Shown here: in pieces, positions 1-64,000 of the stretch
How positions within the stretch are numbered: the stretch's first letter is position 1
Layout of the letters: every line of letters begins with the position of its first letter
Virus record (IMG/VR): IMGVR_UViG_3300028581_000022
Coordinates: 1 to 64,000 of that record
From: a virus
Taxonomy: Duplodnaviria; Heunggongvirae; Uroviricota; Caudoviricetes
DNA: 64,000 bases
Strand: one strand, 5' to 3'
Program-made: the position numbers and the translations under genes
The notes under the pieces: model-generated
Told to the model about the DNA's origin: nothing
What the model saw: the letters and a program-made list of their open reading frames with translations, nothing else
Database searches by the model: none

Positions 1-9
1 TAACGTCTA

Positions 10-291
10 ATGATAAACAATCGTTTTAATGTTGTTTATCATTTGTTAGGTTTTGTTAAATTATTGTTTTACAAATTAAAAATAAAAAATATGGAAGATA
101 TAAATTGGAATATTATTGGTGATAATAAAGTCCGTATGAAATTTACGATACCAGTTAAACCACGTAAAAAATGGTGGGAATTTTGGAAAAAGGATGAAAC
201 AAAACAAGCGGTAAAGGATTTAATGAGTAAATTTAAAGAACCAGTTGATTTTGATGGTGAATATTTTTTACCTGATAAACCAAAACAATAA
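10..291 (+). CDS. hypothetical small protein (likely starts at ATG 91)
   Basis: ORF in six-frame track; internal Met at nt 91 gives 66 aa; no recognisable motif. Confidence 0.3.
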   Translation: MINNRFNVVYHLLGFVKLLFYKLKIKNMEDINWNIIGDNKVRMKFTIPVKPRKKWWEFWKKDETKQAVKDLMSKFKEPVDFDGEYFLPDKPKQ

Positions 292-409
292 TTTAATTGA
301 ACCTAACGGTTACAGCTATACGTCAGGTTTTGTTTTTCACAAAACTTGCGTATAGGTGGTGTTAGCAGTAGTAGTTTAGCGTGGATTAACAAAATTAAAA
401 TATAATAAA

Positions 410-718
410 ATGAGAAAATTTGTATGCAGACCATTTGGGGATTTTGAGGTTGATTTAGATGACCCGAAAACCTATGAACATTTACCACAAAACACCAAAG
501 ACTTGAGGCAAAAAATGCTGGCTGAAATAGGATATGCTTTTTGCTATATGAATTTTTGGCATAAGGACGTTTTTGGTAAACGAGATGGGGGACAAAAGAA
601 ACGAGTTGAACTACTTGTAAAAAACTTTACTGAAAACGAAAAACAGAACTATGAAAATGTTTTGTGGTATCAGGAACGAATTTTCTTATTCCAAGACGAA
701 ATTGAGAATATGTGCTAA
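410..718 (+). CDS. hypothetical protein
   Basis: 102-aa ORF, AT-rich codon usage consistent with neighbours. Confidence 0.4.
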   Translation: MRKFVCRPFGDFEVDLDDPKTYEHLPQNTKDLRQKMLAEIGYAFCYMNFWHKDVFGKRDGGQKKRVELLVKNFTENEKQNYENVLWYQERIFLFQDEIENMC

Positions 719-952
719 TGTGCGTTGGCAAACTATTACTGCTAACGGATGGCTGTATGGTTATGTAAGCCGACCACACAGCCCCGAATCAAAGCACAAA
801 ACTATCACGGCTTATTAACTATACAGCGTGTTATATGCAGTGCGGATATATTGTAGAAATGTTGATACAAAGCACAGAACCTTTTTGTTTTATTTTTGTG
901 GGTGGAAATTTAAAATTTGAATATTTATATATAAAGTAAACTATTTAATAAT

Positions 953-1477
953 ATGGAATTAAGAAAATTTATAGCAACTACTATACGTGAATATTTGAAT
1001 GAACAACAAGAAACTGAAACCAATATAAATAATAATTTTAGAAAATGGTTTAGTGGTAGTAAAGTTGTTTATAATGGAAAACCATTACCAGTTTATCACG
1101 GTTCACCAGAAGAGTTTGATAGTTTTATGGGTGATACATATTTCACACCAGATTATTTTAATGCTGATGGCTATGCTGGTGATGGAACTGTATATGAGGT
1201 TTATTTGAGTATTAAAAGACCATTAATTGTAGATGGTAAAGATAAAAAATGGGATGATATTGAAACAGAATATGGAACATCAACGAGAGAAGTGGTGGCA
1301 AATGTTGATAGAAGTAAATATGATGGTATTATCTTTATAAATATAAAAGATGCTTGGTTTGACGATGAGGATTATCAAGATTCCGATACTGTTTATGTTA
1401 CATTTAAACCAAATCAAATAAAATCCGTTGAAAATGATGGAACTTGGGATATTGGAGATGATAATATTTTTTCTTAA
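953..1477 (+). CDS. hypothetical protein
   Basis: 174-aa ORF preceded by conserved GGTGGAAATT..AATATTTATATATAAAGTAAA leader (901-940). Confidence 0.5.
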   Translation: MELRKFIATTIREYLNEQQETETNINNNFRKWFSGSKVVYNGKPLPVYHGSPEEFDSFMGDTYFTPDYFNADGYAGDGTVYEVYLSIKRPLIVDGKDKKWDDIETEYGTSTREVVANVDRSKYDGIIFINIKDAWFDDEDYQDSDTVYVTFKPNQIKSVENDGTWDIGDDNIFS

Positions 1478-1681
1478 ATTTATGGGTGGGAAAAAATAAA
1501 ATAAAAAGATTATAACCACGAAACTTAATACGAAGCAGAAACGTAGCATTGCATATAACGGTTGCAAATATAACCAGTGCTACCACAAAAGTTTGATTGA
1601 AACACAAATGTAATAATTTTTATTTTTTAGGGTGGGAAATTAATTCTTTAATATTTATATATAAAGTAAAAACTAAATATT

Positions 1682-2227
1682 ATGATTACGAAACAAGAAG
1701 ATTTTATACGCAAATTGATTAGAGAAGAATTAAATAATTTAAATGAAGATTTTTCAAAACAATTTATTAATGACTTATCTAATGATATTGTAAATAATAC
1801 CGATGCTTTAGAACAAGGTGCGTGGATAGATTATGATGAACCAAAAAGTAAATCAATTCAATTAGCTAAAAAATTTATTAAAAATATTTTTAACACCGAC
1901 TTCAACAATGGTGGACTAAAAAATATTCCAAATACATTTATATTATATCGTGTAGTTTTTCTTGATGATGAAAACAAATTAAATACTAAATTTTTAGGCA
2001 AACATTGGGTTAGAAATGAAAAATTGATTAAAGACCATATTAGTTCAATAATGTCGCAATTTAATATGACTGACGAAGAGTTTGCATATATTATCATCGC
2101 AAAATTTAAAAAGGATGATATTGACATATATCATACAGTGTATAACAATGTTTCTGTTGACCACGAAGAAGAAGTTACAATAAAAGATGGTATCAATCCA
2201 ATTGGTTATGAAATTAAAAAACTCTAA
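1682..2227 (+). CDS. hypothetical protein
   Basis: 181-aa ORF preceded by second copy of GGTGGGAAATT..AATATTTATATATAAAGTAAA leader (1631-1670). Confidence 0.5.
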   Translation: MITKQEDFIRKLIREELNNLNEDFSKQFINDLSNDIVNNTDALEQGAWIDYDEPKSKSIQLAKKFIKNIFNTDFNNGGLKNIPNTFILYRVVFLDDENKLNTKFLGKHWVRNEKLIKDHISSIMSQFNMTDEEFAYIIIAKFKKDDIDIYHTVYNNVSVDHEEEVTIKDGINPIGYEIKKL

Positions 2228-2468
2228 CAGTTTTGAAAAAACTGAAGTGCGTGGGCAAAAAAATAAAAATTATGGTAATTAACATACAAACTTTACTACG
2301 AAGTACTGAGAGCATTGGTTATATTTGCTGTTATACACAGTTGCTTGTAACAAAAATTAATTATTTACGTATAACTTAAAAAAGCAATTGTGTATAACGG
2401 ATTAGGGCTTGGCGAAGTGGTTGAACCCGAAGCTAAATAGAATTACTAAACTTAAAAATTAAAAACGA

Positions 2469-3206
2469 ATGTTGATAGAAGAACTAAACAGCCATTTTGC
2501 CAAACCCGTGTTATCGGCTGGCGTTTTACGAGTTTTGATTGCCTGTGAAGAAAGTCAAACAGTAACAAAAGAATTTAGAAAATTAGGACACGAAGCATTT
2601 TCGTGTGATATTATCCCTTGTAGTGGTGGACATCCCGAATGGCATATTCAACACGATGTAACCGACTTGCTAAAACTAAAATGGGATATAATAATAGCAC
2701 ACCCACCTTGTACACATTTAGCAGTAAGTGGTTCAAGGCACTTTATTAAAAAACGAGAAGATGGCAGACAACGTGAAGCAATAGATTTTTTTATGAAATT
2801 CCTTGATGTTGATTGCAAATTCGTAGCAGTTGAAAATCCAATAGGGATTATTAGTGGAAATTATATTAAAGAACACTTTCCCGATTTGGCTGAAAAATAT
2901 GGATTACCAATAAAACATCAACAAATTATTCAGCCGTTTGAATTTGGCGACCCTGTTAAAAAATCAACTTGCTTATGGTTGAAAGGATTGCCAAAATTAG
3001 AACCTACAAACAATGTAGCTGACGAAGTGAAGTATTATGTAGATAGTCGAGGGATAAAGCAAAGTGAATGGAATGTTAGGCAACTTGAAATTGATGGTAA
3101 AAAATATGGCTATGATACAGCAGAATTTAAAAAACATCGTTCTAAAACATTTGATGGAATTGCAAATGCTATGGCTGTGCAGTGGTCATCTTACGCTTGC
3201 CGATAA
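2469..3206 (+). CDS. putative methyltransferase-like protein (Pro-Cys catalytic-type motif)
   Basis: 245 aa; IIAHPPCTHLAVSG resembles motif IV (P-C) of cytosine-C5/RNA m5C methyltransferases; no canonical FxGxG motif seen, so assignment tentative. Confidence 0.3.
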   Translation: MLIEELNSHFAKPVLSAGVLRVLIACEESQTVTKEFRKLGHEAFSCDIIPCSGGHPEWHIQHDVTDLLKLKWDIIIAHPPCTHLAVSGSRHFIKKREDGRQREAIDFFMKFLDVDCKFVAVENPIGIISGNYIKEHFPDLAEKYGLPIKHQQIIQPFEFGDPVKKSTCLWLKGLPKLEPTNNVADEVKYYVDSRGIKQSEWNVRQLEIDGKKYGYDTAEFKKHRSKTFDGIANAMAVQWSSYACR

Positions 3207-3327
3207 CGGTTGAGAATATAAGTAGTAACCGATTTGAAACAAAATACTTTGAATTACGTATAAATGATTGTAAAAAGTAATAACTTAAATAAACCACATA
3301 ACTCGGTTATTACTTATATTCTTTGTT

Positions 3328-3675
3328 ATGTGTTGTTTTATTATGAATGAAATATTGTATTGTGTTTATAACACAAAAAAAATAGAAACCCCCGTTTTAA
3401 TAGAAATTAACGATTTTAAAAAAAATGGTAATGAATATTCGTTTGAAAAACACGAACATGGTTATCTGAATAAAATTAAATTAGGTAAAGATAATATTTT
3501 CATTGATTATGGGTTATCAATGGGTGATTCCCCGTTAGAATGGATTTATATCTATACCACAGATAAAAATTTAGCATTAACAATATTTGAAGAAGAATGT
3601 ATTGATATTGGTGCTGGTATGTATGGTGGTAAATATCGTGAATTTATGGAAAGACGTTCCAAAAATAACACATAA
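3328..3675 (+). CDS. hypothetical protein
   Basis: 115-aa ORF (alternative Met at 3343). Confidence 0.4.
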   Translation: MCCFIMNEILYCVYNTKKIETPVLIEINDFKKNGNEYSFEKHEHGYLNKIKLGKDNIFIDYGLSMGDSPLEWIYIYTTDKNLALTIFEEECIDIGAGMYGGKYREFMERRSKNNT

Positions 3676-4223
3676 CGGACACAGATATATTTCAGGTTTT
3701 TATTTTAATATATATATATATACAAATAAACTTTAATATGAAAAAGGAACTTAAACATTTGAAAACATTTGAACAGAACACAGATAAAAACTTGAATATA
3801 TCTGGTGTTATACAACGTAATTTGTTATTATAAAAATCTGATATTGAATACTTACGAAGTGTCGGATTTACACAAGATAATTCAAAAAATTCTGGTCTTT
3901 ATTATTATGAAGATGATAATAAAACTAAGGTAATTGTACCACAAAAAGATGGTACATATAAATTAGAATTTTATGAATGGTATGATGATGGTGATGGTAA
4001 TTATTACGAAGATTTTGATAAGGAATATAGTAAGAAAGGACAAACATTACAACAATTTATAGAAGAGTGGATTTAATTATGTTGTATAACGGTTGGGTGT
4101 ATGAGAAGGTTTGCTTTGATAAACTCTCATAATTACCACAACTGCTGATAGCAAACTTTCTTATACACCTTGTTAGCACCAGTACGGTGAATTTAAGGTA
4201 AACTTGATTAATTGAATAATTAG

Positions 4224-4571
4224 TTGTATATTTGTAAAAAAAAAAGAATTATGGAAAAAGATATTGATATTAAAATAACTGAAACAAAATCAGTTCAATC
4301 CGTTAGTTATGAAGAATTATATATATCATTAAGGGATAAATTTAGAATTATGATAATGATTTTGGTAGAAACCTTAGAAAATTATTATCATATGGAGAAT
4401 AAATATAAAGGGTTTAAAATATTAGATAAAATATTACTATATTTAATATACCGAAGATGGAAAAAATTAAGTGGTAAGATAGATGGTAAGACATTTTTAT
4501 CTAGTGATTACGCTAAAAGACGAAAACACTATGAATCCTTAATGTGGGAGATTAGAAAAAATGACTTATAA
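4224..4571 (+). CDS. hypothetical protein
   Basis: 115-aa ORF. Confidence 0.4.
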   Translation: MYICKKKRIMEKDIDIKITETKSVQSVSYEELYISLRDKFRIMIMILVETLENYYHMENKYKGFKILDKILLYLIYRRWKKLSGKIDGKTFLSSDYAKRRKHYESLMWEIRKNDL

Positions 4572-4896
4572 TAATAAAATTAAATTTAAAAATATGAAAG
4601 AATTAGTTAAAAAATACGAAAAACTTTATTTCCTTGATGGAATACCAGAAGAAAATAAATTAGAATTATCTCACTTATATGAAGATTTTACTAAATTTTT
4701 AATAAACGTTGATAATTGCGAAGAAAATTTCCAAACATTATTTATACCTATAACTAGAAAATTGTACGTAGAATTTAAGGAAACTGATTTTATTAAAATA
4801 TTTGAAATGTATTCAGAATGGTGTGTTATTTCTAAGTTAGAAAATGATTATGATATATTTAAAGGGTTTATAGAATATTATAAATCGAAGCACTGA
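4561..4896 (+). CDS. hypothetical protein
   Basis: 111-aa ORF overlapping previous by 11 nt (operon-like). Confidence 0.4.
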   Translation: MTYNNKIKFKNMKELVKKYEKLYFLDGIPEENKLELSHLYEDFTKFLINVDNCEENFQTLFIPITRKLYVEFKETDFIKIFEMYSEWCVISKLENDYDIFKGFIEYYKSKH

Positions 4897-4903
4897 TGTA
4901 GTA

Positions 4904-5761
4904 TTGGTGCTAACTATCATATATAAACAAGTATACCCTAAACCCTTTAAAATCAATACTTTGAATCAAAAAATTATAAAGATTTGTGAGCAAAAGTTTA
5001 TATACTTAAACTATTCTCCAAGAACAAAAGATAATTACATAAGTCACATCAAAGACTTTCTTAAATCTTTAGGTGAAAAGCAAATTATTCATTGTAATTC
5101 CAAAAATTTTCAGTCCTACTTGGACAAGTATCAATTTTCCTCTGTTTCTCAACAGAATCAAGTGATAAATGCAATCCGTTTTTTATACAAATACGGGCTT
5201 GATAAAAAATATGATAAAGTCAATTTTAACAGACCAAAATCAGAGAAGAAACTTCCAAGAGTTATTGATGGAGAATTTATCAAAGAAAGATTATCTAAAA
5301 TTGAAAATCTTAAACACAAAGCAATTCTCACACTAACATATTCAGTTGGTTTAAGAGTTTCTGAAATTGTCAATATAAAAATTGAAGATATTGATTCAAA
5401 AAGGATGCTGGTTCATATAAAAAATGCTAAAGGTAGGAAAGATAGAGTGGTCCCATTATCACAAAATGTCCTCAATCTACTGAGAGAATATTTTAAAGAA
5501 TATAGACCAACTGAATATCTATTTAATGGCCAAATGACAAATCAATATTCTGTAAGAAGTTGTCAAGAAATGTATAAAAAATACATTGAATTGTCTGGAC
5601 ATATACATACTCTAAGACATAGTTGTGCCACAAATCTTCTAGAAAATGGAACGGATTTAAAATTAATACAGAAAATTCTAGGGCATTCTAGTGTTAAAAC
5701 TACTGAAATTTATACTCATGTTTCAAATCAAATATTGTCAAAAGTAAATTTACCCATATAA
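4904..5761 (+). CDS. tyrosine recombinase / phage integrase (XerC/D-like), TTG start
   Basis: C-terminal catalytic motifs LRVSE (Arg I), KGRKDRVVPL, HTLRHSCATNLL (H-x-x-R), GHSSVKTTEIYTHV (catalytic Tyr); N-terminal SAM-like domain; first codon is TTG. Confidence 0.85.
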   Translation: MVLTIIYKQVYPKPFKINTLNQKIIKICEQKFIYLNYSPRTKDNYISHIKDFLKSLGEKQIIHCNSKNFQSYLDKYQFSSVSQQNQVINAIRFLYKYGLDKKYDKVNFNRPKSEKKLPRVIDGEFIKERLSKIENLKHKAILTLTYSVGLRVSEIVNIKIEDIDSKRMLVHIKNAKGRKDRVVPLSQNVLNLLREYFKEYRPTEYLFNGQMTNQYSVRSCQEMYKKYIELSGHIHTLRHSCATNLLENGTDLKLIQKILGHSSVKTTEIYTHVSNQILSKVNLPI

Positions 5762-5800
5762 AATTTGGTAGTGTCAAAAACTTTACTTACCTTTGCACTA
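5761..5800 (+). promoter_or_regulatory. phage promoter (Bacteroidetes sigmaA-type -33 TTTG / -7 TACCTTTG)
   Basis: AAATTTGGTAGTGTCAAAAACTTTACTTACCTTTGCACTA; member of >45-copy family. Confidence 0.6.
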
Positions 5801-5814
5801 CTAAACTAATAAAT

Positions 5815-6204
5815 ATGATACAAGACTTTGAACAACAAGAAATGGAGCTTCTTAAAAAAGAACAAGAACTCTATGATGCCAAAAAAATAACCGATACCCT
5901 ATCGGATTATGTAAACTATCGCAAATCAAACAAAGCGTTTGCAGAAGCATTCAAACGTGAACATAGAACCCTACAACAATCCATGTTCCGCATGTTCCTA
6001 GAACTAATTGAAGATATGGCTTCTGAAAACTATCATACAGATGGTCGTAATGAAGATAGCAAGAAAATGGCTCAGACATTGATTAAAGGCTTCCAAATGG
6101 TAAAGAAACAAGAATACCTTGAACAAGGCGTGTCTGAACAACGTGCAGAAGAATATGTGTCTGGTGAAGGAGCCAAACCAAGCAGATATTTACCTTTTAT
6201 TTAA
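5815..6204 (+). CDS. hypothetical protein
   Basis: 129-aa ORF 15 nt downstream of promoter. Confidence 0.5.
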   Translation: MIQDFEQQEMELLKKEQELYDAKKITDTLSDYVNYRKSNKAFAEAFKREHRTLQQSMFRMFLELIEDMASENYHTDGRNEDSKKMAQTLIKGFQMVKKQEYLEQGVSEQRAEEYVSGEGAKPSRYLPFI

Positions 6205-6219
6205 TAAAAAAACTATATT

Positions 6220-6543
6220 ATGGATAAACAAACATACATGGTATTGAACCATGAAGGTGAGCACGAATACGACATCGTGAAAGAACTTACTGATGAAGGT
6301 GAAAAAATTACCGCTTATCGGTCAAATAGCAAAATCTGGTATTCACATGTTAGAGGTGAAAAGATTATGTCAATAACCAATGATGGTAATGGTATAAAGT
6401 TTGATAAAAAGATTAAGGAACTAGATTATGAATTTTTGGTAGTTTTAAGGCTTTTAATCAACTTTGAACATCAAACAGATGCAAACGCTATTAATAGAGA
6501 AAAGTATCGTATAATCGAAAATAAAACGCTAATTGAACTATAA
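6220..6543 (+). CDS. hypothetical protein
   Basis: 107-aa ORF. Confidence 0.45.
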   Translation: MDKQTYMVLNHEGEHEYDIVKELTDEGEKITAYRSNSKIWYSHVRGEKIMSITNDGNGIKFDKKIKELDYEFLVVLRLLINFEHQTDANAINREKYRIIENKTLIEL

Positions 6544-7013
6544 TGAATATATTTGTCCTAGATACCGATACCAAGAAATGTGCTGAATATCACGTTGACA
6601 AACACGTGGTCAAAATGGTGCTGGAAACAAGCCAAATTTTATGTGGGGTTCATCATATGACAAATAGCTTGTTTGACATACCATATGGGTTGTCACATAA
6701 GAATCATCCTTGTTGCATTTGGGCCAGAGAATGTATTGAAAACTACAATTGGCTTTGTGAGTTGGGTATTGAACTGTGTGAGGAATATACCTATCGTTAT
6801 GGTAAACGTCATAAGTCACAAGACATAATTGAATGGGCTATGGTTCATAAACCTAATTTACGTGTAAATGGTAATATCACTACATTTGCTTTAGCAATGC
6901 CAGATGAATGTAAAATAGGTAATGCTGTTGATTCATACAGACAATACTATATCGCTGAAAAACGTAGTTTCGCTAACTGGAAAGAAAGAGAAATCCCATT
7001 TTGGTTTAAATAA
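6543..7013 (+). CDS. conserved hypothetical protein (His/Cys-rich; N-terminal MNIFVLD..KHVVKM motif)
   Basis: 156-aa ORF with start overlapping previous stop (ATGA); motif feels family-like but I cannot name it. Confidence 0.45.
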   Translation: MNIFVLDTDTKKCAEYHVDKHVVKMVLETSQILCGVHHMTNSLFDIPYGLSHKNHPCCIWARECIENYNWLCELGIELCEEYTYRYGKRHKSQDIIEWAMVHKPNLRVNGNITTFALAMPDECKIGNAVDSYRQYYIAEKRSFANWKEREIPFWFK

Positions 7014-7023
7014 ATTTTGTCAT

Positions 7024-7362
7024 ATGAACAATCCGTGGTACTATAAAATAAATGGTGAACTCTATAAAAAACCTAAGCCATGTTTTGATGGTGACTTTGT
7101 TCACATCAAGTCATTCACTGGGTGCTTCAAAGTCCATGAAATAAAATTAGAGTACTTTGTTGTCGTTAAAAACGGTGAAAAGAAGAACATACCTTGGGAC
7201 TGCTTTATCTGTCTTAAAGGTCAAGGAAATAGCGAAGAAACGCTATTAAAACGTAGACTTAATAAATTAGCCACTACAATAGAAAGAAACATTGCTGAAC
7301 AACTTGCCATTAACAAAATAGTTAAAGAAGAATTACAAAATCTTAGAAAAACATTTGCATAA
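7024..7362 (+). CDS. hypothetical protein
   Basis: Listed ORF 6922..7362 overlaps upstream gene; first Met after upstream stop is 7024 (113 aa). Confidence 0.4.
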   Translation: MNNPWYYKINGELYKKPKPCFDGDFVHIKSFTGCFKVHEIKLEYFVVVKNGEKKNIPWDCFICLKGQGNSEETLLKRRLNKLATTIERNIAEQLAINKIVKEELQNLRKTFA

Positions 7363-7389
7363 TTCATTTCCTTTTATTACCTTTGCATC

Positions 7390-7788
7390 ATGGATAAATC
7401 GCAATTAATAGAAAAGGTCAAGCTTATGTCACATTTGCCACAACCTGATAGAGATAAAATTCTAGGTTGGGCAAATGCTTTGCCCAATACTTCATCTAAG
7501 GTAACCCCAAATGAATTTAAAGTTGGTGATGTCTTTATGCACCCCATATTTGTACACCCTTATATTTTATTGGAAAAGCATAAAGAGCACTGGGTCTGTG
7601 GTATGTTGACATCAGAAGCTGATTGTGCCGAAATATTGGAACCATGTCAGTCAAGATTTTTTAATAACAATTTCTTTACAAAAATATTATTTACGGTGAA
7701 AGAACCTGTCGGTTCATTTATGTCAATATATGAAAATAAATCACATATGCTAAAGGTTTATAAAACTTTAAAACAAATTTTTAATTAA
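7390..7788 (+). CDS. hypothetical protein
   Basis: 132 aa; preceded by TTACCTTTGCA -7 box at 7370-7380. Confidence 0.5.
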   Translation: MDKSQLIEKVKLMSHLPQPDRDKILGWANALPNTSSKVTPNEFKVGDVFMHPIFVHPYILLEKHKEHWVCGMLTSEADCAEILEPCQSRFFNNNFFTKILFTVKEPVGSFMSIYENKSHMLKVYKTLKQIFN

Positions 7789-7842
7789 AGTTGTAAAGTT
7801 CAAATATTTTCCATACCTTTGCATTACTAAAATAAAAAAAAT

Positions 7843-8019
7843 ATGATTTTAAGAACAAGTTTAAAAATTCTAGTATTCTTGCTGGTCCTTTACGTAGGAT
7901 GGTACGTATTTAATTTCCTAACTGCTTGGGGTGGTATAGCAGTAATTCTCGGAGCCCTAATAGGTGCAGGTGTCTACCTTGAAAATGACATCAAAAATTA
8001 TATTAACAAAAAAGACTAA
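7843..8019 (+). CDS. small membrane protein (58 aa, two predicted TM helices)
   Basis: ATG 7843 right after promoter -7 box CATACCTTTGCA (7812-7823); hydrophobic LVFLLVLYVGWYVF and GIAVILGALIGAGV segments. Confidence 0.35.
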   Translation: MILRTSLKILVFLLVLYVGWYVFNFLTAWGGIAVILGALIGAGVYLENDIKNYINKKD

Positions 8020-8044
8020 AAAATTAATTAAAAACAAAAAAAAA

Positions 8045-8857
8045 ATGAAAAAAAGTTTCAAATCAATTCTAGCAATCTTCGTATTAGCAATCTTAATGCA
8101 ATCATGCGAATCAGTACAACCAAACTATCAAGGTGTACTTATGACAAACTTTGGTAAAAATGGAAAATCAGATTTCCAAAATGTAAAAGGCCGTGTATCC
8201 GTAATCGCTCCTGGTACCTCTCTTTATCAAGTCCCCCTATTTGAACAACGTGCAAACTTTGGAGGTGCTACGTTACACCTAAAAGCAGCTGACAATACAG
8301 AATTTACATCAAAACCACTTTATTCTTATAGGGTTATTGAAGACCGTGCTGTTGATGTTGTTTTTCAAAATGCTCGACTAGGAAGCGGAAATGAATTCAT
8401 GTCAGCCCTTGAAGATAACGTACTTGAACCACACATCTATGATATTATCAAAGAAGAAAGCCGTAAATATGTTACAGACTCTCTAATGGCTAATGGTGGT
8501 TCACTTAAATTTGAAGAAAGAGTACAAGTACTAGTGTTAAAATCATTCGAAGAAAAAGGTTTGAAACTCATATCATTCAGCTGCAACCTTGACTTTAGTG
8601 CAAAGGTAAAAGAAAAGATTGATAATCGTAACGAAGTTAATACAAACTTGTCAGTGCTTGACCAACAAATTCAAGAACAACGGAAAAAGAATGAACTCGC
8701 AGAACTTAAAGCACAAGAAAACATTATCTTGTCAAAAGGTTTGACTGATGAAATCCTACAAAAAATGGCAATCGAAGGTTGGGTTAAAGCTGGATGTCCT
8801 ACACCACAAGTTGTTGGCGACAACTCCAAAACATTTTATAACCTTGTTCACAAGTAA
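8045..8857 (+). CDS. lipoprotein with SPFH/band-7 (prohibitin-like) domain
   Basis: MKKSFKSILAIFVLAILMQSC lipoprotein signal (lipobox LMQSC); C-terminal region (LDFSAKVKEKIDNRNEV..QEQRKKNELAELKAQENII..) resembles SPFH signature; listed ORF starts 7964 but signal peptide Met is at 8045. Confidence 0.5.
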   Translation: MKKSFKSILAIFVLAILMQSCESVQPNYQGVLMTNFGKNGKSDFQNVKGRVSVIAPGTSLYQVPLFEQRANFGGATLHLKAADNTEFTSKPLYSYRVIEDRAVDVVFQNARLGSGNEFMSALEDNVLEPHIYDIIKEESRKYVTDSLMANGGSLKFEERVQVLVLKSFEEKGLKLISFSCNLDFSAKVKEKIDNRNEVNTNLSVLDQQIQEQRKKNELAELKAQENIILSKGLTDEILQKMAIEGWVKAGCPTPQVVGDNSKTFYNLVHK

Positions 8858-8872
8858 TAATAAATAAAAATA

Positions 8873-8906
8873 AACCCCTTGTCAAAAAAAAAGGCAAGGG
8901 GTTTTA
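8873..8906 (+). terminator. intrinsic terminator
   Basis: CCCCTTG-tcaaaaaaaaagg-CAAGGGG hairpin followed by TTTT. Confidence 0.6.
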
Positions 8907-8920
8907 TAATTTTAAATAAT

Positions 8921-9046
8921 ATGAACTGGTTAATATTTTTATTATCATTTGGGGTTATTCTCATAGTAGCTTACCTCATCCTCAAAAAAATGGGTGTTGA
9001 TATTATAGATAGTATCATGGATTCATTTGATGATTTTTATGATTAA
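8921..9046 (+). CDS. small membrane protein (41 aa, one TM helix)
   Basis: MNWLIFLLSFGVILIVAYLILKK hydrophobic N-terminus; holin-like size but no further evidence. Confidence 0.3.
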   Translation: MNWLIFLLSFGVILIVAYLILKKMGVDIIDSIMDSFDDFYD

Positions 9047-9083
9047 ATTTGGAAGTTTCAAATATTTTTAATAATACACCAAA

Positions 9084-9266
9084 ATGAAGGGAAAAGCTAT
9101 ATTCAAATTTAATTCTGGTAACCTAGCTTTATTATGCTCTGCTTGTAGCAAGATAATTAAAGTTGGTTATGAATTCACTGAAGATGAACATAAAGCATGT
9201 AAAGGAGAAAAACACCTAAAACCACAATATTGCGAAAGCTGTAAACCAAATGATACAAATAAATAA
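9084..9266 (+). CDS. small Cys-rich (zinc-ribbon-like) protein
   Basis: 60 aa with CSAC..C..C..CESC pattern. Confidence 0.4.
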   Translation: MKGKAIFKFNSGNLALLCSACSKIIKVGYEFTEDEHKACKGEKHLKPQYCESCKPNDTNK

Positions 9267-9387
9267 AATACTTTTGGATTCTAATAATAGAATGCTTAGA
9301 ATAGGTTTTGGGAAACATATTGGAGACTGGTTTTTTAGAGTTGATTTATGGTGGGTTGGCTACAGATTTAAAAAAAAATTGCTCTAA

Positions 9388-9420
9388 ACTTGCAAATTTA
9401 AAAAATTTTATCTACCTTTG
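9388..9420 (+). promoter_or_regulatory. phage promoter upstream of tRNA-like element
   Basis: -7 box TACCTTTG at 9413-9420 with upstream TTGC; no ORF follows on + strand for ~220 nt. Confidence 0.45.
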
Positions 9421-9550
9421 CATTACTAAAATAAATAGGTTGATTGGGGAATGATGCCACACAATTTGGTTTGGTATCGGAGGTGCGTGCTAGTAACGCC
9501 AATCGTAAAAGAGGATGTCCACACGCCCATCTTCCTCTTTCCTAAAACAT

Positions 9551-9622
9551 AGTCAGGTGGTCGATAATGGTAATGGCGATTACGGAAGTAATAGAATACA
9601 AGTTCGAATCTTGTCCTGACTA
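9551..9622 (+). ncRNA. tRNA-like element (canonical T-arm and 7-bp acceptor stem; aberrant D-loop and anticodon arm)
   Basis: AGTCAGG..CCTGACT acceptor pairing, T-arm ACAAG-TTCGAAT-CTTGT, D-stem GTCG/CGAT with 13-nt loop containing duplicated TAATGG; only a 4-nt loop on the ATTAC/GTAAT stem, so not a canonical tRNA. Confidence 0.3.
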
Positions 9623-9641
9623 CTAAACAAAAATAAAAGTT

Positions 9642-9881
9642 ATGAATAGAGAAGAATATATAAAACAAAGAAATAATAATGCTTTTAATTTTCAATTATT
9701 TTATGATTATTATAAATTAAATTGTAAAGAACCTTTAGTTAAATCTTTAGATGATTTTATGGTTTATTTTGGTTTATATTTTAATATTAATCAAGAAAGT
9801 ATATTAGCTTATTTTGATAATAAATTTACAGTAATAAAAGTAATTAATATTAAAACACAACAAATTATTAGATATGAGTAA
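9642..9881 (+). CDS. hypothetical protein
   Basis: 79-aa ORF immediately after tRNA-like element. Confidence 0.3.
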   Translation: MNREEYIKQRNNNAFNFQLFYDYYKLNCKEPLVKSLDDFMVYFGLYFNINQESILAYFDNKFTVIKVINIKTQQIIRYE

Positions 9882-10257
9882 ATTAGAAAAAGAATTTATA
9901 CCTTACGAACAAGTATTAGAACTTAAAGAATTAGGATTTGATGAACCTTGTTTTGGTTTATATCATAATGATAAAACATTCTATCCTACTCAGTGTAAAT
10001 CACATGAGCAATTTCATGGACAAATATGTTCAGCACCACTATATCAACAAGCATTTAGATGGTTTAGAGAGAAGTATCACATAATTGGTGAAGTGAAATT
10101 CAAGGGTGGGAAAACCACTAAAACTGCTTGGTATGATTATGTAATATACTCAGAAATTGATTGGAATGATGAAAATCTAAATGAACAATGGAAGAAACAC
10201 GAAGAAGCAGAACTTGCTTGTCTTAAAAAATTAATTGAATTAGTAAAACAGAAATAA
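9874..10257 (+). CDS. paralog family protein, copy 1 (EFIPYEQ..LKELGFDEPCFG..FRWFREKY..EEAELACLKKLIELVK)
   Basis: 127 aa; shares N- and C-terminal blocks with the next two ORFs. Confidence 0.6.
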   Translation: MSKLEKEFIPYEQVLELKELGFDEPCFGLYHNDKTFYPTQCKSHEQFHGQICSAPLYQQAFRWFREKYHIIGEVKFKGGKTTKTAWYDYVIYSEIDWNDENLNEQWKKHEEAELACLKKLIELVKQK

Positions 10258-10258
10258 T

Positions 10259-10657
10259 ATGGAACAAGAATTTTTACCTTACAAACCAGCTTTAGAGCTA
10301 AAAGAACTTGGATTTGATGAACCTTGCTGGGCTTGGTATAATATATCTGATGAAGATGTCAGATATTGTTATTCTGAAGGTAGAAGTCCAATTACAAACA
10401 TTCAAGAAGAATGGAATGCCAAAATTGATAACAAACCAGTTGAGAACATTGGATTGCCAACATTCTCACAAGCATTCAGATTTTTTAGAGAGAAGCATAA
10501 CCTATCAAGTTGGATATACAATAGTGATATGATTAATTTCTTCTACACCATATTACAAGGTGGAAGAATTGTTAAAGCAAATAATTCTTATGAATCCTAC
10601 GAAGAAACAGAACTTGCTTGTTTAAAAAAATTAATTGAAATAGTTAAATCAAAATAA
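10259..10657 (+). CDS. paralog family protein, copy 2
   Basis: 132 aa; EFLPYKPALELKELGFDEPC, FRFFREKHNL, ETELACLKKLIEIVK. Confidence 0.6.
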   Translation: MEQEFLPYKPALELKELGFDEPCWAWYNISDEDVRYCYSEGRSPITNIQEEWNAKIDNKPVENIGLPTFSQAFRFFREKHNLSSWIYNSDMINFFYTILQGGRIVKANNSYESYEETELACLKKLIEIVKSK

Positions 10658-10658
10658 T

Positions 10659-11027
10659 ATGAACAAAGAATTTATACCTTACGAACAAGCATTAGCTTTA
10701 AAAGAATTAGGGTTTGATGAACCTTGTTTTGGAATTTGGATAGGAAGAGGTAGTAAGTATGATGTTATGTATGTTGCTAAACAAGAAGATGCTTGGATGG
10801 CTGAACAGAATGATGGAATATTAGCACCAACTTATTCTCAATCATTCCGTTGGTTTAGAGAGAATTATAATCTATTTGGTCAAGTAAATATCCATACGTA
10901 TTTCATTTATGACATATCAAATGATGAGTTAAAAATGATAAAAAAATATGATAAATTAACAAAAACATACGAAGAAGCAGAACTTGCTTGTTTAATTAAA
11001 TTAATTGAAATTGTTAAAAACAAATAA
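10659..11027 (+). CDS. paralog family protein, copy 3
   Basis: 122 aa; EFIPYEQALALKELGFDEPCFG, FRWFRENYNL, EEAELACLIKLIEIVK. Confidence 0.6.
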   Translation: MNKEFIPYEQALALKELGFDEPCFGIWIGRGSKYDVMYVAKQEDAWMAEQNDGILAPTYSQSFRWFRENYNLFGQVNIHTYFIYDISNDELKMIKKYDKLTKTYEEAELACLIKLIEIVKNK

Positions 11028-11931
11028 TATGAAAAATTTACACGTATTACCAACGGATAAGCCAAGTAAACTTTACAAAGTAAATGATAAGTTATACTTT
11101 GAAGAGTTTCCTGTTAGAACAGTAAATGCTGGAAATCAATATTTGTACATCACATCTGATGATGAAGAAGTTAAAGATTGTTATGCTTTAACTAATTCTT
11201 TCAAAAGTAAAATTATTAAAGTTGATAAAAGCAATGAAGAACAATGGCATCATTTTTACAATTGTAAAAAAATCATCCTAACAACAGACCAAGAACTTAT
11301 TGCTGATGGTGTACAAGCTATTGATGATGAGTTTCTTAACTGGTTTGTTGAGAATCCAAGTTGTGAGAGTGTTGAGGTTGAATTTTCACATAAGGATAAA
11401 TATGGATTTTTACAAAATAAAGCTACTTACAAAATAATCATTCCAACAGAAGAACCTACAATTTCAGAAGAAGCTAAACAAAGAGCTGCAAACTATATGA
11501 GTTTAAAAGGTGCGTTAGACTCTCATTATGTAGATTTCAGCAATCCTAATGCTGATAAAATAACTTCAGGAACTACAAATAAACCTTTGGGAAATAAACA
11601 AACAGCAGTAGATTGGTTAATTGAAAAATTAACACCTTCAATATCGTTGCAACAAAAACATATTGATGAGTATAAAAAACAAGCCAAAGAAATGGAGCAA
11701 AGTCAATTTGATAAAATGACAGAAACATTTATTAAAAATAGAGAACAAACAAGACCTTTAGTTTTTGAAAATGGTTTTTTTGAAGGATTTGAATATGCTT
11801 TAAAAAGTGCTGAAGATTATTATGAGAAACTTGCCAAAACAAAATTTGCAGATGATGACTTCACAAAAGATTACCTGCAAGAAAAAAGCAATGAAATTTA
11901 TAACGAAAAATTTAAAAAATATGGAAACTAA
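11005..11931 (+). CDS. hypothetical protein with VDFSNPNADKITSGTTNK motif
   Basis: 308 aa; motif recurs in ORF 62651..63043. Confidence 0.5.
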   Translation: MKLLKTNNMKNLHVLPTDKPSKLYKVNDKLYFEEFPVRTVNAGNQYLYITSDDEEVKDCYALTNSFKSKIIKVDKSNEEQWHHFYNCKKIILTTDQELIADGVQAIDDEFLNWFVENPSCESVEVEFSHKDKYGFLQNKATYKIIIPTEEPTISEEAKQRAANYMSLKGALDSHYVDFSNPNADKITSGTTNKPLGNKQTAVDWLIEKLTPSISLQQKHIDEYKKQAKEMEQSQFDKMTETFIKNREQTRPLVFENGFFEGFEYALKSAEDYYEKLAKTKFADDDFTKDYLQEKSNEIYNEKFKKYGN

Positions 11932-12475
11932 ACAAACAGCAATGCAACAACTAATTAATGAAATAGTTGAACATCTTACATACGATGATGATTTGAGTGA
12001 TGATTCAAGAATGACTCTTGAAACTATTAGATTAAGATGTTTAGGTAAATTATCAGTTGAGAAGGAACAGATAATTGATGCTCATACAGAAGGTTATGTT
12101 ATTGGAGGAGGAAATGGAGATTTATATAATTGCAAACAATACTACAACGAAACTTATGGAAGTGAGGGAAGTGATGCTAAAGATGTAGTATTAGGATATA
12201 AAACTTCTTTAGATGCTCAAATGTTAGATAGGATTGAACCTAAACAAGAAACATTAGAAGAAGCCGCTGAAAAATATGCTAATGAATTACCAGAACCTTA
12301 TAATTATGGGATTAACTCAGATAAGAAAAAAGGTTTTATTGAGGGTGCTAAATGGCAACAAGAACAAATACTACAATTTCTTTACTCAGAAATAATTGAA
12401 CGTAGACCCTATTCATCATCTAAAATGTGTGAAGTTGTAATTGAATTTATTGAACAATTAAATACTAAAAAATAA
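11921..12475 (+). CDS. hypothetical protein (paralog of 63033..63455 N-terminus)
   Basis: Listed ORF 11807..12475 overlaps upstream gene in another frame; Met at 11921 gives METKQTAMQQLINEIVEHL, matching MENRKTAMQELFDNLESI. Confidence 0.5.
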   Translation: METKQTAMQQLINEIVEHLTYDDDLSDDSRMTLETIRLRCLGKLSVEKEQIIDAHTEGYVIGGGNGDLYNCKQYYNETYGSEGSDAKDVVLGYKTSLDAQMLDRIEPKQETLEEAAEKYANELPEPYNYGINSDKKKGFIEGAKWQQEQILQFLYSEIIERRPYSSSKMCEVVIEFIEQLNTKK

Positions 12476-12476
12476 A

Positions 12477-12761
12477 ATGAAAACACTTGAAGAAATAGCA
12501 GAAGAATTTTTAATTAGACAAGGTTGCCAGAGAATGTGTTGTAATGACCCAGAATGTAATGGTGTTGGTGATTTCTTTGAAGATGTACAACCAAAAGATT
12601 TAATTGAATTTGCTAAATTGCAACAAGAAAAAATGTATAGTGAGGAAGATATGAGAAAAGCGTTTAAAGATGGTAGTTGGGTGACATCTTGGTCTGATAT
12701 GGGTATTTCGATGAAATATGATACTTTTGAACAATGGTTTGAACAATTTAAAAAGAAATAA
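12477..12761 (+). CDS. hypothetical Cys-rich protein
   Basis: 94 aa; CQRMCCNDPECNG. Confidence 0.45.
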   Translation: MKTLEEIAEEFLIRQGCQRMCCNDPECNGVGDFFEDVQPKDLIEFAKLQQEKMYSEEDMRKAFKDGSWVTSWSDMGISMKYDTFEQWFEQFKKK

Positions 12762-12762
12762 G

Positions 12763-13170
12763 ATGACAGCAAATGAATTAAAAATTGGGAATTGGGTGAA
12801 CTGGAATGGAGATGACCATCAAGAGATAGCTTTGGTCGCTTCAATTTGTAAAGAAGAAGTTGGATTTAGATGTGGAGATTTTGGACTTATTGAGAACATA
12901 GAAGGTATTTTATTAACAGAAGATTGGTTATATAAGTTTGGATTCCAAAATATAGATAAAGGTGATAATGATTATATTACATATACTGACCCAAATCATG
13001 ATTATTATTTACAAATTGATGTTAGAAGAAATAACGCAAATTACACAATTTTAGATAATACATTTGATGATTTAAGGGCATTTTCAATGGTAGATATAAT
13101 ATATGTTCATCAATTACAGAATATATATTTTGCATTGACAAATCAAGAATTAATTCTTATATCAGAATAA
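12763..13170 (+). CDS. hypothetical protein
   Basis: Met 12763 directly after preceding stop; 135 aa. Confidence 0.45.
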   Translation: MTANELKIGNWVNWNGDDHQEIALVASICKEEVGFRCGDFGLIENIEGILLTEDWLYKFGFQNIDKGDNDYITYTDPNHDYYLQIDVRRNNANYTILDNTFDDLRAFSMVDIIYVHQLQNIYFALTNQELILISE

Positions 13171-13228
13171 AATGCTACAACAATCTAAAGTAAAATATCC
13201 AATATTACCTTATCCACCTAAAACCTAT

Positions 13229-13246
13229 GTACACATTTGTGTACAT
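13229..13246. promoter_or_regulatory. perfect palindromic operator-like site TGTACAC-ATTT-GTGTACA (copy 1)
   Basis: 7-bp half sites in inverted orientation with 4-bp spacer; identical copy at 13519-13536, near-copy at 27634-27651. Confidence 0.5.
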
Positions 13247-13302
13247 AACTTATAAAATCTATACACATACTACACCTATTACATTATCATATTATACATA
13301 TT

Positions 13303-13464
13303 ATGTCTACCCTAAAAACCCAGTATGAAACCTTTCTTAAAAAAAACCCCAGCCTAAACCTAACCTTCGAACAATGGAAAAAGAAATACCTAATACCTAA
13401 ATTGGACAAAATAATCCCTACACCAGAAGATAAGCCTAAAAGCAAAAATAAGAATAATGAATAA
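13303..13464 (+). CDS. small ORF (53 aa) bracketed by the two palindromic operator sites
   Basis: ATG 13303; basic C-terminus (KPKSKNKNNE); not in track because <60 aa. Confidence 0.25.
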   Translation: MSTLKTQYETFLKKNPSLNLTFEQWKKKYLIPKLDKIIPTPEDKPKSKNKNNE

Positions 13465-13518
13465 CCTAAATAATACCCATATATCATATTATATATAGGT
13501 TCATATATACCCTAAATA

Positions 13519-13536
13519 TGTACACATTTGTGTACA
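13519..13536. promoter_or_regulatory. palindromic operator-like site TGTACAC-ATTT-GTGTACA (copy 2)
   Basis: identical to 13229-13246. Confidence 0.5.
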
Positions 13537-13974
13537 CAAACCCCACAAAACTGTACCCACATTCGCACGTTTGCTTTTTTTTAAGGCTTTTTGTGTTTTT
13601 TTGGTAAAAAGTGGTAAATTGTGGGAAATTGTGGTGAGATTTCACCTGAAAAATAGGAGATTGATTACCAGAGGGTTATAAACACCATAAAAGTATCATT
13701 TAACATAATCTAAAAAGTAATGAAAAAGTAATGAAAAAACTGCTAAAAGTATTATACCTTTCACAAATTCTCGATGATTTTTCGGCTGAAATTTTTGGGT
13801 ATAGGTGTAGCGTTCCACGTAGAACATTTTTAAAGTACACGTAGAGAAACACGAATAACCCATCATCCTTACGGAGTGGGTGCAACACGACCTTTATTTA
13901 AGGTGTGTTAAATTTTTTTGCGATATGTAATTTTAATTTTTCATAAGGGCATAATATGGGTTAAGTTAGTGAAT

Positions 13975-14010
13975 GCAAAGGTATAAAAGATTTTTGACAT
14001 TACCAAATTT
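13975..14010 (-). promoter_or_regulatory. leftward copy of early promoter
   Basis: reverse complement reads AAATTTGGTAATGTCAAAAATCTTTTATACCTTTGCATT. Confidence 0.5.
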
Positions 14011-14075
14011 ATTTTGGTAAAGTTATCAACAAAGTTATCAACATACCTAATCATATAGATAAAATTTAAGTTAAA

Positions 14076-14112
14076 CCACAAAGGTATGAAAGATTTTTGA
14101 CATTACCAAATT
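14076..14112 (-). promoter_or_regulatory. leftward copy of early promoter
   Basis: reverse complement reads AAATTTGGTAATGTCAAAAATCTTTCATACCTTTGTGG. Confidence 0.5.
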
Positions 14113-14130
14113 TTTAACATTCGTTAACAT

Positions 14131-14200
14131 TTTAAAATAATGCCCAGGTTGGAGTATACCCTCTGCGATATTCTCATATCGAACCCGTCTTATTTAATTT
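14131..14200 (-). ncRNA. candidate small RNA A (homolog of sRNA B at 37337-37405)
   Basis: Transcribed leftward from promoter 14201-14243; on the minus strand it reads AATAAGACG, then hairpin CGATATgagaATATCG, then conserved GGTATACTCCAACCTGG and a U-rich tail; no ORF. Confidence 0.4.
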
Positions 14201-14243
14201 TGACACAGCAAAGATAGGAAAAGAAAATGACATTACCAAATTT
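14201..14243 (-). promoter_or_regulatory. leftward copy of early promoter driving sRNA A
   Basis: reverse complement AAATTTGGTAATGTCATTTTCTTTTCCTATCTTTGCTGTGTCA. Confidence 0.5.
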
Positions 14244-14375
14244 ATTTCAGAAAAAGTTTTATACCTTATTATATAAAAAGGGGGTTAAAAAAAATAATTT
14301 AAAAAAGGTGAGATAAAATTTGGTAGTTTCAAAATAATATCTATCTTTGCAGTCATTAATCAAATAAACATTTAT

Positions 14376-15146
14376 ATGCAAGCAATTAAAAGAAAGCCGT
14401 TGTTAACTACTAACAATGCAAAGACTATCAAAGGAGAAAAGCTAGGTTACATGACTTACATATTGTACATGTCGCCATTCAAGGCAAATTCTAAAGGAAT
14501 TAATTTGTGCCCACATGCTAGTAAGGGTTGTGCTGAAAGTTGTTTGGTGGGTAGTGGTTTTGGTGGAATGTACACTAGCGTAATGCAAGGTAGGGTTAAC
14601 AAGACAGAGTATTTTTTGAGTGATAGAGAGGGTTTTTTGAAACAATTGAGAGAAGAGGTTGAAAAGGCTATTAAAAAGAATGAGGGTAAAGCTATTGTAA
14701 CATTTAGGTTTAATGGCACTAGTGATGTGGTATGGGAAAAGTTTAAGGTATTTGAGGGTGGTAAGAATATATTTGAGTTGTTTCCTAATATACAATTTTA
14801 TGACTATACCAAAAATCATAAGCGGTTTGAAAAGGAATTGCCAAAGAATTATCATTTAACTTTTAGCAGAAGTGAAACCAATCATGATAAAGCAATTGAG
14901 TTGCTAAAGCAAGGTATAAATGTAGCAATGGTATTTGACAAATTACCCGAAACCTTTGAAGGGTTTGAAGTTATAAATGCTGATTTGGATGATTTGAGGT
15001 TTTTGGATAAGAAGGGAGTTATATGTGGGTTGAAGTATAAGAAAATGACAGGCAAAGGTGGTGCTGAAAAGAACAAGGCAGCTTTTGAGAGTGGGTTTGT
15101 AATTAAAACAGAAAAGGGGGTAAATGATGTTAAACATAACAATTAA
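14376..15146 (+). CDS. hypothetical Cys-rich protein
   Basis: 256 aa; CPHASKGCAESCLVGSGFGG; promoter with TATCTTTGCA box at 14340-14352. Confidence 0.55.
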   Translation: MQAIKRKPLLTTNNAKTIKGEKLGYMTYILYMSPFKANSKGINLCPHASKGCAESCLVGSGFGGMYTSVMQGRVNKTEYFLSDREGFLKQLREEVEKAIKKNEGKAIVTFRFNGTSDVVWEKFKVFEGGKNIFELFPNIQFYDYTKNHKRFEKELPKNYHLTFSRSETNHDKAIELLKQGINVAMVFDKLPETFEGFEVINADLDDLRFLDKKGVICGLKYKKMTGKGGAEKNKAAFESGFVIKTEKGVNDVKHNN

Positions 15147-15261
15147 GGAATTGGAGATGATTGCCAAGAAGAGAGGTGTGCCAGTGTATGTGGTATTGGA
15201 TGAATTGGTTGCTTTTATGTTGGCTAGGTTAAACTAATTTATTTAAAAAAAAGTTTAAAAT

Positions 15262-15297
15262 AAATTTGGTGGTATCAAAAATTTGTTTATCTTTGCA
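15262..15297 (+). promoter_or_regulatory. early promoter (consensus copy)
   Basis: AAATTTGGTGGTATCAAAAATTTGTTTATCTTTGCAG. Confidence 0.6.
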
Positions 15298-15316
15298 GTA
15301 ACAAAAACAAACAACA

Positions 15317-15514
15317 ATGGAAAATCAAAACAAAGTAGAATGGATGTTCACCTTTGAGGGTGGTGGTTGGAATACTGTATTTGCTGTTAGCAGGGAAGAG
15401 GCTATAAAGCTGGCCAATGAGAAGTATGGCAGATTAAAGCCGAGTGAGAAGAGTTTTATGGAGGTGGAGAAGAACAAAGAGGTGTACAATAATTATTTGT
15501 CTTTATTTTGGTAA
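15317..15514 (+). CDS. hypothetical small protein
   Basis: 65 aa, 20 nt after promoter. Confidence 0.5.
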   Translation: MENQNKVEWMFTFEGGGWNTVFAVSREEAIKLANEKYGRLKPSEKSFMEVEKNKEVYNNYLSLFW

Positions 15515-15542
15515 ATTAAAAAAAAAGTATTATCTTTACAGT

Positions 15543-15884
15543 ATGAGATTACCGATAGCAATACTAACACACAAACTCAAAGAGTTGGGTTTGATTACAG
15601 AGAGTGGCGAACCTATAAGCTTTGCCAAGTTCAAAAAGCTTGTTGACATTCACCAATACGGCAATGGTAAACGTAGATTGTTTATATTGTTTGTTGGGGT
15701 GAAGGATAACAAATTAGGGTTTTATCCACCTACTACCAATAGACCTGAAATGGTTAAGATTGCGTATGAATACCTTGTTGATACGATTACAACTGATATG
15801 AAGCAAGAGTATTTGGATGAGAATGTTCAATGGGGTAATTGTGGAATACCTTTGGCTTATGGAAATTTAAGAGCAATTTTTTAA
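15543..15884 (+). CDS. hypothetical protein
   Basis: Met 15543 follows -7 box TATCTTTACA (15531-15540); listed ORF 15444.. overlaps upstream gene. Confidence 0.5.
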   Translation: MRLPIAILTHKLKELGLITESGEPISFAKFKKLVDIHQYGNGKRRLFILFVGVKDNKLGFYPPTTNRPEMVKIAYEYLVDTITTDMKQEYLDENVQWGNCGIPLAYGNLRAIF

Positions 15885-15893
15885 TCTTTAAAT

Positions 15894-15929
15894 AAATTTG
15901 GTAATATCAAAAATTTGTTTATCTTTGCA
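15894..15929 (+). promoter_or_regulatory. early promoter
   Basis: AAATTTGGTAATATCAAAAATTTGTTTATCTTTGCAC. Confidence 0.6.
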
Positions 15930-15952
15930 CTCATAATCAAATAATCAAAAAA

Positions 15953-16597
15953 ATGGAAAATTTAACACCACTACAACAAGGATTGGTTACTGACCTTATC
16001 AAAGAATTTAATCGTATCAACCCTAAACCAAAAGCAGAGGGTTCTAAACGATTTACTTTAGAAACAATTAACGATTGTAATCGTGAGGAACAAAGGTTTA
16101 AAGACACCATTACCAAGCATAACCTTACCATGATTAAGGTATTTGTTAATCAGTTTAACGATGAACTGAAAGAGTTTAAGAACGAATTTGGGAAAGTTTT
16201 GACAACACAAATAGGTCGTGATAGTTATGGTAAACCATACGCTACTTTAGATATATTAAGTGAAATGACAAAGGAAAAGCCATTAGCCAATAATGAGATT
16301 TACGAAATGGAATTATTCATTGTAAGCAAAACAAAGCAGTATTTGGGTAGTGATAGTAGATATGACTATTGTAATGGTAAGAATTACTTACAACTTTATG
16401 TTGACTTCAAACGTGAACGAGTGGCACATAAGCTTGAAAGTGGTAAAGAAGTTATTGTCTATAAGGTTGTGGGGTTGGAATACAGAAGAACCTTTAGTTA
16501 CCTACACAGAGAAAAAACTATTAATACAAGCACTTTGGATGAATTAATTCAAACCGATAAAGAGGTGCAAAAAATGTTTGTTAATTTGGTAAGTTAA
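15953..16597 (+). CDS. hypothetical protein
   Basis: 214 aa. Confidence 0.55.
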   Translation: MENLTPLQQGLVTDLIKEFNRINPKPKAEGSKRFTLETINDCNREEQRFKDTITKHNLTMIKVFVNQFNDELKEFKNEFGKVLTTQIGRDSYGKPYATLDILSEMTKEKPLANNEIYEMELFIVSKTKQYLGSDSRYDYCNGKNYLQLYVDFKRERVAHKLESGKEVIVYKVVGLEYRRTFSYLHREKTINTSTLDELIQTDKEVQKMFVNLVS

Positions 16598-16651
16598 ATA
16601 AAGTAGGATAAAATCTCTTCATTTATTTGGAGGAATTTTTTTTTTCAAAAT

Positions 16652-16690
16652 AAATTTGGTAGTATCAAAAATTTGTTTATCTTTGCAGTA
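16652..16690 (+). promoter_or_regulatory. early promoter
   Basis: AAATTTGGTAGTATCAAAAATTTGTTTATCTTTGCAGTA. Confidence 0.6.
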
Positions 16691-16712
16691 TTAATCAACT
16701 AAATAAAAAACA

Positions 16713-17216
16713 ATGAAAATAGAATTAAAAAACATTAAGTTTAGTGAAGCACTATCGGAAGAAACCAATGCGTTTGTTGCTGATGTATATGTAAACGAAC
16801 AAAAGGTTGCCTATGCAAAAAACGATGGGCATGGTGGTTGTACCTTTTATCATGCTTACGAGGGAATGCGTGAGTTGGTTGAACAAGCTGAACAATTTTG
16901 TTTGGCATTGCCACCGATTAAAGCGTATTCTATGGAATTGCCAATGAATTTGGAGTTTAAGATTGATTTGTTGTTGGAAGATTGGTTAAAGGCAAAAGAC
17001 CAAAAGAGATTAGACAAGAAGTTGGAAAAGGATTGTCTTAAAGGTATTTGTTATAAAACTGATAATGGGTATTCACTTATTCAATGGAAAGGACATACCA
17101 TTAAGAGCCTACTTCAACACCCACAATGGGTGCTAAGCATTAGGGTTAAGTTAAATGAATTAAGACGAGATGGAAAAGAGGTATTGAATAAAAACCTACC
17201 ACAAGAATTATTTTGA
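16713..17216 (+). CDS. hypothetical protein
   Basis: 167 aa. Confidence 0.55.
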   Translation: MKIELKNIKFSEALSEETNAFVADVYVNEQKVAYAKNDGHGGCTFYHAYEGMRELVEQAEQFCLALPPIKAYSMELPMNLEFKIDLLLEDWLKAKDQKRLDKKLEKDCLKGICYKTDNGYSLIQWKGHTIKSLLQHPQWVLSIRVKLNELRRDGKEVLNKNLPQELF

Positions 17217-17220
17217 AAAT

Positions 17221-17258
17221 AAATTTGGTAGTATCAAAAATTTGTTTATCTTTGCAGT
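17221..17258 (+). promoter_or_regulatory. early promoter
   Basis: identical consensus copy. Confidence 0.6.
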
Positions 17259-17285
17259 ATCATTAATCAATTAAATAACAAAAAA

Positions 17286-17768
17286 ATGGGAACTAGGTCT
17301 TTAACAAAAGTAATCGAAAGTTGGAAAGATGAAAAAACCAACAAGGTAAAAAAAGAGAAAATAATTTGTATGTATCGCCAATATGATGGCTATCCAAGTG
17401 GAATGGGTGCTGATTTGGTTGAGTTTTTGAGTGGTAGCAAAGTAGTCAATGGACTAGGTATGGACGACCTAAACTCTAAAAGGGTGTTCAATGGTGCAGG
17501 TTGTTTGGCAGCGCAATTGGTTGGGCATTTTAAAGAGGGTGCTGGTGGGTTTTATTTATATAATCCAAAAGCGAAAGATTGCGGACAAGATTATGAATAC
17601 GAAATTGAGGTTAACGATAACAACCAAGTAATATTTCGTTGTATCGAGATTGGCTACATGGCTAAAAATAAAAAAGGTGAGGACATTTACGTTAATAAAA
17701 AACGCATATTGTTTGAGGGTAAAGCAGAAGATTTTTTAACAGAAGTTGTTGAAAAAGAAAAGGCTTAA
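17286..17768 (+). CDS. hypothetical protein
   Basis: 160 aa. Confidence 0.55.
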   Translation: MGTRSLTKVIESWKDEKTNKVKKEKIICMYRQYDGYPSGMGADLVEFLSGSKVVNGLGMDDLNSKRVFNGAGCLAAQLVGHFKEGAGGFYLYNPKAKDCGQDYEYEIEVNDNNQVIFRCIEIGYMAKNKKGEDIYVNKKRILFEGKAEDFLTEVVEKEKA

Positions 17769-17806
17769 AAATTTGGTAGTATCAAAAATTTGTTTATCTT
17801 TGCAGT
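17768..17806 (+). promoter_or_regulatory. early promoter
   Basis: identical consensus copy. Confidence 0.6.
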
Positions 17807-17833
17807 ATCATTAACCAAGTAAATAAAAAAAAA

Positions 17834-18169
17834 ATGGCTACAATTTATTCTCCACCAAAAAGTATTGCGCTTCCTGAATTGAATTTTAAGGAAGTTGGCA
17901 AGTATCAAAAAGATTGTGAAAACTACATCAATGAATTAAGGGAGTTAGTAAAACGGAGGAATAATGGTAAATATGTTGGTGAGATATTGAGATTCCCTGT
18001 TGCTGACGGCTATGCTGAATACATGGTTGCGAGTTTGAAACCAGTTGAGTTGATTCATATACCTTTGTGGGATGCGTGGGAATTTGGTTATGCTCATTTA
18101 TTGACAGCCAAACAAATAAAGGAAGATTTGGAAAGGCAAAAAAAACTTGCTGAAATATTTGGTGGTTAG
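17834..18169 (+). CDS. hypothetical protein
   Basis: 111 aa; 3' end overlaps -33 region of next promoter. Confidence 0.55.
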   Translation: MATIYSPPKSIALPELNFKEVGKYQKDCENYINELRELVKRRNNGKYVGEILRFPVADGYAEYMVASLKPVELIHIPLWDAWEFGYAHLLTAKQIKEDLERQKKLAEIFGG

Positions 18170-18218
18170 AAATAATTTACTATCTTTGCAGTATCATTAA
18201 CCAAGTAATTAAAAAAAA

Positions 18219-18404
18219 ATGAATACATCAGTTGAAAAAAGATTTAAGCTATTAGCATTGTTTGCTTTACATTTAGAGATTTGGGGTGATAAAATGGTTG
18301 ACTTAGCGAATGCTATTGATAAAAACCATCCTCAAGCAGAAGAAGCGTTATGCTACTATGAAGACACACTAATCAACATTTTGGAAAAAAAAGATGATGA
18401 ATAA
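18219..18404 (+). CDS. hypothetical small protein
   Basis: 61 aa after TATCTTTGCAG box (18181-18191). Confidence 0.45.
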   Translation: MNTSVEKRFKLLALFALHLEIWGDKMVDLANAIDKNHPQAEEALCYYEDTLINILEKKDDE

Positions 18405-18456
18405 TTTGTTTTTTTAAAAAATTAAGTTAATTTTACACAAACAAAAACACTAAAAT

Positions 18457-19002
18457 ATGAAAAAATTTAATATTACTTCAGGAGTTATGGTTTGTTCCGA
18501 CCCATGTTATGAAATACCTACATGGTGTCAAGGGATTGTTGAAAACGTAAAGAATGGCGAATGGGAAGCCGAAGTTGAAACAAGTAACGAGGGTGGTTGG
18601 GGTGAACGTATTGCTGTATTAAAGGTAAACCATGTCAACGCTAAACTAAGTGGTGGTTTTAAACTACTTAATTTTAATGGTGGTGTTGATAGTGGGCAGT
18701 TTGGGTTCTTTGATAGGGATTTTTATCGTAATGATGAAGTTGCAAAGGATTTGCCAAAGCATGATTTTGGTGATGATTACGATGTAAACGAGGGTGATAG
18801 TTGGTATCGTGCTGTATGTGATTTGACATTAGCAAAAGAAAGTTGGGGTGTATTGAGTGGTGGTGCTGTATCTAGTTCAGGGTTTGGAGATGGTTCATAT
18901 AATGTATATGGTTGTAAGGATGAAAGTGGTGAGTATGTTGCGTTCTATGTTGAATACATTGGTAAAGATGAAGATGATGAGTGGAATGAAGATGAAGAAT
19001 AA
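18457..19002 (+). CDS. hypothetical acidic protein
   Basis: 181 aa, Asp/Glu-rich C-terminus. Confidence 0.5.
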   Translation: MKKFNITSGVMVCSDPCYEIPTWCQGIVENVKNGEWEAEVETSNEGGWGERIAVLKVNHVNAKLSGGFKLLNFNGGVDSGQFGFFDRDFYRNDEVAKDLPKHDFGDDYDVNEGDSWYRAVCDLTLAKESWGVLSGGAVSSSGFGDGSYNVYGCKDESGEYVAFYVEYIGKDEDDEWNEDEE

Positions 19003-19062
19003 ATTTGGTAGAATCAAATAATTTACTAACTTTGCAGTTTTAATCAATTAAATTTAAATAAC

Positions 19063-19266
19063 ATGGCTAAGAAAAAGTACGATGTATTGTCACCTGATGG
19101 ATTTTCTATTCACTTTAGTAATACGTATACAAGCAGAAAAGCAGCTATTGCCGCTGCTACGCAATGGGTAGAAGGTTATAAAAGGCAGGGCTATTATAGT
19201 TCTGCAAGACATGGCAGAATAGCAATTGAAGACCTTTTGGATTATTGTAAATTAATTGAGGTGTAA
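19063..19266 (+). CDS. hypothetical small protein
   Basis: 67 aa after promoter 19005-19045 (TAACTTTGCAG). Confidence 0.45.
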   Translation: MAKKKYDVLSPDGFSIHFSNTYTSRKAAIAAATQWVEGYKRQGYYSSARHGRIAIEDLLDYCKLIEV

Positions 19267-19269
19267 GGG

Positions 19270-19476
19270 ATGACAGCGGAGGAATTGTACATAAAAAATA
19301 TTGAAGCTGGAATTCGAGCCATACGTATGGGCATCAAGGAACCTAGTAATACTAGAGCACCAGAATCTTTAAACAAATTAAAAGAAGTTAACGTTGGGCT
19401 ATACGAAGATTATTTAGTCAAATACAAAAGGATACTGACTGATTATCATAAGAGGAAGCAAAATAATTCGAAATAA
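19270..19476 (+). CDS. hypothetical small protein
   Basis: 68 aa. Confidence 0.4.
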   Translation: MTAEELYIKNIEAGIRAIRMGIKEPSNTRAPESLNKLKEVNVGLYEDYLVKYKRILTDYHKRKQNNSK

Positions 19477-19527
19477 ATTTGGTTGGTTGAAAAATTATTC
19501 TTATATTTGCAATCTAAACAAAATAGT

Positions 19528-20085
19528 ATGATTTATTTTTACAACAAAGAAAATTTGGTTTACGAGAATGTAACAAAGAAAGCTATGCTATTGATAATTG
19601 GGTTAGCGTTTGTTACGAGTGGAATTATTGTTTGTTTGCTTGTTTACAGGGTAAATCAAGTGAAGTACATAAGTGAGGAAACAAAAGCAATCATTTTAAG
19701 CGAATCCAATAAGCTCAATGAATTTAGCGCACAAAAATTGAAAGCATATATATTGGAATTGAACATAAAGTTCCCACATATTGTGTATGCACAAGCGAGG
19801 TTGGAGAGTGGTAATTTTAAGAGTGAAATCTTTAAAACCAATCATAATTTATTTGGAATGAAGGTTGCCACAAGACGACCAACTACCAATAAGGGTGAGG
19901 AGAATGGACACGCTTATTATGATAATTGGAAAGAGAGTGTTGTTGATTATGCTTTTTATCAAGCGCAATATCTATCTGACATAAAAACGGAAGCTGATTA
20001 TTTTCAATACCTTCATGCGAGTTATGCGGAAGCTCCAAATTATGTTGAACATTTGAAAAAAATAATTTTGCAAGAAAAGAAATAA
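19528..20085 (+). CDS. membrane-anchored N-acetylglucosaminidase (FlgJ/Glucosaminidase-domain)
   Basis: N-terminal TM segment AMLLIIGLAFVTSGIIVCLLVY; AQARLESGNFKSEIFKTNHNLFGMKV matches glucosaminidase-domain core; listed start 19483 lies inside promoter, so Met 19528 chosen. Confidence 0.55.
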   Translation: MIYFYNKENLVYENVTKKAMLLIIGLAFVTSGIIVCLLVYRVNQVKYISEETKAIILSESNKLNEFSAQKLKAYILELNIKFPHIVYAQARLESGNFKSEIFKTNHNLFGMKVATRRPTTNKGEENGHAYYDNWKESVVDYAFYQAQYLSDIKTEADYFQYLHASYAEAPNYVEHLKKIILQEKK

Positions 20086-20118
20086 TTTACTATCTTTGCA
20101 ACATAAAATTAAAGACAT

Positions 20119-20382
20119 ATGCCAAAATTTAAACCACAGGCAAGTTTTGCCACAGACGAAAGCATACGAGATTATCGTAATGGATTCCGTAAAAGCAGGG
20201 AGATTACCAATGTATATCCTACTTATGATAAACTAATAAGTGCAATGAAAGCTATGCTTAATGCAAGTCATGATGAAATGGTTTATGTATCAAGAAGCCG
20301 TAGAGGTGAATGGGGTGAGTACTACGAAGTTTGGAGTTTAAGTAATGGTAAACCAGTCAAAGTTAAAGAGGGGTGGATGTAG
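20119..20382 (+). CDS. hypothetical small protein
   Basis: 87 aa after CTATCTTTGCAA box. Confidence 0.45.
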   Translation: MPKFKPQASFATDESIRDYRNGFRKSREITNVYPTYDKLISAMKAMLNASHDEMVYVSRSRRGEWGEYYEVWSLSNGKPVKVKEGWM

Positions 20383-20406
20383 GGTTTTAAATAAATTAAA
20401 ATAAAA

Positions 20407-20697
20407 ATGAAGATGGAAAAGATGCGAAACGGAGTTACAGTTTATCAGTTGATAGACTTGGACGACAATGGAAGTAAAGTACTTACAGGTACTATTGAAG
20501 ACATACGAATCTTCATGAAAGATAGGTGGATGATAAATGGTGAATTTGTTAATAGTATGTTGGAAACTGAATTCATTGAAGAGGATTATTATTCTTATTT
20601 GGATTCTGATGAGAACTTATGGAATGCTGTAGGTGTAATGGGTTATATGGCTTTTGAAGAATGTAAAGTGCCCATAGAAGATTTTTTTGAAGAATAA
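20407..20697 (+). CDS. hypothetical protein
   Basis: 96 aa. Confidence 0.45.
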   Translation: MKMEKMRNGVTVYQLIDLDDNGSKVLTGTIEDIRIFMKDRWMINGEFVNSMLETEFIEEDYYSYLDSDENLWNAVGVMGYMAFEECKVPIEDFFEE

Positions 20698-20751
20698 TTT
20701 GGAATTACCAAACCTTTTTTTTATCTTTGCAGTAAACAAAAGATAAAGTAT

Positions 20752-21567
20752 ATGCCTAATCACGTAACAAACAGATTAACCATTATTGGTGAAGAAACGG
20801 AAGTAGCGAAAGTATTATCGGAAATCAAAGGAAGTCAAGATGACCAATTTATTGACTTTAATACATTCGCACCAATGCCAAATGAATTAAGGTCAATTAC
20901 CAGTCCTACTAGTATTATAAGCCAAGAGGATTATGATAAGCAAGAGGAAAGGATTGCCAAAAATGAATTGACTGACTTAGAAAAGAATTTTGGCGTTAGC
21001 AGGGGAATAACAAAAGAAATATCTGCTGAATACCAAGACAAGTTTGGTGCTGATAATTGGTATGACTGGAGTATTCAAAATTGGGGTACTAAATGGAATG
21101 CTTATGACCAAAGTATTTGCGACAATGAGATTGTATTCTGTACAGCGTGGAGTACCTCTCAAATGGCAATACAGTTGTTGTCTATAAAATACCCAAATGC
21201 TAAATTCTGTATTCAATATGCTGATGAGGATTTTGGGTATAATGTTGGTGAATACCATATAGAAAATGGGGTAATAACTTATATTTATATACCTAATGGT
21301 GGTAGCAAAGAGGCTCTGCGAATGGCAATGGATATAAATGGTGACCTAGAGTATTATTTGGAGAATTACTTATGCGATGAATTAGATGAGGAATTAGGCG
21401 AATTTGCCGAAAGTCTTGTTGAAATTGCTCATGAGGAACAATACCTTGTTGCTGAATATCCAGTTGTTGTTTTAAATAAATTAAAAGAACTTGCATTGGC
21501 TGATGAGCAATATGAGAGGATTATTGAAATTGATAGGTTATTGAAAAATAAAGAAATAGCTGAATAA
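20752..21567 (+). CDS. hypothetical protein
   Basis: 271 aa after promoter 20698-20738. Confidence 0.55.
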   Translation: MPNHVTNRLTIIGEETEVAKVLSEIKGSQDDQFIDFNTFAPMPNELRSITSPTSIISQEDYDKQEERIAKNELTDLEKNFGVSRGITKEISAEYQDKFGADNWYDWSIQNWGTKWNAYDQSICDNEIVFCTAWSTSQMAIQLLSIKYPNAKFCIQYADEDFGYNVGEYHIENGVITYIYIPNGGSKEALRMAMDINGDLEYYLENYLCDELDEELGEFAESLVEIAHEEQYLVAEYPVVVLNKLKELALADEQYERIIEIDRLLKNKEIAE

Positions 21568-21637
21568 AAAAAGTCAGAAAAGGTTTGGTAATTCCAAACC
21601 TTTTTTTTATATTTGCGGTAACAAAATAATTAAACAA

Positions 21638-21712
21638 ATGGCAAAAGTAACTAAAACATGGAAAATTGGCGAGTATTGTCAAGTTAATTATTTCTTTTTA
21701 CATGCCTATTAA
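21638..21712 (+). pseudogene. 5' gene fragment (MAKVTKTWKIGEYCQ..) duplicating start of 22467..22760, truncated at HNH insertion
   Basis: Promoter 21580-21625 followed by 24-codon ORF whose N-terminus matches MAKKTFKIGEQCRGG of the intact downstream gene; runs into 3' end of antisense HNH gene. Confidence 0.4.
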
Positions 21713-22379
21713 TATAACCACATAAAGGTTGTAAATTGCTGTAATGGTTAAGTTTAATAATTTCTTCATAAGTTGAACCGCTAGAAGTTGGAATGATATG
21801 GTCGATATCCCACCCATAGTTTAATTCACCATTATATAACCCTTTATTTTCCCAAGTCATCCATGACTCAAATTGTGATTCAATATGTTGTTTAAATTCT
21901 TGTATAGTGCAGCCCAATATATCTATTGTTTTATCTGATTTTTTTAAATTTTGATTTCTTAAACTATCCCTGATTAAACCTTTGAGTTGTTTTTTTAATT
22001 TAAATAAAGGGTCGGTTTCCATTTTTCGTTTATGGTATTCATAATTTTTTTTGCTAATAATTTCTTTATTTTCTAGATATTTTTTTTTGCGTTGTTCGCT
22101 AATTTTTACTTTATTCTCTTTACGATATTTTTTTGCGTATTCTTTTTTTTCTTCTTTTTTTGAATTAAAATAATCGGAGCGTTTATCTTTATTGTTTTTA
22201 TAATAAGAATTACTTCTATCTTTTTCTTTTTCAATATTATTTAATCTATATTTTTTACCATATTCAGCAACACAAATTTTGCATGTGCTTTTATAACCAT
22301 CTTTATTTGTTGATTGTTTACTAAATGAATTAATATCTTTTAATTCACTACATTTTTGACATTTTTTTTGCATACTCAC
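21684..22379 (-). CDS. HNH (His-Me finger) homing-endonuclease-like protein, paralog 1, with Lys/Glu/Tyr-rich repeat N-terminus
   Basis: C-terminal GWDIDHIIPTSS..LNHYSNLQPLC..N motif; three paralogs share ILGC..EEFKQH.ESQFESWM.WEN.GLY; antisense to surrounding genes. Confidence 0.6.
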   Translation of the reverse strand: MSMQKKCQKCSELKDINSFSKQSTNKDGYKSTCKICVAEYGKKYRLNNIEKEKDRSNSYYKNNKDKRSDYFNSKKEEKKEYAKKYRKENKVKISEQRKKKYLENKEIISKKNYEYHKRKMETDPLFKLKKQLKGLIRDSLRNQNLKKSDKTIDILGCTIQEFKQHIESQFESWMTWENKGLYNGELNYGWDIDHIIPTSSGSTYEEIIKLNHYSNLQPLCGYINRHVKRNN

Positions 22380-22466
22380 CTATTTTAAAATAAATATCAC
22401 AAATTTTTGGAAAGTTGAAAATTATTCTTATCTTTGCATTATTATTAATCAATAAAAAATAAAATT

Positions 22467-22760
22467 ATGGCAAAAAAGACTTTTAAAATTGGAGAACAAT
22501 GTAGGGGCGGTGTAATCACCGTTGAAATTACTGGAAAGGTAATTGCTATCATTGGGAAAGATTGGGATACTTCAACAGGGTATCGCAAATCGAGTAACCA
22601 AAGCAATGCAAAAGAATTTACGAGGGGTACGATAACTGCTGATGATAGTGAAGCGTATCGTAAGATGTATTTCTTTTTAACTGATTTGACTACTTCTTAT
22701 TATGCTGATACCATTTTGAAGTGGATTGAATCAAAAGTAAAGCTGCAAAATATTTTTTAA
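22467..22760 (+). CDS. hypothetical protein (intact copy of fragment at 21638)
   Basis: 97 aa; promoter 22412-22448. Confidence 0.5.
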   Translation: MAKKTFKIGEQCRGGVITVEITGKVIAIIGKDWDTSTGYRKSSNQSNAKEFTRGTITADDSEAYRKMYFFLTDLTTSYYADTILKWIESKVKLQNIF

Positions 22761-22834
22761 AAAAAGTTTGGAAATTCAAAATAATTGTTTATCTTTGCAT
22801 TGTAAATATTTTATTAACTAAAAACATTAACATT

Positions 22835-23371
22835 ATGGGTCAGTATTTTAAACCAATTTTACTTGCAGAAAACAAAAAAAGTGTTAAGTCTTGGATGTAT
22901 TCACACGAATACGATAATGGGCTTAAACTTATGGAACATTCCTATATTGGAAATCATTTTGTAAGTTCTTTTGAAAGTCTTATTAAAAATAACCCTCAAA
23001 GGGTTGTATGGGCTGGTGATTATGCCGATGAGTGCAAAGGCAGAAAAACAAATTTGTATAAGCGTTGCAAGGATACTGAAAAAGCCAACCCAACAGAAAG
23101 GGTAAGTGTAACTGAAACACGTTATATTGTAAACCACAGCAAAAAAGAATTTGTTGATAAGTTTAACGTACCCGAAATAGCGACTTGGAAAGGAACAAAG
23201 ATACACCCTCTACCTTTGCTTACCTGCGAAGGAAATTTAAGGGGGGGTGGAGATTATACTTCTAAAAATGGTGCTGAATTTGTCGGTACATGGGCAAGAG
23301 ATTTAATTTCTGTTAGTTCAAAGAAACCTAATGGTTACAAAGAAATAAAACCTAATTTTAATGAAGACTAA
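22835..23371 (+). CDS. hypothetical protein (C-terminal GGGDYTSKNGAEFVGTWARDLISVSSKKPNGYKEIKPNF)
   Basis: 178 aa; promoter 22770-22810; C-terminal 40 aa re-occur after HNH paralog 2. Confidence 0.5.
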   Translation: MGQYFKPILLAENKKSVKSWMYSHEYDNGLKLMEHSYIGNHFVSSFESLIKNNPQRVVWAGDYADECKGRKTNLYKRCKDTEKANPTERVSVTETRYIVNHSKKEFVDKFNVPEIATWKGTKIHPLPLLTCEGNLRGGGDYTSKNGAEFVGTWARDLISVSSKKPNGYKEIKPNFNED

Positions 23372-23385
23372 TAAATTGGATAACC

Positions 23386-24036
23386 TTATATAAGGTTATC
23401 CTTTTTTATATATCTATTAGTATAAGAACAAAGTGGTTTTAAATTAGTATAATGGTTTAATTGAATTAATTTATCTTCTGTTTTAGCAGAACTGGTTGGG
23501 ATTATATGGTCAATATCCCAACCATAATTTAATTCTCCTTTTTTATATAAGCCATAATTTTCCCAATTCATCCACGATTCAAACTGACTTTCGAGATGCT
23601 GTTTAAATTCTTCATAAGAACATCCGAGTATTTGTAATGTTGATTTATTTTTGGTATAATTATGTTTTATAGCTTTATAAATAATATTATGAATTTTTCG
23701 TTTAAGAAAAAATAAAGGGTCGTCTTTCATACGATTAATTTTATAGTTTCGATTATATTCTCTAATTTTAGTTTTATTAGCTTCGTAATACTCTCTTTTT
23801 TTCTGTTTAATTGATTCAGCATTTTTTTCACGGTACAATTTATCTGTTAGTTTTTTTTGGTCTTTTGTTTTATGATTATATTCAGATATTGTTTCACTAT
23901 GTTGTTCTTTATAGAGTTTATTTTTTAGTTTAATTGACTCAGCATTTTTTTCTTTATATAGTCTATTTTTTTCTCTAAGTATTTCACGATTTTTTTCTCT
24001 ATATCGTTGTTGAATAATTTTTCTATCGGTTTTCAT
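23386..24036 (-). CDS. HNH homing-endonuclease-like protein, paralog 2
   Basis: GWDIDHIIPTSSAKTEDKLIQLNHYTNLKPLC; Lys-rich repeat N-terminus. Confidence 0.6.
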   Translation of the reverse strand: MKTDRKIIQQRYREKNREILREKNRLYKEKNAESIKLKNKLYKEQHSETISEYNHKTKDQKKLTDKLYREKNAESIKQKKREYYEANKTKIREYNRNYKINRMKDDPLFFLKRKIHNIIYKAIKHNYTKNKSTLQILGCSYEEFKQHLESQFESWMNWENYGLYKKGELNYGWDIDHIIPTSSAKTEDKLIQLNHYTNLKPLCSYTNRYIKKDNLI

Positions 24037-24072
24037 AAATAAATTTGTTTAGTTCATAATTTAATCTTATAT

Positions 24073-24264
24073 TTGCATTATAATAATAAATATCTAAGAA
24101 AAGTAAAAAAGAACGAAGTGGAGGCGATTTTTTTAAACGGCAGGGGCGGTGGTGACTTTAGGGGTTCGAACAATTATGTTGGTACTTGGGCTAGAGATGT
24201 AATAAGTGTTGAAAGCAAAAAACCACAAGGGTTTACAGAAATTAAACCAAATTTTGCGGAATAA
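24073..24264 (+). pseudogene. 3' gene remnant homologous to C-terminus of 22835..23371
   Basis: RGGGDFRGSNNYVGTWARDVISVESKKPQGFTEIKPNFAE vs GGGDYTSKNGAEFVGTWARDLISVSSKKPNGYKEIKPNFNED; ORF begins inside a promoter-like sequence. Confidence 0.4.
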
Positions 24265-24334
24265 AAAAAGTGACGCTACTATTTGGTAGTGTCATTTCTT
24301 TTTCTTATCTTTGCATAAACAAAAACAAAAGAAC

Positions 24335-24583
24335 ATGGAAAAAATATTTGTTGTTATAGTGCCTGTTGATTACCATAATTCAAGAAAAGTTTGTGAGCTT
24401 ATTGAAAATATGAAGTTTGAGGGTACAGCTGAAATAGGTAAATTTTTGGCTAAAGAGGAAGTAGATGGCAGTTTAGGTGATATAATGATTTATGAATTAC
24501 CTGATTTTATGGATGGCGTAAATAACCAAGAATTAGATACATTAACTGATAGTTTTATAAGTTACGTTAGGGTTGGAAAATAG
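24335..24583 (+). CDS. hypothetical protein
   Basis: Met 24335 follows TTATCTTTGCA box (24305-24315). Confidence 0.45.
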   Translation: MEKIFVVIVPVDYHNSRKVCELIENMKFEGTAEIGKFLAKEEVDGSLGDIMIYELPDFMDGVNNQELDTLTDSFISYVRVGK

Positions 24584-24621
24584 AAAAATGTTTAGAACCT
24601 TTGCATTAAAAAAATAATATT

Positions 24622-25059
24622 ATGAAAAAAGAATTGTATTTACTCGACTTGCCACTTGATACTACAAATGAACAAGTAGAAATAGCATTGTTGAAAACCT
24701 GCACTAAAAATAAAAAACTAACCAACTTCATTAAAAAGTTTTTTAAAGAAAACCAAGACACCGAAATATGTGCTTTTGACGATTACGGTTGGGAGTGGGA
24801 TATTGAGAAAAATGGGGATATTGAAATTGCCATTTGTAACCATGATTTCATCGATGATGATTTTTGTGATGGTTGGTTTATGTATGATACACCCAAAGCG
24901 TTCTCAAAGTATTTTGATTGCTGGGAATGGGAAAAACTTACTTTAGATAACGGAAAATACCTATTATTGGTTGACGAAGGAGATTATTTTGCTTTCCACA
25001 TAGTTGACCCAACTAAAATGGAAGATGGTTATATTGATGTAATAAGCATAATTAATTAA
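24622..25059 (+). CDS. hypothetical acidic protein
   Basis: 145 aa; AACCTTTGCA box upstream. Confidence 0.5.
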   Translation: MKKELYLLDLPLDTTNEQVEIALLKTCTKNKKLTNFIKKFFKENQDTEICAFDDYGWEWDIEKNGDIEIAICNHDFIDDDFCDGWFMYDTPKAFSKYFDCWEWEKLTLDNGKYLLLVDEGDYFAFHIVDPTKMEDGYIDVISIIN

Positions 25060-25146
25060 GTTAAATTTGGAAAATATAAAAACTTTCTTATCTTTGCAGT
25101 ATGGAATTAAAACAAATTACTCAAACCGTTTTTTTATCTTTGCATT

Positions 25147-25224
25147 ATGAAACAAGAATATCTTAATACTATAACACATACAGCCACAGGAATCAAATAT
25201 TATCTCTTTTTACATCCCTATTAA
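25147..25224 (+). pseudogene. 5' gene fragment (MKQEYLNTITHT..) duplicating start of 25950..26177
   Basis: ~38-nt duplicated segment ATGAAACAAGAATATCTTAATACTATAAC(A/C)CATAC including -7 box; truncated by antisense HNH paralog 3. Confidence 0.4.
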
Positions 25225-25852
25225 TATAACTACATAATGGTTGTAAGTTAGTATAATGATTTAACTTTATTAATTCTTCTTTTGTCATACCAGTTGATAA
25301 TGGAGTAATATGGTCAATATCCCAACCATAATTTGGTTGGCCATTGTATAAACCTTTATTACCCCAATTCATCCATGGTTGCCATAATGATTCAATGTGT
25401 TGTTTAAACTCTTCATACGAACAACCTAAAATTTCAATAGTTTTTGAGTTTTTAACGTATTGTTTGGCTCTTAATGATTTATTTATTAAAATTCTCAGAT
25501 GGGCTTTTAACCTATACAATGGGTCTTCAACCATTTTACGTTTACGGTAATTTCTATCATATTCACGAATTTTATCTCTATTTCTTTCTATGTAAGTTTT
25601 ACGTTTACTTTTTAATTCAGTTTTATTATCTTCATAGTATTTCTTAATTCGGTCTTTATTTTCACTAACCCATTTTTCTTTGTATGCTTTTTTTGTTTCT
25701 TTGTTTTTTTCAGCGTATTCTTTATTCGCTAATTTGATTTTTTCTTTATTATTTTCATAATAAAGTTTATCACGTTCTTTAATTTTAGCTTTATTTCTAT
25801 CTCGATAAGCTTTATCGGTGATTTTCTTTTTTGCTTTTTGTTCCTCAGTCAT
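25193..25852 (-). CDS. HNH homing-endonuclease-like protein, paralog 3
   Basis: GWDIDHITPLSTGMTKEELIKLNHYTNLQPLC; Lys/Glu/Tyr repeat N-terminus. Confidence 0.6.
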   Translation of the reverse strand: MTEEQKAKKKITDKAYRDRNKAKIKERDKLYYENNKEKIKLANKEYAEKNKETKKAYKEKWVSENKDRIKKYYEDNKTELKSKRKTYIERNRDKIREYDRNYRKRKMVEDPLYRLKAHLRILINKSLRAKQYVKNSKTIEILGCSYEEFKQHIESLWQPWMNWGNKGLYNGQPNYGWDIDHITPLSTGMTKEELIKLNHYTNLQPLCSYINRDVKRDNI

Positions 25853-25949
25853 ATCTTTTGTTTATTATAAATATGTATAAAAAAGTAAAAAACTTTCGTT
25901 GGTTTTTGGAAAAACGAAAAAATTGTGTTATCTTTGTCAAAAATTAAAT

Positions 25950-26177
25950 ATGAAACAAGAATATCTTAATACTATAACCCATACTATTGGGAATCATGAA
26001 GTAAAAGACCTTCGTTGGTTGCCTTTGGACAACATTATTGTTGGGTTGGTGAAGTGTCCTTATATGGGAAAGCTTACTTTGAATGAGGGTTATATATCAG
26101 GTATGTGGCGTAGAAACGGAAGTCCAACAAATAAAATTAAAGGTTTTGACCATTTATATTTGGATATTCCAAAATAA
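25950..26177 (+). CDS. hypothetical protein (intact copy of fragment at 25147)
   Basis: Met 25950 after TTATCTTTGTCA box; 75 aa. Confidence 0.45.
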   Translation: MKQEYLNTITHTIGNHEVKDLRWLPLDNIIVGLVKCPYMGKLTLNEGYISGMWRRNGSPTNKIKGFDHLYLDIPK

Positions 26178-26210
26178 TTGTTTATCTTTGCAGTATCAAA
26201 ATCAAATAAT

Positions 26211-26450
26211 ATGACAATAGAACAACAAAAAGAAATCGAAAAAGCAAAGCAGTTGCTAAGGGATAATGGTTACTTTGTGGATAACTTATGGCACGTTGAC
26301 GATGTAAAAGGCAAATTCAAATGTGATGATGAAACTGCGCAGAGTATTTTAAAAGATGCTTTGGAAAATGATGCAACAATGGAACAAATTTGGTTGGCAA
26401 TTGATATTGCAGGGGAAAGCGAAGGGTTGGAAGTAATTGAAGAAGATTAA
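26211..26450 (+). CDS. hypothetical protein
   Basis: Met 26211 after TTTATCTTTGCAG box (26190-26200). Confidence 0.45.
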   Translation: MTIEQQKEIEKAKQLLRDNGYFVDNLWHVDDVKGKFKCDDETAQSILKDALENDATMEQIWLAIDIAGESEGLEVIEED

Positions 26451-26465
26451 ATAAATTTATATAAA

Positions 26466-26636
26466 ATGAGCAAAGAAGAAACAATTAATGCAGAAATTGC
26501 AGCCTATGTAAAGGGTGAGGTAGATGGTGAGGTAGTATCTACGGAAGAAAATTGCGGTAGTATGTGGATAACCACAGATAGCGGTAAGGTTTATTCCGTA
26601 ATGATAATGCAGTGTCAACCTGATAATCTTGGTTGA
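26466..26636 (+). CDS. hypothetical small protein (56 aa)
   Basis: ATG 26466 directly after previous stop; below track threshold. Confidence 0.3.
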   Translation: MSKEETINAEIAAYVKGEVDGEVVSTEENCGSMWITTDSGKVYSVMIMQCQPDNLG

Positions 26637-26678
26637 GTTTAGCTTGACTTTTGATAGATTCCATGTTACATTTGTAGC

Positions 26679-26954
26679 ATGGAATTTGTTATTATAGAAA
26701 TAGGTAGTCCTGAATGGGATTATATGTGGAACTGGTTGGCCAGTCATCCATTAAATGAAGGTCTGGAACAGCCAGACGTTGCTTTATATGAAGGTGAAGC
26801 TTGGCAGTATATGGGAAGCTTTAAACAAGGTAATAAGGTGATTCATTCATTCAGACATAGATTTCATCCAGTTACAAATAAAGTAGAACAAATTAGTTTA
26901 TATGCTTCTGATGATTTTGAATTAAGTCAGATAAAAAAATCTTACAAATTGTAA
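26679..26954 (+). CDS. hypothetical protein
   Basis: 91 aa. Confidence 0.4.
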   Translation: MEFVIIEIGSPEWDYMWNWLASHPLNEGLEQPDVALYEGEAWQYMGSFKQGNKVIHSFRHRFHPVTNKVEQISLYASDDFELSQIKKSYKL

Positions 26955-26960
26955 GAAATA

Positions 26961-26996
26961 TATTTGGTGGTTTCAAAAAGTTTTACTACCTTTGCA
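26961..26996 (+). promoter_or_regulatory. early-type promoter driving noncoding RNA 1
   Basis: TATTTGGTGGTTTCAAAAAGTTTTACTACCTTTGCAG; no ORF follows. Confidence 0.5.
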
Positions 26997-27000
26997 GTAC

Positions 27001-27165
27001 GTTCATTGAGAGAGAAACATTAAATCATAAAGTGCCACGACTTGCCGATATTCCGTGAGCAGACTTTATCGGTATGATTTAATTACTTTATAGAGATTCA
27101 CTGGCGATAGCAATAATGCCCAATGATATGCGAGGGAGTAGCCACTCTCTATGAGGTAAAAAAAA
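27001..27165 (+). ncRNA. candidate structured ncRNA 1 (~165 nt)
   Basis: GC-richer than surroundings; nested helices AAUCAUA/UAUGAUU (27022-27028 / 27073-27079) and CCGAUA/UAUCGG; 5' UGAGAGAG can pair 3' CUCUCUAUG; no coding capacity. Confidence 0.4.
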
Positions 27166-27170
27166 GTTTC

Positions 27171-27213
27171 AAAAAGATTTGGTAGTTTCAAAAAGTTTTC
27201 GTACCTTTGTACT
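27171..27213 (+). promoter_or_regulatory. early-type promoter driving noncoding RNA 2
   Basis: AAAAAGATTTGGTAGTTTCAAAAAGTTTTCGTACCTTTGTACT. Confidence 0.5.
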
Positions 27214-27225
27214 ATCGAAGTTAAT

Positions 27226-27628
27226 AGAAGTTCTTTAAAATATTGGTTTGAGTAGGTCGGTTTAATACACCTCTCTCATGTTAATCTCCGTTCAAGATAC
27301 AGCCTCTGTTTGTAGGGGAACTTATGTTCCCCAGCGATGCCGTTCCGTTTTTAGCCATTGACTTGTGCATTTGGTTAGGGATGGCAACTTCCATGCGTAA
27401 CTCTCTGACGAGAACCTCTGTGTACCGTAGCAGTGATTCCACGCTATCTCAACCAATCGGTTCTCTGCCAAGAGGCGTAAGTCGGTGGGAAGGCATCCCA
27501 TTGAGCCAAAAATGAGTGCCGTTGGTTGCAAGGAAATGAGCAACCTTGTAATCAACGGAGCTCACACTCATTATGTAAACAAAGCGGTGCCCAGATTGCT
27601 ATATTGCGGTCTGGGCATTTGCCTTTTG
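27226..27628 (+). ncRNA. candidate structured ncRNA 2 (~400 nt, ~50% GC)
   Basis: GC-rich island in ~30% GC genome; perfect hairpin GGGGAAC-UUAU-GUUCCCC (27313-27330); only short overlapping ORFs on both strands; ends in strong intrinsic terminator. Confidence 0.45.
27589..27628 (+). terminator. intrinsic terminator of ncRNA locus
   Basis: GCCCAGAUUGC-uauauu-GCGGUCUGGGC (11-bp stem, 2 G.U) followed by AUUUGCCUUUUGU. Confidence 0.6.
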
Positions 27629-27633
27629 TAATG

Positions 27634-27651
27634 TGAACACATTTGTGTACA
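27634..27651. promoter_or_regulatory. near-copy of TGTACAC-ATTT-GTGTACA operator-like palindrome
   Basis: TGAACACATTTGTGTACA, one mismatch to sites at 13229 and 13519. Confidence 0.35.
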
Positions 27652-27670
27652 CGACCACAGCCGAGCTGAG

Positions 27671-27982
27671 TTAATCGTTAAGTTGTTGTGGATTTTGTTC
27701 TGATTCTTCAGGTTTTGAAGTAATCTTTTCCTTTTGAATTTGGTTTATGATATAACCTGAAACAGCGAATTCAGCAGCAGCCCATAAAAGGAATTCACCC
27801 ATTGTTAGGGTTGGAAGATGTGTAAGGAAGAAATAAATCATACCCCATTGGGCAATGATGAAAGCTACACCAGATTCTATTCTTTTTTTAGAGAAGAATG
27901 AGTCTTGAGCTGAATAGATTTTACCAATTTCTCTGATAAACCATTTGATGTTTTCCCATCCGAAGAAGTAGTTGTTTTTCAT
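27671..27982 (-). CDS. hypothetical membrane protein
   Basis: 103 aa; hydrophobic segments GVAFIIAQWGMIYFFLTHL and FLLWAAAEFAVSGYII. Confidence 0.45.
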   Translation of the reverse strand: MKNNYFFGWENIKWFIREIGKIYSAQDSFFSKKRIESGVAFIIAQWGMIYFFLTHLPTLTMGEFLLWAAAEFAVSGYIINQIQKEKITSKPEESEQNPQQLND

Positions 27983-28039
27983 TTTAAATAATTTTGTTTA
28001 CTGTAAATATCTTACTGTAAACAAAACCATCTAAAAGCT

Positions 28040-28080
28040 TTGAAAAAAAAAACCCCAGAGATTCTCTGGGGCCTTTATTT
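28040..28080 (-). terminator. intrinsic terminator (minus strand) after 28089..28346
   Basis: CCCCAGAGAttcTCTCTGGGG hairpin flanked by A10 on + strand (T-run on minus). Confidence 0.55.
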
Positions 28081-28088
28081 AGCCTACT

Positions 28089-28346
28089 TTATTTAATGAT
28101 AGCCTTCAGTTCAGCTTTGATACGTTTGGCTGTGTCACCTCTGTAGGTTGACGCATTCGCCAAGAAGTAGTTAACAATGCTACTAGCTGAATCGTAGCCG
28201 TACTTGCTGTTTTTATCTGTCAGGCTTTCCATTGCATCCAAGTAGGGCGCAGCACCAAAGTAGATACCGTTTTTGGATGTTGCTTTCCAGTCTTTCCTGA
28301 TTTCTCTTGCTATTTCGTATAGCGGACGTTGAGTTGATTGTGACAT
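28089..28346 (-). CDS. hypothetical protein
   Basis: 85 aa; own minus-strand early promoter. Confidence 0.5.
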   Translation of the reverse strand: MSQSTQRPLYEIAREIRKDWKATSKNGIYFGAAPYLDAMESLTDKNSKYGYDSASSIVNYFLANASTYRGDTAKRIKAELKAIIK

Positions 28347-28364
28347 GTATTTGATTGTTTGATT

Positions 28365-28404
28365 GGTGCAAAGATAAACAATTATTTTGAATTTCCAAAC
28401 TTTT
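28365..28404 (-). promoter_or_regulatory. early promoter, minus strand
   Basis: reverse complement AAAAGTTTGGAAATTCAAAATAATTGTTTATCTTTGCACC. Confidence 0.55.
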
Positions 28405-28496
28405 ATCTTACTTTCTTAAAAAAAAATTTTTTTTCCGTTTTTATTTGCTTTTATCATTTTATTTACTATCTTTGCAATCAAATAAAACTAATCAAT

Positions 28497-28763
28497 ATGG
28501 CAAAACGTAGAAAAACAAAACAAACAATCTTAAAAGGTGAGGGTGCAAACCAACACACCTTGTATGGTAACTTCTCAACAGAAGCAACATTAACAGATTT
28601 TGCAGAAATATCTGTGAAAGCAGATAGCGTGTTAAAACACGAAGAACCTAATGGCAAATTTGCCGAACACAAAGGACTGCAAGTTGAACAAGGTAATTGG
28701 GTAATGGGTAGGCAAGTAGAGTACAATCCATTCTCTCAAAGTGTGTCAAGGGTTTGGGATTGA
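28497..28763 (+). CDS. hypothetical basic protein
   Basis: Met 28497 (MAKRRKTKQTIL..) after TATCTTTGCAA box 28468-28478; listed start 28359 is upstream of promoter. Confidence 0.5.
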   Translation: MAKRRKTKQTILKGEGANQHTLYGNFSTEATLTDFAEISVKADSVLKHEEPNGKFAEHKGLQVEQGNWVMGRQVEYNPFSQSVSRVWD

Positions 28764-28832
28764 TTTATTAACAAAAATGGGTTGGGATATTCTCAACCCA
28801 TTTTCTTGTAACTTTAAATAAAGTAATTTAAA

Positions 28833-29075
28833 ATGGCAAAAACACAAAAACTTGCTCAAAGACAAACCTATGCAAATGGACATATCATGTCTATTGGTTT
28901 AACGGGTGATATTGGTTATGTTAGCATAGAAGATAATAACTTTTACCCTGATGAAGATAGTCGTTCAGAACGAAGAGATTTGAATTTTAATAGAATTATG
29001 ATACCTTTGATGACAAGAGAGCAATTAAAAAATTTGCATACAGCTATTGGTGAGGTATTGAAAAATTCTAAATAA
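28833..29075 (+). CDS. hypothetical protein
   Basis: 80 aa. Confidence 0.45.
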   Translation: MAKTQKLAQRQTYANGHIMSIGLTGDIGYVSIEDNNFYPDEDSRSERRDLNFNRIMIPLMTREQLKNLHTAIGEVLKNSK

Positions 29076-29110
29076 AATTTGGTAGTTCAAATTTTTTTAT
29101 TATCTTTGCA
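29074..29110 (+). promoter_or_regulatory. early promoter
   Basis: AAAATTTGGTAGTTCAAATTTTTTTATTATCTTTGCA. Confidence 0.6.
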
Positions 29111-29125
29111 GTAAATAAACAAAAT

Positions 29126-29461
29126 ATGATACACGATTTATCAACACAAAAGGGTAGAAATGCTTATGTAAAAGCTATGGAAAATAAGATTGAAAAATAT
29201 AAAATATCAATCGAAGTAAGAGATAGTGAGGGTAATGTTTTAGTTGATGATGAAGGGTTAAAACAAATTAGTTTATCTTATGATATAGAAATGTTACCCA
29301 GCAATATGGAGTTTAATTTAAAACAACTTGCAAGGACATTAAAAACATTTATGCCACAGAGAAAAATTAACATTCAAGTATATGTTAAAAATTCAATATC
29401 AGCAACGTATATGAATATGTTCTCGTTTTATGTTGATGAAAATAAATTTGTAAAACATTAA
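29126..29461 (+). CDS. hypothetical protein
   Basis: 111 aa. Confidence 0.5.
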   Translation: MIHDLSTQKGRNAYVKAMENKIEKYKISIEVRDSEGNVLVDDEGLKQISLSYDIEMLPSNMEFNLKQLARTLKTFMPQRKINIQVYVKNSISATYMNMFSFYVDENKFVKH

Positions 29462-29531
29462 ATAAAATTTGGAAATTCAAAATAATTGTTTATCTTTGCA
29501 CCATAATCAATAACAAATAAAACAAACAGTT

Positions 29532-29927
29532 ATGGCAAATCCTTTAATTCATTCAAAAAGTTCAGTTAAGCGTTGGGGTGGCAAGGTAGAAGATTATTTA
29601 CCAATTCACGAATTAATTGATAGCCCAAAAGCTACAATGAACAATAATTCAGCAAGGGTATTAACACATAACACTTGGTTTGCTTATACGATTATTCCAA
29701 AGATATTTGGCTATAACATTGTAAATTCCGATGGCAAAAGTGTAGATACTGTTGATATTGCTATGCTACATATTGCAGAAGATTTTAAAATGAAATTTGT
29801 TCCAACACCACAAGATTATTTGAAGCACATTGAAGTTCAGCCCTGGTTTAACAATGGTGTAAAAGATATTGACAATCCCGAAGCTGAACAAACGGCAAAA
29901 GAATTTTTAGAGAAAATTCGTCAATAA
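29532..29927 (+). CDS. hypothetical protein
   Basis: 131 aa after promoter 29463-29500. Confidence 0.5.
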   Translation: MANPLIHSKSSVKRWGGKVEDYLPIHELIDSPKATMNNNSARVLTHNTWFAYTIIPKIFGYNIVNSDGKSVDTVDIAMLHIAEDFKMKFVPTPQDYLKHIEVQPWFNNGVKDIDNPEAEQTAKEFLEKIRQ

Positions 29928-29986
29928 ATTTGGTAGATTAAAAAATAATACTTATCTTTGCAGTAAACAAATAAAAACAAAAAAAA

Positions 29987-30619
29987 ATGGAAAAAGAAAT
30001 CGTAAACCTTTGGAAAGAGTTAAACATTGACCACGTTAATTTTAATTTTAGTTGTGGTGGTGATAGTATGAATGAAACCGATATTGAGATTTTTGACAAA
30101 GAGGGTGAGTTGGTTGAAAATCAAGAATTGGTTAATTATTTTGACCGAGTAGTGTATAACCGAGTTGATTTTTATGTAAATTCAGATGGACACTATATGG
30201 GTGAAAGTGGAACTGTTGAAATTACTTTAAATGAAGATGAAGATGATTTTTACTACTCAAAGAACGCACAAAGCGAATGGAGTGAACATTTTACAGGACA
30301 AGCCATTGTTACATTGACTGATGAAGAAACTGCCTTTGTGAGTGAATTTGTGGATAATATCAATGGTGGTGGTGATGGCTTTACAATAAACTACAAAAAA
30401 GATTTTATTGTAACTGATAGTCAAGAAAAATTGGTTGCTGAATTGGAAGAAAAAATAAATAAAGTAGCTTATGATTTTGAACCCGAAAATGCACAAGGTG
30501 AAGCGAGTGATTGGATAACATATACAACAAACGAAGATAATGAAGAACTAACACTTGAAGGTAACGAACTGACTTTGAGTGTATCAAGAGAGTATTACGT
30601 TTATACAGAAAGTGAATAA
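29987..30619 (+). CDS. hypothetical acidic protein
   Basis: 210 aa after promoter 29928-29965. Confidence 0.55.
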   Translation: MEKEIVNLWKELNIDHVNFNFSCGGDSMNETDIEIFDKEGELVENQELVNYFDRVVYNRVDFYVNSDGHYMGESGTVEITLNEDEDDFYYSKNAQSEWSEHFTGQAIVTLTDEETAFVSEFVDNINGGGDGFTINYKKDFIVTDSQEKLVAELEEKINKVAYDFEPENAQGEASDWITYTTNEDNEELTLEGNELTLSVSREYYVYTESE

Positions 30620-30687
30620 AAAAACCATAATAAATTTGGTAATACCAAACCTTTTTCTTATCTTTGTTCCACTAAACAATAAACAAT

Positions 30688-31362
30688 ATGCAAATAGTAA
30701 TCAACAACACAAAATTCCCTTACGATTTAGGGTGCGGTTTACTTAAACTGAAACACGAAACTTGCCCATTTGAAGAACTTGCTGACATTTGGGCAGACAT
30801 TAAACCTTTATCTTTTAAAGATATTGCGAGTTTGCCGAACCTTGAACAAAGGCGAGTTGGTATCATTATATTGGGGTTGGAAAGGTTGGTTAGTGAAGTA
30901 AACCCTAAACTAATTAGCAAAAAAACGCTGTCTAAAACAACTATTTGGGTAACAGAGAATGGTGAAGTTGTTGAACACAAATTTAATGATACATACGAAT
31001 TTTACGAAGTATCGGGTGAAGTGTTTAATAAAGGGTTGGAAAGTTGGCAAAAAATGCAAAATTCATACTATGTGAAATGCAAAGATACCTCAACAGATAG
31101 AGAATACCTTATTTGGGTTGAACCAAGAAGTGTGTATAACACCAATAACGAAAATAGTTGGAACTTTGAAGTTAGCAAAATTAATGCCTTACAATGTATT
31201 GCTTGGACGATACAAACCAATGTACCAAAAGGAAACATTGAAAAGATTATCCGACAAGGTGATTGCATACTGATTAAACCAAAAGGAAAATATACAGAGT
31301 TAAAGTCAGCAAGACACTTAACAGAGCAAGAATATAAAACATTACTTGTTGCTGAAAGTTAA
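30688..31362 (+). CDS. hypothetical protein
   Basis: 224 aa after promoter 30633-30668. Confidence 0.55.
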   Translation: MQIVINNTKFPYDLGCGLLKLKHETCPFEELADIWADIKPLSFKDIASLPNLEQRRVGIIILGLERLVSEVNPKLISKKTLSKTTIWVTENGEVVEHKFNDTYEFYEVSGEVFNKGLESWQKMQNSYYVKCKDTSTDREYLIWVEPRSVYNTNNENSWNFEVSKINALQCIAWTIQTNVPKGNIEKIIRQGDCILIKPKGKYTELKSARHLTEQEYKTLLVAES

Positions 31363-31392
31363 ATAAATTTGTTTGTTTGTTTGATGATGAAA

Positions 31393-31421
31393 GGGGTGCA
31401 GAAATGCACCTTTTTTTTTTT
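31393..31421 (+). terminator. intrinsic terminator
   Basis: GGTGCAgaaaTGCACC hairpin + T11. Confidence 0.6.
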
Positions 31422-31483
31422 GAAGAAAAATTTGGAAATGCCAAAAAGTTTTATTATCTTTGACCTAACAAAAACAAATTTAT

Positions 31484-31600
31484 ATGAATAAGGCGGAAGA
31501 ACTTTACATATTACAGCTTTGGATAGCTCATTGGACAAAGTATGCTTATACAATAACTTATACTAAACCTTTTGGTTATGTCAAAGTTTGTAAAAATTAA
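31484..31600 (+). CDS. hypothetical small protein (38 aa)
   Basis: ATG follows promoter 31432-31468 (TTATCTTTGACC). Confidence 0.3.
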   Translation: MNKAEELYILQLWIAHWTKYAYTITYTKPFGYVKVCKN

Positions 31601-31664
31601 ATTAAATAAAAATTTGGAAATACCAAAAAGTTTATTATCTTTGCAGTAACAAAAACGTATAACA

Positions 31665-31952
31665 ATGACACGAGAAAACCTTTTAAATAAACTACACGAA
31701 GCGTTTAGTGAAGATACCAACATAAAAGCAAAACCTTATGACGCTGGCAAAGCGTATGGTGGGTGGTTAGAATTAATAATAGGACAAGTAAATTGTTCTG
31801 AAATGGAAAGTATTGCTATGTTCTTACGCAAAAGATTTTCACAACCTGACCGATATTCACATAACCTACCAAAATTAGTTGCAAAGAGAGAAGGAGTGTG
31901 TTTAATTTTTCAAGATACAGAAGTTGAAAGAGTATTTGGAAATTCAAATTAA
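31665..31952 (+). CDS. hypothetical protein
   Basis: 95 aa after promoter 31606-31643. Confidence 0.5.
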   Translation: MTRENLLNKLHEAFSEDTNIKAKPYDAGKAYGGWLELIIGQVNCSEMESIAMFLRKRFSQPDRYSHNLPKLVAKREGVCLIFQDTEVERVFGNSN

Positions 31953-31987
31953 TTTATTATCTTTGCAGAAACAATTAAAACAAAATT

Positions 31988-32173
31988 ATGTACGAAATCT
32001 ATAACAATTTAGAAGAAAAAACTATATTCAAAGGTAATGAACGTGAATTTATTGTCTTTGTTGAAAAAATAGTTATCGAGAACGAAGATTTTAGCTATTC
32101 AGTATTAGGTGTATCAGATGCAATAGAATACATTGAAGTTTACTGTGCAGATTTAAAACTAATTGAAGGATAA
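31988..32173 (+). CDS. hypothetical small protein
   Basis: 61 aa after TTATCTTTGCAG box 31957-31967. Confidence 0.45.
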   Translation: MYEIYNNLEEKTIFKGNEREFIVFVEKIVIENEDFSYSVLGVSDAIEYIEVYCADLKLIEG

Positions 32174-32222
32174 ATTTGGAAATACCAAAAAGTTTATTAT
32201 CTTTGCATTAAACAAACAAACA

Positions 32223-32549
32223 ATGAGAAATAAAGAATACATAGAGGTTGCTTCGGGTAACGCAACACACTTGAAAGTGGAATTATATTACACAAAGGGT
32301 GGAATGAATTACTTTACAAGTACAAACGAAAGTAGAGGAATTTATTTAAGTGTTTCACCAGTGAACAGAACAACACACGAGGGTGGAATGGTAAGTGAGA
32401 GTTTTACTGCTTTTAGTGGAATTAAGAAACACCTTAAAGATATGGCACGTTTCAGCCAAAAAGCGTTTGATAACTTTGTTGTGGATGAAGAAGTAAAGAA
32501 ACATTTGATTGAATATGTTTGCAGTAAAAATAGTATAACACTTAAATAA
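32223..32549 (+). CDS. hypothetical protein
   Basis: Met 32223 after promoter 32174-32210. Confidence 0.5.
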   Translation: MRNKEYIEVASGNATHLKVELYYTKGGMNYFTSTNESRGIYLSVSPVNRTTHEGGMVSESFTAFSGIKKHLKDMARFSQKAFDNFVVDEEVKKHLIEYVCSKNSITLK

Positions 32550-32555
32550 ATTAAG

Positions 32556-32753
32556 ATGAAAGTAATAGCAAGACACCAAGAGGGTATATCATTGAATGAT
32601 TACGAATATGTCCTTAATGAGGATAATGAAGTAATTTATTTTGAAACGGATGAACAAGCGGTTGAGTTTTTAAACCAACATTCTGACGAACCTTTTACCA
32701 AAGAGGAATGGGATGAACAAGGCATATACATAATTGAAGTTGAGAATAAATAA
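32556..32753 (+). CDS. hypothetical small acidic protein
   Basis: 65 aa; preceded by conserved leader GTATAACACTTAAATAAATTAAGATGA. Confidence 0.45.
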   Translation: MKVIARHQEGISLNDYEYVLNEDNEVIYFETDEQAVEFLNQHSDEPFTKEEWDEQGIYIIEVENK

Positions 32754-32778
32754 TTGTATAACACTTAAATAAATTAAG

Positions 32779-33072
32779 ATGAGTTTAGATTTATTTTTAG
32801 AAGAAGTTGAGTTGGCAGACAATACTACCAATGACAATACATTTGATGTGTTTTATGATTTAAACACAAAACTACTACACGCATTTGAAAATGATGTGGA
32901 AGAAGGTGAGCCGAGAGAATTTGTTTACCGATTAAAGGGTGAACAAGATGATATTGCCAAAGAGCATAGAGAGGAAATTCTTAATTATTGTTTGGCGGTT
33001 GTTTTACCTACTGATGAAGTTGGGTTGGGTGATATTTTTATGCATGGAAAATATATTGAAAGAATTAAGTAA
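32779..33072 (+). CDS. hypothetical acidic protein
   Basis: 97 aa; same conserved leader as previous gene. Confidence 0.45.
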   Translation: MSLDLFLEEVELADNTTNDNTFDVFYDLNTKLLHAFENDVEEGEPREFVYRLKGEQDDIAKEHREEILNYCLAVVLPTDEVGLGDIFMHGKYIERIK

Positions 33073-33213
33073 AACATTTGGTAATTCAGATTTAATTATT
33101 ATCTTTGCAGTAAACAAATAGATATAAAAATTAGGTGAATCAAAATTTATTTCTTATATTTGTTGTTATAAGTATGTATTTTTTTTTTGTTTTACCTTAT
33201 AAAAAAATAAATT

Positions 33214-33357
33214 ATGGAATTTGAAAAATTAACAGAAGAAGAAAAAAAATTATATTCAGAAATAGAATATCTAATTATATTGTGGAGTAATGATGGTTTC
33301 AGAACGGCAGGCTCTCTAACAAGAGAAATAATGAATTTATTACAAGAGAAAAATTAG
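33214..33357 (+). CDS. hypothetical small protein (47 aa)
   Basis: ATG after tandem promoter boxes at 33093-33110 and 33150-33165. Confidence 0.3.
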   Translation: MEFEKLTEEEKKLYSEIEYLIILWSNDGFRTAGSLTREIMNLLQEKN

Positions 33358-33435
33358 TGAATTTATAAAAATTGTAAAATAAATTTGATAATTTAAAATA
33401 GTTTATCTATATTTGCAGTCTAAACAATTAAAAAT

Positions 33436-33816
33436 ATGAACAATCCATTCTCAAGACCACAAGCGGGAGCCTACAAACCATATTTGGTTGAAGCTTTAAA
33501 CAAAGTAGGACGAACAACTGAAGCAAAAGAATTTGCCAATGGCAATATGAAATTGGCTATCTTATCTAGCGTTACGGGTAATGTTAGATTATTCTCCGAA
33601 TTAAACGAAGTATGTGCCAATGCTTTAAACCAATTAGATACCATTGATGAAAATGTAAGGTATTACTTTTGGGGGTTATCTAATGGGCAATTTGGGGTTG
33701 CTTCAAGCAATGGAGCGTATGTATATGACCCTAATGATGTTGTTGCGACATCTTACGTTAAAGCAAGACTTGAAAGTGAAGCTGTGGATAAAGTTAATCC
33801 ATATTTTACCTCATAA
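33436..33816 (+). CDS. hypothetical protein
   Basis: 126 aa after promoter 33378-33416. Confidence 0.5.
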   Translation: MNNPFSRPQAGAYKPYLVEALNKVGRTTEAKEFANGNMKLAILSSVTGNVRLFSELNEVCANALNQLDTIDENVRYYFWGLSNGQFGVASSNGAYVYDPNDVVATSYVKARLESEAVDKVNPYFTS

Positions 33817-33889
33817 ATAATTTATCAAAGATTTGGAGAATTGAAAGATTCTCCTTATCTTTGTTTCCATAATCAAAAACAAAAAAACT

Positions 33890-34015
33890 ATGCCAGTATC
33901 ATTAGTCATCAAACAATTAAGGCTGATAGCAATAGAATTTAATTTGCGTCTTAACAGAGCACACGAGTTCAAATTAGCTTATCAAATACTCTTAGATAGA
34001 GCAGTCTTAACCTAA
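33890..34015 (+). CDS. hypothetical small protein (41 aa)
   Basis: ATG after promoter 33822-33865 (TTATCTTTGTTTCC). Confidence 0.25.
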   Translation: MPVSLVIKQLRLIAIEFNLRLNRAHEFKLAYQILLDRAVLT

Positions 34016-34166
34016 CTATACACAATTGCGTACATATGGCGACAAAGAGAAAGAAACAACTGAAATGGGTGGCTTGGTTTGAGAACCCTATCTGCTTTCA
34101 CACCAAGAAAGAAATGAAAGAGTACTGCAAAGGAAAAATTGTAATGATGTCTAAAATACAACGATA

Positions 34167-34379
34167 ATGAATACAACAGACTTTTTAGATTGGATTGTGC
34201 TTATGGACTTTGCATTTTATCCAACAGACTTTACACCAAATGCGAAGTCGCATTGGTATCTTAAAAGATGTCCAGAAAGGTTCACCAGTGAAGAGATAAT
34301 TAAAATATACTCTGGTGATATGGATAATGAATTAAGAGAGCGTTGGAATTGGGCTGTGGCTGATAGTAAAAGGAAATGA
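34167..34379 (+). CDS. hypothetical protein
   Basis: 70 aa. Confidence 0.4.
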   Translation: MNTTDFLDWIVLMDFAFYPTDFTPNAKSHWYLKRCPERFTSEEIIKIYSGDMDNELRERWNWAVADSKRK

Positions 34380-34412
34380 AAAAGGGCTACCTAATTGGTA
34401 GCCCCTTCATTT

Positions 34413-34679
34413 TTACAGACTTGCTTTGTAGTCTGCCATAATCTTTTCAAATTGTGGCAAACAATCAGCAGCTGTTCTACCTTTCAGACCATAGTAATCT
34501 TTCAGGTCTTTTAACCTTACACGTTTAAATGCCATGCCTTTTGCCATGAGTTTAAGGTTGAAGTGATGAGTTGCCAGTTGATAGCCAAAGTAATCAATTT
34601 GTTTGCTACCATAGCTAACACTTGGTGTTTGCAGTTTACCCTCTTTAGCTTGGGCGACAGCTTTTTCAAAATTTGTCAT
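34413..34679 (-). CDS. hypothetical protein
   Basis: 88 aa; own minus-strand early promoter at 34703-34740. Confidence 0.5.
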   Translation of the reverse strand: MTNFEKAVAQAKEGKLQTPSVSYGSKQIDYFGYQLATHHFNLKLMAKGMAFKRVRLKDLKDYYGLKGRTAADCLPQFEKIMADYKASL

Positions 34680-34702
34680 AGAACGTTTGTTTTGTTTAAC
34701 AG

Positions 34703-34740
34703 TGCAAAGATAGACAAATTTATTTAATTTCCAAATTTAT
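34703..34740 (-). promoter_or_regulatory. early promoter, minus strand
   Basis: reverse complement AAATTTGGAAATTAAATAAATTTGTCTATCTTTGCAC. Confidence 0.55.
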
Positions 34741-34748
34741 CTTCAACT

Positions 34749-34928
34749 TTATTTTCTCATAAAGACTTTATTTTCCAACATACCTTGCTCTATTACTTTG
34801 TAGCGTTCACCCAAAGATAGATTTTTATAACCCTCGAATGGATAAGTAACGTTGGTAACAGGTTTTGGGGTAATATCTGAATTACTTTGTTGTTTCTTAC
34901 TAAACATACTTAATAATGCGTCTATCAT
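34749..34928 (-). CDS. hypothetical small protein (59 aa)
   Basis: Start Met (MIDALLSMF..) placed after minus-strand -7 box TACCTTTGCAGTA (34945-34957); divergent from + promoter at 34995. Confidence 0.4.
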   Translation of the reverse strand: MIDALLSMFSKKQQSNSDITPKPVTNVTYPFEGYKNLSLGERYKVIEQGMLENKVFMRK

Positions 34929-35050
34929 ATTTGAATTATTTACTGCAAAGGTAGAAATAAAAAATAACATTTCCAAAAAAATTTTTTTTTTAAATTAATT
35001 TGGAAATTCGGAAAACTTTTACTATCTTTGCCTTATCAAACAAAACAACA

Positions 35051-35497
35051 ATGGAACCCTTTAATCTTATGTTGGAGCATGGGCTTATTCAAAGTGGCTG
35101 GCAATTTGAATTTGACAACGCAAGGCGCAGGTTTGGCGTATGCAGATTCAGAACCAAAAGAATAGGGTTATCGCAACACCTCGTAGCCTTAAACGATGAA
35201 GCAAAAGTAAAGGACACAATTCTACATGAAATAGCACACGCTTTGGTTGGTGCAAAGCATGGGCATGATTGGGTATGGAAAAGAAAAGCAATAGAGATAG
35301 GGTGCAATGGTGAACGCTGTTATAGTTCAGCAGAAGTGAACACACCACAATCAAGGTATATTGCACTATGTGTTGGTTGTAATACAACACACAAAAAGCA
35401 TAAAGCACCTAAAAATTCGGCTTCATGTGGTAAGTGTTCGGGTGGTAGATATAACCCTACATATAAATTAGAATGGAAACTAAACCCTAATTTTTAA
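35051..35497 (+). CDS. SprT-like zinc metallopeptidase with C-terminal Cys4 zinc ribbon
   Basis: ARRRFGVCRF..IGLS then HEIAHAL (HExxH) ..GH..W; C-terminal CVGC..C..C; Met 35051 after promoter 34996-35032. Confidence 0.55.
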   Translation: MEPFNLMLEHGLIQSGWQFEFDNARRRFGVCRFRTKRIGLSQHLVALNDEAKVKDTILHEIAHALVGAKHGHDWVWKRKAIEIGCNGERCYSSAEVNTPQSRYIALCVGCNTTHKKHKAPKNSASCGKCSGGRYNPTYKLEWKLNPNF

Positions 35498-35560
35498 CAA
35501 ATTGGGGTTTGGAAATTAGGAAAACTTTATTATCTTTGCAGTAACAAAAAACAAACAACT

Positions 35561-35845
35561 ATGAAAAAAATCATTTTAATTTTATTGGTATTAGCAACTA
35601 CTTTTATTGTTACCAAAGCAAATAACAATAAAACAGAATTAGTAATAAACGAAGAATTGAAATTGGTAAATGGTGGTGATTATATCGAAGTCATTACTAC
35701 TAATGTGGTTATTGCCAATCAGTTTCATGGTGATAAAGAGGTTTTATATTACTTTTCCGAAATGGATAAAAACAGTAAACAATATGTTTTTATTATAAGT
35801 AAGTCAAATAAAGACTATTTGTTAAAAAAACTAAATGTTAAATAA
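35561..35845 (+). CDS. secreted/signal-peptide protein
   Basis: MKKIILILLVLATTFIVTKA signal-like N-terminus; promoter 35507-35543. Confidence 0.5.
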   Translation: MKKIILILLVLATTFIVTKANNNKTELVINEELKLVNGGDYIEVITTNVVIANQFHGDKEVLYYFSEMDKNSKQYVFIISKSNKDYLLKKLNVK

Positions 35846-35900
35846 ATTTTGGAAACACCAAAAACTTTATTATCTTTGCAGTAACAAAAACAAAGAAGCA

Positions 35901-36077
35901 ATGAGTCAAATTGAAACACAACTAAGGTCTATTGATTATCTTAGCCGTTTGCAGTACCAAAAACACTTAAAAAACCTTTCAGACCTTACAGATTCAAAAG
36001 ATGAAAAAGAGAGGTACAAAAAAGTAATACAGCTAATTGATAATTTAAATGCTGTAAATTTTGAATTTTCAAATTAA
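35901..36077 (+). CDS. hypothetical small protein
   Basis: Met 35901 after promoter 35848-35885. Confidence 0.4.
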   Translation: MSQIETQLRSIDYLSRLQYQKHLKNLSDLTDSKDEKERYKKVIQLIDNLNAVNFEFSN

Positions 36078-36112
36078 TTTACTTATCTTTGCAGTAACAA
36101 AAACAAACAACA

Positions 36113-36412
36113 ATGGCAAAAGCAAAACAAATTAACTTTCAAACAATTACCCTACGTTTACAAGTATCTTCACGTGGTGGTGGAATTGAAATTGACCTTA
36201 CAACTTTAGGGTTTAAGGGTGAAAAAATGGCAGCCTATCAAAACTACTTAGGTGGTGGACTATTAGGCAGAGTATGTGTAAATGATACTATTACGTCCTT
36301 TGATAAGCCTTGCACCGATAAGCAAAGAGCTAAATTGGAACGTATTGGTGAGCAACTGAAACAACACTACCATAGCTTGACCCAATTCCGCCACCTGACT
36401 ATGTATTATTAA
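36113..36412 (+). CDS. hypothetical protein
   Basis: 99 aa after TTATCTTTGCAG box 36083-36095. Confidence 0.5.
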   Translation: MAKAKQINFQTITLRLQVSSRGGGIEIDLTTLGFKGEKMAAYQNYLGGGLLGRVCVNDTITSFDKPCTDKQRAKLERIGEQLKQHYHSLTQFRHLTMYY

Positions 36413-36460
36413 TACAATAACAATCTGAATTTACCCAATGCAAATGATAGGGTTGTTTTT

Positions 36461-36490
36461 AATGTACCATTGTGGTACATTTTGTCTTTT
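36461..36490. terminator. intrinsic terminator (perfect 9-bp inverted repeat)
   Basis: AATGTACCA-ttg-TGGTACATT + TTTGTCTTTT. Confidence 0.5.
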
Positions 36491-36642
36491 CTAAATCCAA
36501 AGAAATTACTTTAATGTTTTACTAATGTTGCTTTCATAACTTATTTCTTTTAGCATTGCAAAGATACAAATAAATTCCCACACAACCAAACAAAGTTATT
36601 AACAAAAAAATGTTGATAAACTATTTTTAAAATAATTCATTT

Positions 36643-36680
36643 AAAATTTGGAAATCTCAAAAATTGTTCCGATATTTGCA
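36643..36680 (+). promoter_or_regulatory. variant promoter (CGATATTTGCA -7 box) within 70-bp repeat copy 1
   Basis: AAAATTTGGAAATCTCAAAAATTGTTCCGATATTTGCAC; repeat shared with 37295 and 37501. Confidence 0.55.
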
Positions 36681-36708
36681 CTATCGTTAACAATTAAACT
36701 TTTTTAAA

Positions 36709-37227
36709 ATGAACAAACAAACAATTATCGAAACTCTTATTAATGATGGCGGTTCAGCTACATTTGCTCAAATGACTGCAATAGTTGAAGAAAAACAACT
36801 TAAAACAAACAACCCATTAGCCAAAGCAAAGGTAACAAAGTTAGTTAGCTATAATATGCTACTTAATGCTAACTATACCAACATGGTAAACAACCGACTA
36901 AAAAAAGAAGGCAAAGAAGCTGATTTTCAAGCAAAAGAAAATTGGTTTGAGAAAGTAAACGATGGCTTTAATGGTAGTATCGTTTGCAATCGCAAAGATA
37001 CAACTGCCTTATATTTGTTTTTCGCTTGTAACAATGCCAAAACGCTAAAATACTTCGTTAATGGTATTGAAGCTACCGAGCAAGAAATCACCACTATTAA
37101 GCAATTTAAACCTGCACCAAGTAAGGCAACTAATCAAGGTGTTGAAAATGATGTAATAGTTAGAACTGTAAAGTTAGAAGGTATAAAAGAAATCACTTGC
37201 GGTGCAAAAGTAATGTTTGCTGAATAA
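36709..37227 (+). CDS. hypothetical protein
   Basis: 172 aa. Confidence 0.55.
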   Translation: MNKQTIIETLINDGGSATFAQMTAIVEEKQLKTNNPLAKAKVTKLVSYNMLLNANYTNMVNNRLKKEGKEADFQAKENWFEKVNDGFNGSIVCNRKDTTALYLFFACNNAKTLKYFVNGIEATEQEITTIKQFKPAPSKATNQGVENDVIVRTVKLEGIKEITCGAKVMFAE

Positions 37228-37240
37228 ACCACACACAAAG

Positions 37241-37280
37241 TTATCCACACTCTCAAAAAAGAGTGTGGATAAACTTTTTT
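37241..37280 (+). terminator. intrinsic terminator containing perfect DnaA-box sequence
   Basis: TTATCCACACTCT-caaaaaa-GAGTGTGGATAA + CTTTTTT. Confidence 0.55.
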
Positions 37281-37294
37281 AAAATAATTCATTT

Positions 37295-37333
37295 AAAATT
37301 TGGAAATCTCAAAAATTATTTCGATATTTGCAC
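37295..37333 (+). promoter_or_regulatory. variant promoter, repeat copy 2, driving sRNA B
   Basis: AAAATTTGGAAATCTCAAAAATTATTTCGATATTTGCAC; no ORF downstream on + strand. Confidence 0.55.
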
Positions 37334-37336
37334 TTG

Positions 37337-37405
37337 TCAATAAGACGTTACGTTTTTCAAAAGGGAACGGAAAGTATACTCCAACCTGGTTTTTATTTTT
37401 TTTAT
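37337..37405 (+). ncRNA. candidate small RNA B (homolog of sRNA A)
   Basis: AATAAGACG, then hairpin (CGTT..AACG), then conserved GTATACTCCAACCTGG and U-rich tail TTTTTATTTTTTTT. Confidence 0.45.
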
Positions 37406-37500
37406 ACATACACACGTGCGTAATATAATAAAAAAAATTGAAACTACAAAATAAAGTTATCAACACTATGTGCAAAAACTTTTTTTAAATAAAGTAACTT

Positions 37501-37539
37501 AAAATTTGGAAATCTCAAAAGTTATTTCGATATTTGCAC
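37501..37539 (+). promoter_or_regulatory. variant promoter, repeat copy 3
   Basis: AAAATTTGGAAATCTCAAAAGTTATTTCGATATTTGCAC. Confidence 0.55.
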
Positions 37540-37570
37540 TATCGTTAACAATTAAAAAACAAACAAACTT

Positions 37571-38455
37571 ATGAACAGCATTTTTGAAACAATCGAAACC
37601 CAAGTAAACCACATTGAAACCCTTAAAAGCCAAGTGCTACAAGCCAAAAAAATACAGCTACATAGCGGTATTGAAGGCTTTGATAGCCCCGAAGCCTTTG
37701 GTGTATATAAGCACACAGGCGGTAAACCTTTGGGCGTTGTTGGTAGCCAATTTGAGCCTATGAACTTACAGCTATTCTTAGATGCTATTGAACACAGCGT
37801 ATTGAATAGCGGTATTGACTTAGACCTTACCAAACTAACATATAACGAATACTATGGCGGTTCAAAAATTGCCTTTCGTTTGCCTTACAAAAAATACGAA
37901 ATCGAAACCCCTATGGTAGGCGATACGTTGGAAACCTCTTTAGAGTTCCGCACAGGCTTTGATGGTAAAACTAAAATGTCTTTAGGATTTTACTCTTTGC
38001 GCCTATGGTGTGCCAATGGTGCGAAAAATTGGCGCAAAGATGTTGACCTTGCTATGAAAAATACACAGGGCAATGTTAGCAAAATAGCCTACTTTACAAA
38101 CGAAATCGTTAAGGCTGCTGCTATGACTGAAAGCCATGTGCAACTTCTTAATAATGCCGCTTTAAAGTCAATCAGACAAGCCGATATTGACAAGTTTATG
38201 ACTGAATTAACAGGCTATGATGTTAAGGAATACAACGACCTTAACACTCGTAAGCGTAACATTTTAGACAGCATAAACCAAGCCGTTGCAATCGAAATGC
38301 AAAATACAGGTGCAAACCTCTTTAGCTTGTTGCAAGGTGTTACACGCTACACTACCCACAACCTCGCAGAAGGCAATATCGAAAGCATACTATATGCAAG
38401 GGCAAACGACCTTAACACGAAAGCCCACGAACTTGTATTTGCCGAACTAAACTAA
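37571..38455 (+). CDS. hypothetical protein
   Basis: 294 aa; longest gene of the promoter-per-gene region. Confidence 0.6.
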   Translation: MNSIFETIETQVNHIETLKSQVLQAKKIQLHSGIEGFDSPEAFGVYKHTGGKPLGVVGSQFEPMNLQLFLDAIEHSVLNSGIDLDLTKLTYNEYYGGSKIAFRLPYKKYEIETPMVGDTLETSLEFRTGFDGKTKMSLGFYSLRLWCANGAKNWRKDVDLAMKNTQGNVSKIAYFTNEIVKAAAMTESHVQLLNNAALKSIRQADIDKFMTELTGYDVKEYNDLNTRKRNILDSINQAVAIEMQNTGANLFSLLQGVTRYTTHNLAEGNIESILYARANDLNTKAHELVFAELN

Positions 38456-38477
38456 GGCAAACCAAACCGATAAAAGA

Positions 38478-38505
38478 AACCGCCCCTAAAAAGGCGGTTT
38501 TTTTG
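38478..38505 (+). terminator. intrinsic terminator
   Basis: AACCGCC-cctaaaaa-GGCGGTT + T7. Confidence 0.6.
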
Positions 38506-38611
38506 CTTTATAGCCACGTTTAACCCTTTGCCTATATCAATATACCAAAATAAAATAAAGTAGCTTAAAACGGCTTAAAATAGCCTATTTAACAAATAAA
38601 AAATATTTTCA

Positions 38612-38650
38612 AAAAATGTTTGTTTTTATGAATAATTTTACTATCTTTGC
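38612..38650 (+). promoter_or_regulatory. last early-type promoter, facing into the island
   Basis: ..AATAATTTTACTATCTTTGCACC. Confidence 0.45.
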
Positions 38651-38668
38651 ACCATGATAATAATATAA

Positions 38669-38730
38669 CCCCCCCCCGTACAGACCCCCCTACGTACCCC
38701 TACCCCGTTACCCCCCTTATATACCCCCCC
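38669..38730. repeat. poly-C tract cluster (C9, C6, C4, C4, C6, C7)
   Basis: AACCCCCCCCCGTACAGACCCCCCTACGTACCCCTACCCCGTTACCCCCCTTATATACCCCCCC in a ~30% GC genome. Confidence 0.7.
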
Positions 38731-38774
38731 GTTGCCATGCTATATAGGGGCCATGATGCTGTAAATAAAATTTT

Positions 38775-38950
38775 TGGGAAATTTTTGAAATTGATTTTTA
38801 ACCACCCCCTTTTTTCAAAAAATTTTTTTCCAGATTTTTTCGGTTTAAATTTTTAACCCCTATTTTTCAAAAAATTTTTTTCCAGATTTTTTCGGTTTAA
38901 ATTTTTAACCCCCTATTTTTCAAAAAATTTTTTTCCAGATTTTTTTTGGA
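38775..38950. repeat. ~52-bp tandem repeat, about 3.4 copies
   Basis: unit AACCCC(C)TATTTTTCAAAAAATTTTTTTCCAGATTTTTTCGGTTTAAATTTTT repeated head-to-tail immediately upstream of ORF 38963. Confidence 0.7.
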
Positions 38951-38962
38951 TATTTATATAAC

Positions 38963-39487
38963 ATGAAGATTGGTAAGATATATGATAGTGTATTAAGGGA
39001 GGTAGGTTCAGATGTATATGAGCTTATAAAGACTGAGTATTCCAAATCTAGGTTAATAATGTCTAAGGATAATAAAATAGACTTTAGGTCTACACCAATA
39101 GGTAATCAAGAGGTTGGATTTAAGCCTAGGGGTTTATGGTATGGTATAGGGTCATCATGGATTGATTGGGTTAGGAGTGAGATGCCAGCATGGGAATCGG
39201 AAAATGTATTTAAGATTGGCATAAATGAATCTAGTATTAAGATTATTAGGGGTTATGATGAATTGGTTGAATTTGACAAGGAATATGGTGTACCTTTTAA
39301 CTTTGGTTATAAGAAATATACAAATATAGATTGGGGTAAAGTTGCTAATGATTATGGTGGGATTGAGATTGTGCCATATATTTATGAAGCTAGAAGGAAG
39401 ATTGACTGGTATTATGGTTGGGATGTTGCGAGTGGTTGTATATGGGGAAATGGGGTTATAAATAAAATAGAGAGATTAAATAAATAA
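38963..39487 (+). CDS. hypothetical protein (island gene 1; purine-rich AGG/GGG/AAG codon bias)
   Basis: 174 aa; codon usage differs from rest of window. Confidence 0.5.
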   Translation: MKIGKIYDSVLREVGSDVYELIKTEYSKSRLIMSKDNKIDFRSTPIGNQEVGFKPRGLWYGIGSSWIDWVRSEMPAWESENVFKIGINESSIKIIRGYDELVEFDKEYGVPFNFGYKKYTNIDWGKVANDYGGIEIVPYIYEARRKIDWYYGWDVASGCIWGNGVINKIERLNK

Positions 39488-39488
39488 T

Positions 39489-39815
39489 ATGAAAGAATAT
39501 ATAAAAGGTTTATTAAGGGAGTCTATTGACAAGTTTGATGAGTTTGCAAAGACGAGAGAGAAGGGTGCTAGCAAGATTGCGGATACTGCGAAGGAAAAGG
39601 GTGGTTATTCATTATTAACATGGCATCACTTCAAGGTTAAGTTACCATATTACAAGAAGGCTGGTGAGGGCAAGTTTGATTTGGGGTCTGCGAAGAAGGA
39701 GTTTATGGAGACGTATAAGAAGATTAATATGGATATGGGTCAGATTGAGTTTCAGAGGGAGATGGGTCGTCTTGAGGTATTGGGTGAATTAATAATAAAG
39801 AATGTAAAGAAATAA
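39489..39815 (+). CDS. hypothetical protein (island gene 2)
   Basis: 108 aa, starts 2 nt after previous stop. Confidence 0.5.
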   Translation: MKEYIKGLLRESIDKFDEFAKTREKGASKIADTAKEKGGYSLLTWHHFKVKLPYYKKAGEGKFDLGSAKKEFMETYKKINMDMGQIEFQREMGRLEVLGELIIKNVKK

Positions 39816-39819
39816 AAAA

Positions 39820-39846
39820 AGCCTAGTATTATCTAGGTTTTTTTGT
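39820..39846 (+). terminator. intrinsic terminator
   Basis: CCTAG-tattat-CTAGG + T7. Confidence 0.5.
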
Positions 39847-39949
39847 TTATTGTTATTAATAGGTGTTTAGTTTATATCTTTATAAATAGCGTATAGAAAA
39901 AACTAGAATAAAAAATTTTTTACGATATAATTTTCGTATATTTATTGGT

Positions 39950-40423
39950 ATGGGAAGATATAACTATACTAAGAGTTTAGAGAATTTAACACATTGGGCT
40001 AACAAGGAGGGTTATTCCATAAATTTTGACCATGATAGTATATCTTATATAAATTGGGCGGATGGCACATTAAATTGGCCGAAGGAGATTATGATTGAGT
40101 CCAAATATACTACAGAGATAAAGGTTTACATATTATTGCATGAGCTGGGACACCATCAGTTAAGGAAGGATTGGAATATATTTGAGAGGGAGATGCCAAT
40201 ATTGGCTCATGCTGAAAAGGTTCATTTTTACAAGAACGTATCCAAGTATAAGCGAAGGATTGATTATATTGTTTCCAGCTTAGAGGAGGAGTTCAAAGCG
40301 TGGGATGAAGGGTATAAATTGGGGATTTTACTTGGGGTAAGGATAAATGAAAAGAAGTGGCATGATATAAGGAGCAAGTGTTTATTTGCGTATATGAAGT
40401 ATTATTCTGAGAAAAAAAGATAG
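39950..40423 (+). CDS. ImmA/IrrE-like HExxH metallopeptidase-motif protein
   Basis: 157 aa; IKVYILLHELGHHQL..ILAHAEKV resembles the ImmA/IrrE-family motif. Confidence 0.4.
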   Translation: MGRYNYTKSLENLTHWANKEGYSINFDHDSISYINWADGTLNWPKEIMIESKYTTEIKVYILLHELGHHQLRKDWNIFEREMPILAHAEKVHFYKNVSKYKRRIDYIVSSLEEEFKAWDEGYKLGILLGVRINEKKWHDIRSKCLFAYMKYYSEKKR

Positions 40424-40486
40424 GAAAAATATTTGGAGAATTGGAAAAGTTTTTATACCTTTGTGTAAAACATTAAATCATATAGC

Positions 40487-41869
40487 ATGACAAAGTTATT
40501 AACTGAACCAAGGGTTATCAAAGAAATCAAGGAAGTCAAGCCCAAGAAGAGGGTAAAGAAAAAGGCAGATGGTGAGAAGAGTGTTTGTACAAGTCATAAG
40601 GTATTGTATGAATCCAGCAACAATGAGGTAAATGAATTATTTAGGGTTTACAAGGAGAACCGATTAAAGGCTAGGGTGAAGTTTTTCAACAAAGGCAGGG
40701 GTTATTTTTCGTTTAGGCGGCTTGTATTATTTGAATTTGATAATGGTGATTTTGAGGTGTGTAGTTTTACTACTTCTTTTGGGATTAGCACGACCAATAA
40801 AATATATAGTTCTCAGAAGAAGGATGCCAGCATTATATATGTGAAAAATAAATTTTGGGTTAACCAGAACAAGAATTTTCAGCCATTAACATTTGGCAAT
40901 CTAACTATTTTCATCAATAACCATGAGAACATCTATGTTTATGGTGAAAATGATGGCAATATAAAAAAGTCAAAGATTTATGATTATTTTTACAATCGTT
41001 TTCATTGGTTCAAGACCGTTCATGAGAGCAAGGTTTCACGTAGTTTAACATTCAACAAGGTTGTTGAGGATGAGTTATTCAAGTTAAAGGACATGACACG
41101 GCAAGTGCTTGGGGTTCATCACAAGTTGGGCATGATGATTGCTGAGAGCAAGACATTTAAACAAATGGTATCTGAGTCTGGCAAAGGGGTAAAGCATTGG
41201 AAGGAGCTTATGAAGTCATTGGATGGGGTGGACCTTTTGACTGATGAGATGATTAATTCACCTTATTTTTATGATACGTGTAAAATGGCTAGGACTCTTG
41301 GAAGGAAGGTTAATTGCAAATGGGGATTAAAGAGATTAAAGGAGGAGCATGATACATGGGCCAAGGAGATTACTAGGATTATCTTGGAATGTGAGTTGGA
41401 GTATGATTTGAATATACGTCCTATTTACAAGGCTTTTGCTGAGTATTCTGGGTTCAACTTATTATCTACCAACAAAGATATGTTGGCTGAAGGTATGATT
41501 CAGAATCATTGTGTTGGTACGTATATCAACAAGGTTGAGAAGGGGCAGTGTGCTATATATCATGTTGACGGTTATACATTGGAATTATCTCATGTAACTG
41601 AGAGTTTTCAGGTAAAGGAGAGTTATGAGGGTGGAATTCCAACGTATAGGAATGTTGAGAAGAAGGTATTAAAGAATGTTCAGTTTAGGGGAAAATATAA
41701 TGCTGAAGCACCTAAAGAGTTAAATGATAGGGTAAATAAGATGTTGATAGATTTTATGATTAGCAAAGAGATGGAACTGGCTGAAGAGAGTGATAAATTC
41801 TATTTGATTAAATATAATAACAACGTTGTTCAAGTGAATGCGGTTGAGGAGCTTGACAATATATTTTGA
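40487..41869 (+). CDS. large hypothetical protein (possibly PcfJ-like C-terminal region)
   Basis: 460 aa; C-terminal HCVGTYINKVEKGQCAIYHV; from memory only, low confidence. Confidence 0.4.
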   Translation: MTKLLTEPRVIKEIKEVKPKKRVKKKADGEKSVCTSHKVLYESSNNEVNELFRVYKENRLKARVKFFNKGRGYFSFRRLVLFEFDNGDFEVCSFTTSFGISTTNKIYSSQKKDASIIYVKNKFWVNQNKNFQPLTFGNLTIFINNHENIYVYGENDGNIKKSKIYDYFYNRFHWFKTVHESKVSRSLTFNKVVEDELFKLKDMTRQVLGVHHKLGMMIAESKTFKQMVSESGKGVKHWKELMKSLDGVDLLTDEMINSPYFYDTCKMARTLGRKVNCKWGLKRLKEEHDTWAKEITRIILECELEYDLNIRPIYKAFAEYSGFNLLSTNKDMLAEGMIQNHCVGTYINKVEKGQCAIYHVDGYTLELSHVTESFQVKESYEGGIPTYRNVEKKVLKNVQFRGKYNAEAPKELNDRVNKMLIDFMISKEMELAEESDKFYLIKYNNNVVQVNAVEELDNIF

Positions 41870-41879
41870 GGGTTTTAAA

Positions 41880-41910
41880 ATAAAAGGGGTGTAAATCACC
41901 CCTTTTTTTG
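41880..41910. terminator. bidirectional intrinsic terminator between convergent operons
   Basis: GGGGTG-taaat-CACCCC flanked by A-run and T7. Confidence 0.6.
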
Positions 41911-42663
41911 TCTTGCTAATGCAGCTGCTCTTCTATCCATTGCTGCTTGTTGTCTTTTTTCAAATTCGGCAGCTTTTTCTGGGTCTATTGAGAGTGTTTG
42001 TTTTTGTTGTGGTTCTTCACCAGTTTCCAAGTATTTGAACCATTCATCATCTCTAAGTCTTCTACCTAATTTTGTTTCTAGGTCTTTTTTAAGTTTATGT
42101 TGCGCTTGTTTGTCGGTCATTTTTTCTTTTGATATTTGGGCGGACTTTTCATCACCATAACCAGCATCACCATAAAAGTCTAGGATTTCATATTTAAAGA
42201 TTATTAGTGCTTTATTGGCAGCATCTTCAGCTGGGCTTGCTCCAACGCTAAACTTATCATTTGGAAGTCTTTTACCAGCTTTTACGAAGCAATATCTAGC
42301 TATATTTTGAAATGAATTACATGTACCCACATCGCTAGGTCTAAAAGGAGTGTCTAGTTGTTGCATATCAGCGCTGGCTCTGATGTGTTTTGTTTTTATT
42401 TGGCCATCGTGTCTAAATTCTACTTGATAGAAACCTTCTCCATCATCTGGCAGCATAAAGTATTTATCATCACCAGTGTTTTGTTTATATTCAGTAGCTA
42501 CGCTAGCTGCTTTTGCCATTCTATACCTAATTTTATTTATGTCTAGTTTATAGGATGGTTTATTAAGACTTGAGTATGCGCCAGCTGCTTTAAGTTCTTC
42601 TTTGTCGCTATATGGCAAATATTTTATAGCTTCGTGTAACCTTTTTCTAATAAAGTCTTTCAT
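41896..42663 (-). CDS. unknown 255-aa partner protein, downstream gene of nucleotidyltransferase operon
   Basis: No TM segments and no recognisable catalytic motif; highly charged C-terminal tail; start overlaps upstream gene stop (ATGA). Confidence 0.5.
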   Translation of the reverse strand: MKDFIRKRLHEAIKYLPYSDKEELKAAGAYSSLNKPSYKLDINKIRYRMAKAASVATEYKQNTGDDKYFMLPDDGEGFYQVEFRHDGQIKTKHIRASADMQQLDTPFRPSDVGTCNSFQNIARYCFVKAGKRLPNDKFSVGASPAEDAANKALIIFKYEILDFYGDAGYGDEKSAQISKEKMTDKQAQHKLKKDLETKLGRRLRDDEWFKYLETGEEPQQKQTLSIDPEKAAEFEKRQQAAMDRRAAALARQKKG

Positions 42664-43730
42664 AGTTTTACGTCTTTTTCATCTACTTTAATTAGGTTGC
42701 TTATTCTTTTGCTATATGTTTGTAGGTTATTAAGAGTTACGAACAAATTCTTTCTATCGGCTGATATATTTTTCACATAATATGTTTTAGGGTCATTTTT
42801 AAATTGGACTTTGGAGTTTTTACCTATTCTATATTTTGCTATTATTTGTTCTTCTTTACTAGATATATTTTCGTTTACATTTTCAACTACTGACATAAGG
42901 TTATCATATGATTTGGCTTTATAGCTATCTAAGATATCCATGAATGGTGTTCTTCTAAGTACTTTAAACACTAGGTTTTCGTAACTATATTCACCACCGC
43001 TTTCCAAGCCAGCTTTTCTCATATTTTTTATTTTGTTTTTAAGTTTTGTAACTTTATCAACAACGGTTTGATATTTTTTATCTTGATAATCTTGACGAAT
43101 ATCTTTAAGGTAGTGAATATATTTTTCGGCACCGTCTTTGATTGCTTTTTTATCCACATCAAATTTTTCACGTTTTGGTTTTTTAACCCATTTATCACGT
43201 AGAACTGAATAAACGGCATTGGCAAGCAGTTCATGATTTACGTCTTGAACGTAGAGTTCAACTGGGTAATCAAAGACTGTTATATCGTGTTCTTGGTTCC
43301 ATATTGATTTCTGTGCATAGAAAAAATCATATACTAATTTTTGGTCGGCATCAAATTGTTTAAAATCTAGAACTATATGAAGGTCAATATCTGAGAACTT
43401 TGACCAATTATAGTTTGCTAAGCTACCAGTAAAAATAATATCTTTGATTTTTATACCTTTTGGAAGTTCTATATCTCTCATAAAGTTTTTGGCGATATCA
43501 ACTAGATTTGTTCTAACTTTTGGGTTAAGTTTATCATCTTGCCAAATATCTTTATTAAGAGAATCTTTAATTTTAAAGCTATTTAGAACGTCTTTTGGTA
43601 TTTTTATTTCTTTTGAGATGTTATCATCTATGGTTGAAGCCAAAGCATCTATCTCATCCAATTGTTGTATTGGGTGGATAATTTGTTGATTTTCAACTAA
43701 TAATGATTTATTTGCTCTAAAAAATTTCAT
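42660..43730 (-). CDS. Pol-beta-superfamily nucleotidyltransferase (cGAS/DncV-like or other minimal-NTase fold), 356 aa
   Basis: FTGSLANYNWSKFSDIDLHIVLDF = h-G-S-x9-D-h-D-h active-site signature, with candidate third acidic residue in VELYVQDV ~55 aa later; ~100-aa N-terminal extension. Confidence 0.55.
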   Translation of the reverse strand: MKFFRANKSLLVENQQIIHPIQQLDEIDALASTIDDNISKEIKIPKDVLNSFKIKDSLNKDIWQDDKLNPKVRTNLVDIAKNFMRDIELPKGIKIKDIIFTGSLANYNWSKFSDIDLHIVLDFKQFDADQKLVYDFFYAQKSIWNQEHDITVFDYPVELYVQDVNHELLANAVYSVLRDKWVKKPKREKFDVDKKAIKDGAEKYIHYLKDIRQDYQDKKYQTVVDKVTKLKNKIKNMRKAGLESGGEYSYENLVFKVLRRTPFMDILDSYKAKSYDNLMSVVENVNENISSKEEQIIAKYRIGKNSKVQFKNDPKTYYVKNISADRKNLFVTLNNLQTYSKRISNLIKVDEKDVKL

Positions 43731-43836
43731 TTGTGTGTAAGTTTTCTCTATAAATATTTTTGAAAAGCAAATTGTTCAATATTTAAAAATATTAATTTCT
43801 TAACACAATTGATTAGTTGAGCTTCTATTTATATTC

Positions 43837-44529
43837 ATGGAATTATCTATTATCATACCTTGTAAAAATGAAGAGAAATATATCGGTAATTTATTAACCT
43901 CTATACTTCGCCAAGAATTACCAATTTCATATGAAATAATTATTGCTGATGCAAACTCTACTGATAAAACCTTGATGGTTGTTGAGGAATATAAAAACTT
44001 TTTACCTATAAGAGTTATCAAAGGAGGTTTACCAAGCATTGGGAGAAACAATGGTGTCATGGAAGCCTCTGGTGATATTTTTCTTTTTTTGGATTCTGAT
44101 TGCTATTTTAACGACAAAAATATTATATTTGAAGCGGTTAAATCAATTAACTCTGGCAATGATTTAGTTGGGGTTTTATTGGATAGTGATAGTAATTTAA
44201 GAGTAAAGTTGTTATATTACCTGACCAATATTATTGTTTTGTTATCTAAATTAGACAAACCTTTTGTTGTTGGTGGATTCTTGATGATTAGAAAAGATAC
44301 CTTTCAAAATATTGGTGGTTTTGACGAAGATTTGATGCACTGTGAAGATTATTTTTTGAGTAAAAATGTAAAACCTAGCAAATTTAAGTTATTAAAAAGA
44401 AGGGTTTATTTTGATGATAGACGTTTTAAAAAAGTTGGAATCAACAGTTTTGTCTTTTATTTCATAAAAAATTTAATCAATAAAAATAATAAAGAATACT
44501 TTAAAAAAGACATTGGCTATTGGTCATGA
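43837..44529 (+). CDS. family-2 glycosyltransferase
   Basis: SIIIPCKNEEKYI, IIIADANSTDKT, LFLDSDC (DxD) motifs. Confidence 0.75.
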   Translation: MELSIIIPCKNEEKYIGNLLTSILRQELPISYEIIIADANSTDKTLMVVEEYKNFLPIRVIKGGLPSIGRNNGVMEASGDIFLFLDSDCYFNDKNIIFEAVKSINSGNDLVGVLLDSDSNLRVKLLYYLTNIIVLLSKLDKPFVVGGFLMIRKDTFQNIGGFDEDLMHCEDYFLSKNVKPSKFKLLKRRVYFDDRRFKKVGINSFVFYFIKNLINKNNKEYFKKDIGYWS

Positions 44530-45248
44530 AATACAAAACAATAATCATATCAGACATACATTTGGGTTCTCAATATTCTAGGGCAAATGACGTTGTTGAT
44601 TTTTTAAAAAATAATAAGTGCGAAAAATTAATTTTGAATGGTGATATAGTTGATGGATGGGCTCTGAATATGGGTTCATCATGGAATGAACAACACATGA
44701 AATGTGCTAGAAAGTTATTAAAGATATCGCAAGACACAGAAGTTGTTTGGGTGATGGGTAATCATGATGATTTTTTAAATGAAATTATTCCTTTTAATAT
44801 TGGCAATGTTTTTATAAAAAAAGACTTAGAACATATTGGTGTTGATGGCAAAAGATATTTGGTTATACATGGTGATATATTTGACGTTTTTATAAGCGAT
44901 ATGAAATGGTTAGCTAAATTAGGTAGTATTGGGTATGATTTATGTTTATGGTTAAACAAATGGTATAACAAGTACCGTGAACGAAGGGGTTTGAAGTATT
45001 TTTCTTTGTCTAAAGTAATAAAAGACAGCGTTAAACAAGCGACAAAATATGTTGGTGATTTTGAAAATCATATGGTTTCATACGCAAAACAAAACGGATA
45101 TGATGGTGTAATATGTGGTCACATTCACAAGTCAGAAATTAGTGTTATTGATGGTATTTCTTACATGAATTCTGGCGATTGGGTGGAATCAAAAACAGCT
45201 TTGGTTGAGAAGTATAATGGTGAATGGTCTATAATTAATCACCATTAA
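44520..45248 (+). CDS. calcineurin-like metallophosphoesterase (LpxH-like)
   Basis: ISDIHLG, LNGDIVDGW, MGNHD, VIHGDIFD, ICGHIH metallophosphatase motifs. Confidence 0.7.
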   Translation: MVMKYKTIIISDIHLGSQYSRANDVVDFLKNNKCEKLILNGDIVDGWALNMGSSWNEQHMKCARKLLKISQDTEVVWVMGNHDDFLNEIIPFNIGNVFIKKDLEHIGVDGKRYLVIHGDIFDVFISDMKWLAKLGSIGYDLCLWLNKWYNKYRERRGLKYFSLSKVIKDSVKQATKYVGDFENHMVSYAKQNGYDGVICGHIHKSEISVIDGISYMNSGDWVESKTALVEKYNGEWSIINHH

Positions 45249-45298
45249 ATTTGGAGATGTTATTTTTATTTTGTACCTTTGCCATAAAGTAAAAATAA

Positions 45299-45688
45299 AT
45301 GGCAACTATTTTAGACAAAGACATAACTAGGGAAACCACGGTAAAGGTTGATGACCGTGAGATTCAGATTACATTAACTGAAAGGCAGACCATATTCATG
45401 AAGTTAAAGGGATTGAAGACTGGTGGTTTGGAGGTTGGTATAGTGGATTTATTCAATCAATTAAAGGGTGGTGATGTAAAATCTGAACCAGTTAAGGAGG
45501 TTGAGCAGAGCAGGTACAAAGGAGGTGTTGATTTGTCTAGTTACAAGGGTGACGATAGATTTTTAATATCTTTGCATGATATAAGGAGTTATGTATTGGT
45601 TAAGGATATAGATTTTGATGTCAAGATTAAATTTGAAAGGATTTTGGTTGATTTGATTAATGAACGAAAACAAAGAAATAAAGTATGA
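45299..45688 (+). CDS. hypothetical protein
   Basis: 129 aa. Confidence 0.45.
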   Translation: MATILDKDITRETTVKVDDREIQITLTERQTIFMKLKGLKTGGLEVGIVDLFNQLKGGDVKSEPVKEVEQSRYKGGVDLSSYKGDDRFLISLHDIRSYVLVKDIDFDVKIKFERILVDLINERKQRNKV

Positions 45689-46023
45689 TAGAAAATTCAA
45701 CACTTAGAGTTGGTGGTAATAGCATCATGGTTATGTTTGGAAAAACACTGGCAAACATTGGAAAAACTTTTTTGACTAAGGGTGAAGATATTATTACCAA
45801 AAACAAGACCAAAATGGTGACGAATCCTACTGCTAAATTATTCAATCCATTTACGTTGGTTATTAGTTTTACTGTTGACACCAATCAAAAGTACCAGATT
45901 GTAATACAAGGTGATTACAAGGAAAAGTACAAAGACAGCGAAGATGGGGTGATAAATTTGACTGACGAAGAAATGTTTAGAATCATAAACGTTTCAGTTG
46001 GTAGTTGGTACAAGAAAGAGTAA
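45685..46023 (+). CDS. hypothetical protein
   Basis: 112 aa, 4-nt overlap with previous. Confidence 0.45.
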   Translation: MIENSTLRVGGNSIMVMFGKTLANIGKTFLTKGEDIITKNKTKMVTNPTAKLFNPFTLVISFTVDTNQKYQIVIQGDYKEKYKDSEDGVINLTDEEMFRIINVSVGSWYKKE

Positions 46024-46025
46024 GA

Positions 46026-46619
46026 TTACTGTTTATTCTTTGGCGGTCTTTTATTAATTTTTTTCTTAACCTTTGGTTTTGAGCGTTTTCTTTTTTTCTT
46101 GAATTTTTTGACTTCAAAAATTCTAGTTGTTGTATTTTTTAACTTTATATTGTAAGGTTCTTCAGCTAGTATTGATATGTCTAGACCCCATTGATGATTT
46201 GACCTTTCTTTGTGGATTTCAAATGATTCAAGAATATGAAGTTCAACTTGTTGTTGGGTCCATTTATTGACTTTCATAAGTTGTGCGTAGACTTGTTTAT
46301 GTTTGCCTATGGCTATTGCTCTACCTATGTGTTTAACTTGGTGGCATGTTGGGCATAGTGAAATAAGGCCGACCAGTTTTTGTATTTTATTTTCGTCATC
46401 GTATTCCCATATTTCGTGACATTCTACATTATGGTTATATCCTTGTTTTTTTCCAGTATCACCGCAAATTTCGCATTTATTGTTTGCTTGTTCATATGAT
46501 ATAAAACGGATTTTATCCCAATCTTTTTTTGTTACTGTTGTTCTAACGTTACTATAATGGCACGTTTTTGGGACTAGTTCTATTAAAAGTTTTGGTTTTT
46601 TACTATACTTTGTAGACAT
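46026..46619 (-). CDS. HNH nuclease-like protein with Lys-rich tail
   Basis: CEICGDTGKK..NVECHEIWEY..ISLCPTCHQVKH zinc-finger/HNH pattern; C-terminal KKFKKKRKRSKPKVKKKINKRPPKNKQ. Confidence 0.45.
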   Translation of the reverse strand: MSTKYSKKPKLLIELVPKTCHYSNVRTTVTKKDWDKIRFISYEQANNKCEICGDTGKKQGYNHNVECHEIWEYDDENKIQKLVGLISLCPTCHQVKHIGRAIAIGKHKQVYAQLMKVNKWTQQQVELHILESFEIHKERSNHQWGLDISILAEEPYNIKLKNTTTRIFEVKKFKKKRKRSKPKVKKKINKRPPKNKQ

Positions 46620-47055
46620 TAAAAAAATGTTTAAAATCTTTTCGGTTAATTAAATAACCTTTTGTTTCGCTATTTACATCACCAGCATCTATAAATATTT
46701 GAAAGTTATTTTGAGAGATAAGGGTTTTTAGTTTTTCACTTTTAATGAACCATAGTTCTTTAAGGTAGATAAAATATGTTACAAACCAATCTGACTGTGT
46801 GACACTTATTCCAGAAGGGTGGTTTCTGCATTCAAATTCGACAAAAATATTTCCAGTATCAAATAATGGCGCACATTTAAAATCTGTCTTTATTTCGTAG
46901 CTAATTTCTTTATTATTTTTATGCATTATCAAATCATACTTATTGTCGTCATTTGACGACACAAAGGTTAAACCTTTTTTCTCCAGAAATGTTTTGATTT
47001 CTATTTCACCAGTTTTAGATAGGTGTAAGTCTTTTTTAAAATTAAAGTTTGCCAT
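46603..47055 (-). CDS. hypothetical protein
   Basis: 150 aa, overlaps downstream HNH gene by 17 nt. Confidence 0.45.
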   Translation of the reverse strand: MANFNFKKDLHLSKTGEIEIKTFLEKKGLTFVSSNDDNKYDLIMHKNNKEISYEIKTDFKCAPLFDTGNIFVEFECRNHPSGISVTQSDWFVTYFIYLKELWFIKSEKLKTLISQNNFQIFIDAGDVNSETKGYLINRKDFKHFFNVYKV

Positions 47056-47111
47056 AAAACAAATATACTGGTTTTTTTTTAAAAAATAAAGATATTTATA
47101 GTTAAAAAGAT

Positions 47112-47567
47112 ATGAGAATAAGAATTACTGAAAGTCAACTAGAAAGGATTAAATCTAGATTAACTGAGGGCTCATCAGACAAATACAACAAAGATGTAAC
47201 CATCAAATTTAACGCATACGGTGGTGTAAAGTTTAATGGTATGGAAATCAACGATATATCACGTATTACAGCTCGTTTATTTTATACCATAGAAATTGAA
47301 GCAAGAAGTTGGGGTATAAAAGACATATCATTATACAGTATTGAAGGTCCAGAGGAATTGGAGACTGAAATTGAATTTTACCTAGATGACAACAACACAA
47401 AAATTCAACCAATTACTTTTAAGATAGATTGGGATAACGTTGAATTAGAAACAGAACGTGGTTCTGGTATTATTTCAATTGACAATGATGTTGAAGTCGA
47501 TTTAGCCAATGATAATCAAGGTAATTTGGTCGTTAAAACAGTTACAGTAATTGTTCACACTTTATAA
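47112..47567 (+). CDS. hypothetical protein
   Basis: 151 aa. Confidence 0.45.
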   Translation: MRIRITESQLERIKSRLTEGSSDKYNKDVTIKFNAYGGVKFNGMEINDISRITARLFYTIEIEARSWGIKDISLYSIEGPEELETEIEFYLDDNNTKIQPITFKIDWDNVELETERGSGIISIDNDVEVDLANDNQGNLVVKTVTVIVHTL

Positions 47568-47622
47568 TCCAAAAAATTTGATAAATTAAAAAAAAATTCA
47601 TACCTTTGCAAAAAAAACAGGT

Positions 47623-48207
47623 ATGAAAAAATATTTCAGTTTAATTAGTTTAGTTTTACTGTTAGGGTTGGTTTCTTGTGAAAAAGAACTTTTACCTAGT
47701 GAGGAATATCCATTTAAAGAACCACAATTTGACAGTATTACTGGTTTGAGTATGTGGGGTAAATTTTTGGTTGTTGATGGTGTTATGTATGTTGACAACA
47801 AAGAAACTGGAGAAAGAAAGGTTTACAGGCATTTTGTGAATGGGAAAGATTCATCAAGTTTAAGGTGGGGTGGTCCTATGTTTGACATTGAAACCATCAT
47901 AAAAAATTACACAACATATTCTTTTTACAAACCAATAAATTTTCCAGGATACGGTGATTTTATTCTAAATGGAGATTCAACCAAGCAGTATGCTGTTTAT
48001 CATGTTGGTTTTTATCACACTATAATTGAAGACCCAGTATATGGTCAATCATTGATGGGTGGTTCTGCTAGACCTTTTAGTGGTCAAACAATAAGTGAGG
48101 AAGACAGTTTGGTTGCTCTTCAGATACAGGAGGTGGAGGGTAGTATTGATGGGTATAATTGCCGTTATTGGACACAACTTACTTTGAAGAAAATTGAGTC
48201 GTGGTAA
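47623..48207 (+). CDS. lipoprotein
   Basis: MKKYFSLISLVLLLGLVSC lipoprotein signal with lipobox; TACCTTTGCA box at 47600-47610. Confidence 0.6.
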   Translation: MKKYFSLISLVLLLGLVSCEKELLPSEEYPFKEPQFDSITGLSMWGKFLVVDGVMYVDNKETGERKVYRHFVNGKDSSSLRWGGPMFDIETIIKNYTTYSFYKPINFPGYGDFILNGDSTKQYAVYHVGFYHTIIEDPVYGQSLMGGSARPFSGQTISEEDSLVALQIQEVEGSIDGYNCRYWTQLTLKKIESW

Positions 48208-48501
48208 TTAGGGTTTAAACGGCAAGAATTCATCCAATATTGGTACAAGTACTGTGTCTTCGTAGTTAAAAACAATTTTTAGTGATTCTAGTAGTTTATA
48301 TTTTAGTGATTGGGAATTATTTTCGCCAAGTATGAAAACACTACCATCGTCTAAAATCATCGCACGTCTAAATCTCATATTGTGCTTTATTCTGGACACT
48401 GGATAATTTGATTCTAAAAATTTTTTAATTAGCTTTTTATCTATATTAGTACTCATATTCATAAATATTCGATTAATTACATGAAAAAATTTGACAATCA
48501 T
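48208..48501 (-). CDS. hypothetical protein
   Basis: 97 aa. Confidence 0.35.
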   Translation of the reverse strand: MIVKFFHVINRIFMNMSTNIDKKLIKKFLESNYPVSRIKHNMRFRRAMILDDGSVFILGENNSQSLKYKLLESLKIVFNYEDTVLVPILDEFLPFKP

Positions 48502-48795
48502 GTTTATATGTTAATTTGTGAAGTAACTTTGAAGCTTTACAAAGAAACAAATTGCATGTCGCATTCAAGTTATTGTAGGTTAATGTCGGCTTCTTTAAAA
48601 GACGGTGTATTATCCAAAAAAGAGATTAAACACATTTCTATTATTTCTGATGTCTTAGGGAATGTTTTTTCTTTTAGTGACGAAGAATGTGGTGAATATA
48701 TTTCAGCATACTTTTTTCTAGAAAAATATGAGAAGTTTGAAGAGCCTGTCAGATTGGTTCAAGAGTTTTTTCCAAACTGTGGAGAGGTTATTTAA
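48481..48795 (+). CDS. hypothetical protein
   Basis: 104 aa. Confidence 0.35.
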   Translation: MKKFDNHVYMLICEVTLKLYKETNCMSHSSYCRLMSASLKDGVLSKKEIKHISIISDVLGNVFSFSDEECGEYISAYFFLEKYEKFEEPVRLVQEFFPNCGEVI

Positions 48796-49043
48796 TAGAT
48801 TGATTTCACCTTTATTTCACCTTTTTGATACCTTTTTCTTTTGTTTTCCAAGAATCCTTCAACAGTTGCTTTTATTATTGCATCACTCATCGCTGGATAA
48901 AATATTATATTTATTGCGTCTATGACAGTTGTAAGGGCTCTTTTATTGCTTCTTACGTTGCCACAAACGTACAAATAAATAACCAAATGTTCATTAGGGT
49001 ATTCACTATCTAAATATTTCCAAATAATTTCTGAATCAGACAT
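48792..49043 (-). CDS. hypothetical protein
   Basis: 83 aa. Confidence 0.35.
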   Translation of the reverse strand: MSDSEIIWKYLDSEYPNEHLVIYLYVCGNVRSNKRALTTVIDAINIIFYPAMSDAIIKATVEGFLENKRKRYQKGEIKVKSIY

Positions 49044-49103
49044 TGATTATTACAAAATTGTTTTGTATATTTATAACTATAACAAAAAATAAAAATTAAG
49101 TAA

Positions 49104-49427
49104 ATGGCATTAGAAGTAACAGACAACACATTAGAAAGTGTTTTAAACGAAAAAGAAGTAACCGTATTAGATTTTTGGGCACCATGGTGCGGTCCATGTA
49201 GGTTGTTAGGCCCAGTAATTGATGAAATATCTAATAAATTCAAAGACAACGAAAAAATCAACATTGTTAAAGTTAATGTTGATGAGAATTCTGAGGCCGC
49301 TGTTAAATATGGTATTAGGGGTATTCCAACGGTAATCTTTATCAAAAACGGTGAAATTGTTGAGAGGTTTAGCGGTTTTAAACCAAAGAACGAGATTGAA
49401 GATAAGATAAACAATATCTTATTATAA
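49104..49427 (+). CDS. trxA: thioredoxin
   Basis: VLDFWAPWCGPCRLLGPVIDEI (WCGPC active site) and full thioredoxin-fold length (107 aa). Confidence 0.9.
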   Translation: MALEVTDNTLESVLNEKEVTVLDFWAPWCGPCRLLGPVIDEISNKFKDNEKINIVKVNVDENSEAAVKYGIRGIPTVIFIKNGEIVERFSGFKPKNEIEDKINNILL

Positions 49428-49431
49428 TCAA

Positions 49432-49455
49432 GGGCTCATATGAGCCCTTTTTTAT
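49432..49455 (+). terminator. intrinsic terminator
   Basis: GGGCTCATATGAGCCC + T5. Confidence 0.6.
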
Positions 49456-49476
49456 TGTGAATAGATATTTATTATT

Positions 49477-49815
49477 ATGAAAAAGAAAATTATAATAACA
49501 GAGGGACAGTTTAATCGTTTAAAACAAAATTTGAATGAAAGCGCCCATTCAAGCATGGTTAAGAGGATGAAAGAAGAGTTAGACATGAATTATGAAGCGG
49601 TTCAAAAATTTGTTCGTGAGGGTGGTGAGTATTACGAAACACCAATGATTGAGGTTAAGGCTGATGGTGAGGTTATTTCTCCCAAATCATTGTATGAATA
49701 TATGAAATATAAATACAATATGGGTGAAGAGTTTACAAAACAAGTTATTAAAGATTGGGTTTTTGGGAACATTACAAATAGTTATCAATTAACAAAAAAT
49801 GTGACTATGAATTAG
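49477..49815 (+). CDS. hypothetical protein
   Basis: 112 aa. Confidence 0.45.
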   Translation: MKKKIIITEGQFNRLKQNLNESAHSSMVKRMKEELDMNYEAVQKFVREGGEYYETPMIEVKADGEVISPKSLYEYMKYKYNMGEEFTKQVIKDWVFGNITNSYQLTKNVTMN

Positions 49816-49819
49816 AGTT

Positions 49820-50140
49820 ATGGATTTAAAAGTTAAAATAAGGCAAGTTCTTAATGAACAATATGGTGGGTTTAAGAGTGATTTAGAACATGAATACGAG
49901 ATTAAACTTACTGAAAACCTTATGACCAAATCCATTAAAAAAAGAAAAGTTTGGGCTACATATAATCAAATTATTTTAGAGCTTAAACATTCAATAAAGA
50001 ATATGTTAAAAGTTAAAGAAATACAATACAAGTTAACTGAAGAAAATAGTACAAATGATTCAATTATTGAAAGCATGGAAGACTTGAAAACATTTACACC
50101 AGAGTTAGAAAGGTTATATTACAAGATAAAAAATTTTTAG
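49820..50140 (+). CDS. hypothetical protein
   Basis: 106 aa. Confidence 0.45.
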   Translation: MDLKVKIRQVLNEQYGGFKSDLEHEYEIKLTENLMTKSIKKRKVWATYNQIILELKHSIKNMLKVKEIQYKLTEENSTNDSIIESMEDLKTFTPELERLYYKIKNF

Positions 50141-50141
50141 A

Positions 50142-51167
50142 GTGAATCATTTTAAGGTTAGTTATGTTACTACTTTACCAAAAGAAGGAAACGCACCTAG
50201 AGTTACTATTTTTGGGGATGAACTTAAAAAATACAAAGTATGTTTTTATGAACTTAATCGTGGGTTGGTAACTTCTGGTTTTTGTGAAACAAATCAAACA
50301 ATAATCGGAAAAACAAAACAATGGTTTACTGAGTGGATAATCATAATCGAAGATGAGAATGGTGTTCCAGCATTTCATGAGTATTTTAATCCAAAAGGTA
50401 AAAAGGTTTTTATTAAAATGGATTCGTATGCTTTAGGTGATAATATTGCTTGGATGCCATATGTTGAAGAATTTAGGAAAAAACATGAATGTACTGTTAT
50501 TTGTTCCACTTTTTATAATAATTTGTTTATTGATTCATATCCAGAAATAATATTTGCAAAACCAAATACACAAATTGATAATGTTTATGTGCAGTATTAC
50601 ATTGGTGCCAGCGATGATGATAACCCATATTATTCTCCAGTTAAATTTAGCAAAGTTCCGTTACAAATAGTCGCTACTGATATATTGGGGTTGGATAGGC
50701 ATGAAATAAGACCAGATTTGAGTATATTATGTAAACATTTACATCCAAAGATAGATGGGGATTATGTTACTTTATCTGAATATGGTAGTTCAGATATCAA
50801 AAAATGGAAAGCAGAAGATGGTTGGCAAAAGGTGGTTGATTATTTAACTTCTACAGGTATTAAAGTTTTGGTTATTTCAAAAGAACCAACAAACTTAAAA
50901 AATGTTATTGATGCGACTGGTGATGTACCTTTGGAAAATAGGGTATTAGACATTTATCACGCAAAGGCACATTTGGGGGTTAGTTCTGGGTTAAGTTGGT
51001 TGGCATGGGCAGTTGGTACACACGTAGTTATGATTAGTGATTTTACACCTAAATGGCATGAATTTCAGACAAATATAAGCAGATTTTGTGCTAGTGATTT
51101 AGATAGCATAAATTATTCGGTTGATACTCAGACAAAAATAGAAGATGTTATTCAAAAGTTTGGTTAA
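50142..51167 (+). CDS. GT9-family (heptosyltransferase-like) glycosyltransferase
   Basis: C-terminal LGVSSGLSWLAWAVGTHVVMISDFT resembles the DSGxMHLAAAxGxPxVxLFGPT block of GT9; domain starts near Met 50421 (KMDSYALGDNIAWMP); upstream part uses GTG start, so true start uncertain. Confidence 0.45.
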   Translation: MNHFKVSYVTTLPKEGNAPRVTIFGDELKKYKVCFYELNRGLVTSGFCETNQTIIGKTKQWFTEWIIIIEDENGVPAFHEYFNPKGKKVFIKMDSYALGDNIAWMPYVEEFRKKHECTVICSTFYNNLFIDSYPEIIFAKPNTQIDNVYVQYYIGASDDDNPYYSPVKFSKVPLQIVATDILGLDRHEIRPDLSILCKHLHPKIDGDYVTLSEYGSSDIKKWKAEDGWQKVVDYLTSTGIKVLVISKEPTNLKNVIDATGDVPLENRVLDIYHAKAHLGVSSGLSWLAWAVGTHVVMISDFTPKWHEFQTNISRFCASDLDSINYSVDTQTKIEDVIQKFG

Positions 51168-51222
51168 TTGGGACTTTGAAGATATTTATAGTTAAATAAC
51201 AATTCTATTTTAAAATACGCTT

Positions 51223-51564
51223 ATGAGGGATTTTAATTTGTTATTATCACCCATAAAAGGTAAAAAGTCTACACTAGATAAAGCGTACCAACAGCATGTG
51301 GTTAATATCATAAAAACATTGAGTGACGAGGAGGAAGCTAGGTGGGAAATTTATAGTGTTATATTTCAACAGCTTATGAATTATGACCAAACTGATACCA
51401 TAAAAGAGATAAAGTACAGATTAACAGATGGTGAGAATCCTAATGTTGTTTTTCTTGATGTTTTAGAAAGAGATTCTGATAATTTTGACAGTTTGACTTG
51501 GTTTTTGAAGCGTAGGATTGAGGAATATTTGGATGAAGATTTGATGAAAAGATTTCTTCCATAG
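51223..51564 (+). CDS. hypothetical protein
   Basis: 113 aa. Confidence 0.45.
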   Translation: MRDFNLLLSPIKGKKSTLDKAYQQHVVNIIKTLSDEEEARWEIYSVIFQQLMNYDQTDTIKEIKYRLTDGENPNVVFLDVLERDSDNFDSLTWFLKRRIEEYLDEDLMKRFLP

Positions 51565-51610
51565 TCTTGTCTTGTTTAAATTATTTTAGTATCATTGTTT
51601 AAAATATGTT

Positions 51611-53023
51611 ATGAAAGAAGCAACAGTAACAGATAGGTTAACTTTTTTGGCTGAACAGTTTGATGTTTTTGAAAACATTGGTTCTGAAACCACTAATTTA
51701 ATGTTAAAAAATCTTTTAGATTTAGGGTTTCAAGGGGTTCCAATTTTAACAAATACTGGAGAACTTATTGCTATTGATTCTACGAAATTTAATGAAAAGG
51801 GTAGAAAGCTAAAAAAGATTAGTGTTATTTCAAATGTTTTTGCGGATATGGTTATGGCTGACCCAACAGAAAACAAGATGTATTTGCAGTGGATGTTAAA
51901 CACTTTCGCCAGATACATAAAGGCTGGTAGTGAGAAGGATATTGCACAAGCTTCTAGATTTGTTACTGAAGATTTACCTCAAGCTAACACTTATCTAGTT
52001 ATGTTTGAAGACAACAAGCGTAAAAAGAAGTTTAAAGAGTTGTGTTCTGTTAGCTATAGTCTTAAACACATAAACGACCCTACTAATATCAATCAGTATA
52101 AGTCATTGGCTCAATTGTTTGATGCTGTAGACCCATTTATTGAAAGGGAACCTAGTGCTGTAGAAAGAACAATAAATAAATTTGTTGAATCTGGCCAAGC
52201 TGAAATACCAGTAAAAGATAGGAAATTTACATTGTTTATTCCAAAGACAACTGCGGCAAATGTTATATTTGATAAATTTGCTAACTGGTGTACTGCAAAA
52301 GAAGGTAATGGAATGTTTAAAAACTACACTCAAAACTATAAAAAACCTAACGGCAAAAACTCAGATATTTATATCATAATAAACAATAAATTCTTCTCAA
52401 AAGAATCGGATGAATTGTTTCAAATACACTTTGAAACGGGTCAATTGAAGGACAGAAGAAACGCTCAGAACGTTGGAATTTATGAAAATGTTTTAGTGGA
52501 AAGTGAAGGCTTGAGCAATTTCTTTTACGAAGAATTAATGGGAATGGCAAAAGAATACAAAAAAGGGTTAGATACAAACAAATATTTAGATTTTCTAATA
52601 AAGTTTGGGTTTGCTGAAAGTTTATTTGAAATGTATGACGAGAACGTACCAACAATAAAAATCATGAAAAGAGAAGTACCAAAACTACCTGATATGAGCA
52701 AATTTAAAACGTTAGACCAGCTTATTATAACTGGCGCTGGCTTGGTTGATTTGCATCCATCTGTGGGTGATTTAACAAATCTTGAGATGTTGGTATTGAC
52801 GGATAACAAGATAAAAAAATTACCTAGTGAGATTGGGAAACTTAAAAACCTTGTTTTTTTAAACCTGACTGGAAATCGAATTACTGAAATACCGTCTGAA
52901 ATTTCTTATTTAGACAAAAGCAATGGTGGTTCGTTACACAGACTAGGCGTAAGAGAGCAAGACATAGGGGCTGAAAATTACAGTAAATTAAAAAGTTTGT
53001 TACCGCAAACTTTAATAAACTAA
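51611..53023 (+). CDS. leucine-rich-repeat protein (N-terminal unknown domain + C-terminal LRRs)
   Basis: LDQLIITGAGLVDLHPSVGDLTNLEMLVLTDNKIKKLPSEIGKLKNLVFLNLTGNRITEIPSEISYL = consecutive LxxLxLxxNxI repeats. Confidence 0.6.
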   Translation: MKEATVTDRLTFLAEQFDVFENIGSETTNLMLKNLLDLGFQGVPILTNTGELIAIDSTKFNEKGRKLKKISVISNVFADMVMADPTENKMYLQWMLNTFARYIKAGSEKDIAQASRFVTEDLPQANTYLVMFEDNKRKKKFKELCSVSYSLKHINDPTNINQYKSLAQLFDAVDPFIEREPSAVERTINKFVESGQAEIPVKDRKFTLFIPKTTAANVIFDKFANWCTAKEGNGMFKNYTQNYKKPNGKNSDIYIIINNKFFSKESDELFQIHFETGQLKDRRNAQNVGIYENVLVESEGLSNFFYEELMGMAKEYKKGLDTNKYLDFLIKFGFAESLFEMYDENVPTIKIMKREVPKLPDMSKFKTLDQLIITGAGLVDLHPSVGDLTNLEMLVLTDNKIKKLPSEIGKLKNLVFLNLTGNRITEIPSEISYLDKSNGGSLHRLGVREQDIGAENYSKLKSLLPQTLIN

Positions 53024-53028
53024 ATTAA

Positions 53029-53056
53029 GCCCCAGAAAATTTCTGGGGTTTTTTAT
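53029..53056 (+). terminator. intrinsic terminator
   Basis: CCCCAGAAAATTTCTGGGG + T6. Confidence 0.6.
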
Positions 53057-53085
53057 TTAATAACGAATTTTAAAAACAAAAAAAA

Positions 53086-53595
53086 ATGAAATGGAAAAGA
53101 AATGATGAGGTAATAAAAATACCTATTGTGGATTACTTAAGCGAGCTTTTTGACAAAGAGCTTGAGAAAGGTTACACTTTAAAAGTATCGATTGGGACTG
53201 ACTCTCAAAAGGCTAGCAAAGGAGCTTATAAGTTTGCAACAGTTATACTTATAAGAATGTTTGAAGATTTAGGCGGTGGAGTTACTGTTGGTCGTGGTGG
53301 TATGGTGATTTCTTCAACTTATTACAATGATTTTAAAGCTAAGAACAAAGAATTGGTAAATGAAAGAATGGTATTTGAAGTTAGCAAATCAATTGAGGTT
53401 GCTTATGCGATAGCTCCTTTATTGGACTTATATGAAATTCCATTAGAGGTTCACGCTGATATAAATCCAAACCCAAGTTATGAGTCTAATAAAGCTTTAC
53501 AACAAGCCGTTGGTTATATATTAGGTATGGGTTATAACTTTAAAGTTAAACCAGATGCGTATGCAGCTTCAAATGCAGCCGACAATAAATGTTAA
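53086..53595 (+). CDS. hypothetical protein (possibly RNase-H-like fold)
   Basis: 169 aa; VSIGTDSQ and GGGV motifs vaguely reminiscent of YkuK/DUF458; weak. Confidence 0.4.
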   Translation: MKWKRNDEVIKIPIVDYLSELFDKELEKGYTLKVSIGTDSQKASKGAYKFATVILIRMFEDLGGGVTVGRGGMVISSTYYNDFKAKNKELVNERMVFEVSKSIEVAYAIAPLLDLYEIPLEVHADINPNPSYESNKALQQAVGYILGMGYNFKVKPDAYAASNAADNKC

Positions 53596-53883
53596 CTTGT
53601 AATTTATTAAAAAAAAGTAGTATGTTTGTAAAAAATTTAAAAATGAACAGGTACGCTCTTAAAAATAGTATTGGTGAGACAATATCTTACACAATGGCTA
53701 ATTCACTTATTGAAGCTCAAGAATATTTTACCGAGGTAAAAAAACTTAGTCTAAATCAATTGGTTTAAATATTTACTATAGTAGAGGTTAGCCAAGCTTA
53801 AAAGATTTTTAAGTTATTGGTATCTTTTTACCAAAGTTAACATATTTATTAGTAAGAATAAGATTTTATAAAACCTTAAGCAA

Positions 53884-54096
53884 ATGTCAAAAGTAACAAA
53901 AAAAACAGTAAGAATCAAAGAAAGTGAATTAGTTGATTTAATTGACAATATCGTTAATGAAGCCGTTACAGTTAAAAAACAAGAGTGGATTAGCGAACAA
54001 GCTAAAAAACAGATAGATAAAACGACTGTATTAGAAAGCAAAATCGCTAAGTTAGAGTCCGCTGTTAAGTCTTTAACTGAAAGCAAAAAGAAGTAA
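53884..54096 (+). CDS. hypothetical coiled-coil protein
   Basis: 70 aa, Lys/Glu-rich. Confidence 0.4.
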   Translation: MSKVTKKTVRIKESELVDLIDNIVNEAVTVKKQEWISEQAKKQIDKTTVLESKIAKLESAVKSLTESKKK

Positions 54097-54118
54097 TTAT
54101 ACTGCCAAAAATATTAAT

Positions 54119-54157
54119 GGCTAGGCATCTTTTCAGAATGTCTAGCTATTTTTTTGT
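54119..54157 (+). terminator. intrinsic terminator
   Basis: CTAGGCAT..ATGTCTAG hairpin + CTATTTTTTT. Confidence 0.45.
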
Positions 54158-54194
54158 ATTTACTTGTCGCAAATTTATTCTATTTTTGTGACAT

Positions 54195-54884
54195 ATGGAA
54201 AAATTAATAGAAAAATTAGAAAGAGAATCGATTCCTTTGACATCTAGTGTTGAGAAGGATGAATTTATTTCTGCAAGTGAAAAATCGTTTGATTGTTTAT
54301 TTGACGGTACTTCTAAATTTTATCCATGGAAATTTCCAACTAAAATACCCGAAAAGTTTAAAATAGGTGTTATTGTTGGTAGTAGTGGTAGTGGTAAAAC
54401 TACGATGTTAAAACATTTTGGTATCGAAGAAAAACCCATTTGGGGCTTAAATAAGGCTGTTATATCACATTTTGATTCTCCAGATGATGGAATCAACAGA
54501 CTTAGTTCAGTAGGTTTTAATTCTATACCTTCATGGTATAAACCATATTCTGTTTTATCAAACGGTGAAAAATTCAGGGCTGATTTAGCTCGTAAAATTA
54601 AATCAAACGCTGTTATTGATGAATATACTAGTGTTGTTGATAGAAACGTGGCTAAAGCGGCCAGTGTAGCATTATCTCGTTATATAAAGACGAATGACAT
54701 TGAGAACGTTGTTTTATCAACATGCCATTACGATATTTTAAATTGGATAGAACCAGATTGGGTGCTTAACACAGACACTGGTGAATTGCTTAACGGTTTT
54801 TTTTTGTCCGAAAACCAATCATTATCAAAATATATCGCACAAACTATGATACTTGGCGAATGTTTAAAGACCATCACTATTTAG
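54195..54884 (+). CDS. P-loop NTPase with ABC-type signature-like motif
   Basis: GVIVGSSGSGKTTML (Walker A), LSNGEKFRADLARKI (ABC signature-like), AVIDEYTSVVD (Walker B). Confidence 0.55.
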   Translation: MEKLIEKLERESIPLTSSVEKDEFISASEKSFDCLFDGTSKFYPWKFPTKIPEKFKIGVIVGSSGSGKTTMLKHFGIEEKPIWGLNKAVISHFDSPDDGINRLSSVGFNSIPSWYKPYSVLSNGEKFRADLARKIKSNAVIDEYTSVVDRNVAKAASVALSRYIKTNDIENVVLSTCHYDILNWIEPDWVLNTDTGELLNGFFLSENQSLSKYIAQTMILGECLKTITI

Positions 54885-55282
54885 ATGGGAATATAAATAA
54901 AGCATCCAGATGCTATATTGGTGTTTGGGAAGACCAAGTGGTTGCTTTTGGAGCTACGCTTACATTACCTAATGGAAATATAAAAAATGGTTGGCGAGGA
55001 CACAGAACAGTTGTCTTGCCTGACTATCAAGGAATGGGTATTGGTGTTAGATTTTCTGACGCTATTGGTCAGATACATGTAGACCAAGGCCATAGATATT
55101 TTTCTAGAACTGCCCATCCAAGAATGGGGTTATACCGTTCAAGGTCTAAATTATGGAGACCAACCAGCAAGAACCGAGTTTTACGCACTGATATTAATCA
55201 TTTAAACATATTTAAAAACCACTACACGGATAATAAAAGAATATGTTTTTCACACGAGTATATTGGTTATGTGAGAATATGA
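54860..55282 (+). CDS. GNAT-family acetyltransferase-like protein
   Basis: RTVVLPDYQGMGIGVRFSDAIG matches the GNAT acetyl-CoA-binding motif (Q/R-x-x-G-x-G/A); overlaps upstream ATPase gene by 25 nt in another frame. Confidence 0.45.
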   Translation: MFKDHHYLDGNINKASRCYIGVWEDQVVAFGATLTLPNGNIKNGWRGHRTVVLPDYQGMGIGVRFSDAIGQIHVDQGHRYFSRTAHPRMGLYRSRSKLWRPTSKNRVLRTDINHLNIFKNHYTDNKRICFSHEYIGYVRI

Positions 55283-55376
55283 TTTAAACGCTCAATAATG
55301 TTTTCATCATATTTAATCACTATGCCGATAATAAACGTTTATGTGGTAGTTTTGAGTTTATAGGTGAGGTTAAAGT

Positions 55377-56717
55377 TTAAAAACTGTTTAATTTTTCATT
55401 TAACAATTTTTTAATGAGAACTTTAGTTTCATTAATTTCTTCATAAGGTATGATACTAACAACCCAATCTAAATTACCTATTTTACCTCTTTTAATTTCT
55501 TTAAATGTTGGGTTTTGTGATTTTATATTGCTTAACCTATTATCTAAATTACCAGAATCGTCAAACAATAAAGAAATTTTATATATTTTAACATTACCAG
55601 TTTTATACGATATTCTGTAGTTATTCATATCAACATTAATAGAGTTAATATCAATATAAACATTTTTGGTTTCTGAATTTAATTTATTTCTTAAATCATT
55701 GATATCAGTACCACTTATTTTTTGTGTTGTTTGATTAGTTATATTTGACGTGTTTTTATTATCAGAAGCAACAAAAAAGCTTTGTCTATATGTTATAACT
55801 TTACCATTTAAATTAAACGAAATATCAATTGGTTTACCAACTTGTTTAGCACCACCACCATAATAATTTTCTAATCTATCAATCAAACCAGTTATTTGGT
55901 TATCGTGTCTTTCAGCATATCTTGAACCTATTGAACCTCTGGTTGTAAAATGATTATATGCAATTCCATCTTGTGATTGTATAATATCACAAGATGCTTT
56001 GGTTATTATTTTATCACCTTGTATGTATGTTTTTACTTCTATATTAGAGACATCAGGTGTATTACCGTTTTGAATTTGATTGGTTAATTCATCTTCTATT
56101 CTTTTTTCAAAATCATCTTGTAATCTATTTGAACCTAAAGCACCATGAACTAAATCTAAATCTGGATTTGATATTGGTTGTGAAGCTTCAAAATTTACTT
56201 TAGATAATACTTTTTGGGTTTGTGTTTGTGTTTGTGTTGTTGGTGTTAAATTCATACCCTTGCTTACGTTAGGACTTCCCATTAAACCTAACCCTAAAGC
56301 AGCAGCAGCTATTGATTTTTTTATATTTTCATTAGTTTTTTCTTTTCCATTCTCCCATTTTTTCTTAGCTTCTTTTTCCATTTTTTCTATTCTATCATAG
56401 TAATCTGGAAATTCAGTAACGTGGTCCATTGCTATTTCAGTCGCTTTCTCTTTGTCATTGGTATGTTCTTTTTCAATCTCAATACCTTTTTTAATTTGAG
56501 ATTCAATTTTTTCAACTGATACGTTAAATTTTTTTGCTATGTCTTTAATAGACAACTTATCAGCTTTACCACCTTTGATTGAATTATTTTTTTCCACAGA
56601 TTCATTAGCATTTGCGTAAAGAGCAGCTAAATATTTATCTACCGAACCTTTGGTACAACCAACTTTGGCTCCAGTATCTTTTTTGTACACGCAATTTCCT
56701 TTAACTTTATAAGGCAT
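55377..56717 (-). CDS. hypothetical protein with conserved phage N-terminal domain and QTQTQTQ linker
   Basis: 446 aa; N-terminal LSIKDIAKKFNVSVEKIESQIKKGIEIEKEHTNDKEKATEIAMDHVTEFPDYYDRIEKME resembles a widespread phage domain of unknown function. Confidence 0.5.
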   Translation of the reverse strand: MPYKVKGNCVYKKDTGAKVGCTKGSVDKYLAALYANANESVEKNNSIKGGKADKLSIKDIAKKFNVSVEKIESQIKKGIEIEKEHTNDKEKATEIAMDHVTEFPDYYDRIEKMEKEAKKKWENGKEKTNENIKKSIAAAALGLGLMGSPNVSKGMNLTPTTQTQTQTQKVLSKVNFEASQPISNPDLDLVHGALGSNRLQDDFEKRIEDELTNQIQNGNTPDVSNIEVKTYIQGDKIITKASCDIIQSQDGIAYNHFTTRGSIGSRYAERHDNQITGLIDRLENYYGGGAKQVGKPIDISFNLNGKVITYRQSFFVASDNKNTSNITNQTTQKISGTDINDLRNKLNSETKNVYIDINSINVDMNNYRISYKTGNVKIYKISLLFDDSGNLDNRLSNIKSQNPTFKEIKRGKIGNLDWVVSIIPYEEINETKVLIKKLLNEKLNSF

Positions 56718-56733
56718 TTTATTAAAATTTTAA

Positions 56734-57615
56734 TTATGATTTACTTAAATTAAATCTGGTTGTTATTGTTTTTACAGTTGGTATTAGAATTTCTGATATA
56801 ATATTAACTATTTCTATCGCACTAAAAACAATACCTATTAATGGTTCTTTTTTACCAAAACCAATAAACCAGTTTAAAATTTCATCAACCCCTAAGTTAG
56901 ATGCCGCATCAGATATTAATTCTTTTAAACTATTAAAAATATTAACAATACTAGTAATGTTTGTAATTTGATTTTCTAATTGCTCTATTGCTAAATTTAA
57001 TAACTTATCCAACCAATTTTTTTTACACCATATTAACATTACTGTTAATCCAAGCATTGTTACAAAACCAACCCAACCTTTTGAATTTAAAAATTTATTA
57101 CCATATTCTAATATTTTATCTAAAAAAATTGTTAATTTGTCAGTAAACCCTTTAATTTTAAAACCTAATTTAGTTAAAATATTATTAATTAATTTTTTAA
57201 TCTCAACTATTGTTTCATTAAGATTTTTTTTAACATTTTCAATAGCTTCTTCCATTAATTTTGGGTCTAATAAAATATTTTTAAATAATATAGCCAATTC
57301 TTTTGTGTCTTTAATTGTTTTAATAAGTTGTAAAGATTTTTCTTTACCTTTTTGAACAACACTACCTAAATAACTATTGATAGAATCAATCATATTTTCA
57401 ACTATAATTTGTTGTTCGATAACTGTTTGTTTATAAGAAAATAAATTATTTTCAAATAAAGATTTATCAACACCTAAAATAGTAGTAACATAATAATCAT
57501 CTTCTATAAGCAATAAAGAATGTTCTGACAATAATTTTTTTTTATTATGTAAGTATAATTCTTCTCTTAAAATTTGTTTTGTACTATACATAAATCTCTG
57601 GGTGTAGTCTACCAT
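56734..57615 (-). CDS. hypothetical membrane protein
   Basis: 293 aa; TM segment GWVGFVTMLGLTVMLIWC. Confidence 0.5.
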   Translation of the reverse strand: MVDYTQRFMYSTKQILREELYLHNKKKLLSEHSLLLIEDDYYVTTILGVDKSLFENNLFSYKQTVIEQQIIVENMIDSINSYLGSVVQKGKEKSLQLIKTIKDTKELAILFKNILLDPKLMEEAIENVKKNLNETIVEIKKLINNILTKLGFKIKGFTDKLTIFLDKILEYGNKFLNSKGWVGFVTMLGLTVMLIWCKKNWLDKLLNLAIEQLENQITNITSIVNIFNSLKELISDAASNLGVDEILNWFIGFGKKEPLIGIVFSAIEIVNIISEILIPTVKTITTRFNLSKS

Positions 57616-58330
57616 ATTTTCTAATTATGATACCAGCAACAGCATTTGCTTCGTTTTCAATTGGGCTCCCATCTTCACCATCTATAACAGCGTCTTTAAG
57701 TTTTCCATCTAAATTCTGTTTATGATGTACCAATTCATGTGCTATAGAACGACACACATCGATTATTGCTCTGTCTTTGACATAAACTACAAGAAAACCA
57801 GTTGAATTGTAATACGCAGTTGTTTTTAAATCTGGAGTTCTCTCAAAAGCTAGTTTAACTTGTACACCATCATTTATCCCTAAAAACTCATTAGCAAAGT
57901 TTGTAAAGTCAGCTACTATTCTAATAGCTGACTCTTCTTTTGTCATAAGAGCTTCTCTAAGAAGTTTTTTTATAATTGGTTTCATGTTTTCATTTAATTT
58001 AGGGTATCTTATCATTGAATCCATGAATTCAAAGTTTTTGTATATGCCTTTATTATGTTTAAAACCGAAACGTTTATAAAATTGAATAAGTCTGTTTTTA
58101 TTTCCACCAAAATCAGAAGAAGGTGTTAGTGTCACTATTTGTTTATTTCTGTCAGCATAATTAACTATTGCTTGCATAATTTTAGTACCCACACCACCTT
58201 GTCTAGCTTCTGGTTTTAAAACTATTCTACTAATTTTTAAACTGGTTCTATTTTCATAAATATCCAATCCGTCTAGATAATCACTGTAAAGTTTTTTAAT
58301 TTCATCTTCAATCATAATTATAAATATCAA
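57584..58330 (-). CDS. GNAT acetyltransferase-like domain fused to HExxH metallopeptidase motif
   Basis: N-terminal ARQGGVGTKIMQAIVNYA (GNAT motif); C-terminal SIAHELVHHKQ (HExxH). Confidence 0.5.
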   Translation of the reverse strand: MIFIIMIEDEIKKLYSDYLDGLDIYENRTSLKISRIVLKPEARQGGVGTKIMQAIVNYADRNKQIVTLTPSSDFGGNKNRLIQFYKRFGFKHNKGIYKNFEFMDSMIRYPKLNENMKPIIKKLLREALMTKEESAIRIVADFTNFANEFLGINDGVQVKLAFERTPDLKTTAYYNSTGFLVVYVKDRAIIDVCRSIAHELVHHKQNLDGKLKDAVIDGEDGSPIENEANAVAGIIIRKYGRLHPEIYV

Positions 58331-58333
58331 AAA

Positions 58334-58360
58334 GGCCCCAAAAAGGGGCCTTTATTATTT
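58334..58360. terminator. bidirectional intrinsic terminator
   Basis: GGCCCC-aaaaa-GGGGCC + TTTATTATTT. Confidence 0.55.
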
Positions 58361-58361
58361 A

Positions 58362-60161
58362 TTTAGATTTAGATTTACTACCCTTTATTATTATGGCTTC
58401 TTTTTCTTTAATAAAATCTATACTAATTGTTTCACCTTCTTTTATGTTTCCATTTAAAATTTCATCAGCAACAGCATCTTCCACATAATGTTGAATGGCT
58501 CTGGCTAATGGTCTAGCACCATAAGCTTCATCATATCCTTGTTTAGCCAAGTATTCAACCGCTTCTTTGCTTATTTTTAATTTGAAGTTCATTTCATTCA
58601 AACGTTTTTCTAAGCTTTCAACTTCAAGATATATGATTTTATGTATATCTTCTTCTGTTAGTCCTCTGAATATTATAGCCTCATCAATACGATTTAAGAA
58701 TTCTGGTCTGAACTTCTTTTTTAAAGCCTTTTCAATTATCTCACGTGCTTTGTTTTCTTCATTAACAATAGTCGCAGCCGTTTCAAACCCTAAGCTCTTT
58801 CCAAAAGAATTAACTTCTTTAACACCAATATTTGATGTCATGATAATAAGAGCGTTTTTAAAGTTTACTTTACGACCTAAACCATCAGTTAGTTGACCTT
58901 CATCTAATAATTGAAGTAACAGGTTGAAAACGTCTTCATGTGCTTTTTCTATTTCATCAAATAAGATTACGCAGTGTGGTTTTCTTCTTACTTTTTCAGT
59001 TAGTTGACCACCTTGTTCGTAGCCAACGTAACCTGGAGGCGCACCAACCATTCTGGATACTGAGTGTTTTTCCATATATTCAGACATATCCATTCTTACA
59101 AGCGCATCAACATCACCATAAACATGTTCAGCCAATAATTTAGCTAATAAAGTTTTACCTACCCCGCTTGAACCAAGGAACATGAAAGAACCAACTGGTT
59201 TATTTTTATTTTTGATACCGATACGATTACGCTTTATAGCTTTTACGACTTTAGTAACGGCAGCATCTTGTCCTATAACTTTACCAGTAAGTTCTTTATC
59301 CAAGTTCATTAGTCTTTTGCTTTCCTGTGTTGATATTTTTGTCAAAGGTATACCAGTCATCATTGAAACCACTTCAGAGATTAGTTCTACACCAACCACA
59401 GTTGTTTTTTTCTCTAGAGTTGCATTCCAATCATCCATAGCCGATTGAAGTTGCTCTAGAATTTTTCTTTCTTCATCTCTAAGTTTGGCAGCTTCTTCGT
59501 ACTTTTGTTTTAAAACCACCTCTTTTTTCTTTTCTAAGATTTGGCTTTTCTTGATTTCTAATTCTTTAATTTTTTCTGGTTTTTCCAACACAACATTTGT
59601 TGTTGCACCAGCTTCATCCAAAACATCAATTGCTTTATCTGGCATCGACCTATCCATGATATATCTAGCTGATAATTTAACACATTCGTCAATTGCTTCT
59701 TCAGTATAAGTTACTTTATGGTGTTTTTCATACTTTTCTTTGATATTCATTAGAATTGTTTTGGTTTCTTCTAATGTTGGCTCTTCTACCAATACTTGTT
59801 GAAAACGTCTTGTAAGTGCTCCATCTTTTTCAATATTCTCACGATATTCATCCAATGTTGTGGCACCAATGATTTGTATTTCTCCACGAGCCAAGGCTGG
59901 TTTAAATATATTTGAAGCATCTAATGAGCCAGAAGCGTTTCCAGCTCCAACAATCGTATGTAGTTCATCAATAAAAAGAACTATGTCTGGGTTTGCTTTG
60001 CACTCTTCCAAAACAGCTTTCATTCTTTCCTCAAATTGGCCACGATATTTTGTACCAGCAACAATTGATGCTAAATCTAACGTGAATATTCTTTTGTTTA
60101 TTAGTGTTCTAGGTGCGTCACCATCTTTAATAAGTTGGGCCAGACCTTCAACAATTGATGT
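58362..60161 (-). CDS. ClpC/ClpB-like AAA+ chaperone, C-extein portion (D1 after Walker A, short M-domain, D2)
   Basis: TSIVEGLAQLI..FIDELHTIVGAG (D1 Walker B), FMFLGSSGVGKTLLAKLLA (D2 Walker A), ILFDEIEKAH, GARPLARAIQ sensor 2; part of ORF 58359..60563. Confidence 0.85.
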
Positions 60162-60563
60162 GTTGTGTGATAAAATTCCATTTGTGAAATAACGTCTGTT
60201 GGAATTTTCATTTAATTGAAAATCATACATAATTTCTTTATAACCCAAATTGTTTACTTCTAAAACCTCAGATTCTACTAAATTGCCATTATTATCAGAT
60301 ACCATAACGAACGAACCTATTTTTAGGTCTTTAACAAATATTTCAGTTAAACCAACTGCTTCAAAAGTAGTTTCATCATATTCAGTAACAAATACAATAT
60401 GATTATCAGCACATTTAAGTTCTTTTCCATCAGCTAATTTTAAATGGTATACTTCATAAAGAATTGTTTCATGTAATTTATCAATTTTTTTAAAACCAGT
60501 ATCAGTAAGAATACTAAAATTATTAATATTCCACGTTTTTGTAAATTTTTTTAATGTTTCCAT
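60162..60563 (-). other. intein C-terminal fragment (IntC, 134 aa, begins with Met) of split mini-intein
   Basis: KCADNHIVF (block B-like), MYDFQLNENSNRRYFTNGILSHN (blocks F and G ending His-Asn) immediately followed by extein Thr-Ser-Ile-Val-Glu-Gly-Leu-Ala. Confidence 0.75.
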
Positions 60564-60586
60564 TGTTATTATTGTTATTATTGTTA

Positions 60587-60676
60587 TTTGTTATTTAAAA
60601 ATTCATTTAAACTAATTTTAATAACTTCACCAGTTATATCGTTTCTAATAACTATATTAGTATCAGAACAAATACA
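60587..60676 (-). other. intein N-terminal fragment (IntN, 30 aa) of split mini-intein
   Basis: [30 protein letters not shown] follows GEPGVGK Walker A; block-A-like Cys start; then stop codon and a 20-nt TAA-rich linker before IntC ORF. Confidence 0.7.
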
Positions 60677-61378
60677 CTTACCCACTCCAGGTTCACCAAT
60701 CAAAACAGGGTTGTTTTTTTTCCTTCTGGATAATATTTGTGAAACTCTTTTAATTTGAACAGAACGGCCAGTTACTGGGTCTATTTCGCCTTTTTCAACA
60801 GCTTTAGATACATCTCTACAGAAGTTATCTAAAACTGGTGTTTTACTTTTGTTGTCACTTTGCTTTGATTTCTTTTTAAATGATTCACTTTCATCATTAA
60901 TATTTTCGTTTTCGTATACACTGTTGGTTTCATCTTTCATATTTTTTATAACATTTTTAAAATTATCGTATGTAACATCATAAAATTCGTTTAACATTTC
61001 ACTTATATTGTTCTTTTTAGCTAAAATGGCCAACATGATGTGTATTGTATCAATCATATTGTCATTTAATTTTTCACATTCTTCGTCCAAAGACTTTATT
61101 AAAGCTTTTGTTTCATCTGAAAACGGAACAGTTTTTTTATGGTAAACAACAACTCTTGGGGTTATATCACTTCTTTTGAGATGGTCTGACAATCTATCAT
61201 ATAGTTCTGAAGTATTGACTTTTAACGCTTTAAGTACCTTAACACATTCATTATCATTATCCATCAAGATAGAAAGAACCAAATACTCTGGCCTAACTTT
61301 TGAATCATTAAACGATTTCGCCTCTTTAATAGACTCGTTAATTATAATTTTAACTTTTGGGTATACTTCTCTGTTCAT
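60677..61378 (-). CDS. ClpC/ClpB-like AAA+ chaperone, N-extein portion (Clp_N repeats up to Walker A GEPGVGK)
   Basis: [55 protein letters not shown], near-identical in pattern to ClpC/ClpB D1 entry; part of ORF 60584..61378. Confidence 0.85.
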
Positions 61379-61474
61379 CTTCTTAGGCTTTTAGCAAAGG
61401 TACTAAATTATTTTTATTTTTACAACACTTGACTCTATTAATAAATATTAGTATTTTTGCTCAAAATGTAAACA

Positions 61475-61699
61475 ATGACAGCTCCAAAATTTGGAAAGGT
61501 CGAACTCCTTATAAAGTCTGACCAAAAAAATTCCATGTCAAATGTAAAATTAACATTTAATGATTGTGGTTTGATGATTACTGGTGATTACATTATCGTA
61601 ATAATAGATGAACGTGATGAAATAAACGGAACATTAACTAGCACTGGTAAAATATTTCCACTAAAAGATGTTGAGGCTTACAAAACACATGCACAATAA
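61475..61699 (+). CDS. hypothetical protein
   Basis: 74 aa. Confidence 0.4.
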   Translation: MTAPKFGKVELLIKSDQKNSMSNVKLTFNDCGLMITGDYIIVIIDERDEINGTLTSTGKIFPLKDVEAYKTHAQ

Positions 61700-61722
61700 C
61701 AAATAAAATAAAATAAAACAAA

Positions 61723-62175
61723 ATGATTCTTAAAAGACAAGAAAAAAACGGAAAAATTAAAGCAATGTATTCATCATCAACCATTTGTGGTTCAGTTTAT
61801 GATACTGCTACTAAAGATTTAACAGTTGTTTTTAACAATGGTGGGCAATATAAGTACCCAAATGTTGAGGCGACTGATTATATGAGGTTAGAAACGTCTG
61901 ACAGTAATGGAACTGCTTTTAGCACCCATATAAAAAATAAATACACTGCTTTTGAAAAACTTGATAAATTGTCTGACGCTGCTTTATCTATGATTATAAA
62001 AGAAGTTGATGAATTAAAAACAGCTGAAAAAACAGTAAGTATTGAGGATACAACCAAGTTAATGATGGAATCAATTATAAATGTTTTAAGTAGTTATATT
62101 AGTTCTGGAAATGTCAATGATGATTTAGTTAGTATATTACAGACTAAAATAAGTGATTATCAAAAATTAAAGTAA
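61723..62175 (+). CDS. KTSC-domain protein
   Basis: STICGSVYDTATKDLTVVFNNGGQYKYPNVEATDYMRLETSDSNGTAFSTHIKNKY matches the KTSC-domain pattern. Confidence 0.55.
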   Translation: MILKRQEKNGKIKAMYSSSTICGSVYDTATKDLTVVFNNGGQYKYPNVEATDYMRLETSDSNGTAFSTHIKNKYTAFEKLDKLSDAALSMIIKEVDELKTAEKTVSIEDTTKLMMESIINVLSSYISSGNVNDDLVSILQTKISDYQKLK

Positions 62176-62192
62176 AACCTTAATTTTTAAAT

Positions 62193-62516
62193 ATGAATAA
62201 CGTTATTGATGAGGTCTATAAAAAATACACCGACAAGTATATTGGATATGAAGATGTTCCAATAAAAGAACTTTTTATTCATGAAATTAAAACCAATCGA
62301 GAGTTCTCTGAAAAGTGGGGGTTAAAGATTGAAGAAAGAGAATTGAGTTTGGAAGAGAGGTACCATCTATGGTTTAATAATAATTATGAAACAGGTATGG
62401 AAAGATACTTTCACTCAAACAATATTCCAAACTTTGATAACCAATATTATACACCAACACCAACCAAACTAATAACAATAACATACAAAGATACAAAAAT
62501 AGAAAATTATGAATAA
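62193..62516 (+). CDS. hypothetical protein
   Basis: 107 aa. Confidence 0.45.
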   Translation: MNNVIDEVYKKYTDKYIGYEDVPIKELFIHEIKTNREFSEKWGLKIEERELSLEERYHLWFNNNYETGMERYFHSNNIPNFDNQYYTPTPTKLITITYKDTKIENYE

Positions 62517-62664
62517 CGAAACAAAAATAAAACTACAACAGGAACTAATTGACCTGTATGAACAGCAAATCATGGACTTAACAATGATGTCTAAGATTGA
62601 ATTGGGTGATGATGTAATTACAGAAATTAAACGATTAAAAGGATTGATAAATGAATCACAATAA
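62509..62664 (+). CDS. hypothetical small protein (51 aa)
   Basis: ATG 62509 overlapping previous gene end; below track threshold. Confidence 0.3.
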   Translation: MNNETKIKLQQELIDLYEQQIMDLTMMSKIELGDDVITEIKRLKGLINESQ

Positions 62665-63043
62665 AGTAAACGAAGCTGGATATAATGAAGCAACTAAATT
62701 TGGACCTTCAGAAAATAATCCACTGAAAAATATACACATACAACAAGTAGACTTCAGCAATCCAAATGCTGATAAAATCAATACAGGAACTACAAATAAA
62801 CTGTCATTCAAAGCAAAAGCACAAGAGTTAGTTGATAAAATGTATTTCTCAAGAAGATACAAAGAAGGTGAGGATTATGTACCTCACCAAGCATTGGCTC
62901 ATGCTAAGCAGTGTGCTTATATAGCAGTTGAGGAAATACTATCTATGAGTATAATGAATGAGTATGGGTTAGAATTTACCAAACAATATTGGGAAAAGAT
63001 AAGAAGAGAATTAATAATATTAATAGGAACAGATGGAAAATAG
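62651..63043 (+). CDS. hypothetical protein with VDFSNPNADKINTGTTNK motif (paralog of 11005..11931 segment)
   Basis: shared 18-aa motif with distal ORF. Confidence 0.5.
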   Translation: MNHNKVNEAGYNEATKFGPSENNPLKNIHIQQVDFSNPNADKINTGTTNKLSFKAKAQELVDKMYFSRRYKEGEDYVPHQALAHAKQCAYIAVEEILSMSIMNEYGLEFTKQYWEKIRRELIILIGTDGK

Positions 63044-63455
63044 AAAAACAGCAATGCAAGAATTATTTGATAATCTAGAATCAATTGATATAACTGTACC
63101 AATTGGAGTTAAAAAAATATTCCTTGAAAAAGAGAAAGAACAGATAGCAGATGCTTTCTACTCAGGTTATGAGGATAGAGATTTATTTCAACACGGACAT
63201 GATTACTACGATAAAATGTATGAACGTAACGGTTGGCGAGGAATTCTGTATCTAGGAGAAGTTGATGATGTAAAGATATACTACGATAGTTATCATCCTG
63301 AGATGACTTTAACGGTAGAATTAAATGATGATAAAACGGAAATGGTTTATATCATTAGTCCTTATGATGATATTGCAGTATTTGATGGGATTAGAAAAAA
63401 TATAATTGTATCTGAAAAACCGATTACATTAGAAAAAATAATTACAAATGATTGA
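63033..63455 (+). CDS. hypothetical protein (paralog of 11921..12475 N-terminus)
   Basis: MENRKTAMQELFDNLESI vs METKQTAMQQLINEIVEHL. Confidence 0.5.
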   Translation: MENRKTAMQELFDNLESIDITVPIGVKKIFLEKEKEQIADAFYSGYEDRDLFQHGHDYYDKMYERNGWRGILYLGEVDDVKIYYDSYHPEMTLTVELNDDKTEMVYIISPYDDIAVFDGIRKNIIVSEKPITLEKIITND

Positions 63456-63651
63456 CAAAAAATACGATTTAAAAGGTGAAGAGTTTATCAAACCTATATC
63501 ACCAACTTATTCAATTCCAATTTATGAAAATGGTATTAAAACCGAATGGTCTGTTGATGGTATTGTAGGCGATGAAAAATATTTTAAATTATTAGCATTA
63601 GGTAATGGTAAAGATTTACCTGATATGATTAATACAAACACAAAGAAATAA
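63448..63651 (+). CDS. hypothetical protein
   Basis: 67 aa, overlapping operon. Confidence 0.4.
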   Translation: MIDKKYDLKGEEFIKPISPTYSIPIYENGIKTEWSVDGIVGDEKYFKLLALGNGKDLPDMINTNTKK

Positions 63652-63653
63652 TA

Positions 63654-63869
63654 ATGGATAACATAGATAAACTAATACAAGAAGGTGAAGCTCATCTTAA
63701 ACATTATGAAGAAACAAAAGAATCTTTGTTGTCTGACCCCGATATACCAGCTAAGATAAAAGAAATTCACATCGGTCTTGGAGAAGCTTTGAGTCCAATA
63801 CTAAAATTATTATACGAACAAAAAGAAAATAATAAATTGAAAAATGTCAAAAATGAACAACCTAGATAA
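63654..63869 (+). CDS. hypothetical protein
   Basis: 71 aa. Confidence 0.4.
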
Positions 63870-64000
63870 ACAATATTTAGCACTCTGTCAAGACATTCTT
63901 GATAATGGAACCAAAAAACAAACAAGAAATGGTGAGACCATATCTGTATTCGGTAGACAGATAAGACATTCTATGAAAGATGGCTTTCCACTTCTTACCA
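63848..64000 (+). CDS. thyA: thymidylate synthase, 5' partial (runs off window)
   Basis: [52 protein letters not shown] matches ThyA N-terminus (..YLDL..IL..G....DRTGTGT.S.FG.QMRF.L.DGFPLLTTK). Confidence 0.8.

Follow-up and report, generated by a model that had tools for sequence, protein, structure and literature searches.

RNA2, which is encoded at 27214-27629 in the window (the whole 64,000-nucleotide stretch of phage DNA analysed here), is a real structured RNA of the + strand. It is best read as a phage noncoding RNA of a new, narrowly distributed and previously undescribed family without a match in Rfam 15. The locus lies within an AT-rich phage genome, and its order on the + strand is promoter, RNA1, promoter, RNA2, and terminator. 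With 49.3% GC, 27316-27615 is richer in GC than any other 300 nt of the 64-kb window, which averages 30.8% (z = 4.2); the value is close to the about 50% given in the original prediction. The comparative evidence agrees with that prediction in describing a promoter-driven noncoding locus that ends in a terminator, and both covariation and a broken 63-aa open reading frame (ORF63) back the large phage noncoding RNA it proposed. It had also proposed two structured RNAs. RNA2 is retained, whereas RNA1 is better taken as one unit of a tRNA/tRNA-like array than as an independent 165-nt structured RNA; the conserved part of RNA1 is a 65-nt hairpin.

The locus is probably the 3′ end of a phage stable-RNA gene array, in which the folded noncoding RNA2 may serve as a scaffold, offering its invariant core for binding. 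Every array unit has a predicted promoter to itself, of the host type (Bacteroidetes sigma-A). Unit 1 comprises a shared leader and the 65-nt hairpin, and unit 2 is the stand-alone RNA2, ending at the intrinsic terminator.

Transcription signals and coding potential

The features at the locus and its 3′ border are as follows.

26963-26994, + strand: RNA1 promoter of the Bacteroidetes sigma-A type (−33 TTTGG, 19-nt spacer, −7 TACCTTTG)
26999-27018, + strand: shared 5′ leader ACGTTCATTGAGAGAGAAAC
27019-27083, + strand: RNA1 body of 65 nt, in the computed fold a hairpin closed by an 11-bp stem (AUUAAAUCAUA/UAUGAUUUAAU) around two inner hairpins
27084-27157, + strand: variable 3′ extension of RNA1, a 74-nt insertion found only in the window and in L002
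27158-27166, + strand: A-run that closes each array unit
27166-27199: tandem duplication of 19 nt (GTTTCAAAAAG...), overlapping the 5′ part of the RNA2 promoter
27178-27209, + strand: RNA2 promoter (TTTGG-N19-TACCTTTG)
27214-27629, + strand: RNA2, about 415 nt, structured and noncoding
27586-27629, + strand: intrinsic terminator, a 14-pair stem (27586-27619) followed by the U-tract TGCCTTTTGT (UUUGCCUUUUGU)
27637-27652, no strand: palindrome ACACATTTGTGTACAC, which separates the RNA2 terminator from the stop codon of the convergent gene
27671-27982, minus strand: convergent 103-aa gene

The Bacteroidetes promoter consensus is TTTG/TAnnTTTG. Both predicted promoters carry −33 TTTG and −7 TAnnTTTG at a distance of about 19-21 nt, as expected for Bacteroidetes sigma-A, and they are identical to each other at 30 of 33 positions. 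Transcription is predicted to start at about 26999 for RNA1 and at about 27214 for RNA2. The window holds about 55 promoters of the same set, with genes starting 15-40 nt downstream, and nearly all the others (about 50) have an ATG-initiated ORF of at least 35 aa within 60 nt. The RNA1 and RNA2 promoters are among the few in the window with no ATG within 60 nt downstream. The two promoter copies that had been described as not followed by a plausible gene are thus found, at the corrected coordinates given above. A promoter lies upstream of every homologous unit in the relatives, and the RNA2 promoter is kept in all RNA2 homologs; the RNAs are enclosed exactly by promoters and terminator, an arrangement conserved in all relatives.

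The terminator, placed at 27589-27628 in the original prediction, needs only a small correction to 27586-27629 with a stem of 14 pairs. It consists of a GC-rich hairpin with a U-tract immediately after, as is typical of the intrinsic type. In the relatives, unrelated hairpins and U-tracts occupy the same position, and the terminator helices (7 and 8) show compensatory changes. The surrounding 4-kb region contains seven terminator-like sites, against 1.9 ± 1.6 expected. Read on the minus strand, the terminator is likewise a hairpin with a T-rich run after it, so it probably ends transcription of the convergent 103-aa gene as well. The palindrome between them is kept in every homologous locus and in L004; it recurs in the window at 13231-13245 and 13522-13537. 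The neighbours of the locus encode proteins of 91, 103, 85, 90, 92, and 56 aa, for which no Pfam or PHROG function was found, and none of the Pfam families elsewhere in the window is translation-related.

The ORFs at the locus are short and overlap on both strands (40-77 aa), as originally described. Such ORFs, together with a core that yields the identical peptide ...RKSVGRHPIEPK... in relatives, are what could be cited for one or more small proteins encoded here, for example by ORF63 (27324-27515). The peptide is identical merely because the DNA is invariant, however, and ORF63 is interrupted in close relatives by several 1-2-nt indels and in-frame stops, with substitutions spread over the codon positions as 8:7:13. 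The frame that is open over the core is not the same from relative to relative, no + strand ORF reaches 40 aa in L110 or L113, and neither promoter has an ATG within the 60 nt mentioned above. Independent metagenome annotations call no gene in the gap. A protein product is therefore largely refuted and extremely unlikely. We infer that RNA2 works as an RNA rather than via a peptide.

Architecture and conservation of RNA2

The proposed elements of RNA2 are listed from 5′ to 3′.

27217-27233, + strand: P1, small hairpin GAAGUU-N5-AAGUUC, with the conserved linker UUUAAAAU 3′ of it
27242-27255, + strand: 5′ strand of P2, AUUGGUU-U-GAG-UAG, with its partner at 27444-27457
27256-27443, + strand: middle domain, variable and dispensable (absent in L076, different in L006)
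27315-27332, + strand: perfect hairpin GGGGAAC-UUAU-GUUCCCC inside the middle domain
27444-27457, + strand: 3′ strand of P2, CUA-U-CUC-AACCAAU
27455-27507, + strand: core of 53 nt with two hairpins, AAUCGGUUC-P3-CGUAAG-P4-GCC
27462-27475, + strand: P3, UCUCU-GCCA-AGAGG
27482-27504, + strand: P4, UCGGUGGGA-AGGCA-UCCCAUUGA
27512-27571, + strand: 3′ domain, the 6-7-bp stem P5 (AUGAGUG/CACUCAU) around the long hairpin P5a
27537-27541, + strand: UGAGC in the apical loop of P5a
27559-27564, + strand: bulge AGCUCA between P5a and the 3′ strand of P5

The minimum free energy of the + strand of RNA2 is −147.7 kcal/mol (z = −5.6 against shuffles), and the z value of the minus strand is −3.7. In an alignment of 12 sequences used for the covariation test, the proposed pairs are kept in 87.9% of the cells, compared with 36-50% when the partners are slid, and the covariation score is 0.217 against 0.105. 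In 21 pairs both partners have changed; shuffles give 12.0 ± 1.9, and none of the 500 shuffles reaches 21, though this control overstates the significance because the sequences are related members of one lineage. Covariation among homologs, which had been named as a check of the structure, is found in these 21 compensatory pairs. The invariant G-U pairs and the U-G intermediates fit the + strand alone.

RNA2 of the relatives measures 311-457 nt from the inferred start to the terminator. P1 (helix 1) is paired in 88% of cases, and L006 has a perfect 7-bp hairpin instead. P2 (helix 2) is paired in 90%, with three pairs changed on both sides, and closes the optional middle domain. In L076, the middle domain is absent and P2 is retained as GGUUCGAUAA/UUAUCAACC; in L110, P2 is retained as AUUGGUUUGAGUAG/CUACUC-UCU-AAACCAAU. 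The perfect hairpin in the middle domain is present as the original prediction described it. Its stem GGGGAAC/GUUCCCC changes to GGGAAAC/GUUUCCC in L101, a compensatory replacement, and L108 has a longer hairpin at the site.

The core differs at few positions among relatives, whereas its flanks have diverged past alignment. The middle pair of P3 covaries (U-A, U-G, and C-G), and P4 contains two invariant G-U pairs. Except for that P3 pair, the core hairpins are without covariation support because the sequence of the core is invariant. In the 3′ domain, both P5 and P5a covary, and 11 of the 15 pairs in P5a are changed on both sides. In five P5a stems unrelated to one another, the loop carries UUGAGC and the bulge GCUC throughout. 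The 3′ module keeps a constant length of 92-97 nt, with P5a arms of 16-19 nt. RNA2 contains UUGAGC twice (in the apical loop of P5a and in the core) and its complement GCUCA once (in the bulge), at fixed spacing. An intramolecular pseudoknot between UGAGC in the core and GCUCA in the bulge was rejected, being judged sterically implausible in those versions whose linker is 3 nt (L110 and L126).

About 17 sequence versions of RNA2 were recovered from freshwater viral and metagenome contigs. Scans for exact matches to core patterns gave two real contigs in IMG/VR (the remaining 16-mer and gapped-pattern matches are chance), three contigs in the JGI metagenomes, and none in the GTDB genomes; the last result leaves no evident host source or mimic of the core. 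In a blastn search against GenBank phages, the match was confined to 54 nt in the promoter region, in a 635-kb uncultured phage, and RNA2 is absent at the syntenic site of the two GenBank records nearest at the protein level (LR756502.1 and LR745206.1). The family is narrow, being found in a single lineage of uncultured freshwater phages.

RNA1 and the tRNA-array slot

The same leader (ACGTTCATTGA and a purine-rich tail) starts the RNA1-slot units in all relatives. It precedes tRNA-Met (L114 and L110), tRNA-like RNAs (L107, L110, and L006), or the RNA1 hairpin. These common promoter and leader sequences show the RNA1 slot to be a slot of the tRNA array. The RNA1-slot units of relatives pass the tRNA model with 74.9, 66.3, 48.9, 38.0, 37.4, and 29.7 bits (threshold 29), and tRNA-Met or tRNA-like genes lie immediately upstream of RNA2 in L006, L107, L110, L114, and L118. 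Many array units of relatives are aberrant tRNA-like RNAs with inserts of 39-44 nt replacing the anticodon loop. RNA1 of the window itself is not recognised as a tRNA: no tRNA model matches within 26800-27800 in Rfam even at E ≤ 10, and the sole find of ARAGORN in the window is at 9551-9623.

The RNA1 body is near-invariant across the window, L002, L076, L078, L101, and L107. The one substitution in its stem (A to G) leaves a U-G pair on the + strand; on the minus strand it would leave an A-C mismatch. The loops of the two inner hairpins could kiss each other (CACG/CGUG). In L078, L101, and L076, the hairpin is followed directly by a U-tract and the A-run, and L107 carries a different insertion. 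Folding of RNA1 alone is not significant (z = −1.6), and there is almost no sequence variation.

Interactions of the upstream unit were also considered. Duplex prediction for RNA1 and RNA2 is no better than for shuffles, and a 9-bp candidate (GCCACGACUU/AAGUCGGUGG) reaches only −9.4 kcal/mol and is missing where tRNAs replace RNA1. Pairing of the leader with RNA2 (CUCUCUCAUG) is without covariation and is missing in L076. A search of the window for a partner of the leader complement TCAATGAACG gave nothing beyond chance. A scan with the leader 14-mer gave more than 117 matches, all judged to be chance because none is in a promoter context.

Possible roles of RNA2 and comparison with known RNAs

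RNA2 is modular: P1, P2, and the exchangeable middle domain carry the core, followed by the length-constrained P5/P5a. As a scaffold, RNA2 may present its invariant single-stranded and loop motifs for binding to a conserved partner, a role that would be analogous in context to those of ROOL and GOLLD. Candidate partners are a second copy of RNA2, through UGAGC/GCUCA, and a host or phage factor tied to tRNA or translation. The complementarity of these motifs could also be a coincidence or a DNA-level motif. That RNA2 founds a third class of self-assembling phage RNA beside ROOL and GOLLD is a speculative and rather improbable extension. UUGAGC in the apical loop of one RNA2 would pair with the GCUCA bulge of another, with UUGAGC in the core as a further contact, and the resulting dimers or closed oligomers would hold or organise the tRNA-like RNAs cotranscribed from the array.

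A specific version of the partner-binding step is that RNA2 and RNA1 are decoys or regulators acting against host tRNA biology or a tRNA-targeting defence, by mimicking or capturing parts of tRNAs. GCUCA corresponds to tRNA nucleotides 10-14 and UGAGC to the complement of the D-stem, the bulge UAGCUCA in L118 and L126 is identical to positions 8-14 of the phage tRNA-Met, and the array holds tRNA-Met and many aberrant tRNA-like RNAs. However, an identity of 5 nt is weak, the D-stems of folded tRNAs are unavailable for pairing, and no defence or tRNA-modifying gene was found adjoining the locus, so that we consider this version unlikely. P4 with GCCA as a mimic of a tRNA minihelix with CCA was ruled out because L126 reads GAGCCGUAU. 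Even less probable is a catalytic RNA2 that would, for instance, process the tRNA-like array precursors with their leaders, though its invariant core amid variable peripheral helices is like that of many ribozymes and RNA2 is always linked to RNAs with a common 5′ leader that needs removal. Hammerhead and other self-cleaving ribozymes share a conserved catalytic core (CUGANGA...GAAA). The hammerhead-like CUGACGAG of the window is not conserved, reading CUGACCAG or CCGAGUUA in relatives (L101 and L110), and the ribozyme models of Rfam are unmatched; nothing thus supports the ribozyme suggested in the original prediction. Furthermore, the leader was not found to have any conserved complement in the invariant parts of RNA2, and where it is altered, in L110 and L076, RNA2 is not altered to match.

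A highly diverged member of a known family (GOLLD, ROOL, tmRNA, RNase P RNA, group I intron, 6S or Y RNA) missed by the covariance models is very unlikely, although GOLLD, ROOL, and phage tmRNAs occur in phage tRNA islands. The Infernal/cmscan search proposed at the outset was run: at the gathering thresholds of Rfam 15, the whole window gave no match to any family, GOLLD, ROOL, tmRNA, RNase P, and ribozymes included. At E ≤ 10, five chance matches turned up in the 1-kb locus, and neither GOLLD nor ROOL was among them. Four further divergent versions of RNA2 gave no match, and nine related loci gave tRNAs only. ARAGORN is negative for tmRNA in the window and in the homologous loci, as is Rfam, and RNA2 is without a T-arm or acceptor ends. 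RNase P RNA is marked by a conserved P4 helix and by CR-I to CR-V; no RNase P model matched, the nearest being RNase_MRP at 8.6 bits (threshold 50). The core string GUAAGUCGG loosely resembles the CR-I motif of RNase P, GAAAGUCCGG, but a 3′ strand to form a P4-like pairing with it is absent from RNA2 on reading the sequence. A likeness of the core to segments of 16S/23S rRNA, noticed by eye, was discarded, as the Rfam rRNA models gave no match.

The GC-rich stretch might instead be a DNA element (an origin, packaging, or recombination site) or decaying acquired DNA, with incidental RNA features. Domains are swapped among relatives as if by recombination, the conserved and recurrent palindrome adjoins the locus, and TGAGC/GCTCA can be read as inverted DNA repeats. 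This explanation is nevertheless highly improbable, since the G-U-compatible helix changes make sense only in + strand RNA, and promoter and terminator precisely frame the element in every relative. For a decaying remnant, 53 nt would not be expected to stay near-invariant while the flanks diverge past alignment, and the scan of genome contigs gave no cellular source of the core.

The locus resembles several known systems in part. The tRNA region of T4 contains species 1 and 2 RNAs, which are stable non-tRNA RNAs in a phage tRNA cluster. The likeness lies in stable non-tRNA RNAs among tRNAs, presumably freed by tRNA processing; here, in contrast, each unit has its own promoter and the shared leader, and the terminal RNA is far larger. 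RNA1 occupies a tRNA slot with the same promoter, leader, and A-run, as for tRNA (RF00005) and tRNA-like scaffolds (the tRNA-like domain of tmRNA and YrlA-type Y RNAs), and could be drawn as an acceptor-like stem with two hairpins whose loops pair like the D/T elbow, but RNA1 of the window has neither a T-loop nor an anticodon arm. The array itself is unusual in its promoter per unit, common leader, and tRNA-like scaffolds with inserts of 39-44 nt. TectoRNAs are self-assembling RNAs designed on the principle of loop-receptor contacts. The P5/P5a loop UUGAGC and the complementary bulge GCUCA, on a stem of near-constant length, share this geometry, in which two hairpins can dimerise via two reciprocal contacts. 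The likeness is purely geometric, and the contacts of P5/P5a would be Watson-Crick rather than tetraloop-receptor.

The closest likeness is to ROOL (RF03087) and GOLLD (RF01998), which are also phage-encoded, large for bacterial noncoding RNAs, near tRNA islands, and independent of protein genes. Both are phage RNAs often found near tRNA islands, GOLLD env-38 lies downstream of tRNA-Met, and GOLLD combines a conserved 3′ region with a variable 5′ region (PMC12286853). RNA2 likewise combines conserved and variable parts, but what is conserved in RNA2 is a short core in the centre and not a 3′ half. RNA2 is also smaller (311-457 nt, against about 580 nt for ROOL and about 800 nt and above for GOLLD), matches neither Rfam model in sequence or structure, and is carried by Bacteroidetes-type phages in freshwater metagenomes. 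Membership in the GOLLD/ROOL class, raised in the original prediction, is thereby reduced to a likeness of context. GOLLD and ROOL form homo-oligomeric RNA-only cages; the only hint of this in RNA2 would be the complementary UGAGC/GCUCA, for which intramolecular pairing is difficult. The narrow distribution limits the general importance of the RNA2 family. RNA2 is more tractable, with a natural minimum of 311 nt (L076), a core of 53 nt, and complementary motifs for mutation. Alongside ROOL and GOLLD, RNA2 is an independent, smaller, and sequence-unrelated example of a large folded RNA by phage tRNA islands, which strengthens the idea that such large RNAs act jointly with phage tRNAs.

Promoters, composition and reading frames at the locus

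The locus comprises two noncoding units, RNA1 and RNA2, running from promoter to terminator. The Bacteroidetes-type promoter (TTTG, ~19 nt, TAnnTTTG; near-consensus form AAATTTGG..N..TTATCTTTGCAGTA) occurs in ~55 copies in the window, roughly one per small gene, and an ATG-initiated ORF lies 15-40 nt downstream of nearly all of them. The two copies said in the original prediction to lack a plausible gene share 30/33 identity:

Promoters of the two units
RNA1 promoter: 26963-26994; Bacteroidetes-type match, no plausible gene after it
RNA2 promoter: 27178-27209; Bacteroidetes-type match, no plausible gene after it

The other features described for this interval are likewise confirmed. Its sole ORFs are short and overlap on both strands (longest, 77 aa); the segment 27316-27615 is the most GC-rich of all 300-nt stretches of the window (49.3%, z = 4.2; window GC, 31%); the perfect hairpin GGGGAAC-UUAU-GUUCCCC is located at 27315-27332; and the strong terminator is a 14-pair hairpin with a U-tract at 27586-27629. 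A 19-nt tandem duplication (GTTTCAAAAAGATTTGGTA / GTTTCAAAAAGTTTTCGTA; 27166-27199) should be noted at the RNA2 promoter. Copy 1 holds the −33 element and copy 2 forms most of the spacer, yielding a second −33-like element out of register.

Coding capacity, fold and anatomy of RNA2

RNA2, the ~415-nt unit on the + strand (27214-27629), is a structured, noncoding RNA. In close relatives, several indels of 1-2 nt and in-frame stop codons disrupt the 63-aa ORF, whose status as a gene had been doubted, and its frame is not conserved among them. Substitutions in this region are spread over all codon positions, the open frame across the nearly invariant core is not the same between relatives, and in two RNA2 versions no ORF on the + strand reaches 40 aa. 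Independent gene callers place no gene in the RNA2 gap. The + strand (27214-27632) folds at −147.7 kcal/mol (z = −5.6 against dinucleotide shuffles), and the minus strand gives a weaker signal (z = −3.7).

Elements of RNA2
P1: 27217-27233, + strand; small 5' hairpin
P2: 27242-27255 with 27444-27457, + strand; closes a ~190-nt middle domain
Core: 27455-27507, + strand; in order AAUCGGUUC, P3, CGUAAG, P4, GCC
P3: within the core, + strand; UCUCU-GCCA-AGAGG, middle pair covarying U-A/U-G/C-G
P4: within the core, + strand; UCGGUGGGA-AGGCA-UCCCAUUGA
3' domain: 27512-27571, + strand; 6-7-bp stem P5 around the long hairpin P5a

The structure drawn from the window sequence (P1, P2, P3, P4, P5, P5a and the terminator) was tested on an alignment of 12 sequences. 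Standard pairs occupy 87.9% of cells versus 36-50% with the 3' partners slid by 1-3 columns, 21 pairs change on both sides versus 12.0 ± 1.9 in shuffles (0/500 reach 21), and the covariation score is 0.217 versus 0.105 in shuffles; since the 12 sequences are kin, these figures overstate independence, though the slid-partner control preserves relatedness. The helices are thus kept among homologs, in line with the structured RNA originally proposed. Because two G-U pairs in P4 never vary and U-G intermediates occur in P3, P5a and the terminator, the + strand is the sole fit. The terminators of relatives differ in sequence, and each retains a hairpin and U-tract. RNA2 is very probably a functional structured ncRNA.

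The RNA2 fold is conserved, and its invariant core is carried on exchangeable scaffolding. Between the window and L006, a homologous freshwater contig, the core differs at 3 positions and the remainder is too diverged for alignment. The middle domain is missing from L076 (311-nt RNA) and swapped for another in L006, and P2 is retained in three lineages by differing sequences. P5a sequences are unrelated across five lineages, all of which keep UUGAGC in the P5a apical loop and, immediately ahead of the 3' strand of P5, a bulge containing GCUC, (A/G)GCUC(A/U). The whole P5/P5a module measures 92-97 nt in each.

UGAGC thereby appears twice per RNA2, in the core and the P5a loop (spacing, 32-36 nt), and its complement GCUC once, 21-24 nt beyond the second copy. 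The bulge seems unlikely to pair with the core motif of its own molecule, as a 3-nt linker would have to span ~11 bp in L110 and L126. UGAGC/GCUC pairing might instead be intermolecular, or a common partner might bind the motifs.

RNA1, the tRNA-like array and other noncoding stretches

The ~165-nt structured RNA predicted upstream does not hold up as such. RNA1 (26998-27165) folds alone with z = −1.6, which is not significant, and 74 nt of it (27084-27157, after the hairpin) are an insertion found in the window and L002 only. All tests for a tRNA in RNA1 (Rfam, ARAGORN) are negative. The array units upstream of RNA2 share one build, namely a promoter, a leader ACGTTCATTGA(R)AG..., a body and an A-run. 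The body is a genuine tRNA-Met in L114, L110 and L006 (74.9 and 66.3 bits); a tRNA-like RNA with class-II tRNA acceptor, D and T arms in L118, L107 and L110, its anticodon arm replaced by 39-44-nt inserts or deletions, exceeding the Rfam tRNA threshold (48.9, 38.0, 37.4 and 29.7 bits); an RNA of acceptor and T arms carrying a 95-nt insert, as read from the L006 sequence; or, in the window and six relatives, a hairpin of 65 nt (27019-27083) with a single substitution in its stem, which leaves a G-U-compatible pair on the + strand. Given this shared build, the varying bodies and the restricted insertion, RNA1 is best regarded as a single unit within a tRNA/tRNA-like array.

tRNA-like genes (minus strand; normal acceptor, D and T arms, with 39-44-nt inserts or a deletion replacing the anticodon arm; a separate promoter and the common leader for each)
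L107: 4097-4205
L118: 2551-2658
L110: 3832-3913 and 3995-4062
L006: ~4850-5010

These genes look like tRNA scaffolds with variable payloads. In the window, ARAGORN finds a single odd tRNA-like gene, distant from the locus (9551-9623, AGUCAGG...CCUGACUAC; 'tRNA-???' with a 2-nt anticodon, scoring below the Rfam threshold for tRNA). This gene is a member of the tRNA-like family adjoining RNA2 in related phages, and it is preceded, within the stretch 9395-9625, by a promoter-like site and a ~130-nt GC-rich leader. A 15-nt stretch of RNA1, GAAACATTAAATCAT (27015-27029; leader end and hairpin 5' arm), recurs exactly at 40468-40482. This second copy lies in the 5' leader of a 460-aa PcfJ-like gene (40487-41869), just past its promoter and 5 nt before the ATG; the RNA1 3' arm would be antisense to this leader, a match that may be due to chance (BLAST E = 0.035 within the window).

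Just past the RNA2 terminator, a palindrome, TGTACAC-AAA/TTT-GTGTACA (27637-27652), is kept in every relative, with further copies at 13231-13245 and 13522-13537 of the window and ~4795-4815 of L004. Its candidate roles are operator, roadblock site and specialised signal for the end of the array. At 13560-14240 (minus strand), three tandem promoters (14240-14209, 14110-14079 and 14007-13976) with no ORF start near are followed by ~450 nt of noncoding sequence ending at the palindrome 13537-13522, possibly a second array of noncoding RNAs or else a regulatory/attachment region near the integrase gene. At 38619-38960, a promoter with no ORF start near precedes a very C-rich stretch (aacccccccccgtacagacccccctacg...) and then three ~52 bp direct repeats, each containing TTTTCAAAAAATTTTTTTCCAGATTTTTT.

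Distribution, proposed working and relation to known RNAs

Homologs were collected as loci with genes for the two flanking proteins (91 aa and 103 aa), by exact-pattern scans for the core, and as contigs with close homologs of the 103-aa protein. The combined routes give ~17 distinct locus versions, all on viral or metagenome contigs. RNA2 is constantly associated with tRNA-type genes: in every version it is flanked by a tRNA-type array on one side and, on the other, by the convergent 103-aa gene, whose 3' end faces it. The family is narrowly distributed: exact-pattern scans find the core in 2 IMG/VR contigs, 3 contigs of the JGI metagenome set and none of 185,579 species genomes, and nothing in GenBank phages resembles the locus apart from the promoter. 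The nearest deposited phages by protein similarity, LR745206.1 and LR756502.1 (both uncultured, 634-642 kb), lack RNA2 at the syntenic site.

Since the promoters match the host consensus, both units would be transcribed by host RNA polymerase. Read-through from upstream array units, which have no terminators, would stop at the RNA2 terminator, which probably also serves the convergent gene. RNA2 might act as a scaffold whose invariant motifs, single-stranded or in loops, are bound by a conserved partner, either RNA2 itself or a tRNA-/translation-linked factor. This scaffold or partner-binding mechanism is, on its own, a tentative and rather unlikely proposal; the joint claim of a functional structured ncRNA with such a mechanism is judged somewhat probable. 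RNA2 is attractive for its natural minimal version, invariant core and complementary motif trio, and the accompanying array, made of tRNA-like scaffolds that each have a promoter, is unusual. The interest is moderate for RNA and phage specialists, and would be high if RNA2 self-assembles or acts on tRNAs.

Rfam 15 gives no match in the whole window at gathering thresholds and chance matches only in the locus at E ≤ 10. tmRNA, RNase P RNA, group I intron and self-cleaving ribozyme each fail their membership tests; nothing found supports the ribozyme option of the original prediction, and the hammerhead-like CUGACGAG varies in relatives. Its other option, a GOLLD/ROOL-class RNA, finds no covariance-model match, and RNA2 also differs from both families in size. 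ROOL and GOLLD are phage-encoded, lie near tRNA islands and have no known function, and GOLLD has one conserved and one variable half (PMC12286853). They are nonetheless closest in kind to RNA2, sharing phage encoding and the tRNA-island context, and the GOLLD halves resemble the invariant core and exchangeable parts of RNA2. RNA2 represents a new family of ncRNA whose kind is already known: structured orphan RNAs of phages, located at tRNA islands.

Follow-up and report, generated by a model that had tools for sequence, protein, structure and literature searches.

The window (the whole 64,000-nt stretch of tailed-phage DNA analysed here, positions 1 to 64,000 of IMG/VR record IMGVR_UViG_3300028581_000022) very probably carries a naturally, atypically split class-1 mini-intein, located at the classic P-loop insertion site (GK/T) in D1, the first of the two ATPase domains of a ClpC-like AAA+ unfoldase encoded by the phage. 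The ClpC-like chaperone is encoded in two pieces by two minus-strand ORFs, with an intein fragment at each inner end. Since each piece carries part of a self-splicing element, the full enzyme would most likely be stitched together after translation, and its sequence suggests that it is probably joined by protein trans-splicing.

ORF1 (60584..61378, minus strand) encodes 264 aa and ORF2 (58359..60563, minus strand) encodes 734 aa, with predicted product masses of 30.3 kDa and 83.0 kDa, respectively. Residues 1-234 of ORF1 were assigned to the N-extein (60677..61378, minus strand), comprising the Clp N-domain, a linker, and the start of D1 up to GEPGVGK. The remaining 30 aa are the IntN (60587..60676, minus strand), in which Cys1 was read immediately after the Walker A lysine, followed by the TAA stop codon (60584..60586, minus strand). 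A 20-nt spacer, CAATAATAACAATAATAACA (60564..60583, minus strand), contains four more TAA triplets in the ORF1 frame. The order read from ORF2 was METLKKF, KCADNHIVF, MYDFQLNENSNRRYFTNGILSHN, and then TSIVEGLAQLI. The first 134 aa, from METLKKF to GILSHN, form the IntC (60162..60563, minus strand) with block B (CADNH), block F (MYD...), and block G (SHN), and the 600 aa from Thr+1 onward form the C-extein (58362..60161, minus strand), which completes D1 and adds a short middle domain of ClpC type, the second ATPase domain (D2), an LGF loop, and the D2-small domain. The D2 Walker A motif, GSSGVGKT (59151..59174, minus strand), was read as uninterrupted in the window, and ORF2 ends on TAA (58359..58361). 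Joined, the exteins were computed at 834 aa and 94.3 kDa. These figures reproduce the earlier sequence-only reading, in which fragments of 30 and 134 aa on separate ORFs, blocks B, F, and G on ORF2 ahead of TSIVEGLAQLI, and a joined length of ~833 aa had been proposed; the 23 nt given there as the distance to the ORF2 Met were counted from the last sense codon, while the 20 nt used here are counted after the stop codon.

A terminator-like hairpin (AAAGGCCCC TTTTT GGGGCCTTT plus a T-run; 58331..58353, minus strand) lies directly 3' of ORF2. It is the sole such site of the pair, none being found in the interval between ORF1 and ORF2, and it is likely to be the end of a transcript shared by both. 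Beyond ORF2, scanning the window revealed no other copy of the IntC family. The Rfam search of the window gave no match, and a "tRNA-???" called by ARAGORN at 9551-9623 was therefore regarded as unsupported.

The junction was examined in detail as it defines the split. Including the stop codon it reads TAA CAA TAA TAA CAA TAA TAA CA and then ATG, with five TAA in the ORF1 frame, so that the separation into two ORFs consists of a stop, a 20-nt spacer, a change of frame, and an ATG of its own for ORF2. The starts of the two ORFs are 815 nt apart (remainder 2), and the resulting difference in frame makes a single read-through impossible even without the stops. The 261 nt of junction DNA were 100% identical in seven contigs from separate samples and pipelines (JGI, ENA, and Logan), which excludes an assembly error: the split junction was present in all seven, and none had a contiguous ORF lacking the linker. 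The identical 734-aa protein was present on at least 23 contigs and was positioned 20 nt downstream of the 264-aa Clp_N ORF in seven of the seven places shown. The five in-frame stops and the consequent dismissal of a sequencing frameshift had been put forward from the sequence, and both stood up to this comparison. The leader of ORF2 is A-rich and without a Shine-Dalgarno motif, as are those of other genes in the window; the TAA-rich linker is nothing special and looks like an ordinary A-rich leader. Within these 20 nt there is no endonuclease gene between the intein halves.

The host protein is, as judged from its sequence, a ClpC-like AAA+ unfoldase of the phage. The spliced sequence aligned to Staphylococcus aureus ClpC over residues 13-818 (E = 3e-221), unbroken through GEPGVGKT. 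The gap-free passage of the joined exteins through this point bears out the seamless junction at GEPGVGK/T that had been predicted. In comparisons with the PDB, ClpC was the best match and aligned as one stretch (13-818), whereas ClpB aligned in two. The N-extein matched Pfam Clp_N (E = 2.5e-12) as well as the NCBIfam models ClpA (positions 4-220) and ClpB (positions 5-209), and it also aligned to ClpC 6em9. The C-extein matched Pfam AAA_lid_9, AAA_2, ClpB_D2-small, and, weakly, UVR, and NCBIfam ClpA over positions 219-733. The ClpC-type set of domains is thus complete in Pfam terms (Clp_N, two AAA+ modules, a short middle domain, and D2-small), and the LGF tripeptide (FGKSLGFE) falls at the ClpC loop position in the ClpC alignment. 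The insert is absent from some relatives. A homolog from an uncultured huge phage is ~512 nt shorter across the insertion site, and in relative L020 the first-domain site is empty and reads GEPGVGKTAIVEGLAQLI.

The assignment of the insert as an intein with a HINT domain is supported by its motifs, by profile comparisons, and by structural modelling. Cys1 directly follows GEPGVGK and is invariant in 45 family members. The block B histidine (H85) is present and invariant, while the usual Thr position is Ala (ADNH), and this CADNH is conserved family-wide. The histidine is the residue that matters for catalysis, but the motif departs from the canonical TxxH. Blocks F and G read MYD...NGILSHN followed by T, with D144, S162, H163, and N164 invariant. 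Overall, the family-wide invariant residues are C1, A82, D83, H85, D144, S162, H163, and N164, with T165 (the +1 Thr) nearly so at 90% or more of the members; in the IntN, C1, N12, and T15 are kept in at least 90%. The score against Pfam Intein_splicing rose from 18.8 bits for the IntC alone to 28.6 bits for IntN plus IntC (E = 1.4e-6), and Hint was matched at E = 2.3e-5. The curated cut-offs were not reached, either in Pfam (Intein_splicing, 28.6 versus 35.8 bits; Hint, 24.5 versus 29.7) or in NCBIfam (intein_Nterm, 18.5 versus 24.5; intein_Cterm, 11.4 versus 15.6). The concatenated fragments match the Hint-domain models, as had been expected, with small E-values but with every score under its curated threshold.

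Among solved structures, the single sequence found CatC (E = 5.7e-7) and also the gp41-1, PolB16, and RadA inteins, while the family profile found VidaL (1.5e-12), gp41-1 (5.7e-11), and CatC (1.3e-9). The IntN alone gave no match to PDB sequences because the fragment is too short. The AlphaFold2 (AF2) model of the fused IntN and IntC had a pLDDT of 88.4 and a pTM of 0.79, with the IntC above 90 over most of its length, and the only stretch of low confidence was residues 28-34, exactly at the split. In this model the IntN is predicted to form strands 1 and 2 of the HINT fold; the underlying alignment had depth in the IntC part only, so this docking rests largely on the prior of the network. A run from the single fused sequence (pLDDT 37) was superseded by the alignment-based one. 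The top 50 Foldseek matches in the PDB were all autoprocessing domains with the HINT fold, 44 of them inteins and the others Hedgehog and BIL domains (TM up to 0.81). Intein models, solved inteins, and the HINT-fold model thus agree with the original assignment of an intein. The position of the break, with block B on ORF2, an IntN under ~40 aa, and an IntC over 100 aa, is that of an atypical split; the break after 30 residues was reproducible and is common to most relatives.

At least 468 relatives of the intein were found by a scan of IMG/VR, of which the best 80 loci were fetched and classified. A motif scan of these 80 showed that in 62 the upstream ORF ends in an IntN tail of 27-50 aa, always after a P-loop GK and terminating the ORF with the motif C..D[TS]..(I/V)RN..TGE, and that the intein is contiguous in only two. 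In all 48 of 48 protein homologs, the initial Met lies just ahead of the core of the IntC. Besides ClpC-like genes, which have insertions in either ATPase domain, the hosts among the relatives include TerL, SbcC-like, and further phage ATPases. Among the best 80, at least four ClpC-like first-domain insertions were found besides that of the window, along with ~25 second-domain insertions; in many relatives the D2 Walker A motif is the second insertion site of the family (P0001-3, L011-L031), and L034 was also assigned to the second-domain type from its C-extein. The initial impression of a rarity, with only a handful of atypically split inteins known, needs correcting in view of these counts: the intein is of an established split type, one that these loci show to be frequent in the ATPase genes of phages.

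In most relatives the intein halves are separated by an insert of 1-2 kb. The three examined (L010, L017, and L008) have mutually similar ORFs of ~480-500 aa between the halves, and by Pfam the C terminus is DUF559/REase_MTES_1575 (Vsr-like) in two of them, L010 and L017, while the ORF of L008 had no Pfam match. L010 is a syntenic relative with the same intein at the same site and a 477-aa DUF559/Vsr-like ORF between the halves. The window is a variant of this family without an endonuclease between the halves. It is proposed that the split goes back to the invasion of a contiguous intein of the family by a free-standing gene for a Vsr/DUF559-like homing endonuclease, and that in the window phage this gene was most likely lost, leaving the 20-nt spacer; its loss, as opposed to its never having been present, is deduced solely from the distribution among relatives. 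The close relatives show three stages, namely the contiguous intein, the split intein with an endonuclease gene, and the split intein without it, and the evolution of a split intein can therefore be traced among them.

The two fragments together form a complete HINT domain that has Cys1, the histidine of block B, the aspartate of block F, and a final His-Asn, with Thr+1 directly after it, and the following pathway is proposed. The 30.3-kDa and 83.0-kDa polypeptides would be made from one transcript, and the short IntN would dock into the incomplete IntC to complete the fold. Cys1 would then carry out an N-S acyl shift, the N-extein would be moved onto the side chain of Thr+1, cyclisation of Asn134 would free the intein fragments, and an O-N shift would produce the Lys234-Thr peptide bond. 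Splicing would in this way restore GEPGVGKT and yield the 834-aa, 94.3-kDa ClpC-like protein; if it failed, the Walker A motif of the first ATPase domain would stay interrupted.

Three other explanations were weighed against trans-splicing. It is most improbable that the split is a sequencing or assembly artefact, or a cis intein read by frameshifting, ribosome hopping, or stop reassignment. Short A-rich repeats such as TAACAATAA TAACAATAA are prone to indels and polymerase slippage, but the same 261-nt junction was recovered in the seven contigs irrespective of sample and assembler. Ribosomal bypass, frameshifting, and stop reassignment were rejected, as far as sequence data allow, by the five TAA and the change of frame, by the frame of ORF2 being open for only nine codons upstream of its ATG before a TAA, by the use of TAA as the stop of ORF2 itself (58359..58361), and by the many relatives with 1-2 kb of DNA between the halves. 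The latter inserts comprise whole genes, and a contiguous precursor is thus impossible for those relatives.

The halves could instead serve merely as a dimerisation module for a non-covalent two-chain ATPase. Split intein halves bind each other tightly, and splicing of the window pair is a prediction. However, ~164 HINT residues would then stay between the Walker A Lys and Thr, and with such a domain left in the nucleotide-binding loop, ATP binding by the first ATPase domain is hard to envisage. Furthermore, C1, H85, D144, H163, and N164 are invariant and T+1 nearly so, while dimerisation alone needs none of them, and this explanation was considered very unlikely. Somewhat less remote, though still unlikely, is a decaying relic, in which insertion and deletion of an endonuclease broke the intein, splicing of the halves has ceased, and the ClpC-like gene is in effect a pseudogene or is in the course of being lost. 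In its favor are the curated model scores under threshold, an in-frame TAG in the C-extein of at least one relative (L008), splicing that is deduced rather than directly evidenced, and the dN/dS of the IntN against L010, which at ~1.07 is near 1 but covers 30 codons, a stretch too short to interpret. Against it, the ORFs are intact across 264 and 734 codons, all catalytic residues are kept, and purifying selection relative to L010 is strong on the exteins (dN/dS 0.09-0.14), with a value of 0.28 for the IntC. In addition, dozens of phages and host genes retain the split architecture despite their divergence, and ORF2 starts exactly at the conserved split point of the family behind a normal leader.

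The comparison with L010 also bears on how the intein spreads. Synonymous divergence was 0.33-0.64 for the intein versus 1.4-1.9 for the surrounding gene. The IntN and the first IntC strands of the window copy are of the first-domain (D1) type, while residues 91-134 are identical to D2 copies at 36 of 44 positions versus 29 of 44 for the D1 copy in L010. The window intein therefore looks mosaic, with a D1-type front and a D2-like segment at 91-134. L017 carries first- and second-domain inteins together, and the differences between their IntN/IntC interfaces imply short-IntN pairs that may be orthogonal by nature. On the basis of the mosaic copy, the low synonymous divergence of the intein, and the double-intein relative L017, it is tentatively suggested that the window intein may belong to a single, highly successful lineage of P-loop-specific, atypically split inteins that would hop among unrelated phage ATPases, and even from one GVGK/T site to the other within a ClpC-like gene, carried by a free-standing Vsr-like endonuclease. 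This is a possibility that we consider rather less probable than not. If correct, it would represent a natural case of ectopic intein transfer between paralogous sites, and the family would offer orthogonal split-intein tools of peptide length that have yet to be exploited.

Inteins with an atypical split and an N-fragment of peptide length are prized for protein semisynthesis and labelling, and the natural examples characterised so far are few (AceL-TerL, GOS-TerL, VidaL, and PolB16). The present locus contributes a Cys1/Thr+1 pair, a 30-aa IntN, and a new host protein from a family that is large, mostly unexplored, and resident in phage ATPase genes, in which genes carrying two different pairs may provide mutually orthogonal ones. 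It also indicates that a phage ClpC-like unfoldase probably needs assembly by protein trans-splicing.

Inteins of the VidaL kind come from phage genes, their hosts being T4Lh and UvsX. The atypically split VidaL (PDB 6vgv; Lake Vida metagenomes) was the best match of the family profile (1.5e-12, profile positions 8-146), with Foldseek TM values of 0.69/0.78 against the window model, but it differs in its host genes, its shorter IntN, and its catalytic residues. AceL-TerL, GOS-TerL, and the consensus Cat intein (PDB 6dsl) are of the naturally atypically split type that resides in phage terminase genes. In common with these, the window intein has a short IntN and a long IntC, phage or metagenomic origin, class-1 Cys1 chemistry, and a mini-intein form without an internal endonuclease, and CatC was the best single-sequence match in the PDB (E = 5.7e-7), although at only ~24-30% identity. 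In that type the IntN is 25-37 aa and the IntC 104-115 aa (PMC11766414), whereas the IntC of the window is longer at 134 aa and includes an insertion of ~11 residues. The +1 residue is the P-loop Thr in the window as opposed to Cys+1 in AceL and Cat (PMC11766414), and the host is a ClpC-like unfoldase rather than TerL.

In the "fractured genes" of Dassa et al. (2009), found mainly in phages, the two halves of a split intein flank a free-standing gene for a homing endonuclease of GIY-YIG or Vsr-like type (PMC2677866). They include gp41-1, which was the second-best family-profile match in the PDB (5.7e-11). Eight types of host enzyme are reported in that paper, among them gp41 helicase, IMPDH, DnaE, NrdA, NrdJ, DNA ligase, and terminase, and the term "Clp" does not occur in its text. 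This layout, as described there, is matched by relatives L010, L017, and L008, whereas the window has 20 nt and no endonuclease; the split inteins described in the paper are mostly broken at the canonical site, unlike that of the window.

The insertion between GK and T has been termed the "classic" P-loop insertion (PMC5050341). The Pho RadA and mycobacteriophage TerL1-a inteins occupy the same point, between the Walker A Lys and a nucleophilic Thr, and the RadA intein was among the best structural matches to the window model (TM 0.80-0.81). Both are contiguous and cis-splicing, whereas the window intein is split after 30 residues. A search of the literature on Clp ATPases and split inteins gave no description of such an intein in a Clp ATPase, in agreement with the sequence-only reading, in which no such case was known. 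The atypically split members described are in TerL, UvsX, T4Lh, and PolB, while the host here is ClpC-like with the insertion in the first-domain Walker A motif. As both the host and the site differ from those of the described members, the locus represents a new insertion host rather than a described allele.

The insert in the ClpC-like gene of the window is a complete HINT domain lying between the Lys and Thr of Walker A in the first ATPase domain (D1), and it is encoded in two parts by adjacent minus-strand ORFs. ORF1 (60584..61378, minus strand; 264 aa) comprises the N-extein and the N-terminal intein fragment (IntN), and ORF2 (58359..60563, minus strand; 734 aa), which starts METLKKFTKTW..., comprises the C-terminal fragment (IntC) and the C-extein. 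The IntC region was read to include KCADNHIVF and MYDFQLNENSNRRYFTNGILSHN, followed by TSIVEGLAQLI. The fragment lengths of 30 aa and 134 aa are exactly those of the sequence-only reading, which also correctly gave five TAA codons in the ORF1 frame and 23 nt from the last sense codon of ORF1 to the ATG of ORF2. The sequence between the ORF1 stop and this ATG is CAA TAA TAA CAA TAA TAA CA, and the reading frames of the two ORFs differ, a point absent from that reading.

When the 30- and 134-aa fragments were fused, matches were obtained to Pfam Intein_splicing (E = 1.4e-6, 28.6 bits), Pfam Hint (E = 2.3e-5) and, over residues 1-89, NCBIfam intein_Nterm. All three scores fell under the curated cut-offs, which counts as a failed formal test. 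The Intein_splicing score was 18.8 bits without IntN and rose to 28.6 bits with it. The best PDB sequence match was the C-fragment of Cat (6dsl_B; E = 5.7e-7), an engineered consensus of atypically split TerL inteins, followed by the gp41-1, PolB16 and Pho RadA inteins, while a 45-member family profile matched VidaL (1.5e-12), gp41-1 (5.7e-11) and CatC (1.3e-9). With an alignment of 37 homologs of the IntC part, AlphaFold2 modeled the fused fragments at a pLDDT of 88.4 and a pTM of 0.79; the sole stretch of this model with pLDDT below 50 was residues 28-34, exactly at the split point. The top 50 Foldseek PDB matches to this model were all HINT-fold autoprocessing domains, 44 being inteins (including TFIIB, RadA, CDC21, VidaL, GyrA and DnaB; TM-scores up to 0.81) and the rest Hedgehog and BIL domains. 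The class-1 catalytic set was complete, with Cys1, the block B His, the block F Asp, the C-terminal His-Asn and Thr+1, and these positions were invariant or nearly so among family members. Block B reads ADNH, with Ala in place of the usual Thr.

An assembly or sequencing error at the junction was excluded, as far as sequence data go, because at least 23 contigs in JGI, ENA and Logan assemblies encode the exact 734-aa ORF2 protein and the 261 nt spanning the junction were 100% identical in seven of these; the 264-aa Clp_N ORF lay 20 nt ahead of ORF2 in all seven places shown. No terminator-like site was found between ORF1 and ORF2, and a strong one (AAAGGCCCC-TTTTT-GGGGCCTTT and then a T-run) was located just after ORF2 at 58331..58353. 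The two co-oriented ORFs, each with its own start, apparently form one transcription unit. Gene leaders in the window are A-rich, for example ...ctaaacaataaacaatATG, ...aaataacaaaaaaATG, aaacaataaacaatATG and similar (e.g., 30663-30687, 17261-17285 and 60564-60588), and the ORF2 leader (aataacaataataacaataataacaATG) is of this kind. The best reading of the "TAA-rich linker" is thus a normal translation-initiation region, which at the same time terminates the ORF1 frame. A Shine-Dalgarno-like motif was found for none of the 36 longer window genes, which suggests a phage host with Shine-Dalgarno-independent initiation. Such initiation is typical of Bacteroidota. No Rfam family, tRNA included, was found in the window at gathering thresholds, and an ARAGORN "tRNA-???" with an irregular anticodon (9551-9623, plus strand), where Rfam gave no tRNA, is probably a false positive.

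For ORF1, matches were to Clp_N and to ClpA model positions 4-220, and ORF2 residues 134-716 matched positions 219-733 of the same model; AAA_lid_9, AAA_2 and ClpB_D2-small were also matched in ORF2, together with a weak UVR motif. Residues 1-234 of ORF1 and 135-734 of ORF2 together make a protein of 834 aa (94.3 kDa), for which the closest solved relatives were ClpC proteins. S. aureus ClpC (6em9) aligned in a single stretch over residues 13-818 (E = 3e-221), without gaps across the P-loop splice point into [S/A]I[V/A]EGLAQ, as the sequence-only reading had anticipated. ClpB aligned in two stretches only, which fits a middle domain that is short and of the ClpC type. At the place of ClpC's ClpP-docking loop, an LGF tripeptide was read from the alignment. 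The locus was assigned to phage DNA because the G+C of the window is about 30%, its many small genes have PHROG matches and, in the phage collection, the DNA closest to it belongs to uncultured phages of about 0.64 Mb. The homologous Clp gene of these phages has about 512 nt less sequence at the site and so lacks the intein. Directly downstream of the window's ClpC-like gene lies an acetyltransferase-like ORF of the GNAT type (57584-58330, minus strand; PHROG, Pfam Acetyltransf_7), and ORFs encoding 293 aa and 446 aa (DUF5661) come next, at 55377-57615 on the same strand.

Unspliced, about 164 residues would interrupt the nucleotide-binding loop. The strongly conserved ATPase (dN/dS 0.09-0.14) would thus be functional under no reading other than covalent splicing. 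By the established class-1 pathway, the 30-aa IntN would dock into IntC, a thioester would form at Cys1, the N-extein would pass to Thr+1, Asn134 would cyclize and an O-N shift would rebuild GEPGVGKT.

All 48 IntC protein homologs from a collection of 5.8 billion proteins start with Met and a short variable leader just ahead of the conserved KKF... core, and none has an upstream N-extein continuation. A scan of IMG/VR yielded at least 468 relatives, and the best 80 loci were studied. By motif scan, a 27-50-aa tail (GK, then C..D[TS]..(I/V)RN.xTGE...) ends a same-strand upstream ORF in 62 of the 80. Judged from these loci, the split is a trait of the family; contiguous inteins were seen in only two, one in a TerL gene (L066) and one in a close homolog of the window ClpC (L020; IMGVR_UViG_3300032241_002679, 2129-5170), where the D1 site is empty and a cis intein occupies the second ATPase domain (D2). 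The internal linker of the latter intein (DEIQKRIKKTNNVLLFDKHELESL) is the counterpart of the N-terminal leader in split IntC ORFs. Throughout the 80 loci, the insertion directly follows the P-loop GK, and the +1 residue is Thr or Ser. Hosts included ClpC-like proteins at D1 (L010, L017, L022, L027 and L008) or D2 (about 25 of the 80), TerL at Walker A and, putatively from reading of the C-exteins, SbcC/Rad50-like, DnaB/RecA-like, clamp-loader-like and further AAA ATPases.

Gap lengths between the halves were bimodal: 11 loci, like the window, have no more than 46 nt, and most others have roughly 0.9-1.9 kb. The three long gaps inspected (L010, L017 and L008) each contain an ORF of about 480-500 aa, and these ORFs resemble one another. 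The C terminus matched DUF559/REase_MTES_1575 in L010 and L017; the ORF of L008 gave no Pfam match. This ORF type corresponds to the Vsr-like homing endonucleases in the "fractured genes" of Dassa et al. (2009; PMC2677866). L010, which holds such a gene between its intein halves, is syntenic with the window (D1 site, 73% IntC identity, same acetyltransferase-like gene downstream). The acetyltransferase-like gene keeps its place 3' of the ClpC-like gene in L010 and L001-L007.

Relative to L010, dN/dS was 0.14 for the N-extein, 0.09 for the C-extein and 0.28 for IntC; the value for IntN, about 1.07, covers only 30 codons and is uninformative. Synonymous divergence was 0.33-0.64 for the intein (60162-60676 in the window) and 1.4-1.9 for the exteins, and this far lower value suggests more recent sharing for the intein than for the host gene. 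In a neighbor-joining tree and segment-wise identities, IntN and the first IntC strands grouped with D1-type copies, and intein residues 91-134 were identical at 36 of 44 positions to D2-type L011 and L015 and at 29 of 44 to D1-type L010. These simple methods hint, as a lead only, at recombination between inteins of the D1 and D2 sites; together with the low divergence, the D2-like residues suggest recent transfer or recombination between P-loop sites.

In L017 (IMGVR_UViG_3300042888_002852, 3119-8323) the ClpC-like gene is broken into three pieces, each of its two Walker A loops being interrupted by an atypically split intein. In order, the locus encodes N-extein and IntN (3119-3943), IntC, middle extein and second IntN (4001-5479), a 493-aa Vsr/DUF559-like ORF (5565-7046), and IntC with C-extein (7064-8323). 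Because the interface residues of its two IntN/IntC pairs differ, the pairs may be naturally orthogonal. Five TerL fragments (P0036, P0037, P0039, P0040 and P0047) begin, at Walker A, with an IntC from this family and end in a second IntN-like tail near Walker B, e.g., ...FIDE followed by CIGGDSKITVRNKKTGEIEQITMEEFYNRLK and a stop, which implies terminase genes fractured in three by two atypically split inteins. The D2-site IntC ORFs of L018 (3725-), L023 (3749-) and L028 (3749-) have about 60 aa more N-terminally (MKKEIKLN.TY.LDLGS.PV.VT..E...G..CKYNNSY...), preceding the usual leader. In L008 (ENA ERZ27282915 k141_2105378), an in-frame TAG (6698-6702; GATTVD, stop, YNKIIE...) replaces a Glu of Clp proteins in the C-extein, and homology resumes in frame after it; the gene is thus a pseudogene, or the amber codon is reassigned in this phage. 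Two further genes of the locus are IS605 OrfB/TnpB-like (8866-10005) and TROVE/Ro60-like (11198-12664).

Close relatives present a clean evolutionary series of cis intein (L020), split intein with endonuclease gene (L010) and split intein without it (window). The 30-aa IntN with Cys1/Thr+1 is a candidate protein-engineering tool, and D1 and D2 pairs such as those of L017, possibly orthogonal to each other, add to this value. Atypically split natural inteins have been described in TerL (AceL, GOS) and PolB (PolB16 OarG), and the VidaL inteins have UvsX/T4Lh hosts. Given the abundance of the family in viral metagenomes, the rarity supposed in the sequence-only reading does not hold. The Clp-related intein in the surveys consulted is in ClpP, and no report of an intein in a ClpA/B/C-type ATPase was found in the literature, of which coverage was incomplete. 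The window locus differs from AceL/GOS, VidaL and PolB16 in having a ClpC-like ATPase as host, and from "fractured genes" with a Vsr-like endonuclease in having no endonuclease between the halves. Insertion between GK and T of the P-loop is the "classic" site in the terms of Kelley et al. (PMC5050341). Since atypical splits, fractured genes and this site have all been described, and no ClpA/B/C report was found, the split intein belongs to a known kind, and its host protein is new.
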